From NCBI GenBank assembly GCA_002633005.1, contig NMRA01000409.1, positions 249,831-313,830 of the forward strand: a stretch of 64,000 bases of DNA. Direction: 5' to 3'. Both the position numbers and the translations under genes were made by a program. The notes under the pieces are model-generated. The model was given only the letters and a program-made list of their open reading frames with translations, was not told the origin of the DNA and did no database searches. Origin of the DNA: Phoronis australis (lineage: Eukaryota > Animalia > Phoronida). The first letter of the stretch is position 1, and each line of letters opens with the position of its first letter. Below are positions 1 to 64,000 of the stretch, in pieces.

Positions 1-1
1 A

Positions 2-94
2 AATATGGACACCGAAGAGACTGTCGAGATCACGTACGCAGACGATGAAACATTTGATTGGTCTAGCTCAGCCAATAGCGACATGCTCTTTTAG
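2..94 (+). CDS. Possible terminal coding fragment of an upstream plus-strand gene
   Basis: Open acidic frame NMDTEETVEITYADDETFDWSSSANSDMLF-stop at the window edge, followed by several kb of T/G-skewed, UTR-like sequence; no family recognised. Confidence 0.25.
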   Translation, partial: NMDTEETVEITYADDETFDWSSSANSDMLF

Positions 95-1007
95 AGTGGG
101 CAGGAAAATGAATTGATTGACAGGCTGGCAGCACCAATCTTGGATGGCCTGTTAAAGTGGGCGGTGAGAATTATTGTTTGATTGAACTTGGCCCATAGTT
201 TTAGAGTGGGCGGGAAAAAGTTTAGTGAATGACAGGCTGGTCAGCACCGATCAGGGTTGTGCTGGGTTGGGATAGTCTGGTTTATGGCTGATCTTCAGGA
301 ATACAAACAGTGAGGCATTTACTTCGTCTAGGTTGGCCAATAGCGATGTGCTGTTTTAAGATTGGGCGGGGAAAGTTAACTGAAGTTGAAGTGAAAATAA
401 AGCTGTGCTCTGAACTCAAGACTCAAAATTAACATATTTTTCTCTTCTACTTTTCTGTGAACTTGAGTTAAGCGTGTATGTTCGTGTGCTCAAGTACATT
501 GTTGTATACGTGCATGAGTGTGCAGTCTTTACTTGCCTTGATGACCCTGGCATTAACTCATTCACTTCTGGGGTGTTTTGAGAACATCATTTCCCAGCGT
601 AACTCGTAATGCGGGCATGGCTGTGAAAGATTTAAAGCTACAAGTTTGAGTGAGAACTTGGTATCTCGGACTTTTGACAGACGTTTGTAGCTCAAACCAA
701 GGTCATCTAGTGCAAACTTGGACTTCTAGAAACTTGTTTATGCAAACTTATTGACTGGTGCACAAAAACATTCACTTAACTCAAGTAAAACAGGAAACGT
801 TAAGTTGATAGAAGTGGAAATGGGAATCTGACTTCTTGAGTTGATTGACAGCTGCTGAGGTAATCAATGGTGCTGTGCCATGTATGAAGTGATGATAGAT
901 CTGTTTTAAGGAAGATTGACAATCTACAAGCTCCTCCAGACATGGGGGGTTCTTTACAGGTATGTCTATGTGGTAGGAAATGCGTAGTAACATGTTTGGC
1001 GATGTGC

Positions 1008-2537
1008 TGTCTTGGCCCAATATGCTGTTTAGTATCTTTGTTCCGTTTTATCTGGAATTGATGAATTCGTAGTTACATTATATCGCGATTCATTTATAAT
1101 TCGCTGCAGCTTCAAAGTTTAGGAAAGGATGTGAATTTGGTAAATGTATATTCTGTAAAACTGTTCCCACCATACTAAAAAACAGCTTAAAAACAGTTGG
1201 CTGTGCTTTGCTATATGTTAAACGAGGGAAATTAATGTGAAAATTTGAAAATCAACAATTTATGTGATGTCAGGTTGGGCCTGGCTAGAATTTCCACTTC
1301 ACTGATGATGTCGACTCTGCCAGGCAAGATCACAATCCTATGCTCTGTCCGTGACATCACGTAGCGGGAGACGAGGAAAGTGGTATATTTTACTTTGAAA
1401 TTCAAATTTCTCATTTTTACAAAGCCGGTGCTGAATTCAATTAGATTTTTGCTATACGTTCATTATACACAAAGTGAAAACTGAAAAGCTAGACAATTGG
1501 TGGGAACCCTTTAAATATGTTCGTATGTATTCAAAATGTTTTTGAACCTTTTTTCTTGCTGCTTGTGATATTTATAATCAAGAATCTTAACTTTTAATTT
1601 TAATTTAATACATATTTTTACGATGTATCTGTATCATTGCACACTGCCCTGCTCTTTATATAAGTCATTTGCCTTTACCCACTTGCAAGTTGGTCTTAGT
1701 CACGCGAACTCCATCAACCAGCACAAATTCAGGACCATATCCAAAATGGGTGTCTGACAATGGACTATCTTANTGTCTTGGCCCAATATGCTGTTTAGTA
1801 TCTTTGTTCCGTTTTATCTGGAATTGATGAATTCGTAGTTACATTATATCGCGATTCATTTATAATTCGCTGCAGCTTCAAAGTTTAGGAAAGGATGTGA
1901 ATTTGGTAAATGTATATTCTGTAAAACTGTTCCCACCATACTAAAAACAGCTTAAAAACAGTTGGCTGTGCTTTGCTATATGTTAAACGAGGGAAATTAA
2001 TGTGAAAATTTGAAAATCAACAATTTATGTGATGTCAGGTTGGGCCTGACTAGAATTTCCACTTCACTGATGATGTCGACTCTGCCAGGCGAGATCACAA
2101 TCCTATGTTCTGTCCGTGACATCACTTAGCGGGAGATGAGGAAAGTGGTATATTTTACTTTGAAATTCAAATTTCTCATTTTTACAAAGTCAGTGCTGAA
2201 TTCAATTAGATTTTTGATATACGTTCATTATACACAAAGTGAAAACTGAAAAGCTAGACAGTCGGTGGGAACCCTTTAAATATGTTCGTGTGTATTCAAA
2301 ATGTTTTTGAACCTTTATTCTTGCTGCTTGTGATATTTATAATCAAGAATCTTAACTTTTAATTTTAATTTAATACATATTTTTACGATGTATCTGTATC
2401 ATTGCACACTGCCCTGACCTTTACATAAGTCATTTGCCTTTACCCACTTGCAAGTTGGTCTTAGTCACGCGAACTCCATCAACCAGCACAGATTCAGGAC
2501 CATATCCAAAATGGGTGTCTGACAATGGACTATCTTA
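1008..2537. repeat. Tandem 765-bp near-identical duplication across a single N (1773)
   Basis: 1008-1772 versus 1774-2537 differ by scattered SNPs and a small indel. Confidence 0.9.
1163..1507. mobile_element. Decayed TIR element (also present in the duplicated copy)
   Basis: GTTCCCACCA ... TGGTGGGAAC followed by CCTTTAA. Confidence 0.4.
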
Positions 2538-2930
2538 GGGAACGCTTTGTATTTCTCTGCTGCAGCAATTCAAAAGTGTCCATACAGGAGGGGCCTAGTG
2601 TGCGGTTGCATGAAACGTTCCCAAATAGGTACTACACTACGTTACCTAAATCTTTTACGCATTTCTGGGCTTGTTAATTTCCCTATTACTTTATCGTTAC
2701 TATGAGCTCGTCTGGTGTTATTTTCTAGGGTTATATCTCACACTGGAGTCCTTATTTCAATATGAATTGAATAAACTAATAAAAGACTTCCCAATAGTCC
2801 TTAAATTAGAGGTCTTACGTGAAATGCGGCTTATTCCATATTGTCAATAATTGCAAACATTTAATCTCAGAAGTTCAATGGCCCAGATGTCCACTACTAA
2901 GTCTGATTGTATTTCTGTATTCGACCGGTG

Positions 2931-3004
2931 GTCCTGATGACTCAGTGGACTAGAGTGTCTGCACAGTTAGCAGAAAGTCCTGGCTTCGAGTCCCGGTTGT
3001 GGCT
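2931..3004 (+). pseudogene. tRNA-like sequence (pseudo-tRNA or SINE head)
   Basis: A box TGACTCAGTGG; anticodon-like stem TCTGC/GCAGA with a 7-nt loop; B-box-like GGCTTCGAGTCC; acceptor stem pairs poorly. Confidence 0.55.
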
Positions 3005-5830
3005 GAAATCTTCAGACTCATATTCATTCAGTTTTGTGATGTGGCCAACAGGTGGCGTGCTGACCGGACTTAGAATGTTTGTGATGTACATTCCCATGTG
3101 AGTTTAAGAAATATGTATTTATATATTATCAATAATGTTAAGAATTCAACGTAGAGTTTACCCTTGATACATTTATGTCTCAAATTTAAGAATTGATTTT
3201 AAAAGGAAGAAATAATGTACAGTGTTAGCACTGATGTGCAAATGTGCTGACTATTTAGGGAACAGTCTAGTCCCTTCCTGGGTCAGTTTCATGCAGCTAC
3301 TCACTGACCCCCTCTGGATCTGTGCCTGGTAAAAGTATTAGACTGTGAACGCTACCTGTTTTGCTTGCTTCAGCATTTTTGTCCGTGTGTTTAACCAAGT
3401 TTATCATGATTGTAAATATCTTGATTCATTTGTCTTAATCAGGGGTTGTTTTTTCTGTTAGTTTAACTTTACGCAATCACATTCCAATATTAATATAATT
3501 CATCCATCGTTATTTAGTGGATTTCATTGTTTCTGAAAACCATGGATTATTTGGGTGGGTACTGTCATACACAGAGACAGTTAGGCTTAGGCAAATCGCA
3601 AACTTGAAACTTGAATGAATATACTAAAACTCTGTTATCTATATTGATAAAAATGAATCATTAAACTTAGTTCAGTTCACAGTGAACTTAAGAAACACAC
3701 GAATTTGCCATGTTGATGAAACTGAGATGCTTATTTGTAGTGCAAAATCAGGATTTAAGGTGCCGCTGCGTGTGGTTTTATGAGTTGGAAGTTGTAAATG
3801 GTTTTCAAACCTGCATTTGTCAGTTGAAGTTGATAGTAGTCATTCAGTCATTCACTGCCTCGTTGTTTAGAACAACTGCCAACTTCAAATTATGTCCAGT
3901 GCAACTAACAATGTCATTGCCCATACGTAAATCATATCACATCTATGTGGTGTACATATACTCTAATTTTAAACACCTATTTTCAGTTATTCATAGCTTT
4001 CATTTTCAGTTCAGGGAACAGTCTGATGGTTCTGTGGCTTTAAGTAAGAGGTGCGCATTTAAGTGGGTTTATGCTCAAGATTGTTCACATACAACTGCAA
4101 CAGACATTGGCTTGGTTCTTGACATCCATTTTGTGAATGAAACTTGGAAGTGAAATTTGCACTGAATCTTGGATTGTGTAATATGCCGATTGTCTCCTGT
4201 GCAGTACAATTGCATGGAAAAAAAGGGTGTGCACAATTATAGTCCAGACTGGCCATTATCATGTTGCCATTTAAGTCGTAATATTGCGTCACAAATTTCA
4301 GAAACTGTGTTTGTGCAATCATAGGTGCACATAATTCTTCACTTATTTAGCAAACAGTATGGCCGACAAGAGAAATTTTATTTTGTTAAATTTCTCGATG
4401 AAGATAAAGATTAAGAAAGTTTTAGTCAATTGCTGGTATGGTTTGTACTGCGTAGATGTGGTAAAACAACTTTTGGTTAATATCCATTGTTTCCAGTTAA
4501 ATAATAAGCAATTGAAAATATAGAAAATGATATTTTTGGCAATTTAGTACAAAATCAGTGAAGAATTACTGCATGACAGATGAAATTCATGTGATGTAAT
4601 TGAACTTGTGATATTTATTAACTTAAGTCTTTAGGTTGTGGGAAATTTTGTGAATGATTGAGGTGTAATTTGTGATATGTTATCTATTTATTTCTCATTG
4701 CAATGAAGTGATGTTTGTAGCAGATCATTCCAATATGACATGTTTCTGATCTACTGTAGTTTCCGTTGTTTTAAAACAAAGCAGTATGTGATGTTTTAGC
4801 TTAACTTCGTGTTTGTGTTATCAAATGTCATACACTGGATTGTAACTTAGGTATGGCGCACACTATGAGCCACAGGCTTGACCAGCTGCCTCAAGAGCCT
4901 GTAAGCTAAGCATATAACTCGGGTTGAGGCCTGAAAGTAATGCAGTTGAATAAACTAGCCCACTGCACATTTCCATTGGTGTAAACAACTTAAGTAACAC
5001 TCACAAATATTACTGAGATGAAAAAAATTCGTCAAGTCATTCTCCGACTAAATATTTCTGTCCGAGTAGGTGTAATCACGCATTTAAGTACGTTTGATTT
5101 GAAAGCTTGGCAGGAGGTAATGCGAGAACACACTGGGCCACATTACATCGGATTACGAATTTGCATCCCGTTCTTTATTGAGAGCAACCGTCACGGCATC
5201 CTCGTTTCTGGTATTAATAATAATATTCCGTCACATCTCAAAAACTTAGAACTGAAAGTCAACGTTATTTATACAAAATTCCCTTCCCTCCAATTGAGCT
5301 GCGCCAAGTGAAGCCCTACTGAAAACTCCACAGTGTCTATGTTTTTAAAATATCAAAGGTACACCATTCAAGAAATTCGAACCACCAACTTAGGCATTTC
5401 TCAGTAGATGGAGCAGTTTGATGATGCATTTCTTAACATCAACCAATCCAAAGGTCCAAACAGAATGTCCAGATGACATTGATACTGTTAACCAATGAAA
5501 AGCCATGTTACGTGATCGTTCCGCAGTGCCACCTCTTGTAGTACAGGGAAAGAGCTAGACAAGTGTACGGAAAATTTAGAACTGTAAAATTTCACACACT
5601 TTCTTAAGAAATGCTACTGATGTCTAATGTGCAATTACAGTTAGTGTCCATAATGAAGAACAGGAGATCTTTATCAAATAAATGTTTATTTTTCTCAGAA
5701 ATTTGATAAAAAAACAAATCCATCAACAGGTATCCTTCACACCATGTGAAAATTACCTGGAATGTTTTGAGTTTGAAAAAAATGTCTCAAACGTTGGCCG
5801 AACAAAAAAATTTTACTGCCTGCTTCTGCC

Positions 5831-5915
5831 AACTTGTCACATGACACACAGTTACAACTTGTCACATGACACACAGTTAAATTACAACTTGTCACATGAC
5901 ACACAGTTAAATTAC
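5831..5915. repeat. 25-30-bp tandem repeat x3
   Basis: Unit AACTTGTCACATGACACACAGTT(AAATT)AC. Confidence 0.85.
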
Positions 5916-6094
5916 CACAAGTCTTTCTCTACAATCGCATGAAACAACTGCTAACTAGAAATAATATAATAAATATGTATGAATAGACAATTTCAAAAGT
6001 AACAAAGGAATGGTTACAGAATGTATGTGATTCGATGTAAAATAATGTAGGACCTTACAGACAAGTTTGTATTTAGCCAAATATTAATGAAACT

Positions 6095-6365
6095 ATACAA
6101 TATGTAATTTCTGAAGGTAGAAACTCCGTAGAGTTTGATATTTGACTTTTTTATCAATCTGCCATTAATTGGATTACATAAAAGTCTTATTTTTTATAGC
6201 CACTGGAAAATTTCTAAAACAATTCCTAAAGTCATTCTGGAGTAAAGTGAATGAAGCAGCGCATCTGAAAGTTTCGTATGAATCCGATCGGCCATTTCCG
6301 AGATATGATGTTGCGAAGTTCGCCAAATTTGGACACTTTTCTAGTAAAAGTCCTACATAGCCATG
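6095..6365 (+). repeat. Dispersed repeat family, copy 1 (others at about 23515-23860 minus, 25575-25790 plus, 40560-40680 plus)
   Basis: Shared core AAAGTTTCRTATGAAT...CCATTTCYGAGATATGATGTT...AAATTTGGACA. Confidence 0.7.
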
Positions 6366-7479
6366 AGTAACGTGTTAGAACAATACAATACAATACACAA
6401 TTGAAAACTCACAAAACAGCTATCTTGATTCAATTTATAAAACTATTTATACAATGTATACACTAACAAACCAGTTGTCATTAAAACCATACCCCTCATA
6501 AAATGTGAGGAATTCATAATTATACAGTGGTATCTAATTTAACATGTACAAAAACACGAGGACGGAATGTTCTATAAACCATGTACAAATTAGACATAAA
6601 AATCGGTTCCCAAGGACGAAATTAAATTTGGAAATAACTTTCATCAAATGTGTAATACGGTATTAAAAAATTAAAGCAAAAACCAGGTGTAACGCTGAGT
6701 CACAGTGATTACATGAAGAGTTGCTTTACTAGACAATCATTCTTAACATAAGATTACAGTTTCCAATAATCATACAAATTAGGCAATAACAAGTACAAGG
6801 ACATGGGAAAAAAGTTTACATAAAGCTAACGAGATTGCCTAACCTCATAAATGGAAATAATATTAAACCATCTGTTCATAATATAAATTATACAACCATG
6901 GTAACTGAGATTTCGCGCCACCTCAGAGGGCATTAAAATCCTATGTCCCCCTTAAACAGATATTTTGAAATTCCAACACAAACGTCTTACAGTCAGACGA
7001 CGAGGTAATTACTTTACTCTGTAGTCTCACAAAATTATAACCAGAGTCACAGACTTCAAACTCGGCCATTTGCAAATTTGACCAACATAAAGCGTGTCAA
7101 ACTTCGGACTCAAATAAGTCAAGTTAACAATGGTGAATATTCCTGATAAGGTAAAGCTGCAATGAATGAATTCCAATCGGGTCATGATGTTATGAGAAAT
7201 CAAGAATGCTAACTTGCCAAAACAAAGGGTTCAACCACAAAACATCAACTAAAAAGCAGTTATGACAACGGTGCTGCACAGGGTTTTAAGAGATTCGATG
7301 TGAAAACCACTGAGGTAAAACAGGTAAGCATTTATTGCTGACATAAATTAAGTGCTACCAATTGGAAACTTAGTCATTTTCCAGTCAAAGTGAAAATAGA
7401 GTCATCAACAAACAAACTAAGTATCCAATAGCAACAGCCTCTTGCTAATCAAGATTTTTTGGGAGAAATCATGGAGCAG

Positions 7480-7758
7480 GGGCCCGTCTCTAGAAGGGAT
7501 TATTGGCTTCATCGTTTGACTTTTGACCAAATATCGGTATGCGGAGGACTTAACCAGTGTCACCAAAACGGGTTAAGGTTGAATGTCAACTGTCCAGGAC
7601 TTGAGGTCAAAATAAAGAAATCGGTAGTATAGACAGAAATAAAACATTTTAAGAAATGCAAAAGAGAAAAAAATAAGCATTTGGCTATTTGTAATCAGAT
7701 TTTTTACTTTTGGTTAGCCATAAGACAAAAGCCCATAGTCTCTTCTAGAAACAGGCCC
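7480..7758. mobile_element. MITE in the presumed laminin 3' UTR
   Basis: About 30-bp TIRs: GGGCCCGTCTCTAGAAGGGATTATTGGCTT / AAGCCCATAGTCTCTTCTAGAAACAGGCCC. Confidence 0.65.
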
Positions 7759-7915
7759 AAGGGCTACATGCTTTTTGTTCCACTACGCCACCTGTTGGAG
7801 ACCTATGAAGAGACAAAGTTGTGTCCCTTCTGAAAATTGAATTGGGCAGTTCCTCGCAATCATACACTCAGACATTCTACGAAAACGAGTTTCTGAACTA
7901 AGAGATCCAACACGA

Positions 7916-8049
7916 CTAAGGCTTACAAGAATTTGGATCGGCAGACTCGAATGTTGAAATCACGCTATCCAATTCGCCTTCTAAACTGTTGATTTCTGCT
8001 TGGAGAGCTGAGATCTGAAACCTCTGTTGTCTGTACAAGTCAAGCAGTG
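7916..8049 (-). CDS. Laminin exon 31 (terminal coding exon)
   Basis: [44 protein letters not shown]-stop (TAG at 7918-7916). Confidence 0.87.
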
Positions 8050-11000
8050 CTAGAAGAACAATCAAAACACAGCTCATTAAAATAAGAACTCAGATTTATG
8101 GCAAACATGTTAGACCAAGCCTAAATGATTTGGACACAAAATGATATAAAAATCAATAGCAAATTCTTAGAGAAAAAACTCAATTATAAAATTTTTTACT
8201 CCAGCTTCGTACAAGAACATGCGCATTAAGTTTAGGACAAGTACAAAAACACTCTTTTTACTGGGATGACCATACAACAAACACGCCAATAACTCATCTG
8301 CTAAAAAGCAATGTTAATTAATTAAAAATAAATCAATTCATTCTAATCTGTCCAAACTGTTATTCGCAATGACATTAACAATAAGTCATACTACAACAAA
8401 ACAGCTGATATCAAAACCAGGTGGAGGCATGCACATAATATAATTCAATGTTGATATAGGTTAGATTAGCCCCAACACCCACACAGGGTGCATTAGCCCC
8501 AACACCCACACAGGGTGCATTAACCCCAACACCCACACAGGGTACATTCAAAAGAGCCCTGGTAGATGCTGCATGTATGAACAGTAGTTTTCGAAATAAA
8601 CTGGATAACAGTGAAATTTGGCAGTGAACAGTCTTTACCCACAAGACCGACATTAGCTTTCTACCACGATCTACTTTCTACTTTAATTCTGGTAAAAATC
8701 TCAACAAAATTTCAATAAATTTTGCCCCATCCACGTTCTCAAAATCAAGACAACTTACCACGCAAATTTAATCCATAAATAAACAATTAGCACCTAAGAA
8801 CAATAATGTGACGTTCAACCCAACAAAAGTTACACAAAAAAGCTATTTTTTGCAACAAAGGTTCATTAGTTGGAAAAATATGTTTATCCAAGTTTGGCAG
8901 AGTTCTGTCCAGCTGATTTTGAAAACTTCTTTACACAGAGGCCCATAACACCAATGACGTGTACTGCTACACAGAAATAATTTATATAAATCATTGCTTG
9001 CACAAGTAACCAGGTGGCGACACCTTCCAATGATAAAAGAACTGCTCCCTTTGAAGGAGTTCAAAACTTCATTGCTCAGAAATCCATAAAATGCCAATCA
9101 CACTAAGGTGAATATGAATTTCCTCACATTGTAGTTAGCTTTTGTATTAAATGGTAACCTGTATCTCTAATGAATAATAAAAAAAAAATTTGAATCTTCT
9201 GAAATGAACAGAGTGGGCCAAACATAATTCAAATGACTTGAACGCGAGTCACGATGACTGATCGCGATTTCGACAAAGTGATCGAAACAACACCTGTTAA
9301 GATTCCATGGAGATTTAGTTAAAATTGAACTGGGTAATTGTTGAAAAGAAATGGATTATTTTTAAATAGTTGCAGTCTTTTTACATTGAAAGTTTTTGAC
9401 ATTGCCTATTCTAATATGTAAAGTTCTGTATCTAGCGTAGCCAAAACAAGCACTTACAAGAGCAGTGGGCTCTGAACACGACAGTTTTAACCATAAGCCT
9501 GTATTCAAAATAAGACAGTCAAACAAGAGCATTGTGGGAAATATTTGCATACCCGACAGAGTGCCCACACCAGGCTCATTTGTGACTATGTCCCCTGCCT
9601 CCTTGAGGTACTTTGACAAGACATCTAGCCTTGTTGAGGCGTCCCGTAAATCATCTTGTGCAGTGGAAGCTGTGGCCCGCTCGGCAGATGTCTTCTGGGA
9701 AGTTTGTTTGGCATCGGAGACCAATTGGTTCAGGGTCTAAAATTAAATTACAAAATAACAATAAATGTAACAGAGCGTATCAGCACTAGCTGTGACAAAA
9801 TGGTGATTATGATGACGATGATGATGGTGACAGTGATGACAATGCTGAGAATGATGATGACAATGGTGACAATGAACAGATAAGGACGGTGATGATGACG
9901 CTGATGGGGGCAATGATCACTGGTATGTACTTGGCTTTACGAGTAATGCGCTAGGGTATAAAGCTTCTGACAGACTACCGCAAACACAAGGAAGACTGCA
10001 ACCAATCTGTACACACAAGTGGTCCAAAAGCAAAGGACTGCATAGTCAGTGTGACTATTTTCAGTAAACTCACACCATGTATTCTTTTATTGCATACATG
10101 AACTACTTACTAAATAGCATACCGTATCACTGTTCCAAAATTACAGAAATTAAACTTCTTTATATTAAATTATATACCTGTCCACCTTTCAACTGATTCG
10201 CGACTAATTATTCTCCAGGTCCTACACAACTGCCGTGATTACAACTTTGACGTGACGTGAAATTTTAATTTTAATGTTAACGGCAACTGCTACAGCCATT
10301 AAAAGTCCAGATAGTATCAACATAATTACTTTCTCTGCCTCGTTGACTGAGTCAAGTGCCTTCTGGGAAGTATTTCGTCCAGACTCCACAAGAGCCTTGG
10401 TCAGTTGGTAGCTCTGCTCTATACCCAGAATCTCAGACTTGAATCGCTGCAGCTGGTTGTTGGTGGAAGTGCCACTAGATGTCGCTAGTATTGCCTTGTC
10501 CTTTACCTGAAAGAAACAACATGCGGACTTTAATGCCATCAAATCTGCAATAAAGTCAATTAAAAAAAAACGTGCAGTTTTCTGTGCAGTTTTAAGCAGT
10601 AGTCTGGTATACACTAGAAATGAGAAGAATNTGTGACAAAACGGTGATTATGATGACGATGATGATGGTGACAGTGATGACAATGCTGAGAATGATGATG
10701 ACGATGGTGACAATGTACAGATAAGGACGGTGAAGATGACGCTGATGGGGGCAATGATCACTGGTATGTACTTGGCTTTACGAGTAATGCGCTAGGGTAT
10801 AAAGCTTCTGTCAGGCTACCGCAAACACAAGGAAGACTGCAACCAATCTGTACACACAAGTGGTCCAAAAGCAAAGGACAGCATAGTCAGTGTGACTATT
10901 TTCAGTAAACTCACACCATGTATCCTTTTATTGCATACATGAACTACTTACTAAATAGCATACCGTATCACTGTTCCAAAATTACAGAAATTAAACTTCT

Positions 11001-14000
11001 TTATATTAAATTATATACCTGTCCACCTTTCAACTGACTCGCGACTAATTATTCTCCAGGTCATACACAACTGCCGTGATTACAACTTTGACGTGACGTG
11101 AAATTTTAATTTTAATGTTAACGGCAATTGCTACAGCCATTGAAAGTCCAGATAGTATCAACATACTTTCTCTGCCTCGTTGACTGAGTCAAGTGCCTTC
11201 TGGGAAGTATTTCGTCCAGACTCCACAAGAGCCTTGGTCAGTTGGTAGCTCTGCTCTATACCCAGAATCTCAGACTTGAATCGCTGCAGCTGGTTGTTGG
11301 TGGAAGTGCCACTAGATGTCGCTAGTATTGCCTTGTCGTTTACCTGAAAGAAACAACATGCGGACTTTAATGCCATCAAATCTGCAATAAAGTCAATTAA
11401 AAAAAAACGTGCAGTTTTCTGTGCAGTTTTAAGCAGTAGTCTGGTATACACTAGAAATGAGAAGAATACACTAAGCATTCGCAGAAGAACATAGTCTGAA
11501 ACTAAGCTGCAAAACTGTCTAGTAGGGTTTCTGTTCTATCAAATTCTCGGAAATTTTCACTAACCTATCACAGTTTCCTGCACAGATTTGAAGGATTGTA
11601 CAAAAGGACATTTAGTATTCCATGTACAAAAACCTTTTAACTTTATTTCCACTCATTCTTCATTGATTGACTTGAGGGTAATTTGCACTTACAGGGGTTC
11701 CGCATTTTGAGAACCAGTTTTCTCCACAGAATAACTGGCGTCAAACTGGTTCTTAAAACGCAGGACCCCTGTAAGTAACGATTGTCAATTGTAGAAGCAC
11801 AGGACCTACCGTCTTAATTATAGCGTTGATACGATTTTCCAGCGTCACTATTTCGGCCAGCAGATACTCCGTTGAATTTCTATCACTTGCCGCCTGGCCA
11901 AGATTTGTCTGTATACTATTGAAGACAGCCAAGGCATCAAGGGCTTCTTTCTGAGCATGCCCAGTGATATTTAGCACCTCCGCAGCCGTCTTCTCTCCAA
12001 GTCGAGCAGCCGCGTATGTCTGGTTTACTTTGTCCGGCGAGATGTTAGTGGCGTTGATCTGTTGAGTGATGTTAAGGATGGCACTGAGGGAGCGCAGTGT
12101 TATAGCAAGGGTAGCAGATGACAGTGCTTCAGACACGTTAGTTCTGTTGCCAATGGTAACAAGGTTCTGTCGTGCCGTACGGACATCATTAACAACTGCT
12201 GTAAGGTTCGCCATCAATTCAGTGGCAAGTTTCTGAAATAAAAACAAATAAAAACGATGTCATTTTACAGTAACCTCAAGTGTACTCTTTCCTTCAACTG
12301 CCATGTCAAGAGAGACGCGACACAGAAATGCCAATTTTACCATAATCGTTATTTCTTAGTCGTGCCCCTTGTAAGGAGCATACAAGGAGCATGGTCATTG
12401 ATCTGTTCAATGAAATTTAATGAACACACAAACATGATGGCTGGGAACTCATTGTTGGATTTACAGTTATTCAAAATCTGAAAAAACTCCAAGCACAGAT
12501 ATTGATTTGCATTTAGTAACGGCAAACATCCAAAACAACTGATATTCTCCTTTCATCAGATAGCATGTCAAAAACACAAAATAAAACAAACCAAAGCACT
12601 GTAGGTTTTGTTGTTGCGATAAGCAAAAGCAATGTTATGTTAGACTACCTTATAAACCTCGGCCGCACTTTTTGCAGTATTGGCTGACACGCGTGCCTGT
12701 GAGGCATTCTGGGTCACATACTGACTCTCCGTTATTTTTCCCTCCATATCCACCTTTCGTTGGTTCACCGTCCTTGAAGCTGATTGGATAGATGTGGAGG
12801 CTTGTCCCGCAGAAGACTCCGCGGATGAGATCTTCTGCTGAACTACACTTTCATCAACACCACTCATTGCGTCATTCAATTGGTTAACCTTGTTACGGTT
12901 GGTGTCCACTTCTTCCAAAGTGCTCCGTTTTGTAGCTATCTTTGTTGCACTATTCCGGTTATTTTCTGCCACTTGAAGCTTGTTCAGACTGTCCGCCACT
13001 CGGCGGATAAGTTCTTGCATCGTCTGATTGGCTGCAATGATACCAGCTGTCATGTTTGCGATATTATTCCACGATGCGTTGCCAGCGGCGTACACTGCCA
13101 TCTGTTGGGTGGTATACTGTTCAATTTTTGTGCGTAGACTAGCGGGTGACTCAGTCCCGCCTTGCCCGACGTCGACACTTCCGTCAAAAGCTGTAGCATT
13201 AGACAGATCAAGATGTCCAAACGTCTGGTCCAAAGCAGCCAACAGTTTGTCGAGCCGGTCAATCTCCTGGAGAATCTATATAAAAACAACAAGTACAGTA
13301 GCAGAGAATAATAATGAATGCAAAAATAACACTGAATGGTTATTTGCTTAATTTCAAAATGGATGGCCTTTAACTACACAATGCATGTTTTATTTTGTGG
13401 AGTTACACTTATTCATTTAATATTTGTTTTTTAGTCACAAAAGGCTCTAACAGAAGATTACATTATCAAACNTACATTTAATGTCCTTATTGACAAAAGG
13501 CCCCCATGGAAAGCAGTTTGAACTGATGGGGCTACCCCCATTTTATATATTACATTTAGCAATAAAAATAAATAAACTAAAACATGCAGAATCAAGAAAA
13601 GGGAAGAATGACGCAACATTAGAATGAACTTATAAGATGTTAGGCAACACTGAGACAATCGTACAGTCATATACAGTGGACTTATCTCCCCGACCTGATC
13701 GTATCCCTCACGCAGGTAACCCAGGTGACCTGTCAGTGTCTGTGCCAGGGCAATAGAGTCATTAACCGCAGTCACATTTTGCCTCATTGTGTCGAGGATG
13801 GGCCGGAACTCCTCAACAGTTTTATTGTCTGCAAAGAAACATTTAAGCCAATCAGAACTCATTGAATGTCACGGTCAAAATGATTGTCGCCCCATGTGGG
13901 AGATGAGATATGTACTAGAAGATAGCCTATATCAACCAGCGGCCACTTTTTAAGGGGAGTCCTTAACAGATACTGATTACGATTAATGGACCTATGGTCA

Positions 14001-17000
14001 TCACAGGAGAAAATGCTTTTATTGGGCCTTGCTTACCACAGTTACATCAATTGCAATAAGGGATCGCTATTATTTTTATGGTTGGTAAATGAGGGATAAT
14101 GCTGGTATACTGGTAATAAATGCAGATATCAACGGCCTTTACCAAAGTTGTTCCAAATGCCCAGTGCTTTATTGTACTCTGTCGCCATCTTCAATCCAAC
14201 CTCGTCGATCTTCTTGGCCCAACTGTCAAAGCAGTTTCCGCAGAGTTCGCAGTCAGGAAATGTCCCTGGAAGAAAAAAATACAAGATATCCATCAGCATC
14301 AATTGAAATCACTGAGATATTCAACGTAACCATGGCAACTTTTCAAAAACTTGGTCAAGAGCAACGCGGAGCATTGAAATGTGCCCACGAATGCATCGCA
14401 AATAGTGTGCTTTTGGGGTTATTTATTTGTAGCATAAAAATGGCCACTAGATGGCACAACAAAGTACAATACATCGAAAAACAGGAACATGCCATATTTC
14501 ATAAAAATCTGTCAAGGAACTTCCCAGAAACCATGGAAAACAGAATAAAATGAAATTGCCACTAGGGGACACAGAATCCATTGTATCTGCCTGAAAGTTG
14601 TCGTCGTCTGTTATTTTCATACAGCTACGGGCGCAAAACAAAACAAAACTACCAATAGGAGGCATCACAGTATTTAGTCGCCATCATCAAACATCCTCTT
14701 CACACAGAACATTTACGTCAATTTTATAAACCATCCCTAGGGTAAGTATGATTTGGTTGATAGAGGGGTGGACGCCAAAACCAGGGTTTGAAAACAGCAA
14801 AAATGGCCACTAGGTGGCGCAAAATACCTCGATTCCATCCAAATAAAAGAGGATAGCATCATCTTTTCAACAGATGGCTATACTCAAAATTTTATGAAAA
14901 TCTGTTGAGGACCTTTGAAGATACAGACTGAGGTAAACATATAAAAACTAAAATTGCCACTAGGAGGCACACCATTGATCAGATCCGTCTGAAAGTCGTC
15001 GTTGTCCGTTGTCAACATCATATAAATTCACCGTCTTGCTAAATTAAGACAGTAAAAAACAGAAAAAATGGCCACTAGGTGGCGCAAACTAGGTAGATTC
15101 CAAATGAAAATGAAGAGATAGCATCACCTCATTAACAAATGCATGTATGCCAAATTTTATGAAAATACGTTGAAGACCTTTGAAGATAAAGAGGTAAACG
15201 TAAACAAAAATAAAATTGCCACTAGGTGGCACACCAGTAGTCAGATCCATCCGAAAGTCGTCGTTCTCCGTTATTAACATCATATAAACACACTTACTAA
15301 ATTTAGTAAAGATCCTGCAAATGGTTACAGCCATGGGCGCAAAAAAACAAAACTGCCACTAGGAGGCACCACAGTGGTTGAAGTCGCCGGAAAATCATCG
15401 TTAGCCATTCCTTTCATAGTAAGAACATACATGACAATTTTCGCAATCATTCTTTGAGCGGTTTGGTTGATGGAGGGACGGATGCAAAAGAAAGACTCGA
15501 AAACAGTAAAAATGGCCATCCGAAAACAAAAGCATAGCATCAACTCATTAATAGATGCCTATGTGCCAAATTTCATGAAAATCGGTTGAGGACCTTTGAA
15601 GATACAGAGGCAAACGTAAAAACTAAAATTGCCACTAGGGGGCACAACGGTATTCGGGTCGGCCCAAAACTCGCCGCCCTTTGTCATTAACCCCATAGGA
15701 ACACACCTTCCAAATTTCAATAAGATCCTAACAGGGGCTTAGGAGACAAGCCGCGGACGCCTACACAGAGATGACAGCAATATGCGCCCACATATAAATA
15801 TGTGGGTGCATAAATATGAAAATAATCATTCCCAGGAAAATTTCAAGGCATTTGTATGAAGAAAATTCTTGTCCAAAACATGAACTACAACTTACCAACG
15901 TAGACGCCACGCACGTACGAATATTCACCTGTGTAAAACAAAGAGAAGAACGTTGTGTAGTGGCAAAAATGGACTTTAAACAAAACAAAAATATTCTTGT
16001 TTTCAAAAAACAAACTTGTTAGTGTTCCAAAAAAAAATCAATTTTCAAAAGTTAAAAATGCACTCACATAAATTTACAATATTAGACAATGCAGTGGTCA
16101 TATTTATTTGCATCAAAAATCACCAAAATTTTGATACAAGAGTTGCTCTTCTATTGACTTGCTTTCGTGTTTTCGAAAAAGCCCGAAGGATTTCAATGAA
16201 AATTTTTAATGTTTTCACAAAACTGCATCTGCAGTACGTTACTATCCATGACACTCAAGATATCATTCATAGCCAATCCGTGAAAATTTGATCCCAGCTT
16301 AAAATTCCGAATGAATGCACAAGTGAGAACACTCCATAACGATTACATTAATTACAAAATTTGTACCAAACAAATGCAAATGATATCATTGCACATCAAT
16401 AATCATAATCAATCTCGTCACATTATATCCAACAACCCTTCACCTGTGGCTACATTTCCCTTAATATCCTTGAATAGTTCGGTCACTTGAAAAACGTACC
16501 AACAGTCACAACTGATTACGCACAATCTGATCCGATATGGAATGAAGCACTTACCCGATGAGCCCTTCTGACACTGGTTGCACATCCTGCCCCCTATTGA
16601 CGGTTTGTTGCAGCTACACTGACCTGTCACCAGGTCACAGTTGATTGAGTCAGAGCCAGTCATATTGCAAGCACAGGCTGCAACAAAATTCTATGTATAA
16701 AAAGAGCACCGCGGCAAGTTCATTCAATAAAAAGCTTGCTGCCCAGTTTGTATTGGTGGAAATTTGAATATTATCCAATAGGACGTAAGACTTCAGAGAC
16801 CGAGATCCTCTTTGCTAAACACAGAAATCAGAATATCAGGTGAGTCCAGTGTTCCAAAAAAGAGAAAATTCAAACTCACCTGGAATAGAAAAATTCAGAA
16901 AGCCCATGCCCACACTTTGGGAGGTTTGCGTGTCGAGCCTTGCAATAAATAAATTGCACTGATACCAAAAGTCCTAATTTGCTTAAGAAATTTCAATCTC

Positions 17001-20000
17001 CTAATACTTCACACTCATTGCACACGTTTTCAAGCTCGACCCAAGAAAGTCAAAATCTTCACTCAACGCAGTGACAAGTCAAAACAGGTTGTGGAGAACA
17101 CTCTGTCTCGGTACTCAGTTTTTACAGTTTCTGCAACAATCGTGCAATATTCATGGTGACGGAGTCAAAATTTGAAGTACACGACCATCCCCATAATGTG
17201 CAAAAGAATAAACACAGACTGTAATCTTAAGTTATGCAATTGCCACAGCGGAGAATGCAGCAACAGAGATCACCTTAAAAGCTAACAGTACAAGCCAAAG
17301 TATTCAGACAAAACGACCCAGAATTCTCTGTCATGATGGCTGAATGACAGCCGCATTCATCACCAGAGTAGTCTCCCCTGATGACTGAGAATGAAGGGGA
17401 ATTAACTGGAAATGCAGTGAAGGTGGCTAAGCCATTCTGTTGAACTTTGCACTCCTAATACTTATTACTGGCCATTTTTGCTGTGAAAAGAATTAGGCGC
17501 CGTGACGGGGAATTTTGTCTGATTACTTTTGTCTCCTGCTGTATTTGCCTACCATCACAGCCTGTCTGCGGGTTAATGTTGTAGTGACCTTCCTTACAAG
17601 TGTCACACCTCCGACCTTGTACGTTGAGACGGCACTGACACTGACCAGACTGTGGAGACAAGAAATAAACAATTGGTACGGAATGTGCAAAAAAAACAAG
17701 ACACTCTTTCTACAGTAACTGGACATGCAAGTTTCCTTAGCACGAACGCAATGTGCTATCATCTTACTGTGATTCAGAAATAAAGAGCGACTTATGTGAA
17801 GTGGTTTGATTTTGGAAAGCTAGGTCAGCAGTATGATTTTCTGAAGTGTTTTTGCCTCGTAGATGGTCGAATTCAACTCCATGGTAACAATAAAGTTTTT
17901 AATGACCAAGGGATTTAGAAAATGCCAATTTTGTGGGGTAACTGGCCAGATTTTGGTATAGATATTAAGACACCTAAAGAGGGGAAAATTAATGTAGTTT
18001 TTTGTGTGTTTACTTAAGTTCCAGCATTTTGTCACTTTTTAAATCTTCCAAGTCAGCCTGAAACTTGAATTGCCAACCAGTTTCATTCAGTCTCAAAATC
18101 TTGTAGGACACGTTCTTTTGACACACCTTTTAACCATAAATCCAAGCTGTGATGTTAAATTGATTGAATAGGCTGATATTAGGGAATGGTCAAATGATTC
18201 AAGTAAAAAGTCATGGACCAGCTAAATGGCCAAGACACTGAAAAAAAATTGCATTTCGTTTTCATTAGCTCTGCCTGCCTTGACCTCAAGAATTTGAAGT
18301 GAGGTCAAACAAGTTTCTTTTACGTTCTTACAACAGTGAAGAGTTCCATCATGTTAGATGTTTCCAATAAAAATTAATTTTAGGAATGGTGTAGTCATTA
18401 AAAATGAAATCTTTCCAAGAAATGAGGGCAAACCTCCGATGTCAAAACTTCAAACATTGTACAATGACGAGGATTCAGAATTTTCACCACAGCTTTAATA
18501 GTGAATGCAAAAAGATTTTGTTAGACAAAATGTAAGTTCCGAATAACATCCTAAATAGTTGGCAGACATACAGTCTACTGAAAAAAAAAACAGTCGGGTG
18601 ATCAAATTTCCCACATTGCTCTCCTCTCACCTGGTCACAGCTGGAGCCGACCGCTCCCTTCTCATCACACTGGCATAGCTGGCAGCCCTGCCCGCTGGAG
18701 TAGTTGAACGCGTTGGCAACGCACGCTGAACAGTTGAATCCCTCCACGAATGGACGGCAGACGCACTGGCTTGTCACATGGTCACACTCCCCAGTGGAGC
18801 CGGGATTGTTACAGTTGTCACAAGCTAGAAACAGTAACAGGCATTAAGATAAATTAGTTAAGAAATTAAAGTTAATGAAAAGACAAGGCCATTAATCCCT
18901 CAAAATCGGACCCATTCGTCCCTGAAAAATATTGAAAAATAAAGCAAAATTCCCCTCATGATGTCCAAAAAAATTCCCCTCAAGGTTTGCATCACATGTA
19001 ACTTACACAGGTGATAATTTGTAAGAGCATAATGGCTACTTCAGGAAGGGCCTGTGAGAGCTTGCAACAGGATGGGAGTGGTATTGATGGTGATTGGGAG
19101 GTAGAATTTTCCCCTTACCCCGAAATATTCCCCTCTCAGAAGGCAGAGGCACCTTCCCCTTTGTATGAACGAGGGCCCTGAAAGATTTTACTGGCAAGTC
19201 AGTAGTTGAACACTCAGAGCTCCAGAATATCTTCAAGGCAAAAATTAAGACACTTTTGAATTGAAATTTTGATATCTTATAGCCGCATACATATTCCAGA
19301 TACGAGTTTTCCAAACATTTTCAACGACAATGGTTAAATGTTCTACTCTGCAATGCAATATGATAGACAGGAGGCACACTCTAAAAATTTCGACTCCCGT
19401 CATCTCTAATTTCCAGTACCTCCATGCATAATCAACCTGCATTCATTTTGAAGAGCCTACCTTTGCAGGGTTTGTTGTTGAGTGGGTTGCCGTAGTAACC
19501 AGCAGCACACCTCTCGCAGTTCATACCAGCAGTGTTGTCTCGGCAGGCAATGCAGACCCCCGTCAGACTATCACACGTATCGGCGAAACCATTACACTGG
19601 CACTTACTACAGCGCCCTCCATTGTTCTGTAAGAGAAATTACGCGTAACTATGTGAAACTCAGTGATCTGTTTGGCAACAAATGTACACTTCAATCACCT
19701 GCCACTGTCCTTGCTATATAAACACCTACTCACATTTACGAGCAAGCATGGATATTGAACCCACCCGAACAGGGATCCACCAATCATTAGGGAAGTGATT
19801 CTTAGCCAAAAGACAAAATCCCATGTATTATTATAACAAGTATTTATACCCTTACCGAGACATTCCTTGGTTGTCCATAGTAGTTCACATCACATCGTTC
19901 ACAATTCGACCCAACATGACCTTCAGCGCATGCGTCGCAGGACACGAATCCAGTCGCATTCCTTGAGCACGTCGCGGAGAACACGTTTACATCGCCACGG

Positions 20001-23000
20001 GGAATGTTTCCTGGACACGCGCATGGCTGACAGTCACCCGGGGAACCTTCCGTGGCGTTTCCGTGGAAACCATCACGACAGGCATCGCAGCTATCCCCGT
20101 AAGTGTTGTGAATACAACTACAGACCCCTGTTGTTGCATTGCAAGGACTAGACGGGTTGCCGTGACCGTTGCAATCACATGCGATGCATTTTGAGAATAC
20201 ATCACTGTTGGGGGGAGACCGTCTGAATCCAACGTCACATTGTTCGCAGTGAGATCCCTGGTAAATGAGCAGACATTTGTTTCAACAAAGAAATGCATTT
20301 TAATGTAGGGGATCACCTGAGAAGCTATTGTCATGAAATTCTTAACTCGTCTCAAATTTTGAAATTTGCCTTTCTAACAAAAGATGGCACTGCTTCATCT
20401 AAAAAAATGAGACACCCAACCACTAGAAACCATCGACTCTTTTAGTTTTCACTGTCAAATTTTTTAAACTTAGTGACAAATTAAAAATATTTTCCAAAGA
20501 CAGCTGCCTCATGTTAGTTTCCCACTATATCGCCTTCATCTCCCCCATTTCAATGAAGATATTCTAGCAAAATTCATCATTTTCAATTGTTAAGCATTTC
20601 TTGGGTGCACTGTAATTTTTGCCACAAGTTGATGAAAACAGTAAAAGCGCAAACTTCAATAAGTTTTCAAAAGATAATATCTTCTTGTCAAAAGTTGTCA
20701 AAACTTTAAATCATAAACATCTTCCAGCTTATTCTGAAATGACGAAATGCCGTCTTCCAGTAGTGTCTTATTTCTGGGTTTTTGAAAAAATTTTGACAAA
20801 GCCAGACAACAAATATCAGCCATTCTTCAAATTACAATCTGCGGCTTTCGCCGCTCAACAAAAAACTATTGGCATATCTAGAACCACGTCAGCAAAATCC
20901 AACTTTACCTTGTAGCCACTAGGACACTGACACAACTCCATATTTGTCACGCTCTGATTGGTTGACTTTTCTCTTACAGACGTAGCATAACCCAGCTTAG
21001 CTGAGTACAGCCTGACTTCAGCACCAGACTCCTGAAATATCACAGCATTTTTATAATTATGGCACACTTCATGCTCTGAAGCCACAGTGTCATCATTAAT
21101 TAGCATAATTTTTAAAAGACAACTATTGAAGTTGCTAAAAAGTTGTCTTCTGGCAAAAATAGACTTTTGAAATAGACAAAACTGGTCTAAGCTTTTTCTG
21201 CACTCAGTTTGGAGGCGATTCCAAGCCTTGGAGAGAAAAAGAGTCTTTGCTTTCTTGAGACCAGGTTTGCCAAGTTGGCTTGTCAAGATCATCATTATGC
21301 ACCGAGCATGGCTTGACAATGTGTCATACCTGAGTTCTTCTGGAGCTGGAAGTCTCTTCTCATATGAATCAAGAATAAGTTGTCCCAGAAAGCAGTTAGA
21401 GTGAAAAGAGACTTCAACATTTTTCCAATGGAAGGCAGGTTCATGGTCGCTTTAAAAGTTGATTTCGAACACTTTTAACTGCAGATTACTTCTCAATTAT
21501 AAATGATAGTAAGATATTGTGGCATGGAGATTGTAAGCCCAAGTGAGATGGACGCATTTAGCATTGTTTGTTTTTCATGTTTAAGCAATCCAGCAAAAGC
21601 CAAAATGAAAAAATCACTCAAAAGTCCCCGTCATGGCGGCCAGCACAATTTACGATCAGAGTACCCTTGATGAGTCGTGACAGGTGACACACACCTGCAT
21701 CGTGAATAAGAAATGAAATTCTGTCAATAAAATTATTTTCGGCACATATTTTAAGCGGAATCGTTCACTTACGTTGCTGTATTTGGCTCGGATGAGTAAA
21801 TCTTCCACACTGTATAGCACCTTCATCATTTGCTCATAGGTGGCACTAGGTCCGCCAATGGAGTCTATATACCAGTCGTCTTCCCGTAGCGTAAACTGCA
21901 AATTAAAGTCAAATGTGTCGTATTCAGTATCAGTTGGAAGTAAAATATAGTCTGGACTGCCCTCCTTTTTCAAATTTCATAACATTTTCAAATGAGGTCA
22001 GTATTGACAGACCCATTATCCACTCCTAACCATAGCCAGAAATTTTGGCCAGATAAAAAACTCACCGTGTACTTGGTAGGCTGCTGCTCTGGAATGCTGG
22101 GGAATTGTGCAACCAATGCATAGGAAACATGGCTGCCTCTGATGACAACATCACCACTACTTCTGTTGACCAAAGAATGGTTGCTCGACGATGACAGTTC
22201 AAAGGTCAACTGGTTGCCATAGGAAGACTGCTTGTCGCCAAGGAAAGAATCAATTGCTTTGAAGAAGAGGTGAGTTTTAGGTTGGTTACTGTCGACGTTA
22301 GACACAAGAACAACTCTCCTGAAATAGTGAACACAGCAAGAGTTAGCATATTTGAATTTGGCATTTAATATTTGAAGCAAAAAATTCACTAAAATGACAG
22401 AAAATAAAAAAGATTGCAGGCTGCACCATAAAACTTGTGTCTAAAAATTCACAGAACCTTATTGAAAGTCATACAGGGCTTCTTGGAAGGCAAATAAGCA
22501 TTCCTCACTTTATAACATACAGGTTCAGAGGAGTTCACCTCACTTTATAACATTCAGGTTCAGAGGAGTTCACCATCTGGGTCTGCTACTCAGTTGACTT
22601 GTCTAATAGTTGAAGAGTTTCTAGTGTTTGACATCTAGTTCACAAGTCATTTCACTTAGATGAAAAACAACATATCTAGGCTAGTTTTTTTCTGAACAAA
22701 TAGGCTTGCCAATCGCCAGCACCCCTAGATTGACTTCAGTTGGTTTTGATTTGTCATGTACCATAGCATGAATGAATGAAACTTTCTTAATCTGTATTAA
22801 CTTAATTAGAAGTAAACACTGCAACATACAGGACATAGAAACTGTTGAATAAGGCCAAACAGAACAATTGGTTGTGGTCTGTGCCCAACTCAATTTGAAA
22901 CCCACGCTTTCCTGTTCAAAAATACCCCCGCATCGTTTGGCAATTTTTGTTAAAGCCACACAAAAATCTAAGCTAGATGAATCAATTGGTGGCTCATATA

Positions 23001-26000
23001 ATCATACGTACATAACAAAACCAGTCAATAACATTCCGTACTATTCAAATAACTTAGTGTTTATACCTAATATCGACCAATCCATCTTCCTTTGTTGTCA
23101 TGGTTGGCGACTCAAAGGTGACAAGACGCCCTTCGCCATCCACGGCATCCCACACTGGGTCGGTGATCGAATCTGCAGACACCGACCAATCGCTCTTGGC
23201 AAAGGTCAGATAATATTGTGGCGCTGATGAACAAGACGTCGTATGTCCAGAACAGTAACAAGGTAAACAGCCCTGCACAGGATCCCAGGCGCCTAGTCCG
23301 AAGTAGCCTACAAATTTCAACAGACAACAAATGAAACACGAGAAGCGAACTCAGTAAAAATGTGGAAATTATTGCCTAGATCATAAAGAATGTAGTCTCA
23401 TAAATGACAAGAGCAGTCATGTGGTCTTCAAAAAAAAAAAACGATAACGGACATTCTTGAACTTTATCCAATTGACAACCAAAGTGTAAATCAGATTAAA
23501 AACGAACAACATTAGGTTGCGATAGTAAGATCCTACAAAAATGTCCAAATTTAGCAAACTTCCCAACATCATATCTCAGAAATGTCTCATCAAATTCATA
23601 TGAAATTTTAAGACTTTGTGCTTTATGCATTGCTCTTAAACCCCTGTTGGAAATTGTTTTTAAAAATAATGTTCTGTTTGTGTGTTATGGGCTATCAAAA
23701 ATAGAAATTTTATGATTTTTATGAAACAATGTGACCCAATTAAGGGCAGACTGGAAAAAGTCGTCAAAAATCAAATTCCATAAGCTTCCTACTTTCAGAA
23801 AATAGAAGTATTCTTTTACTGAATTTAAAATTCATAGTTTTGTAGGCACGTGGATAAATATGAATACTTGTTGATAAAGCCCCACATAATCTTAGATGAA
23901 ACTACAGTGACAGGTGATTTCAGAGTTGATTTCCTAAGAAAAATTCCTCAATTTTCAATAAAGATATAATTTCAAACCGTACCACAAAGTATCTTACTCT
24001 CCATAATCAAATAATTAAAAACGTCTTGATAAATGACAAGTCATTTTTTTCAAAGCATTGCAAACAAAATAAATCAGCAAGGAAATACGATAAGTGAAGT
24101 GGACTGAAACTTTGTTCAAAGTTTGTTAAACTATGTCACCAAGTTTACACATTTCACTGATCAGAAACCTTGAAAAACTTTCACAATATGACAGAAATTA
24201 ACTCAAAAGGAAATTTGAACGTTCACGCATAAATTCTAGACAGACATACTATCAGTAACAAAGTGAACTTTATCACGTTCTTCTATCTCATTTTAAGCAA
24301 ACATTTTTGTATCGAGACTGGAGCTATCTGAAGGTAAATGTTTCGGATTGACAAGAAACAAGATAAGTAAGGTAACTTGCGTCAGAGCTACATACTTAAA
24401 TGTTATCACGTTCAGTTACTGCAAACTTTTCAGTGCAATAAATCAGGTAAGTGTGTAGTGGAATTTTAATTTAAATCGCAGGCAAAAACCAACTGGGTTT
24501 AAACTTAGAAGGGTTTTCAATAGGCACACCCAAAGTGGACATCCTCTGTCACGCACACAGTTTTCACAAATCAGAAAATAGCAATATCCAACTTTTGCTT
24601 GGGCAAATATGAGCAAATTGCAAAGTTGAAACGCGTCTATTTTTCAAAGACCACGCCCAGTGGCTTTAAATCTACCAAGTGAACATAAATTATCTTGTTA
24701 ACAGGGAATAATCAATTTCTAGTGTTATCCGTAATTTCAAGCCTTTCAAGCTTTAATATAGAAGAATGATGCTGACAATTCAGTTTCAATTATTTATGTG
24801 TTTTTCAAGTCTCCTGAACGATGCAGTCAATTGCCGCCTTCTTTGTTCTGCTGATGCTGGGGTCCTATGGCCTGGCAGTCGACGTCGTTGCCCCCACCCC
24901 CACCTGCAACTGTCCTCCAGGACCCAAGGGGGAGAAAGGAGACCAAGGGGTCAAAGGTGATAAGGGAGATCAGGGACCAGCGGTAAGTAAGTTCAGTGCA
25001 TAGTACAATGAAAAAAGAAATTTCATTTTGTAGCATTTCTCATCAAAAATCAACCAAAACTGTAAGAAAAAGTCCTTTCTGGTTAAGTCGAAAATTTATG
25101 GTTCTGGTTTCCAACAGTTCTCATTATGAGACGGAATAAGCAAGGGTAGGGAAGGTTTGGAAAGCCATGATTTGTCTAGACGTGAGTAAAAAACAAATCC
25201 CGCATCGTTTTTGCTGTTCTTGGTGGATCCTCTTTTTCCATTAGGTAGAAATATAAGCTGCATTATTAGCATACAAACCATTACGTTACGTCAAACCTTA
25301 TCAACAAGTGTGTACATTTACCCTAATATCTACAACACTGCAGAACTTAACTTCGTGAAAGCACACAATTTCTGACAGTAGAAACTCTGTACAATTATAT
25401 TTTTGACGCGATTCATACCAAACCGCAACCACTTGGGTCTCATGACCATGTCTTTAGAAAAAATTTAGCAAGAAGGAAGATACACTTTAAAATTTTAATT
25501 TTGTTGTTTGATACTCATCTCAAATACAAGATATTTTTAATAAATTTTCATGTCATTTTTGTTATGAGCAACTTTGGAATTTATTTCATAAAATTCATAT
25601 CAGTCCCAACATCTGATAGCCTCTCGTGCAAAAGAGGAACATCTTGAAAATAATTCCTAACAATATTTTGGAAAACAGTGCATAATGCATAATACATGAA
25701 AGTTTCACGTGAACACATGCTCAGCCATTTCTGAAATACGACGCTAAAAAGATAACCAAATCAGGACATTTTTCTAGAATCTTGCATAACCCTAAAAGAA
25801 ATATGACAGAGTGTTGTGTTTACTCAAGTTTGATGCAATAACTCATCCTATAGGGTCCTCCTGGTGCTATTGGCCCCCAGGGTGTGCAGGGGTCAAACGG
25901 CGTGCCAGGGGCAACAGGACCACAAGGACCGCCGGGGCCCCCAGGAAAGGATATAGACAAGAATTCACTCAGTGAGTATTTAGCGACGGTCACATGGAGG

Positions 26001-29000
26001 ACATTAAACTTTCGAAGACAATAAAATTCAGCTTATTGAAAAAGTTTGCAGTTAAAGACAGAGTGAGAAAGTGGGTGTGTCTCAAAAGAACTGGCTATGA
26101 TGAAGAAAATAATGTGAAAGGTTACTCAACTTTGAAATAACGGTTAACCTGCAGAAATAATTCAGTGAGTGGATAGACTATTCATAATTTCATTTTTTGA
26201 AATGAGTACGTGTTCTGTTCATGCCGTAAAAAATATCAGAACAAGGATTTTCTTAGTCGTCAAGCTATTTCCTTCTTACAGCAATGCTACAAGTAGAGCT
26301 CACAATGCTGAAAAATCAAGTGAAGTTACTAGAGACAGCCCTGGTAAAAAAAACCAACGAACTGGAGAAGAAGCTTACCCCGTGTAAGTAGACTCTTCCC
26401 CAAGGGAGTAGTCAAAAAATGAGCTAGATAACCCCTTCAGGCACAGACAGAGAGGACAGCCCTCCTCACAGTCTGACAACTTTTGTGTTGGTGAAATGGA
26501 GACAAGGATCGAAATAGTTCATCAAAATCTGGATGGGCTCGTCCATGACTCATGCGAAGACAAAATGTCTTAATGGGCTCCTGATCCTATCAATAGGAGA
26601 ACTTGCACAGGATATTGAACCAGTGGGGTATTGAGCAAGTAGGGGTATGGGGTTAAGGGTTTTCGCACATCCTGCATATGAGGCTTCATTGTTTTGGTGA
26701 CCTCATCTCCTGCTTGGCCACCTGGGAATATTGCTAAGTCACACTTAGCAAGTTGATGTCATGCTAAGCGTCATGCCCGTCACTATAAAACTAGACTGTT
26801 TGTTAAAATTCCTCACCATGCATAAGACAGTAAGCACCCACATGAAATAGATCATGATATACTAATCTGTCCACAAAAGTAAATGCATGCAAAGTCATTC
26901 TTGGAAACTTCTACAGTAAAATTGCAGGCCTTCTGCTGTGACCGTGACCTACCCCACTGGCCCCTACCCTGGAAGTAGACTTTGTCTACCACATGCCGTG
27001 ATCAAAGTCAGTAAAACATCTTGGTTCATGATTAAGGGGTAAACAACAAGGTAGACAAACAAGGACAAAAATTCAGAGGTCAAATATATAAAAACAAATC
27101 GAAAAATGTCTCCTTCTAGTTATTCAAGGAACAAGACAATGTTGTGCCCTGGCATGGGTCTGATCTGCCTCTATTTGAGTCTCACAAGATGATTCTGGTC
27201 TTTACCCCGACTCATTTTGAAACCTGTCCTCACAGCAGCTAAAATAATGCCAGCCCACATCATTTTCAGTTGCGGTCTTGTGCTTTTTTTGAAAAGCCAT
27301 ACAAAGGCAAGAAAGAAAGTGCTAAGCAATGAGTAATAATTCAAAACAAATCACACATTATTTTTGCTCGTCTCTGGTAGATTTAAAGTTTCCTTTTTGA
27401 AAAAATAAGCAACTAAAAACTGACACACCACCTACTTGATTTTCAAAAACAGACCAGAACCATTGATCTTTGGCCTTATCCAAAAACTTTAACACAACAT
27501 ACTTTCCTAAAAACAACAATTTCAATAAAAAAATGACGAAATGCCTCTATCCAGAGAAATTTGCTGATAAATTTTTTTGAACTTGGAAAACTTTGCTGCG
27601 ACTGACAAAAGACAAATACGACAAACCATTATTATTTTCAAAAACTCAAGGAAAATGCATTACATTTGTTGTTCAATTTAGTCATCATGATCAAAAATGT
27701 CACCTACAGTCTCTTCAATTAAAGGCATAATCTCCCCTTGTTAGTACCTGTGGTCTTGGTCACTGTCTACCCCTTGCAGCCCCCATAATAAGGGACACAA
27801 GATGTCCCTTTAAACCAGTCACAATTATCATTTGCCCCTTCCATAATCAGCAATCAGGGTCCAAATTTACCTTTTCTAACCCTTAAAGTCAAACTTATAT
27901 CCGTCCATCCAAGTCCCTACAGTCGAAAACATCATAACCTTCCCCTGTCAACTCCAACATTTGGGTTATAATCTATCCCTTCAGCCCCTCAGGTCAGGGA
28001 CATAACCTGCCCCTTTTAACACCAACAACCAGGAACAGAATCTGCACCTTCTAGTACCAAAAACCACGGTTGTAGTAACTTACTCCTTCAAACCCCTAGT
28101 CATACCCATAACCGTCCTATTTCAGCCCCTACAAATACATTATTCTACAATGTCTACGATGAGCTGGCCCAGTCACAGTGCGTGGCACTTAACAATGTCA
28201 GTGGCCTCACATGGGCTGTAAGGAGGAACCGTTTGACTGACTCCTACTGTCTGGACGTCTGCAACGGGCTGACGGCGAGCATGAAGGAACGAATGAAGAG
28301 TGAGGGCGGCTATGTGGACCCAAATACGTAAGTAGTGACCTTGAACTTGACACTAGTGCAAGACACTGATTTTTTATCTAAAATACCTACTAGTAATTAC
28401 ACTAAATTTTAGTTTCCTTTCTTAAAGATATAACCTATTTGCCGTATTTACACTGCAAAACCATTTCTATATACATCAGAGAAAACAGCGCCACCTTCAA
28501 AAAGAATTCAAAACTACAACTTGAAAATTTTATGTCTGCTGCAAAGCAATCAGCTGATCACCCTCAGTAACGAATTGAAGGATGTATTATAATTCAAAAT
28601 CAAATAAAACTTTCAACGTCTAACAAAGGAGTTTACGGCAAATGAGTGAGCCAAAAAGGCCAGTGAGGTATTGCCACTCCATTACAGGACTGGCAAGTGT
28701 TTTGGTGGGCTGACCATCTACAAACAACAACCCGTACACAGCACCAACCCAGACAAACACATTCAGCCAGACTCGGGCAAGCTTGGCTTGATGACATATC
28801 GCTACTTGGAGTACGGGTGCACTAGCTACAGACCCGGGCCTAACTACTGCTGCTGTCATAATGGATAACTGTGGACGGACGAGAAAACAATGGATTAATT
28901 TGGAAATGTAACAGTTGCTTGACTTAGTCTTCATTTGGGTTTACAAGTAAACAGTTCTAAATGGATAGTCACCCTAAACCAAATACATGACACAGAAAAC

Positions 29001-32000
29001 ATTTTTGAAAATTATCTTTTCCTTTGAACGCCACGTAGTCAAGTTTTAATGGCATATGGAAAACTTTGAAGTCGAATATTGTTTAAATCCTGATTATAAA
29101 TGTTTACATGGCTTCAATGTTTACAAATAGACAGCTGTTTTAAAGACAATGGTGTAAACAAATGTTACAGAATCCTGTGAATTTAAAAAGTTTTTGAACC
29201 TCATGGCAAACATTCCTAGTTTGTGGGGGAAAATTTCTTCGTCAAAAATATCAACTGACGTTCTTCCAGAGAATTCTAGGTCACGTGATCAGGTACATAC
29301 CTGGCTTGCATTGAGCACACTTGTCACCGGTAGTTCTGTTCTTGCACTGGCACACTCCCGACTTGTCGTTACATACGGCACTGGAGCTACCGTCTGGATG
29401 GCAGTCACATGACTCGCAGCCAGCATCCGTCAGGTTGTAGAAACTGGAAAGGAAGAAAATTCGTGACCACTAACTGAACTTTGCAGAAACCACATTTGAT
29501 TAAACAAATCAGTTGTACACTGCTACATGATGCATTTGTCGATCGCTGTATTTGGCTGCTGGTTGACCTTCAATCGGGGTCATTGATTCGCTGTCTGACC
29601 TTAGTGATCAAAGGTCAAGCAACAGTTCATCGCACACATTACGCAGTTGCAAGATAGCAAACCCAGTGAATCTATGTAACCATGTAATGGCATGCACAAT
29701 ACTCCGTTCTCTATTTACGGTGTATCCAAGCTGCACGTTCTAAAAGATCAAACTAAGCTCCCGACGTATTCCTGGAACAAGTAGCACATGAATATAATGA
29801 CAGTTGGTTGCAAAATCATGCGGTTAAAGTCCAACAGTACTGAAAATATGCATCACTCAAGCAAAATAGTACGGGTGCGGCATCTGGAGAAGCGGACACC
29901 ATAACGGGGAACTTTCAGGAAGTAATAGAGGCATAACAAGTGGAACCACTAACTCTCATCACCACTTAAATGTACCAGGTGGTAATTCTTCTTTACACCG
30001 GGTGGCATAGGGGAACATTTTAACATCCCAAAAAGACTGTCATACAGTGTATGCCATAACACAACATGATGCTTTTTATAAAAAACAAAAATTACTTCAT
30101 CGTCCTCTAGAGGCCACTAGTGTCCAGTCCTATGTGACCATTCACCAGGCTGCTACTTGAAAGTCCCCTTTTAATTTTCCCTATTGTTGCAAAATCATGT
30201 TAAAAGCTGGACTTATTAATTAGTACCTAAAATAAAACGGGAGTGCACAGGTTGCAATGCGCATAAATTACTGGCCCAGTAACATTTGGTTTGTCATGTA
30301 ATGTCCCTTATGAAAACCTTGACCTTAAACCAAAGCAGGTATTACACATTTTTTCTCAGCATGATTAAAGATGCAATTCTTGAGAAATTTGGAAGGATTT
30401 CAACTAGATATATATCCTCCATCCCCAACGCAATCATCCTACCCTGCCTGACAGCCTTCACATCGTATGCCGTTGACGCCGGGCTTGCAATTGCACTTGC
30501 CGTAGTCATCACACGTGGAGCTGTCAATGGCATAGCGGCCATTGCAATCACAAGGAGAGCAACCCTCCCCTGCAATGAGAGAATGTATACTTTGAATTGT
30601 CTGCAAATTTGCATACATCAAGTACAAACCACACCCCAAGTTGCGAAGAAAACCAAATATTAACTACAAAGTCGTTGGACATCATGGAATGTTGGCATAT
30701 TCATGTGTGTAGCAAAGGGAAGTGCAAACCACTCAGAATTCTCTGGGAGACATGGAGAGCAGCATCACTATGTCTCATCGCTGTAATGACCAATGTTCAC
30801 TAACAGTTGATTGCGCTTGGAATGAAAATTAAAAAACTAGCGTACAGTGGTTGACAACCTTGCCCAAACTTGGTTAAATTTAGCTGGTTAGGGGATTACT
30901 AAATTAACGGCATCAGAAGCGTTTGAAAGGTCAATGAAACCAAGCAGTGCACATTCACCTGTGTGTAACCCCTTGTAACCAGGGAAGCAAGAGTCGCACT
31001 TGTTTCCATCCACATTCTTTTTACACGAGCATGCCCCTGTTTTGTCACATGACTGCAGCAGAGATCCCAGAGAGTTGCAGTTACAGGCTATAAAATAAAA
31101 ATAGAAAATACATGTCACAAAACTGCCGAAAATTTGCAAAAAATATAACAATGCCAATAAAGACCATGTAAGCAGAAAAATGCCTTAGATTTCAAGGAAA
31201 AATAACATCGCTAATTTTGACTTTTTGGCAGCCTTACTTGAGGTCCAACTTCCCCATATGTCATGTGACAACATGCAATGTTAACACTAAACTAATCGTT
31301 CAACATTGGGCACACAATCAAGAAATTCATTCCACAGATCAATCATCGTTACGCTGGACATGTCCAGTTTCGTTAGAAAAGCATAAAAGCATATTCTGTA
31401 GTTTCCAACAAAAAGTCGTCGAAGTTTCCTCATATCGGAAACTGGAAAAAAATTTTGAAACAAAATTTCCCATCTCAATCACAGATGATTATCAGCTTTA
31501 ATTATTGTTCAACCGTTTTGATTCAAAGTTTCCACCACAACCTCGATGAAGCTAGAAGAAACTCATCCACTTTGGAAGCTACAGTAGTAGTACAATTCAA
31601 TTGTTAATTTTTTCAAAACCTTGAATTCTGAAAAACTCAGATGACGTCTCTTCAAAAGTCGTAAACCGAAACAGAATGGTTCACACTTAAGTAGAATTAT
31701 TGTTATATGAATATCAGTTACATCACAAAGTGAGACTCCCATCATTGTTTTCCATTATTTCAATTGGATGTCAAAGAATAAAATATTACTACAAAATCTA
31801 GTGGGAGTCACCAGTCACGACAACAGTGTCATAGGAATGAGCAGAAAACTGAAAGTCAAAGCTTCACCTGGGAACTTTTGCTTCAAGTTTTCACTAACTT
31901 GTAAATAATACAGCTCAATCATGGTGTAAAATGAAACTTCAGTTCAAGAATACCCCAACGTTAAAAGACAATAACCCCCCAGTACCTTTACAGCCGTTCT

Positions 32001-35000
32001 CTCCAAACTCGTAATGGAATGCCAAGCACTGGTCGCATCGCAGTCCACCCACGCCCGGCTTACACTGACACTGACCCCCGCGAGAGTCGCAGGTTGACCC
32101 CGCCACCGTACCCGTTGGGTCACAGTCACAAGCTGCAAGTAACAATTGAAGGTTATCACGACTGACTTTCACCACCAGATGGAGACGTGTGGCTCACCTA
32201 GAGCACACACTAAAAGTGACCAGTAAAAAAACTATTTCCAAGACATGGTAGATAATGAGCTTAATTGTTAAAGTTCGTATCTCAAATACAAATAAAAGTT
32301 TATTATACTTTCGTAATAGCTACTGGTAAACTCACAGGGAGATCGCGGAGTCAACCCAGACACAATGCTAAACTCTGCTCCATTGTAGCAGTTTAGAGCC
32401 CGCCTCTCCTCCCAGTTGCCTCCCCTGGCAAGGCTNTCTCTCCAAACTCGTAATGGAATGCCAAGCACTGGTCGCATCGCAGTCCACCCACGCCCGGCTT
32501 ACACTGACACTGACCCCCGCGAGAGTCGCAGGTTGACCCCGCCACCGTACCCGTTGGGTCACAGTCACAAGCTGCAAGTAACAACTGAAGGTTATCACAA
32601 CTGACTTTCACCACCAGATGGAGTCGTGTGGCTCACCTACAGCACACACTAAAAGTGACCAGTAAAAAAACTATATCCAAGACATGGCAGATAATGACCT
32701 TAATTGTTAAAGTTCGTATCTCAAATACGAATAAAAGTTTTTTAAACTTTCGTTATAGCTACTGGTAAACTCACAGGGAGATCGCGGAGTCAACCCAGAC
32801 ACAATGCTAAACTCTGCTCCGTTGTAGCAGTTTAGAGCCCGCCTCTCCTCCCAGTTGCCTCCCCTGGCAAGGCTGTGACATTTCTCCATCAGCTGCTTGG
32901 TGGCGCTAGTGGTGACCTCAGAAACGTAAGATGTCATGTCTTGCAGAGTTGGCAGCAGAACAAGCTAAAAATGAAATAATGTACTAAAAAAGTGGAACTT
33001 TACACGCCTAAAATGAATCATCAATCAAATTTGAAACAAACAAGCCAAAAAATATGACACCTAAGCTCGACAACACACAGGGTGCAATCGTGATTAACTA
33101 TGCAAATGCACATTAAACTGACTTCATTTCAATACAGCAAAATCAATGTCAAGTACTACGGTAATTTTTTTTAACTTTCGCTGACATTCAACCTGTGCAT
33201 CAAGTAAATTTTCAAATTAACCGCAATATGATTGGTCAATACCAAATGAACGCAATATGATCGGTCAATACCAAATGAACATCTTGGTTTTTTTGCATAG
33301 ATCAGCTAATAATCAAGAGATAGACATAAGCAAAGACAAACCATACCGAATCGAGAAGAACAAAGGAACCATCAGGAACTGTTACAATGACTTCTACAGT
33401 GTAGTCCTTGTTACCTTGGAGACAAACAGGTTCTGAAACAGAGAAAATGATAATGATTAATTAAAAAGTAAACATTGTAAAAAATATCAAGAAAGAATGA
33501 AGTTTGAAGATCTAAACGCTTATTACTTCCAAGGATAAATATTGTGCAAACAGTAATGAGCACCGCCTGGTGAACACCAGCAGAACTACAAGTCTAAATT
33601 TCAAGAGAAAGATAATATGTGTAAAAAGTTAACGAAGGTTGGAAGTCGACGTGATACAAGTGTCACACATAAACAAGACTTGAATGAATGAAAATGAGAT
33701 TAAGATGTCAATATTTTCACATAAAACTACTTCTATTCTCACTTACTATTATATGATCGTGTGGTAACACGTTTCAGCAAAGTCTTAATAAAACTAATAA
33801 AGTGTCTTAAACACGACACGTTTCGACGAGGACGTCCACCATTGTCAAGCCATAGGTCACGAATGTAATGTTTACGCATACTTCTCTAAGTTATACCGGA
33901 TTTTGTTTTACACGTCATTCTTGAAAGAGGCTTGAGAATAAAGGGCATTTAGGTGAAAAACGTCACGTGCTGACATATGTTTTCATGTAAACTTTTTCTG
34001 ACAAATTTTAAACGCATTATTCCAACACCATACCTCCGTTAGACACGCTCAGTTCCTGATTGGGTAGAACTGTCTGCTGACCGCAGGCATGACCTACATT
34101 GGACTGACGGCCAAAGGTCGCCTGCACTGTAGCGTTGGAATCAGAAGGCTGTAAATGAAGGAATTTCAGAGATAATTAAAATTAGTAAAATTAATGAAAC
34201 AAATACATTATCAAGAAATCAAAAAACTATCAGATGGTAGCTTACCCCTCCTGGATATAGAGAGTAAGATGTGTTGAATTTATTTAGTTGCGTCATTTGT
34301 AGGCTTATTGGTGATTAAGTTCCTTTTTTGTTTGGTTTGGGTTTCAAAATTAAAGATCAACAAATGATTCAATAAATTTACTTGAATATTACGAATAAAC
34401 AGGTATGAAATTTAATTGTTAGAAGGTACGATAAGATAAAGTGCATTTGCTTCAAAAGTAAAAAACAACTTCTGGTTTACATCATTTACTATTACAAAAT
34501 TGGTCTTCTTTCATTACATACTCAGTTTACAGGTGATTTCTGAGCTCGATAACAACTGGCGCTTCATGATTTCTTTAGACCAGGCTCATAGAATTTCAGG
34601 TGACAATTGAAAAGAAACTTTATGAACCTGGTCTAACGGAATAATGACCTTTCAGCTCTATAGAAGCTCCGAAATCACCTCAAATTTCAAACACTAACAA
34701 ACCTCCATTCTGAAGACTGCATCGTATCTATGGTCAGCTGGCACACGGACGTCAGTGTATTTGATTGACGTCGTCTTGTCCAATCGGACGAAGCCACGCC
34801 CAGTGTGGGTGGGGCCTGATGCCCTCTCAACCACAAGCTTTGGCTACAGAGGGAAAATGAAAGAACATGTCAGACAAAACAAAGTGGTAACTGGAGAGCA
34901 AAGTTCCGGGGCCTGTTTGTCAAGTTGAAAAACGTAAACTGAATTTTTCTGAAGACTGCACATAAGTCGACATGGTAAGAGTTTTTATCGGCTGGATAAC

Positions 35001-38000
35001 GGGGTGACCATCGGTCAACAAATGCGTAATACTGCAATATCAAGTGCAAGGTACAATACTGAAACAGGGCCGGGAAATGTAATTTGTTGTCAAAAAGTTG
35101 ACGAAATCTTTTACACCTTGAGATTGGAAATACTGCCAAACAAGACATCACCCAACTTTCCTCATGATGCAAAGTTCATATAATAATAGACGAACTCATT
35201 TTGTTGTGAACACATTTTTATATTGAATTTCTCGTTTCACTTAATTAAACCTTTTTGTTTTCGACAAACAAATTTCAGCCCACAACATGAACACTGAAAA
35301 CATTTTTCGATGTGTGTTATTTTCTTGAATCTAATCCAAGAGCTTTTATAATATGATACTGCTACTATAACTGCACCTGTTACAATGGACTGTAGTTTTT
35401 TAATGAAATGTGTACAAAAAATCTTTAAAATAGGAGTATACTGCGCAACTTATCAACCATGCACAGTAACATGGAATTTTCAGAAACTGGTCACAGCTAT
35501 CGGCATTTCAAACAGAAATCCTGCAGTACGCCTCAGCCCAAACAACTTATAACTTGATCTCTGATCTTAACATTCCCAACATAATGCCCAAGCCATTATT
35601 TCCCATCTAGAGAGCTTGGAATGACCAATTACAAAAAGGAGATGAATCGTTCCACAAATAAACAGGGTTACGTTATAGAAATATTTCCTGTATTGTAAAA
35701 AGTAAGTGAAATAAAACGTTTTTGCACATTTTAAGTCAAAATAATGCTAAACAAAGATATTGAAAAAAAAGAAAACTGGAAATCAATAAGAAGAATCAAA
35801 ACCAAAAAAGAGGAAATCCACTTAAAAGAGGAAAATTCCAAACCCCGCATCATCCCTTAGCTTACATCCACATCCGTGACCTCTTCAGCTTCATAGGTCA
35901 AGTAATCCAGCGCTCCTACAAAGGACCTGGAAGACACTGCGAGGCAGTTCCGTCCACTATAGCCCGGCTTACAAGAGCACACTCCGCTTCCATCACACTG
36001 AGCGGTCAAGGATGACCCCAGGTCACAGTTACATCGGCTGCAGCCGTCGGGATTGTCAATGGTCAAGTTGTAGCTACCCAACTGTAGGAGAGAACAATCA
36101 TCAAAATGTGTCCAATGTGATGGCTTCATGCATGTCACGCAACCTGCAGGTCAGGTTGAGAACAAGTTTTATGATAGAGCTTCCGAGATAAAATAGTTTG
36201 GCTGCTATTCGAACTTTCAAATTGTAATACATGTCAATTGCTAAATGCTTTTACATAATTTTGATATATTTTGCAGTCAGATTATGAACAAGTCAATTGG
36301 AAATTTTCCGACAGATCGCTTTGGATATGTCACTAATCCTGTCATCAGGCAACACACATCAATAATTACATAACTATAATCTCTGCAATTCTTGTATCAA
36401 CGCTACGCCTTAGTGCTACCAAAATCCAATCACTTTCTTCCAGCCTCCAAGCCAGTAGGAGGGTAAAAATTATTGAAGGAACTGCTAGAAACTTGACGTG
36501 AATGAAAAGATCTGAATTCAAATTAACAGCATATCGTAGTCTTGTATAAAAGTGTAAAATACTGGGTACATCTGTTGCCATGACTCCAGACATCCTACAG
36601 TGAGACTTGGTACCAAACATACCTTACACTGACCACACCTTGTACCCTGGGTGTTCTCTTTACACAAACACACCCCCGTTGTCTTGTTGCAGAAGTTGAT
36701 ACTGTTAAAACTCCCCGCTGCTATACAGTTGCAGGCTGAAATACGAACGTCCAGTCAACAAGTATCAACAAACTGTCGGCCGCTTTCAAAACTAACACCT
36801 GTCATTCGGTTTAAATTCCAGATGGCACCAGTTTCTAAACCAATGCTAGTCCAGCACCTGGAGTCTAATTTTTTTACTCAAATTATTTTTAACATTTTCC
36901 ATTAATAAGTACAAGCTCAATAAAAAAGTCTATCATTCTCTACTCGAGTATATTCTGGATTTCGTGGTTGACTTTGCACCACAGTGGCAATGTGCAAATC
37001 TGAAAAAATAGCCACCAACAACAGAGACATCACAACATAAAAAACATTATATTGAAGCGGAAGCTTTTCCCGAGTCTACAAAAATCTCAAAAGTCGCACT
37101 TACCCTGGCATCCGTTGGGGTTGTTTGGGTCGAGGTTCCAGAAGGTGTCCTTACATTCATCGCACACCCTCCCCCCAACATTGGCCTTACACTGGCACGT
37201 CCCTGTCTCCGAGTCGCACAGGAAGTTACTGGCAGACGCAGTACCCTGGATGGAGCAGTCGCAGGCTGCAAAGAATGAAATGTGGGCAACATGATAACAG
37301 AACATTTTTCTACAATTCATAAAAATGGACAGTAAAAGTTAAACAGTTTAGTGGCAATAGGAGAATAGGCATGGGTTAAGCATTGTCCTACGAGAGGAAT
37401 AATGCTACATTAGTTGCTTTTAATAGCTCAAACTTGGAGATGTAGATTCATTTATTTTTACCAGAAAGGTATTTTCAACACAAAATGAATCTCTGCGTAG
37501 GTCATACAGTGCTTTTTTAATTCTAGAACAGGCGAGAGTTCAATTCAGAACACTTTGCTATTGGAATGTTTCACAAAAATGTAACCTTTTCAATAACAGC
37601 AACCATTCAATCATGTATCTGCAATTGTTTCAATCAATTTTTTAATTATTTCATGAAAAGGGGAAGTATGACATCTTGACCTAGGTATCAGCTGTGTTAG
37701 TCATTTGTTTGGAGAGACACAGGAAATTTTAAAAGCAAACTTAGAATTTAATCTTGGAATCACTTCTGTCCATTTTGAGAAAAATATCACATCAAAAGAT
37801 CACCATTTGGGAATCAGTTTTGGCTAAAATTAAAATTCATCTCAATATGAAGTTTTTAATTAAAATACAACGGGAAGAGTACATATATTAACAGTCACAA
37901 GATAATTTGTACAATCTGCAGCAGATTAAAACTATTCATAATAGGGCTCCGAGGAACCTACGACTATCAAGTTTAAGAACAATTACAAAGATGTCGAGCC

Positions 38001-41000
38001 CCTACAACAATCATGTTGGAGGACCTTCGGTCATTTAATTCGTTAGAAAAGCAAACTAATTTTAGTTATCTTTGAAATAACTTTTAATATGTAGTGCTGA
38101 TGTGCCCGCATGTCCAGCAGTTTTCAAAACAGTTCACAAATTCGCCGTCGAACTTAAGACGAAAACACCTATGGAAATAAGCCTCTTTAAATTTTGTCAA
38201 ATTTCAATAAAACAAAATACAGAGAACTACTAAGAGTGTGAATGAAACGTGCTTTGTTTTAAAAACCCAGGTTCGCTTTCGTAATAACATGCCCTGGATG
38301 ATGGCCTAAGAGTTATGATGTAGCCCATAATCCATCACACAACAGATGCCTGGTGACTGTGGCCCACATATAAACAAACAAAAACGTGACCTATTTTGGA
38401 GCCTCACTTGCAAAAGGTCATCATTCACCAATCCCAAAACAACAAAGTTCTAATGGAGCACAAATCTGTTTAGAACAAATACCCAAGTTTAACATGCGCC
38501 ATGGTGTATAACAATTGATCCCCACCAAGATCCATATATTGATTAGAGGAGGTATGAATCAGACATCTGTTACCAAGGAACAGTGAGAGGGGTCCCTACA
38601 CTTAGGATTACTGCAAGCGTTCACAATGCCAAATAACATAGCAGAGTGAGGTTAATGATTCATAAGAGTACCACATAATGCTACATTAAAAATGATTGCG
38701 TGTAATAGTCCCAGGTGGGGCGCCACCTGGAGGAAAATTTATATAAATTATGTACTGATACCATATAGGATATTTATTAAGGTTGCCGAAATGATACTCA
38801 TCTCAGTTTTCTTTAGTTTTTCCACGCTCAAAATAAAATTTGATCTCCTTTTAAATTAATTGAATTCATACAGAATTATTTCAAAAAATGTCTTAACAAC
38901 AAAGACAAACAGAAAGATTATTCTCTATTATATTTATGGTTTGTACAGCACTCACATAATGCATCAAAATACACGTTTTACACTTAAAGGCAGTAGTATA
39001 CCTTTGACAATATTGTGCTTGTACTGGGATGGACTTCACTGGGCCCAAAAACAAAGTCAGTTCTGGTATGTGTTGTTAATCCAGTCAGCGGTGGATCATG
39101 TTGCAGGCGAGCATAACTTTTTAGTCTTTGAGCGCAGGTCTCATAATGAGTCGTGGTTAAGATCAGAACCAACCACGGGGCCATTAAACATGGAATTTAA
39201 TCAAATTTATTGCCCACCCTCTAACATGGCGTTAATAATTCAATCGACATTGTACTGACACAACTTTTCATTTGCTTCGATTATTAATTTAACGACTGCT
39301 ACATACGACAATTTCGCAGTGACAACAGTCATCATTAGAAACTGGCAGAGTCAGTTTTTTTCTAATCAGTCTATACTATTTGTGTTTGTCTATACATTTT
39401 TCTGTTTTCATCACAGTCTAAGTAACAAAAGACGCTCTAATTTCCAAAGTTCGTTCAGAGAATTCAACAACTGCAGTCTGCTAGTGCTACAAAACTACTG
39501 AGGTAGAGGGCTTTGCCACGCTAATCAATTGATCACTGGATTGATCTGATATTGAGTGGCAATTAACAGGTGATTATGAATAATTGATAATCATAGACAA
39601 GAGTAATCCAACAGCCAATCAACAAAACATTTATGAACTTAGATGAACAGTAAATCATTGTTTGGTCATTTGAAAACAATTAAAACATGGGTCCAAGCCT
39701 CTTGTCTATGGGGACACATACATTTTCGGCTCTAAAATTCAGCCCTAGTTCAGTCCCTAAGACCAAAACGATACAGAAGACATATTAACTGATTGTTTCA
39801 GTATCAAAAAATTACAATAAATTCTGTAACAAGATAAAATAGAATTTAAACGTTTATTATATTCTGGAGTTTCAGTCATCCGCACAAGTTCATTTTCCCA
39901 AATGGTATTTTTCATCAACCCCTTAGCGTAAATCCCAAACAGAAGCGGGCAGCCCATATGCAGCCAGACGTAACTCAAGTCTGAGCAAAATTATTCAGCA
40001 ATATCTCCCCTTCGTAAGGATTACAAAATGTCTCAACATCCTCAAGTGGGGATTAATGACAGATGTTCTGAACAAACTAGCAACTTAGCAACACAAATAA
40101 ATTTTCTATGTTGATCATGTTTGTTAATGAAATCGACAAAATTCAATTTCCCCTGAAGGTCATAAGGTTAATATAAGACCTTATCCGAAACTCTGTACCT
40201 TTAGCCAATTTATCTACACAACTAATAAATATTCCCATTCAGCAAAAAAAAAATTTCTGAAAGAAATTTCATAGAATTTGATTTTTCATTTCATACCAAT
40301 CATACCAATCACTTATTGGGTAACATCCCCTCGCCTGTTTATAGAAAAATTTAACGATTAAAAAAGAAAAGTACATTCATAGCAAAATAACAGGATCAAT
40401 TACCTGACCAAACTCTGTGTGATATAAATCTTAAAGATAAAATGTCAAAAAATTAGAGCTCTACAGTTTTCCAAATCATTGTTTCCTTTTCATTCTATGC
40501 AAACTTCAAAAAAATCACAAAATCGGGATTGCCCCTCATGCAAAAGTGGAACATTTTAAAAGCAACAGGCTTTGGAGAACAGTGTAAGCTAATACCTGTG
40601 AATCTGATCAGCCAATTCTGAGAAAGGCTGTTCTAAAGTTGGCCTAAATTGAACATTTTCCAAGAGTCCTACATAGCCATAACTTAAAAATAAAAACAGA
40701 ACATGAGCACAGTATTCTGACCTCCCAAGAACAAGGCCAGAGAATTCTTTAATATCAATTCAAAGAGTTCAAGTGAGTCACTCAGAATATATAAAACATG
40801 CACTGCACCCAACATATTTCAACACATTACCCCACCATTTATATAAACATTCAATAAATCCTTTCAGCCCACCATTTACACAGGTACAATGCCATGACCA
40901 GAAAACAGCTGCATAATGTAAACACTTTCAAGTCTTTGTACAGTGGACAATGTGTTGATTTTAGCCACAGAGTGGGGAGAAATAGTACTAGGGTACCAGG

Positions 41001-44000
41001 AAGTAATGAAAGGTACATGACACTGTTTTGTCAAAGAACCCAAGCTTGAGCTGAGTTCCGTAGACGTAAGAATCTCGTGCAAGAAGCTAGTGTGTTCACG
41101 TACTTTGCCTGTAACACGTGTTGATATCTCGCGAAGTCCTGCATTTTTCGCATTTTTATGTCTACGGAACGCACACCTAGGGACTATTTCATGAAAAGTC
41201 ACTCAAGACTTCAGAGAGAAATTAGGTCTTACGCTCACATCCTACAATTGTTGATAAAGGTAATCACCAGCGCATCACAGTCTCTAGAAAAAATTTATAG
41301 AAATTATCTCAGTAACTAGCAGTTATGTGTAATTTCACTTAGAAACTTTGCGCTTTTGCTCAAGCCAGATTTTACCTTTTTTATAAATAACAGAGTGGAA
41401 TTCAGGGGCAAATTTCTGACTTAAGTCGCGAGTCACTTTTCATGAAACACGACTCCTGGTCTTAGTTCGCTACGTCAACTTTCTCAACAAAACCGAATAT
41501 CAACTACGGTAAAATTTCTTCAGTTTAGTACACAATCAAACACAGCAGGCATTTCATGTGATCACATTCTCCATGGATACAACTTTTGAGAAAATTTCAC
41601 GTCATGATCAGCACAGCTTGAACTTGCCCACAGCTGTCACCATCTCACATCTGGTGAAACACTTGAGAAGGAGAAAAATGGAAGTTTCAGCAGAAAGTGT
41701 TGTTCCACGCTGTAGATTTTTACCCTTAGCTAAATGTCTACTCTATTGTTAGCACAATTTCAACAGCTGTGAATCAATGTGAATCAACATACGGACAGTA
41801 AGACTTCCAATATTCACTATATCATATCCAACTTTTGAGAAATGGAAAAACAAACATTTTTAGCTATTACTTAAGAGCAAAACAGTGGAAGAGTCACCAA
41901 GGAAATTCCAAATGTCTGAAACATTGACCTAATAAAATCAAAAACAATGTCTCAGATAACAATACACACTTGAGACATGGCACCTAATGTATTCCTACAC
42001 TTAAAAGGCATTTCATACAACAAGGTCGAAAATGTAACACTAAATGTCAAGCCAATCAGGAAAGAACATGTATCATTTTTTGTATTATCAAATTTCATGA
42101 CGACAAAATTGTCAACATCCCTAATTTAGGCGGCGGGCTCATAATCTTTATTGAATCCTCCTCAAGAAAGGCCACCAGGGAAACGACATACAATATATAC
42201 CATTTTGGAATTTCAAAGACCCGCAAGCATGTGATTGTTAAGAGACTGGTGTTAGGCTACATGTGACTATATCAGATTTCTAACAGTTCTATATTGATCC
42301 TGGTTTAATGACTGGACATGTTTCCAGGCGAATACTTAAACACAGTAACTTGACTGACGCAGACTATAGAATGAACAGCAGGTAATCACAGGATCCGTGG
42401 ATGATCTTTTATGGGAAAACGATACCGTTATCAAACCGCTAATAGGAGACTGTTTACCTTCTTATGAGACTGACAGGATAAAGGAATGATTTACACAAGG
42501 CAATTTCTATTATGTACACAGTGATTAACTAAAGTCACTGGCTTACCAATTTACAGTCCATTACGACAACTTCAAGTTCAAAATTTCAATTCTGTGTACA
42601 AAATATATACCTTTGAGAAACTCTCAAACTTAAGAGAGTGCCAAAGTATTTTATGGATCTCAAAAGTGGAGCAAGCGCAAGTTTTATTCACCAGGTGTTG
42701 CTAATTCTGGGCACTGCACATTTTGTTACAATTTTTTGAGTTTTTGATTCCTAACAGACCACCAATTGTAATTTGAAATGATTCAAGACGAGTTCTGACC
42801 ATGAGTGAATGAACCTCTTTTTCCAGGAAAGCAACAAAGAATTGATCCATTGGACAACATCAAACAAACAACTTCAGTAGCTCTCCTAGTGTAACAGTAT
42901 AGATCCAAGTTGTAAACCCTCGTCATACAACAGTTATTATTATTATTATTATTATTATTAAAATTATTATTACTATTATAATTATTATCATTAATGTAAT
43001 ATTTACAATGAGGGTAGTCCTATCAGCTCACATTGCTTTTTCACTGTCACCAGTAACATCATGAGTACTTACATGTTACTATTAAAATAAATGAACACTC
43101 GACCTAACTTGTGGCCCATAGGATTTGCCTAGAAAATTCACACAATATTTGACGCGATTTTGTTGTGGGAATCATGATTTAGCTGTCGAAACTAGCAGCC
43201 ATAACTCTGTTACCCATTCCGAACACGTGTGCCTTTTCTCTTCAAATAACATCGAAGGTGAATATCATTTTATACTTGTACGCCCACCATTTCATGATCT
43301 GAGAGTAAATTTATGCAGGAAAAACATTGGAGCAGTCGCAACGTCAACAAATTTATTAGTTTAATGAAAAACCCTGACAAAGGCGTTCTTAGTTTCATTT
43401 ACCATTATGTAAGAGATCTACATTACATAAAGAAATTTTCTGCCTCTCTAATATTTTAACTTTTTAATTGAAGTAATTGTACTCTAGGCCTATGGCCTTC
43501 AATACTAGTAATAAACACTACGTGTAACCAATACAAATTTTAAGAAGTTTCACTCACGTGCACATTCGTACGGATGTGGTCCCCCAGGGGTGGTCCTCTT
43601 GTAGAAATTTTCCAGGCATTTGTTGCACTTGTCCCCCGTGGTGTTACCACGGCAACCCTGGCATACGCCGTGTTTCTTGACCGAGTCGTAGACACAGGAG
43701 TCCGAATAGCCACCACAACCACAGTCTTGAATACAAGAAATATCATATTCAATGGCACGAAATAACTGAAATTTACTCATGACCACAAAACTTTACACAC
43801 CCATTTCACACTGATCAGATAAACAAGGTTCGCCATGTGCTGTTCCAACAGGGCATTGCACTCCCTTGTAAATTTTCTTTGGAAACATTCGGAGAGTTGA
43901 CATCATGTTAAGCATCGAGCCTCGCGCCCTCATTTAATTTTGGGAAGAAGAGAACCTAGACTGTACAAGACAAAGCAGTCTCTCAAACTACATTTTAAAT

Positions 44001-47000
44001 CGCACTTTCGTGATTTATGGCATGCATAGCAAAATTTCATCAATCTCAGATGAAAGAACTGCCAAAATTGATCTTTTTACATTTTCCAAAGGTTTGAACT
44101 AACATTTGGGGGACTAGCGAAGGTATAGCACTAAACATTAAATCATAATGATTGTAAATTTTACTTTTGATGATATTTAGTTTGTAAAGATGAAACAAAA
44201 TAAATTTAATCCATCCGCCATGGTGTGCCGTAATCGGTGAGATTTTATGGAATATAATTAGCAACAGATTGGACAAGAATTTCTCTACAAATGTCATGAA
44301 ATTGATGTTACATTGGAAGCCGTTTAGGACGGCAGCGCATGTCACTTCATTAAAACCCAAATTGATTAGAAAAATTCCACAACCGTTACCTTCGCATGGA
44401 ACGTTGATTTGCCACTCTTGGTTGTTATACAGCGGCTTGCACCGTTCGCACTGCGCTCCCTGAGTGTTGTGAAGACAGTTACACACTTGGTCGTTCTACA
44501 AAACAAACAAACAACGCATACCGTCACAGCGATCGTATGACCTTGCTAGGTGTAGGGCCAAACAGCCACGATTACTATGTCTATTTGTCAGAGAGAAAAA
44601 CCATTTGACATAAACATTATCGTTGAAAACCACGCTTCAGTTCGCATTTTGGAGTGGATACCTTTGCTCTGCCTTTTTAACACAGAAAAGTTGTTCCCGC
44701 TCCGTGTGATAAAAGAATGAAACGAATGGAATTCATTGGCAGACTCAACGGAGAAACTTGGAGCCGCTATGCTGGTTTATTCCCATCCTAGTTTGCAATG
44801 GCAGCTTGACCTAATAAACGCTACCAAGGTATGTGATACACCTTATTGTTAGAGGTTTCACAATTCCAAAACCATCTAACACAGGCACTCATATAGCAGA
44901 TTAAAGACAAATGTCAAAGCCTGAAAATGACAGTTTTGATTTTTAAAATAAATAATTCAGAACAATAATTATGTTTACATGAGGATAAGCCTAATATGAT
45001 ACAACATAGGGCTGAAATAAAATGGAATATATCAGTTTTTAAGCCAAAATGGTGGAAATCCAGGCGCAGAAAAAATCTGCAACTTTTCAGGCACAAAAAG
45101 GAATGAGTGGAAATTCCCTTTTTAAAATGGAAAGTGATCTATATACAAATGTGAATAAAATATTATATTAGTTAATATAATTTGAGTGTGTGAATGACTG
45201 CATGAACGTCCTTTCCCATCCCCTTTCTGCAAATCATGACGATTGTAAAGTTATGTAGGTGAGGGCTACCCAATTCCAGCCATATTCTCTAAATGATTTC
45301 TGGGTAAATAAATGTAAGATTTTAAAAAAACGAAACAGCATAGTTACTCATGAGATGTCATAATATTTGATGCAAATACTTTTTGGGATTTTTCCGCGTA
45401 TGAACCATCAACTCAAAGTCATACAAGCTGAAAAAAAGATGAAGCCTGAAATTTTGACAAATCCATTTAGTGAGTTCAAGGCCACTTGCATATTTACAGG
45501 CTCCAATTGGAAAATATTGGAGAAAGCAAAGACGTACTCAAAGACGAACTCTCAATTTACTAAATAAGAGAAAAAAACTTACATCACCAGAGCAGTTGCT
45601 GGAATGGCCAAAACAGGAACAACGAGCCTTCACGTCAATATCCGTCACAGCGTAATAAGAAGTGAGTGGTTTGTCATGAGAGGACGCTACCAGGTTCACA
45701 CGTAACACGGACATGGTGAACTCCTCTTGGACGTCAGCTGAGACTTCAGAGACTTCGCTGAACGGCGAATAGTAAACCTGAAGAAAATGGGGGATAAAGA
45801 TAAGGTTCTAAACACTGAATTCATAACACAACTGTTTTATGCATTACTGTGACCTGTTTGGCAGCACTTGCAACATATAAAGAATGACTCATGACCCATT
45901 TGAAAGAATAGCGACCAGTTTGGAAATGGGCGTTGTCATCTTTAAGAAAGGCTTTACTGTTTTAAACTAGACTCAGCAACTACTGGCCGCAGCCCATTGA
46001 CACTGAATAAAGGCAAAATGGATTCTAACTATGCCACCGCTCGATTCCGCCATATTTTTTGGCATTCATTTGCTCATTTTCAACAGGTTTGGGTTTTCAG
46101 TTGGATAATGTACACTATAAGACACGAATATACAGTAACATCCAAAAATTGTTTTCAAAAGATGTAATTACACCATACAACATAGACATGAACTTTGATA
46201 TCAAATTCATCAACAAAATTAAATTTTAAGTAACGTTGAGTACGCAGTAAGAGTTACTACTGAAGTGATAATTTAACAACTCTTGACCGATTGCAGCAAA
46301 GACTTATTATGCTAATTTATGAAATGATTTTGAAAAGTATGTATGGTGAACCTCCAACATTTCTAACAAACATATTGCTTAGATCGCTACTAGTACAGAA
46401 CTAGTATTTCATATTTCAAAGGATTCTAAACAGTGTCATGCATACCCACAATTTCTCAAGAAATTGCCTGAGGTTGTTTAGAAGCTACGGTGCAGAATGT
46501 AAAATGATTCGTCAGCATTTATTTGGTGTTATCGTTTTGATAAAGTGAAGAGATAATATTTGACTGGAGTGCCACATCTTGCCTAAGATGGCGGGATTTT
46601 ATCGAAGGGCGTGTTTTAAGTTAAATATCGCTTTGTATACATACCGTTATTCCGTCAGGATTATAGGTGTCGCCACTGTAGTATCTCTCCTCACAGATTA
46701 GTATGTCAGGTCCGAAATCTTCCGAACTCTTTGGTACGGGAACACCAGGAAAATAAGACGTGCAGTTTTCACTATAGTAGCGCAGGGGTGTACAGTCTGT
46801 GGCATTATATAAGGAGCACTTCTCGAACGCAATGGCTCTTGGTCGCATGTCAATCAAATCTGGCAATGTCGGAGCAAAAAATTTGAGCGTAATACTGTCG
46901 AACAAAAAACTGTCGGTCATATTTACAATCATCCACTGAGCTTGCGACTTCTCTAGCGTCCTCGACTGCCAATAGGTGTCAGTCTTGCCAAGAGTGATTA

Positions 47001-47370
47001 GATTCCCCGCTATGTTTATTATGTTGATGTCTCGTGCATATTGACTAGAATGATTTCCCGCGTAGCATGTATAATCCACGAGAAGTTCAGGAAATTGATA
47101 GATAGTGGGCGTCGGATCCCCACAGGTGGAGCTAACGTCTAAGGTCCTTAGATTAGGACGCGTGTGTAACATGGACTGAGAGTCTGGGTAACAGCCCTGC
47201 TCCGGAATTTTAGAACATGCTGCTTCCACACGTAAGCACAACATAGACGTGACAATCAAACATGTGAAAAACTGTCTAAGGAAACTCCCACTTAGGACCA
47301 TATTTGGTCCTAGAACACGCACTCTTAAGGCCATATTAGGTCTTGGGATGCACTCTTCTCTTAAGGCCAT
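7916..47370 (-). CDS. Laminin chain, beta/gamma-like hybrid (SP-LN-LEx5-LF-LEx4-split LE/L4-LEx6-coiled coil), 31 coding exons, about 2095 aa
   Basis: All 31 exons join at GT-AG sites with consistent phase (6288 nt including stop). LN motifs ([32 protein letters not shown]), 16 laminin-EGF modules, LF motifs ([21 protein letters not shown]), L4 motifs ([22 protein letters not shown]), beta-type [16 protein letters not shown] junction, long Ala/Gln/Asn-rich coil, terminal Cys. Confidence 0.93.
8465..8548. repeat. 27-bp minisatellite x3
   Basis: Unit ATTAGCCCCAACACCCACACAGGGTGC. Confidence 0.9.
9553..9736 (-). CDS. Laminin exon 30: coiled coil
   Basis: [15 protein letters not shown]...EPGVGTLS; phase 0-1. 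Confidence 0.87.
10330..10506 (-). CDS. Duplicate (probably allelic) copy of laminin exon 29
   Basis: [12 protein letters not shown]...VNEAEK; lies inside the 9791-10630 block duplicated across the N at 10631. Confidence 0.45.
11167..11343 (-). CDS. Laminin exon 29: coiled coil (second copy at 10330-10506)
   Basis: [12 protein letters not shown]...VNEAEK, phase 0-0. Confidence 0.85.
11810..12232 (-). CDS. Laminin exon 28: coiled coil
   Basis: [11 protein letters not shown]...INAIIKT, 141 codons. Confidence 0.88.
12649..13275 (-). CDS. Laminin exon 27: coiled coil
   Basis: 209 open codons, [17 protein letters not shown]...AEVYK. Confidence 0.88.
13695..13828 (-). CDS. Laminin exon 26: coiled coil
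   Basis: [20 protein letters not shown]...EGYDQ; weak donor GTCGGG. Confidence 0.8.
14143..14265 (-). CDS. Laminin exon 25: LE to coiled-coil junction
   Basis: [23 protein letters not shown] matches the beta-chain pattern FPxCxxCxxCFxxW. Confidence 0.88.
14356..15812 (+). mobile_element. Non-autonomous Helentron-like (HINE/DINE-type) element with internal degenerate tandem repeats
   Basis: Starts CAAGAG...AATGTGCCCAC; ends in the hairpin TATGCGCCCACAT-ATAAAT-ATGTGGGTGCATA (15781-15812), whose arm matches the 5' subterminal motif; internal recurring blocks (GCCACTAGGNGGC, CAAATTTTATGAAAAT, CCTTTGAAGATA). Confidence 0.6.
16555..16677 (-). CDS. Laminin exon 24: LE16
   Basis: [40 protein letters not shown]. 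Confidence 0.9.
17553..17649 (-). CDS. Laminin exon 23: LE15
   Basis: [32 protein letters not shown]. Confidence 0.9.
18631..18824 (-). CDS. Laminin exon 22: LE14-LE15
   Basis: [34 protein letters not shown]...[19 protein letters not shown]. Confidence 0.9.
19461..19626 (-). CDS. Laminin exon 21: LE13
   Basis: [55 protein letters not shown]. Confidence 0.9.
19856..20257 (-). CDS. Laminin exon 20: LE10-LE12
   Basis: [13 protein letters not shown]...CDCNGHG...[36 protein letters not shown]...; this frame is not in the ORF track. Confidence 0.9.
20909..21031 (-). CDS. Laminin exon 19: end of L4, second half of LE10
   Basis: [16 protein letters not shown]...[11 protein letters not shown]. Confidence 0.9.
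21773..21895 (-). CDS. Laminin exon 18: L4 domain
   Basis: FTLREDDW...[19 protein letters not shown]. Confidence 0.9.
22066..22318 (-). CDS. Laminin exon 17: L4 domain
   Basis: [26 protein letters not shown]...GDVVIRG. Confidence 0.9.
23067..23307 (-). CDS. Laminin exon 16: first half of split LE10 and start of L4
   Basis: [29 protein letters not shown], the typical entry into an L4 domain. Confidence 0.9.
24360..24452 (+). promoter_or_regulatory. Probable promoter and non-coding first exon of the nested gene
   Basis: TACTTAAA at about 24393; Inr-like TCAGTT at 24412; CAG|GTAAGT donor at 24446/24447; matching acceptor at 24809 just before the ATG; several GATA motifs nearby. Confidence 0.45.
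24821..24982 (+). CDS. Nested gene exon: signal peptide, CNC, 7 Gly-X-Y
   Basis: [54 protein letters not shown]|GTAAGT. Confidence 0.9.
24821..28868 (+). CDS. Nested secreted short collagen-domain protein (collectin-like layout) with uncharacterised Cys-rich C-terminal domain, 254 aa
   Basis: Exons 24821-24982, 25854-25971, 26282-26383, 28126-28327, 28688-28868 splice in frame (765 nt) with GTAAGT/GTGAGT donors. Signal peptide, CNC, 18 uninterrupted Gly-X-Y triplets, heptad neck, head ending [10 protein letters not shown]. Confidence 0.88.
25854..25971 (+). CDS. Nested gene exon: 11 Gly-X-Y
   Basis: [39 protein letters not shown]|GTGAGT. Confidence 0.9.
26282..26383 (+). CDS. Nested gene exon: coiled-coil neck
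   Basis: [34 protein letters not shown]; phase 1-1; donor GTAAGT. Confidence 0.82.
27726..28125. repeat. Highly degenerate 34-35-bp minisatellite, about 12 units
   Basis: Recurring CATAAYCTNCCCCTT...CAGGG units. Confidence 0.55.
28126..28327 (+). CDS. Nested gene exon: head domain, part 1
   Basis: [49 protein letters not shown]...YVDPN; phase 1-2. Confidence 0.85.
28688..28868 (+). CDS. Nested gene terminal exon: head domain, part 2
   Basis: [16 protein letters not shown]...[30 protein letters not shown]-stop. Confidence 0.85.
29301..29443 (-). CDS. Laminin exon 15: LE9
   Basis: [47 protein letters not shown]; phase 2-1. Confidence 0.9.
30443..30569 (-). CDS. Laminin exon 14: LE8
   Basis: [43 protein letters not shown]; phase 1-2. 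Confidence 0.9.
30959..31087 (-). CDS. Laminin exon 13: LE7
   Basis: [42 protein letters not shown]. Confidence 0.9.
31986..32132 (-). CDS. Laminin exon 12: LE6
   Basis: [48 protein letters not shown]; a partial second copy lies at 32437-32571. Confidence 0.9.
31998..32874. repeat. Tandem 438-bp near-identical duplication across a single N (32436)
   Basis: 31998-32435 versus 32437-32874; both ends fall inside exons. Confidence 0.9.
32775..32964 (-). CDS. Laminin exon 11: end of LF
   Basis: [13 protein letters not shown]...EKCHSL...[20 protein letters not shown]. Confidence 0.87.
33347..33432 (-). CDS. Laminin exon 10: LF domain
   Basis: [29 protein letters not shown]; phase 1-0. Confidence 0.87.
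34034..34148 (-). CDS. Laminin exon 9: LF domain
   Basis: [38 protein letters not shown]; phase 0-1. Confidence 0.8.
34531..34680. repeat. 150-bp imperfect fold-back palindrome
   Basis: AGGTGATTTCTGAGCT...TTAGACCAGGCTCATAGA pairs with TTTATGAACCTGGTCTAA...AGCTCCGAAATCACCT. Confidence 0.8.
34703..34843 (-). CDS. Laminin exon 8: LF domain
   Basis: [23 protein letters not shown]...YDAVFRME resembles the beta-chain WTGxGFVR motif. Confidence 0.87.
35866..36081 (-). CDS. Laminin exon 7: truncated LE5 and start of LF
   Basis: [22 protein letters not shown]...[15 protein letters not shown]. Confidence 0.9.
36623..36735 (-). CDS. Laminin exon 6: LE4
   Basis: [37 protein letters not shown]; not in the ORF track. 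Confidence 0.88.
37104..37265 (-). CDS. Laminin exon 5: LE3
   Basis: CDCSIQGT...[29 protein letters not shown]. Confidence 0.9.
41052..41173. mobile_element. Short MITE-like element
   Basis: Inverted ends TGAGTTCCGTAGACGTAA / TTATGTCTACGGAACGCA. Confidence 0.5.
41180..41456. mobile_element. MITE
   Basis: TIR core TTTCATGAAAAGTCACTC / GAGTCACTTTTCATGAAA; a related single end lies at about 63322. Confidence 0.6.
42934..42993. repeat. (ATT)n microsatellite
   Basis: Seen directly. Confidence 0.9.
43120..43516 (+). mobile_element. 3' remnant of a LINE ORF2
   Basis: [15 protein letters not shown]...HVCLF...[18 protein letters not shown] resembles the C-terminal Cys/His region of L2/CR1-group ORF2; ends in AATAAA. 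Confidence 0.7.
43558..43725 (-). CDS. Laminin exon 4: LE2
   Basis: [10 protein letters not shown]...[19 protein letters not shown]...ECA; phase 1-1. Confidence 0.9.
44390..44495 (-). CDS. Laminin exon 3: LE1
   Basis: [35 protein letters not shown]. Confidence 0.9.
45583..45777 (-). CDS. Laminin exon 2: end of LN, start of LE1
   Basis: VYYSPFSE...[26 protein letters not shown]; AG/GTAAG flanks. Confidence 0.9.
46645..47370 (-). CDS. Laminin coding exon 1: signal peptide and most of the LN domain
   Basis: ORF 46621..47370; acceptor tttcag before 47401; donor GTATGT at 46644; phase 0. Confidence 0.9.
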
Positions 47371-47588
47371 AGTTGGTTGTTGTCTTTGGCTAAAGCACTA
47401 GCTGAAATGAAAACACAATAGAATGATAAGCTTAGATATTAAAAAAAACAATCAAACACTGTATCATTCGGACATTTGTCTGTTTATCATGTTGTTTATC
47501 ATGTTGTTTATCATTGAACGAGACTTATATTTTCAACAACAAGGACCTTCAAAGATTATGCTATATGTTCTTTAGGTCCCGGCAACTG

Positions 47589-47658
47589 GGCATTTTCACA
47601 CTGCTCGTGTCGGGGGATATGACGTCATATCCCCTGGCGCAAACAGTGTAAAAATGTC
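47589..47658. repeat. 70-bp palindrome centred on TGACGTCA
   Basis: Perfect core GGGGATATGACGTCATATCCCC with imperfect outer arms. Confidence 0.85.
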
Positions 47659-48207
47659 TAATCAAGGATTTGGGTAACTGAAGGAAGGACTGCTCGAAAA
47701 AAGTTTGATTATGGGAGCATGTGTTCGAGTTGGAAGGAAATAAAGAGTTTTAACTCCTAAAGTGTCTCTATGTGCAAAATGCTGCAAAAGGTACCTATAG
47801 CAATTAATGTGACTTTGATAGTTTAATCAGTCTGAGGCGTAATTCGCTGTAAAGCTTCCGGCATATGAAGCCGTTCCCGCTAAGTAAGTGGGCAGATGTC
47901 AAATCTGGTGGGCAAAATTTACAAATGCAGGCACGACGGCGGGCTAATTACATCCCAACAATTAGGGCTTATCTTCGGGAGAGTATACGCTTTCAAAGCT
48001 CGCCAACAACACCGCATTCTGACACTTGACGAGAAACTTAATTATTTTGTACTAACTGGTTTTTAGTAGTGAGGTAATTGCCATGGTTTGTATGTGCACA
48101 AATTTTCAATCTCACGCAAAATTTCAAATTGTTGCAATATGTGCCTCGACGGGCAATACCACTATCCTGGCTAATCACTGTTAATATCCTGGTGTGAAGG
48201 GCTTATG

Positions 48208-48360
48208 CAGTGGCGGATTTAGAGGGGGTCCACGGGGGCCATCCCCCCTAAAATTCTGCATTCTCCGTTTGGCAGTTCGGGGGTGCGAATGTTTAACGGG
48301 CAAAATCCTGGCTAAGATTCTGCCCTGGCCCACCAATTCAAAATCCTGGATCCACCACTG
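48208..48360. mobile_element. Short hAT-like MITE
   Basis: CAGTGGCGGAT ... ATCCACCACTG termini; related ends at 51497 and about 52324. Confidence 0.6.
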
Positions 48361-48764
48361 CTACGGGATGGCCACAGCCTCTACTGCTATGTAGAGAAGG
48401 TCACACCCTCTACTACTACTAGCAGATGCGCGCGGTTATTCGACGGGCAATACCACTATCCTGGCTAGTCACAGCTAAATAAACCCCTGAACATGGTTAT
48501 GATTTTCCATTTTTATGTTTCTGTGTCTGTATCTGTTGTAGTAACCAATAATGGCACCGTGACAACTGTATGAATCTATTAGATCTGTGCTTTCGAATCC
48601 ATCGCAAGCGGCATCGCCGGGCGGGCGCTCCACTGTCGTAACGTAATTAACTTCGTTCATTCAATTTCAGCTGTCACTTTCACCTTCAAAACTGACAGGA
48701 TCATTTAAATAATTTCTCAATAACATTAAACCGTGTTGTACTGCTAAACTGGACTAAATTTTAC

Positions 48765-48990
48765 CTGCTAAATCCGTAAATCTCTACATCATCTTCTGGT
48801 GGCTTATAACCAGAAAAAAATGCTGTTGCTATCTGAATTTGAAACGACGCTTTCAGTCCGCCATTGTGTATCCTTATTGTTGACCCAATTTAAAAATTCC
48901 AAGGGAGAAAACCGTATAACTTGCGTTTTCTACAATAGATGGCGCTAAAATACAAAAGACGCGTCAGCCGGAAGTTACCGCTACAGCATC
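48765..48990 (-). promoter_or_regulatory. Probable laminin non-coding first exon and core promoter, possibly shared with ANKH
   Basis: Minus-strand donor CAG|GTAA at 48765/48764; YY1-like CACAATGGCGG (minus, about 48858-48868); AGATGGCGCT about 48937; ETS-type CCGGAAGT about 48968; locally CpG-richer. Confidence 0.5.
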
Positions 48991-50141
48991 CCGCCAGGCC
49001 TACTCAGTCGCCGGGATAGACAGAGTCAGGCACAGGTACAGAGGCCTGCTTGGTCATTTAAGCATTAGGGCAAGTAGGAATCTCAAAATCCTACTATGCC
49101 TGTCCCTAGATACCGTTCTCTGGAGAGTCAGGATAGCACTCCCGCCTCCTGCCGGCCTGCCAGGGGTGCCGACACTTAAATTTTTTAAATTTTAAATAGC
49201 CTATTTTAATAGATCGTTTTCAGGAACTAACAATCTGAATTCGTGTACACAATGAAAGACCTCCTTCCAAAACACACACTAGAAGTCATTTGGGACATCT
49301 TTGTAAAATAATCGCCAAACAGTAAATAATCAGTCTTTGAATCTCTTGATAACTCAGTTGGACAATTGCCCAGTTGACAAAGTAGTCTACGAAACTAAGT
49401 TAATTCAATGGCTTTCGTAAAAGAAGTGACGTCAATCATTCTGTCTCCACCAACATTATACTCTTGCGACAAAATTTTCCGCTTTACCGTCAAAATAATC
49501 TAGGCCTACATGTAGCGTCCGTAGATATGAGCAGAAACAAAAAAAATAAAATAATGATGGTCATTAATTGCATAATGTAAGCGAAAAATTTCCATGCAAC
49601 AAACCTGTTTACCTCTAATAAAATCAAGCTTCTCTTGTGTTTCGTTTTATGGATGTAGCCGTTAGTAAACGACAGAAATGTAGTAGGTGCAAATGTAGTA
49701 TGCAGGCCTACGGGTCATTATGATTTGTAACGTTCTTAATTACGGCAATTCTCACCTTGTTTCGAACAAAACAATTACCAAGATTGGGAGTTTCTATTTT
49801 CTGGGTTAAGTTAACGTGTTGCAAATAACAGAAGATAATAAATCAAATGTTGTTTTATGACATCTACAAAGTACAAATCAACCGAATGTTAGAATTAACC
49901 TACATTTTCTTAATCTTTATTTCTGCTGAGAATTTAGACAAAAAGTTAATTTGTCAGTCATGTGGTGTGCTAACTGGTTGAAGAATTGCCGCACCGTAAA
50001 TACTACCAGCATCTGTACGGTCGCGAGTACTATTTAGTTTGCAGACAGATGATTTTTGAATTGCAGACGGACGCGGTCAATTGAATGACGACATTCCTCG
50101 TACATGTTTACGTCGCTCACGAAAACAAACCTTGGATAGAA

Positions 50142-50261
50142 ATGCAAGCGCAAAGCACAGACAGCACACGAAGCGTGTTTAACCCTTTGATCTACTGGCC
50201 TTTGCTCAAGTTTTACCTCCCTGTCGTTATCACGTATATAGTACCGTATCTAGCTCAACAG
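50142..50261 (+). CDS. ANKH: ANKH coding exon 1
   Basis: MQAQSTDSTRSVFNPLIYWPLLKFYLPVVITYIVPYLAQQ|GTATGT; an in-frame upstream ATG at 50085 is also possible. Confidence 0.85.
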
Positions 50262-53200
50262 GTATGTGAAACTTTTGTCCATTTTGTGCACATTTTGCCG
50301 TCAAGACGGGAACACGAGACAGACAACCTCAAACGCAAGCGGCTAAGTTTTCAATGGCTTGACATTTTCTGCGTTCCGCACGCGAAACCCTTGGTCCCTT
50401 GTCTAACAGGCGAACTTTTTAAAAGTTGATATATGCTTAGATACTGTCTATGACTCATTGAGTAGAATCTATAGAGCAAATTCACACAATACGCCATTCA
50501 CGTCCCTATATTTGTTGACACCCTCTTGATTTTTTTAGTGCGCGAGCAACTCTCCTGAATAAAATTTGTTACAACGTGGCAGTTTGAATTATGACGATTC
50601 CTTAAGCAAAATACATTGTACGTGTACCAGCTTCCAAGATTTATTTATTCAAATTGAGTTATGACAATATTTCATAGACGACTTTTTTAATTTGAATTAA
50701 AACATTTTTTTATGAATCATATATGTGCTTCTTTTTGCAATGAACATTTTTGAAACGAGGACGTGAATACTTTCCCCAATCTAAAACCCTTACTACGTAA
50801 ATTTTTAATACGTCCGTTTTGAAATAACGCAGCCCCACGGTTATTCTAAGGTATTTACCTACAATGCAACACGAGTGTCGGGCACTTCTCCTGCTTCTCC
50901 ACATAAAAATTATGAGTTACTACTTCATAACCTAATCATTACGAAATTTACCATTATAATGCAGTCAACTTGAACTTAATATATTATTGTATTTTGAGTT
51001 ATAAAGCTGACGCCAAGAAATTGACAAAAAGGGCAGTTATCAGGCTGGATGCGCTTCCCCTGTTATTCATTTCAGCTTAAAGGTAAATAATGCAACCTAT
51101 TTTGCTCATGGAATTCCAAGAAAGAGAAGAGTTTACACCAGAATGAGACTATTGGACTAAAACTTAGCATGGTCAGGATTATTTATAGGCTACGCGACAA
51201 CATTCACTACTGCATGCGGTGCATAGTACGTGTTTAATGGTCCTGTTCTGTGGTAAATATGCTGTTCCATGATTGGCCTAAGTGTTCTGTGGCTCGAGAT
51301 GAGAGTTCGATTGCCACTCACGCTTCGTGGTTTCAGATCTTTCAGGGGAATCGTAAATTCGTTTTACAGGCTGAGAATAGGAGTCTCACTTCCGGTGGCG
51401 GCAAACAAGTGGCAAGCACGCTGGCGGCGTTTGGAATAGCGCACTCCCTTGTTAAGTTTCTGTGCATGTCAGGTGAGTATTTGAGTATTTATTTCACAGT
51501 GGCGGATATAGGATATCACAAGGGGGGCCAACATTTTGTCTGGATGTAAGCATTTGCGCCGACTGAACCACGATTGTAGATGCGGCATCGATAGCACCGA
51601 ATGGGGGCAAACCCCCCTCCCGCCCAGGAAATTTTTCTGTTTTTACCTCTAAAAATCAAGCATTTTCCTTGATTCCTGAAGTATTATCCAAGAAAAAAGG
51701 CAAAAAAAGAGAACGTGTCAAACAGGAAAAACTGCAAGTAACTAAGACTCGAACTCACGACCTGGCGGATAGAGCACTGCTACAACACCACGATTTAAAA
51801 ACTAATTTTATGGTAAGAGATCTACTTGTTCATGGTCCACAGCGTTTGCGCGCGAAACCTACTTCTTTTTGTAATGCTTATTACACGTTTTATATTTTGT
51901 GCCATCAATTCTTAACAAATTTGTCGTATTTAAAATGCCCAAAAGACCAAATCCGTTTTTCGTGTTAGCAATAATGACGGGATTGCTTTGGAAATCGTCT
52001 TAAGATAAGGTTTGACAAAGAGAGTATTGCGACTTTCTGAGTGATTCACATCATACCAGCAGCTTCTGTTTTTTCATCGTCACTCAGGTTCCATTTTCTT
52101 TAAAAAATGAAGTAAATTTTCTTCATTGCACAGTGGAGCAGACGACGGAAACGGAGTCGTAGTGCGCAGCGCCACTGCCGGTCGCCTGGGATATCGCGGG
52201 AGAGCCTATACTTAGCCATAGTTCCGTTACGAATGCGCCGTGTTCCGANNNNNNNNNNNNNNNNNNNNNNNNNNNNNNNNNNNNNNNNNNNNNNNNNNNN
52301 NNNCCCCCCCTAAATCCGCCTATGTTTCAATACATAACTTTAAAAAGCGACTCCCCCCTCCCAATTGACAGGGCAAGAAAAATCCAACTAGTTATGGTTT
52401 TGTAGACTCGAGAATGTATAACTTGTTCTTGCATAGAAAGGCCGGGTTGGGAACGTGAAGCTTAGTAACGATCCTCAACGTCTGAACACGTACTGATCTA
52501 GTCCATCATTCATTTCAACTGATGTGTTTTAATTGCTGAGCTCTTCTGTCATCAAGAACTGCCTCTGAGTTAATTTATACTTGAGTTGTTTTCCGTAGAG
52601 CTAGTTTCTTGCGAGTGTCTTGCACTGTGGAACATACTCCAGGTATAGAAATTGTATTTTACACACAACAGCTTACAAAGAGAACATCTGGTGGAACGTC
52701 CAGGCTTTATGTCGTTGCCTGCTGTTATCTTTTTACTTATACACTTTTGATCTGTATCGGCGTTTATCTTGTTTTCAAACGTAATCATGCATGCAATGTT
52801 TCTCCAGCGAACTTTCGCCACGTCGGCCTGGTTCTCGTACAATCTCGACGAGACTTGAAGACGAGTTTGGCATTCTGCTCCATTATCACGTGCCTAACTA
52901 CAACGCTGCAGGTGGTTTTAGGTACGTTACAAACTCTTCGCAGTGGGCAGCCCAAACCCGATACAGAATGCCCAAGATGTTGTAATTAGTGTTTGATATG
53001 TAGAGACGTCTTATCGCACAAGAACAGGGTAGATCTCTTGAACCGGATTCATGTATGTCTCCAAGTTGATACGATAACATGACAAAGTGACATACGAAAT
53101 CCTGTACGAATGGTGATTTATCAATTAAACACTCACTTGAGTAGCATATGCATCGCAAAAAGCCCTCACGCGACAGAAACTCATTTCAATTTTGCCTTTG

Positions 53201-56200
53201 TTCCTCTCCTGTTTTCATTAAAAGGTGCCCAGGGTGCTCCTCATTCTAACGCCCTTGTCGCCAGTTCGCGTGCGCCGCTCCCGTTGTTGTATATTTTTGG
53301 CTACGCCAATGCAAATACCGTTTCTTGCAGAAACTCGAGGAGTATTCCCGGATAAATAAATAACTTGTGAACAGACAGCGTAGAAAGATACAAAAAGTAA
53401 TCTACAGGAGCAAGTGACTGTCTGGTTTATGGTCTTGCAGGACCATTTGAAAATGCCCAAATTTTGCTGACTTCGGAACACCATACATGTATCTCAGAAA
53501 TGACTGATTGGATACACACGAAACACTATTACTGTATACTATTGTTTATAAAATGGCTCACTTTTGTATGAGGGGCTGTACAAACGTATGCTTTTCCTAA
53601 AAAAATACTTAATAAGTTTTATAAGACGAAAACGAACGGATAATTTAGAAAATTGCAACAGCGCTTTTGAGTTTTATCTTGAAATTTGGTCGTGTTATTG
53701 AAAATGTACCTTTCTTTTTGCTAAATTGAATAAAAATACGACGTGTAAAAGCCAACAATCAAATTGTAAAGGCTATCTACTTTGAGAAAATGTATACTTT
53801 TATTGAGTTAAAATCCACAGTTATGCAAATATTTGGCTAAATATACATGACTATCTTACGACAAGGACCTACACAATCCTAATTATTTCGTCTGTTTTCA
53901 AGTAACGTCATTGATATTTTATGGTGACGTCATTTATGTTTTATGGTTTCTGTAACATGCAAAATATCCAAGAAAGCAAAGAAGAAATAAAAATAGACAC
54001 AGGTAGAAAGCTAGCAAAAATTTATGTTGGAAAGAAAATATGGATTCTTGTCAAAACATATATTACCATTATCCCAATAATTAACAGCACCATCACCGTA
54101 TGTTTCACCGTCCTCACCGCCACCGGAACCACCACCATCATCATCTCTATAGCAACCACAGCCATCACTGTTACCACCACCACCACCATCACCACCAGCA
54201 CAACAACCACCACCTCCACTTTCACAACCACCACCATCGCCGCCTCCTCCACCATCACCACCACCATCACCACCACCAGGAGAGGAGACAGTGTGGCTCA
54301 GTGGTTTGAGCTCTGGGCGGCCTGTTCCAAGAAACTGACTTAGTTCATTTTTACTTAAGTTTAAGATTTGTCTTAACTTCCAAACTTTGAAACTTCCACT
54401 TTCGTTAGTCAAAATTAAGACAATACTTATGTCAAACACTTAAGTCGAACTTAAGATCTCTTTCTTGAATTGGTTTTGAGGCAAATTTAACTTTCATTTT
54501 AACGTTTCCTAAAATTTAAGATTTGTCTTAGCTAAGCCAGTTTTGTTGGAACGGGCTCCTGGTCTCCTGTTTGAGAGTCCTAGGTTCGAATCCTGGCTTC
54601 ACTGGTTGACAATCGAGCATTGAACTAATGTTGCTCCTCGGTCTTACTAGTGAATGTATGCTAGGGAATGAACGAGAACCCATGGGTATAATGCGAAAGC
54701 AATCTGGGGCTGTGCTCGTATATAACTCCACCACTTTCACCACCACTACCACGATCAATACTACTACATGTACTACCACCATCGCCACGACATCCAACAT
54801 CACCATCATCTTCAGTACCCCCACCACCACCTTCGACACCACTACCACCACCACCACCATCGTCGAAACCACACCACCACCACGCACACACGTGATCTTT
54901 TTAATGATTTCGTTTCTTGGCTTCACCATTGTAGGAGCAAGTGAGCTCGGAAGTTACTACGTGAAAGAACTCCACACAGTGTCCAGTCGCACCAACACAA
55001 TTGCAAAGGAAGGACTTCTGTTCTTAGCAGGTTACGGTTCTCTAGACGCTGTGGTAGGTGACACACTGCCGAGATATTCAAAGGCCTAATATGAGCATTT
55101 AGGCCTCAGCACCTACATCTGAAGTAAGGCGTACGCGCCTATATGAAAAGCATTTCAGCCATGACCAAGACGCAAATTTTTAAAATAACATGCGCGTGAA
55201 ACTTTACGTTTCCGTGACAAAACGGAAAGTATTCAATAGGAGTGACACCGATTACACAAAGATATTTGAACCTCGGGGTATTTACCCACAATGCAGTTCG
55301 CTGGTTGTGTTGGTTGTGTTTTCTCTCCATTGGAGGTTCTGATTTTATTTTATTTTAATTGGTGTTTTGCTTTTTTCAAATTTTTCGTGCCTGATGCCGG
55401 CAAAGTTTTACTGGTATGCAGTCGGCTGCTACTCCAACGGCACGAAGTTGGACAAACTTGTGAAGTATCCATAGATGTGATGTTTTCCGACGTGATTTCC
55501 AGAATCATTCCGAAATTTCTAAGACGAGTTCAATGTTAAAACGAGTTTCCTTACCTCCAAGACAAATGAGATTTCTGTGCGGGACCGTCCAATTGAAGTT
55601 TAGTCGAATACGACGGCTAAATTCAAATTAAACTAACTTTTTATGTTATGCATAAAAACGAATCTTAATTTTTGATCCGGGTAAATACCCAATACAATAT
55701 TTTCATACATTCTCTTAATCGAGGTTCCCGAAAAAATGTGATCCACAGTTATTCTTCGAGTGGTCTAAACGAAAACTTTGCGTTTTTGACGAAAAAATCA
55801 TTTCAATTATTTAGTGAGAAGTACTAACGTACTTAGGACAAAAACACATAATTCATGACGAATAAGATTTTTAAGAGAAAATTGTTTGCACCAATACATG
55901 TCAGCGAATCTTGTGCGCATGCGCCCATATCCCAAAGAATTGAGCAAAATATTTTTGAAAAACTCGCATACATTTATGCACGTTGTAGATCTCAGAGTTG
56001 TATGCAGCACGGTAGGTTACTGGAGTCTTTGGCGAGATTAAGCTTAAGTAACCAGAAGTCTCGCTAAATTTTTCTCAAATACAAGTAAATGCTACTGTAC
56101 ATTTGAACTTTTGACTACATGTGAAGTCGGAATATTTAGCTACACATGTAATAATTACAACGGTTTACATTCTGACGAATCAACCGTAAATATTAAAAAT

Positions 56201-59200
56201 AAGACCTTTATGGTATTTTCGGATGGTATTGTTTTTTAAAGTGATATATATTTATTGAAGAATCCACTGTACATACAAAGAAATAATGACAAACCCAGAA
56301 ATCGCGAAGCATTATATCAGGGTTATAGACAATTTATAAATGAACATATGAAAACATTCATGTAAGGAAATCTAAAGCAACAATATTTATAGACGGTACA
56401 TAAAAATTTGCTAACGTTGCTTAGGAGGAATTCATTGAGAGCAAGGTCAAGGTTAAGACTACCATTCAATAATAATGCAACTTTAGTAGGGATAATATTA
56501 CAAAAAATGAGTGCTTTAACAATTGATTGGTTTTCATTGAGTGCACAAAAGAGTGAGTCTCTCAGGTATTTGAAGAAAACATGAGGATAAGATTGATGGT
56601 CACCACATTTACAGTTTGGAGAGAGATTACTAAAGTTATGCCTAAACTTGTCGGAGTTGAGGAAAAGACAGCATCTTGATCTGTACAATGCTATTTCGTT
56701 TCAGGGGGAAGCGAGAATTGTGTCAGGGCTATATAGTTGTCAAAATTATGACGAGTGGTTTTAAAATTGTTTTTACACTAATAAACGAGTTACTTTCCAT
56801 AACTGAGACTAGAAGAGAATTCCAGTTGTTGATGCATATCATAACTGTAGACCTTCTGAATGCCTGACTGAATGACGGAGGAATTGCACATGGGGTGGAG
56901 GATCTCAAATCACTACGATGGCCTTGTCTAGTGTATAGATCAAATATTTTTTGACAGAGGCGTTGTTGACATTGTTTATTACCTTGAAAGTAAATGTGGT
57001 CATGTGAAGATTGCGTCGAGTAGACAGTTTGGGCCACTTGAGACTATTCAAAACCTTAAAACTATTCGATCCACTGTAAGCTCCGGTTATGAGTAAGGCA
57101 GCTTGAAACAGTAATTTCTCCAACCGTTGGAGTGCACCAGTGTTGGCAGACTGATATATAATATCACAGTAATCGATGTGTGGAAGTATAAAGGAATTGA
57201 ACAAAACTTCTAAATGTGTAGAATTCAGATGACCAGAGACAAGCTTAAGTGGATTAATTAGTTTCTGAGTTTTTTGTACGAGCACCCGAACGTGAGAAGT
57301 GAATGAGAGTTTTTCATCGAACAGTATACCAAGATGTTTGTGAGACTGTTTTCTAGGAATGATTTCATCATTAAGTTTAAGGTCATAAGACGGGTCAACA
57401 AGGAAGAGAGCATTAGTTGATTTGGAGAAGGTGAGGTCAACGCTTTTTTCTGGTTTAAAATTCATTCTCCATTCTTGTGACCAATAGCTGAGTTTATTAA
57501 AGTCGGTGTTGAAGCTGCAAAGAACTTTCAGGGCTTCGCCCTGCGAAGGGATAAAACAGCGCCGTGTCATCTGCATCAAGGTATGTGCTACATGACAGGT
57601 TATCAGGAAGGTCATTAATATATACCAAGAAGAGAAGTGGGCCCAAGATGTAACCCTGCGGTACACCTGCGTTTACAAATCTAGGAGGGGATAAAGTTGA
57701 AAGTACGCCGTCGATACGAACACTGTATGTACAGTACGATCGGAGAGATATGAGGTGGTTTAGAAGATTCAAAGTAATGCCATAGGATCGAATTTTGTGA
57801 AATAGATGGTCGTGAAGGACATAGTCGAAAGCAGAAGCTATATCTAGAAAAATGGACCTGACACTCTCGCCCTTTTCAAAATGTAAATGAATATCATGTA
57901 CTATTTCACCAAGTTGTGCCACGGTGCTGTTCCCACGCAAAAAAAAACAAATTGACGATGACATATCAAGTTGTTTGTTTGAGAAATTTAAGACTACTTT
58001 AAGCAATGATCTCGAAGATTTTGGATAGGGTGTTAAGTTACTGGGCGATAATTTGAAATTCCAGTTTTGGAGTCTTTTTTGTGAATAGGGACCATAATTC
58101 CATGTTTCCAAGAAGACGGATACATACCTAGCTGAAGAAGATTGTTAAATAGGTTGGATAAGGGCAAGGTAATTTCGTTGGCAATCATTTTGATCATCTT
58201 GCTGGTGATTAAAGCTGTGCCACCATTATTTGGGTCAATTTCATTGAGATACTTCTTGGCATCAGTTTGAATAGCCCGAATATCAGACACTTGATTGAGA
58301 CAACGTTCACGAAGAAAGGGAAAGTTACCTACATGTACATGTACTTCAGTTGGTGTAATGTGGCTTTTGTTCGTGAAAAATTTGAGAGACAGGTCACACT
58401 TGTTACTGCTACTTGAGGCTACGTTACCATTGTGGTTGATAACAGGATAAGAGGATTGTTGTTGACTGCCGCGTATTTTATTGATGATGTTTTAGTATTC
58501 TTTGGAGTTCTTGCTTGCATTGTTAATCTGTTGAAAAAGCTTGTGGCAGTGATCAGCTTTGGCTTGATTTACTAAAGCCTCTACCAGGCGTGAGTGCTCC
58601 TTGTATCTGTTGTAGATTACAGTGTTGTTAGATCTTCTGAAAGAGCTGTAAAGTCTGTTTCTTGTGCGGATTGCCCGTTTAACATTACTGTTGAACCACG
58701 GTGTCAGACGATTGTCTGTGTGGGTTTGTTTAAAAGGTAGCTATGCTTTGAAGTTGTGCGTAGATGGAGAGTGAATAATCAAATCCAGTAATTAATTTAT
58801 TATATGATAACCCCTAATTAGACAAATGAACCTATTGTTAATTAAGTAATCAACTACAAAGAGAAACTACGCTAGCGCCCTCTTTAAAGATTACTTTAAT
58901 CAAACAACCAAACGATCAAATGTCTTATCTGCTATCCAAGCTAGGACTCTCCACTTGTTGGATGTCTGTCCTGTTGGTGAATCTTCTAACTACACACACT
59001 GTATAACGACAGTGTACTTGTTGGTCACCGTCTCTGGTGATGCAATACTTGCAGGCAATTTCTTCTACCCGCGACTCTTCTTGCTGGTCACAGTCTCTGG
59101 CTGATGACGCAACACTTCAGTAGTATCTTACTACCCACAATGCAAGTGACAAGCTCTTAGTTAACTTCCGGTTCGTTAACCCTTGCCCTTGCCAAGATCC

Positions 59201-62200
59201 TTTCTAGAATCTTCCACGAGATGGCTCTGTCGTACAACTGCTTCTGTACACTGTAGCAAGTCTTTGTGCTTCAACTACTTTAGCGCATCTGATTATCTTC
59301 TTGATTCCAGCCCATAATATAACATTCTACTTATTTAGTGATTGGCTAATAAAAACCACATGATCATATCCACTCGTATTATTGGCTGTTACAATTTGTT
59401 CTCAGAATATTCTAGAATCTCTAGAGTACTTTGACCCCAGAACCCAAAGTTGTAAACACCATCTAAAAATAGATTTTGACGTTAAAATACATGTCAACAA
59501 GTCTGACCCCTTGATTTAAAAGTACATATGCACAAATTTTGGGCAACTTAAAATGGATCTATTCTTACTAATTACTTAATCAATATTTATTCTGACACAC
59601 GGTTGGCTGTTGTGTTTATATAATTATCTTTTCAGTTGATGGGATATTTTTTTTAACTTCATAGTGAAGAGTGAAACAGTGTCATCAATGTCGCCAGTGT
59701 TAAATACGGAATCCCAGTCAGTGTAGGTGATATCCTGACGTAATTTATCGGTGTGGACTTGATCATATTTCCAAATGGTTCGTGTGGTGTGTTGTTCTTT
59801 AACCGGTTTTTTAGGTGTTAGAGTGGTTTCGATTGTGTGGTGATCAGAATTGCTAACAGGAGGTAGTACAGAACATGAGTCAATGATACTCAAATTGTTT
59901 GTTATGTAGAGATCAATACATGAATGAGAAACGTCGGAGATACGGGTTGGCTCCTTAATTAGCTATATGCAATAATTAGACAGTAAGGTATCAAGCAAGT
60001 GTAGTCCGGCCGTACTGTCATGATTATCATTATACCATGTAGAGTTCCGGGTGTTAAACTCGCCATTTATGATTACACTAACGCTATGATTGCGGTTAAA
60101 TTCCGCTAACTGATCGGCTGGAGCTTTGAAGTAGTGTTTTCCTTCAGTTGGTGACTGAGAAGGTGATCGATAAAACAACCCACAGTAAATTTTTCTGCCA
60201 CCGAAATAAATTTCGATCCAGCAGTTGCATAACTGAGGACAAATTAAGCTAGGACATAATTTAAATGTGAGTGTGTTTTTAGTGAATAAGATGATGCCAC
60301 GGCCACCGTTACTATGATGCTACACTGTAACCAGGAATGATTAGATGTCGTCTTTGGTAACATTACAAGTTTCACAAAGAGCGACAATCATATAATCGTT
60401 AGACAGAACAAAGTTCTTTAGAAGCTTGAATCTGGAGAAATTGCGGATGGTATTGTCGTAGGTATATTTACTGCAAATACAAAAATATCTGGGAGTGTGA
60501 CGAATTTGCGTTCAACTTAATCGAAAATGTCAACCGAAGATGCCATTTTCCAAACTTTGAGGTTATGAGTACATTCGAATATACTCCAAAGATAGCACAG
60601 TCTTATTCTTATATAACTAACCTTATGACCGAATGTGTTGGGGCTTACGGCAATGCGTCATAATTATGTTGAGGCTTACGGCAATGCGTCATGCGTTTTG
60701 TCTGACCCGTCGCTAAAACTCCAACAAAGCATCGTGCAGACGAAATTTCGTTCTATAAGCTGAAGGCCAAAGCATAGAGAAATTGTTACCATTAGTCTCT
60801 TTTCACTTCTTCCAAACAGGCCAAACTATTCGAAGGGATTCTACTTGGAGATAAGCATTCGCTTATTGTTGCAGTTGCTACGTTGGTGGACTTCGCGTTA
60901 CAGGTGAGACACCAGGGTGCGTTTTTCAGAGCTAACACAGACGGAGAGGTGCGAGCTGAGCTAGCTGCCTCCAGTGAACGACAGCCGAGCTGTCAGCTTA
61001 TACAGTGTATCAAGTCGTCATATTCGAATGACGGCAACTGAATTGACTTGCCGTTAATTAATTCAGTAGTTCTCGCCTTGAAGCTAGATGACTGTTGCTT
61101 GTAAAGTCCGCCATTTTGTCTCCATTGTAGACCGGAAGTATAATACTATTGCTGCTCACTAGGCTCACTCAGACGTCGCCCATACTCATTCCAGTGATCT
61201 CGCTTTACTTGGGAACTTTCACCCGTCTTACTATCTGTCTCGCTGCGTTCTTTGTCAAGACACATGGAGGTCTGAAGCCAATGAGTGAGGTGAAGATATT
61301 TTACTCATAGGAATACTTTATTATTTGTTTATATACATTTTAAACATCATTCAATCCCTATGATTAACGGAGATTTATAATCTTAACTGTCGTGCATTGC
61401 ACCCCCTCTCCTCTATGGGCCTAACTAAAAACGCAGCCAGCATGCCGTGTTCAGAAAGGGACGGAGGGAGGGTGGGAGCGACGGACGGACGGACGGAGAG
61501 AGAGGGGGGAGAGGTAACATATACATGCATACTTTTGATGCCACATGGATCAACAACGTTGAAATGCTCAATTTTGTATGTTACGGTTATTCTTTTTGCA
61601 GGATAATCTAACTTTACTCGAAATATTTCGGTTCTGGGGGCCGCTTGCTTTGGTGGCGGCGTTTCACAAAATCAATCGACCACTCATCAACATTTTGGTT
61701 GCAAGAAATGAACCTAACCCAGACAGCGCATCTATGGTAAGCCAGGAGCGTCTCACAGCGTTCACATGCCGTCAAATCAGAAGACTTAGGACGTCTGATG
61801 CACAGCCTGAAAAAGTCGCATGTGAACGCTCGTCTGATCTGTCTTATACTGCCTGTTCCCAAATCAGATTGCAGGTCTTCCTTCTACCCGTGAGATTCTG
61901 TTTTCCCATGGGGGTTGCACGTGTTGGTTAGGATTATTCACGTTTCACATCCATGTATGTACGAGGGCAGATAGAACACCTCGATTTAAGGGGCTGATAT
62001 GCCCTCAAACTAGACATCCTATAAGCTGTCTTGTAAAAATTACCACATCGGAACGTGATACCAAACCATTGCTCGCTAGCCGGCTTCTGGATACAACATC
62101 AAGGCCCGGGGTCTAATCTTTTTACTCAAACATTTTTTGACAGTTTAATTCTATCACTTCACCTTATGGATGTTACCTGAGCTGTATGTTGGCACTCGCT

Positions 62201-63151
62201 CTCCTTTGTAAATATGATCCTGATGATGTCTAATGAATAGAGGAAACGTTGATTGAACATGAACTTATTTATTTGTGCGGCGATCTACGGTCCGGTTTTA
62301 ATTCTACCATTTTGCGAATTTGACGATTTTCTATTATTCTATGCTCGAGTACATAGCACTACATGTGGATAACTGTCTAGTCCTAGTTTGCACTTGATGA
62401 CCACAGTACTAAGGCTAACCGTTCGAGTATGAACAAGAAATTTGGAGTTTTTACTCTAGATTGCAGCTCACATGTAGAAATCATTAAGTGGACTAGAAAC
62501 TCATATGCATAATCAATGTTGTAGTCGAGCACACACTAATAATAAAAACAATAATTGCAGGCGGTCTGATACACGTTGTATCAGACGTGCGCAGGCCTCG
62601 CGTGTGGGCCCATTGCACTGATCACCTGGAAATATTTTTATGCTTTATTGCTATATGGTTAAAACCGAGCTGAGGAGCTACAAACCTGGCTCAAGGGTTT
62701 AGCAGTGTGACCTGGTGGCACACACTAATACTGAGACACTTGTTGCTGAACTCTATCCTGGTCTAGTATCCTTTTAAATAAGACGTGTGTGTTGGGCGAG
62801 AATATTCAAGATGATGATATTCTTAGTCAAAATGTCGCCATATTTCCCAGGCGATGCACTCGTGCACATTTCTGCACAGAACTATAGGACTACCAATAGC
62901 AGAATGTCAAAGAATAGCTAAGTTCCAGTTCAAACCCAAATAAATATAGGCTACATATACTGCCAGTATTTATAAATACTAAAAATTATCTCATTTCATA
63001 GGCTCACGTCCGAGAGAGAGGCTTGCTACTCCTACTGAGATAAGTTTCTTTATTTCAGGCTGTAGCGGTATTTTCATTGGTACACCCAACAGCGCGTTTT
63101 TTCTACGCTGGTCTCACTGGATTGAAAGTCGTCGTACAGCCGTTTATGAAG
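50142..63151 (+). CDS. ANKH: Progressive ankylosis protein homolog (ANKH-family transporter), first 8 coding exons; continues beyond the window
   Basis: Spliced peptide follows vertebrate ANKH motif by motif: YWPLLKFYLP, FRHVGLVLVQSRRD, SELGSYYVKELHTV, GILL, PILIPVISLYLG, FWGPLALV...INRPLINILVAR, AVAVFSLVHP. All junctions are GT-AG and in phase. Confidence 0.9.
51370..51472 (+). CDS. ANKH: ANKH coding exon 2
   Basis: AENRSLTSGGGKQVASTLAAFGIAHSLVKFLCMS|GTGAGT. Confidence 0.87.
52249..52303. other. Assembly gap (N run)
   Basis: Run of N bases. Confidence 0.97.
52808..52921 (+). CDS. ANKH: ANKH coding exon 3
   Basis: ANFRHVGLVLVQSRRDLKTSLAFCSIITCLTTTLQVVL. Confidence 0.88.
54085..54278. repeat. 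Degenerate (ACC)n microsatellite
   Basis: Seen directly; it produces the spurious poly-Thr/His/Gly/Val ORFs. Confidence 0.9.
54284..54882 (+). mobile_element. tRNA-headed SINE with (ACC)n tail, split by a MITE
   Basis: A box TGGCTCAGTGG at 54294-54304; B box GGTTCGAATCC at 54583-54593; body to about 54729, then an ACC-rich tail. Confidence 0.65.
54317..54559. mobile_element. MITE with about 28-bp imperfect TIRs and TGG target duplication
   Basis: GCGGCCTGTTCCAAGAAACTGACTTAG ... CTAAGCCAGTTTTGTTGGAACGGGCTCC; TGG on both sides. Confidence 0.7.
54935..55053 (+). CDS. ANKH: ANKH coding exon 4
   Basis: GASELGSYYVKELHTVSSRTNTIAKEGLLFLAGYGSLDAV. Confidence 0.88.
56245..60470 (-). mobile_element. 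Degenerate non-LTR retrotransposon (CR1/L2-group LINE): APE endonuclease plus reverse transcriptase, in ANKH intron 4
   Basis: Frameshifted ORF pieces: FYRSP, SDHHTI (APE); PIHKKDS..NYRPVT, FLDIASAFD, GVPQGYILGPLLFLVYINDL, ADDT, KHLGILFD (RT); C-terminal CKCG..HVFF; AATAAA (minus) near 56251. Confidence 0.9.
58755..59599. mobile_element. About 0.85 kb non-coding insertion interrupting the LINE, possibly a solo LTR
   Basis: LINE coding similarity stops near 58754 and resumes near 59645; the insert begins TGTG and ends CACA; no clear target-site duplication. Confidence 0.45.
60820..60903 (+). CDS. ANKH: ANKH coding exon 5
   Basis: AKLFEGILLGDKHSLIVAVATLVDFALQ|GTGAGA. Confidence 0.87.
61131..61289 (+). 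CDS. ANKH: ANKH coding exon 6
   Basis: TGSIILLLLTRLTQTSPILIPVISLYLGTFTRLTICLAAFFVKTHGGLKPMSE. Confidence 0.85.
61602..61736 (+). CDS. ANKH: ANKH coding exon 7
   Basis: DNLTLLEIFRFWGPLALVAAFHKINRPLINILVARNEPNPDSASM|GTAAG. Confidence 0.9.
63059..63151 (+). CDS. ANKH: ANKH coding exon 8
   Basis: AVAVFSLVHPTARFFYAGLTGLKVVVQPFMK. Confidence 0.82.
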
Positions 63152-64000
63152 GTTCAACAATTTTTAATTCAGTGGTAATTGACGAAGAAATTAAGCACAA
63201 ATAACTAGCTGCACAGGTCCAGCATAAAAATGTTTTACAACATTCTCGACACCTGCGTTAGGTTCTTCATTAAGATTATGAAACATACATGAAAATCCAC
63301 CTACACAAATACTTCTGTCTGAGGCCTGTTTCATAAAAAGTGACTTCAGCCTTTCTTCCGTTGTTCTGTGTTCTTGCGGTGACGCAATATGGCACGAAAT
63401 GCTACTTCATTGTTCACTTGACGGGCCTGCGTTTATGAGATTATATTGTGTTTTTGTACGTTGCTTAAGTATAGCTGGGACCAGTTGCGTATTCCAATGC
63501 ATCCAACGTAACAAAAGTAAAGCAAATGAAACCAAGGCGCATGTGAAAGGAGGTGCTTCACTACAACTACTCAATTACTAAGAATTGAAGAGATTCCTAA
63601 AACACCTGATTTAAGAAATGTGCATTTAAAACAAACACTCAGTTTGCGGTTTGTGTCAAAGCAAGTTAGTTGCATGTGGCTAAGTGCAAACATTTAAGTG
63701 TGAGGTTTTTCGGCATTAAAGTGCTTTTAGAATCTCGGCTATGCGTTCAAAATAGGCACATGGGCCTAAATGCTCGCGTACAATGAAAAAGTTTTGCACG
63801 ATGCATGACGTCAACAGCTCGCTATAATGCGACGCCGATGTACAACCGTGATACAGCCGCTGTTGGACTCGAGACATTCTTCAATAATTTTATAAATTAA
63901 ACTAGTCTAAATATGCAAATGATGCTCGTTCATTTCACAGGCGCTCGAATTTCACCATTCCTCATGTTTATTATTATATAGAAACATAGTGACGTGTCTG

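Follow-up and report, generated by a model that had tools for sequence, protein, structure and literature searches.

A gene for a collagen-stalked protein is found in the window, that is, the whole stretch of 64,000 nucleotides of Phoronis australis DNA analyzed here. Its scaffold is of a known kind, that of the collectins, and its new part is an undescribed domain family, called here after its GPNYCCC motif, as the head. The gene is real and expressed. As proposed in the initial annotation, five exons on the + strand splice into a 254-aa protein: the joined exons are translated in an open frame from the ATG at 24821 to the stop at 28868, with GT..AG introns in phases 0, 1, 1, and 2. Coding exon 1 (24810..24982; coding part 24821–24982) encodes a predicted signal peptide (about aa 1–19), C29-N-C31, and the first 7 Gly-X-Y triplets, and exon 2 (25854..25971) extends these by 11 to aa 87 and also encodes a short linker. 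Exon 3 (26282..26383), of phase 1-1, encodes the heptad neck, a predicted coiled coil at aa 94–127. The first half of the head is in exon 4 (28126..28327), with a predicted helix carrying C146, the AVRR strand, and the CxxxC helix of C169/C173, and the second half is in the coding part of exon 5 (28688..28868), with C199, GL..YRY, C239, GPNYCCC, and the stop. An in-frame stop lies two codons upstream of the ATG. An extra intron at 24447–24809 (363 bases, GT..AG), spanned by 14 reads in run X2, leads to a non-coding first exon (24219..24446, + strand), whose donor is fixed at 24447 and whose start, unmapped, is given as the edge of a coverage bin at 24219. The 3′ UTR (28869..29130, + strand) has an approximate end, taken from a contig piece (28734–29130) plus read depth.

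When runs X1–X4 were compared with the window, the four junctions of the coding exons were covered by 33, 35, 13+19, and 47 RNA reads in X2 and by 2, 4, 2+4, and 20 reads in X3, and junction reads for any of the four were not found in X4. One contig from X1 spans exons 2, 3, and 4. No single read spans the whole transcript, so that the link between collagen and head rests on this contig and on the chain of junction reads; together they join the collagen exons to the head exons, and separate transcripts for the two, set beforehand as the refuting result, were not seen. Among the 40 of 139 variants listed, 9 of the 13 coding variants in reads are synonymous, an excess at p 0.0006 versus all changes and at 0.011 versus transitions. 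Short dispersed repeats at 23520–23810, 25420–25460, 25680–25700, and 27190–27460 of the window attract loose-ended reads from elsewhere in the genome.

The collagen-head gene is nested antisense in an intron of a laminin gene, since its reads oppose those of the flanking exons in orientation and since 4 reads of the opposite orientation connect those exons by skipping a 5,993-base intron (23308..29300, − strand; splice sites located). Joined over this intron, the flanking exons encode laminin EGF, N-terminal, and B domains according to Pfam matches. Read depth of the collagen-head gene is about ten times that of its host in X2. The host laminin chain is a multi-exon gene at about 9400–47400 of the window on the − strand, with an N-terminal domain, EGF repeats, a laminin B (IV) domain, and coiled-coil exons. 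A stretch near 34870–36150 may be a second, LF-type laminin domain, which would presumably put the host laminin among the beta/gamma-like chains. Three tandem duplications at 1008–2537, 9791–11467, and 31998–32874 (765, 840, and 438 bases, 97–98% identity), each with one N between the copies and two of them duplicating laminin exons, probably reflect the joining of two alleles during assembly. A LINE-like element, broken but retaining part of a reverse transcriptase (RVT_1, E 1e-12), lies at 56900–60320 on the − strand, and a low-complexity stretch at 53900–55100, with Thr-rich and Val-rich frames, may be a repeat or a mucin-like exon.

The scaffold agrees with its earlier description in every part. 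The N-terminus is hydrophobic, and secretion is predicted from it; the annotated CNC is present as C29-N-C31; the 18 Gly-X-Y triplets are unbroken at aa 34–87; and the neck on its own phase 1-1 exon shows a heptad pattern, with L or V at 8 of the 10 a/d positions from L93 to K124. The Pfam Collagen match on exon 1 (E 3.7e-4) is under the cut-off. GKxGP, the MASP-docking motif, is missing from the collagen region of the protein. Collectins are defined by an N-terminal segment with 1–3 Cys, collagen, a coiled-coil neck, and a C-terminal globular head (PMC8006919; PMC10855846), and the four-part order of MBL, SP-A, SP-D, and CL-K1 given there is also that of the window's protein, as the annotation had read it. 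The Cys segment, the collagen, and, to judge from its heptads, the neck are thus those of a collectin, whereas the C-type lectin part is lacking at the level of sequence: neither C-type lectin sequence nor EPN or WND occurs in the head, which comes from a separate family mostly without collagen. As a scaffold the protein would operate in the manner of a collectin, but it should not be classed with them. Ficolins and C1q-type proteins share with it a Cys segment plus short collagen, the part that multimerizes their head, whereas the window's protein has no fibrinogen or gC1q domain; in two relatives, the same head is found beside fibrinogen-C. Ficolins also have no neck (PMC10855846).

The head is 127 aa long, close to the annotated length of about 125 aa, and has the 8 Cys and all of the motifs quoted for it. 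It would fold as a single domain of some 115 aa held by four disulfides, and 8 of the 10 family Cys are kept. At the columns of C199 and C239, 10 of 10 losses among the family domains occur as a pair (p 6e-15), and this co-loss points to a C199–C239 disulfide; the partners of C146, C169, and C173 would be the three Cys of the terminal CCC. Seven domains, including the window's head, are without both Cys of another pair, which suggests that the family's fifth disulfide pair is absent here. The predicted fold is mixed helix/strand; the structure model was made for a relative, not for the window's protein.

In Pfam and profile comparisons with named families, the head matched no characterized family, and a confident match to a characterized domain, which had been set as refuting, did not appear. 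Lectin_C did not match the head, nor did a fibrinogen-like or gC1q domain in Pfam (for fibrinogen, either head exon and head-only relatives were compared), and no Pfam match to an NC1 or C4-type domain was found. It is quite unlikely that the head is a heavily remodeled known lectin fold (C-type lectin, MVL, SUEL) or one of the MGAT5 C-terminal type, the protein being an aberrant collectin: the rows of these four lie among unrelated folds, and none of these families is among the 25 listed by Pfam for 85 members at E 0.1. Profile-level homology to the mannan-binding lectin domain MVL (PF12151) was not found in HHalign of the head family against 7 MVL domains (probability 0.4%, 4 choices of master row), and the head has twice its length, one more helix, and a long loop. 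The annotated lack of EPN/QPD-WND stands for the first and last of these motifs, with WND in none and EPN in one of the 126 family domains, but a QPD tripeptide is present at aa 221 (QPD in 2/126).

Neither head exon recovered the family when used singly as a query. Scanning of prokaryote genomes for GPNYCCC-encoding DNA gave 95 loci, and 15 of these carry the whole head pattern in one uninterrupted frame: Parabeggiatoa, Thiotrichales, three Entotheonella, Chromatiaceae, Oligoflexus, Sulfitobacter, Salipiger, Roseibium, Aliiroseovarius, two Neomegalonema, one Myxococcota member, and one unclassified bacterium. A profile from these 15 bacterial loci alone scored 61.3 bits on the spliced head, against 7.2 for the best shuffle (997 scored of 1000), 24.8 bits on exon 4, and 36.2 bits on exon 5, and these scores independently support the splice model; HHalign gave 97.2% for exon 4. 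As judged from profile scores, the window's head belongs to an unnamed GPNYCCC domain family across both exons. A profile of 13 bacterial rows and both exons found 491 proteins at E 1e-5 or better, drawn from 1,688 candidates of 32–342 aa; the member statistics below rest on 120 of the 491. Named members are from Branchiostoma, Owenia, Lingula, Ruditapes, bacteria, and Fabomonas, all of them hypothetical or uncharacterized. With a bacterial member as the Atlas query, the first match (score 0.93) was an unnamed cluster of 77, 94% eukaryotic, and the other two listed clusters score under 0.9. No paper was found for the GPNYCCC motif or six member gene ids in the main texts of openly accessible papers. 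The undescribed class with an unrecognized head that had been annotated therefore stands in so far as no named family fits, but the head is not peculiar to this protein, being a widespread mobile domain, mostly without collagen and present in bacteria as well.

The nearest relatives among the matches listed are two head-only amphioxus proteins (P0112 and P0107; 84 and 78 bits). In a quick tree of 125 domains and 110 columns, from which 1 short fragment was excluded, the window's head groups with every one of the 17 named animal rows and with 11 unnamed ones (support 97) and adjoins amphioxus (support 89) on a long branch; the tree is not truly rooted and is therefore not read for the direction of any transfer. 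The bacterial domain is found in one copy per genome in 5/5 genomes checked, and no match to it was found in a sample of 400 further genomes from the class of Salipiger. The copies are single genes sharing no neighbor at 5/5 loci read, and the Salipiger copy (L100:1492-2100) sits between frames that read as transposase-like in translation. Those flanks and the 0/400 class genomes are in line with a patchy, mobile spread in bacteria.

Three polar or aromatic residues are kept almost throughout the family, His in 122, Arg in 121, and Tyr in 120 of the 126 domains, together with a near-invariant Asn-Tyr; these are a candidate binding site. In the window's head, the His is replaced by Thr204, so that its ligand may differ from that of the family, and the replacement could mean weakened function. 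The same conservation and the His-to-Thr change would suit a small enzyme that acts outside the cell through a His/Arg/Tyr site and is dead or altered in the window's copy, where it is put on a stalk; this is very improbable, as the family domain is about 100 aa, held by five disulfides, and the bacterial copies are the single genes described above.

The domain is C-terminal in 115 of the 120 listed proteins, 86 have a hydrophobic N-terminus, and 5 have domain repeats; 56 are 160 aa or shorter and essentially head only. Such small, secreted, disulfide-rich members would suit a ligand role, and adiponectin- and CTHRC1-like proteins have the same overall layout as the window's protein. There is accordingly a slim chance that it is a collagen-stalked signaling protein with a head binding a host protein receptor, but the domain is also found in bacteria and protists, which have no animal receptors. 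In longer relatives, the head follows stretches that look coiled-coil-like in sequence. Collagen is found in one of the 120 (P0067), an unnamed protein with a signal-like start, 15 Gly-X-Y, the same head, and no neck; since it is in the animal group of the tree yet does not adjoin the window's protein, collagen stalks may have arisen twice. In P0102 and P0106, a fibrinogen-C domain adjoins the head and comes after it. P0120 has a TSP1 match under the cut-off. Neomegalonema-like bacteria have fusions in which DUF3011 (PF11218) precedes the head, in L003 and L026 (and P0045, P0053-P0057). Of 13 longer proteins chosen for testing, 4 end with the head and match the Bdellovibrio MAT fiber N-domain (E 7e-9 to 4e-3), all under the curated cut-off of 60 bits. 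MAT fibers are trimers with variable binding tips, one of which binds glycans (PMC10769870); the fiber there is beta-helical, whereas the window's protein has collagen and a neck. A module that is exported, placed on one stalk or another, and always held at the tip behaves, we infer, as a binding head would.

The head may instead belong to a structural matrix or mucus protein, self-associating or docking on matrix like a short-chain collagen NC1 with no recognition role. This reading is on the unlikely side, and the alternatives to the main reading are not all mutually exclusive. Invertebrate matrix commonly contains short collagens that end in a globular domain, and the spongin-like short-chain collagens are likewise secreted, with a Cys-rich C-terminal domain (PMC12549020), whereas the window's protein has no NC1 or C4 match and has a separate neck. 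The gene is expressed, at the depth given above, without known challenge, and Owenia has at least 10 paralogues, several with coiled coils. On the other hand, the neck already present could do the trimerizing, the domain stands alone in the 56 short proteins and also as tandem repeats, and the conservation of polar and aromatic residues other than Cys points to a site and not to a scaffold.

Recognition by the head is the main reading: a predicted secreted protein with a likely collectin-like three-chain stalk, whose three disulfide-stapled heads would bind a surface ligand, most likely a microbe or cell glycan. We give it about an even chance. By analogy with the collectins (PMC8006919; PMC10855846), the neck of the secreted protein would bring three chains into register, the 18 triplets would form a triple helix, and C29/C31 would join the trimers into larger bouquets, in which clustering of the heads could turn weak single-head binding avid, or agglutinating. 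The binding step itself is drawn from domain placement and conserved residues. Counted for recognition are the four-part collectin order except the head, the C-terminal placement, the head-only and repeat members, the MAT and fibrinogen-C contexts, the paired Cys loss, and the synonymous excess; counted against it are the single collagen relative, the nearest listed relatives being head-only, the position of the MAT and TSP1 matches under the cut-off, Thr for His, and the lack of GKxGP. Indeed, with collagen so rare and the nearest relatives head-only, the collectin scaffold is not a conserved class among the 120 of 491 relatives listed. Tentatively, and clearly below an even chance, the GPNYCCC domain may be a new lectin-like recognition fold of invertebrates, protists, and scattered bacteria, mounted here on a full collectin scaffold as a further kind of defense collagen.

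To our knowledge, defense collagens have three heads, C-type lectin, fibrinogen, and gC1q, and here the full four-part collectin layout carries a different, unnamed domain. The finding brings to light a family, at least 491 strong, of small and mostly secreted proteins without name, solved structure, or function. Its short bacterial members, which have no introns, and an amphioxus member of 144 aa open structure and ligand to direct testing. Should the head bind glycans, it would add a class of lectins and a candidate for an immune receptor of invertebrates; if it does not, it would still be a new extracellular domain family.
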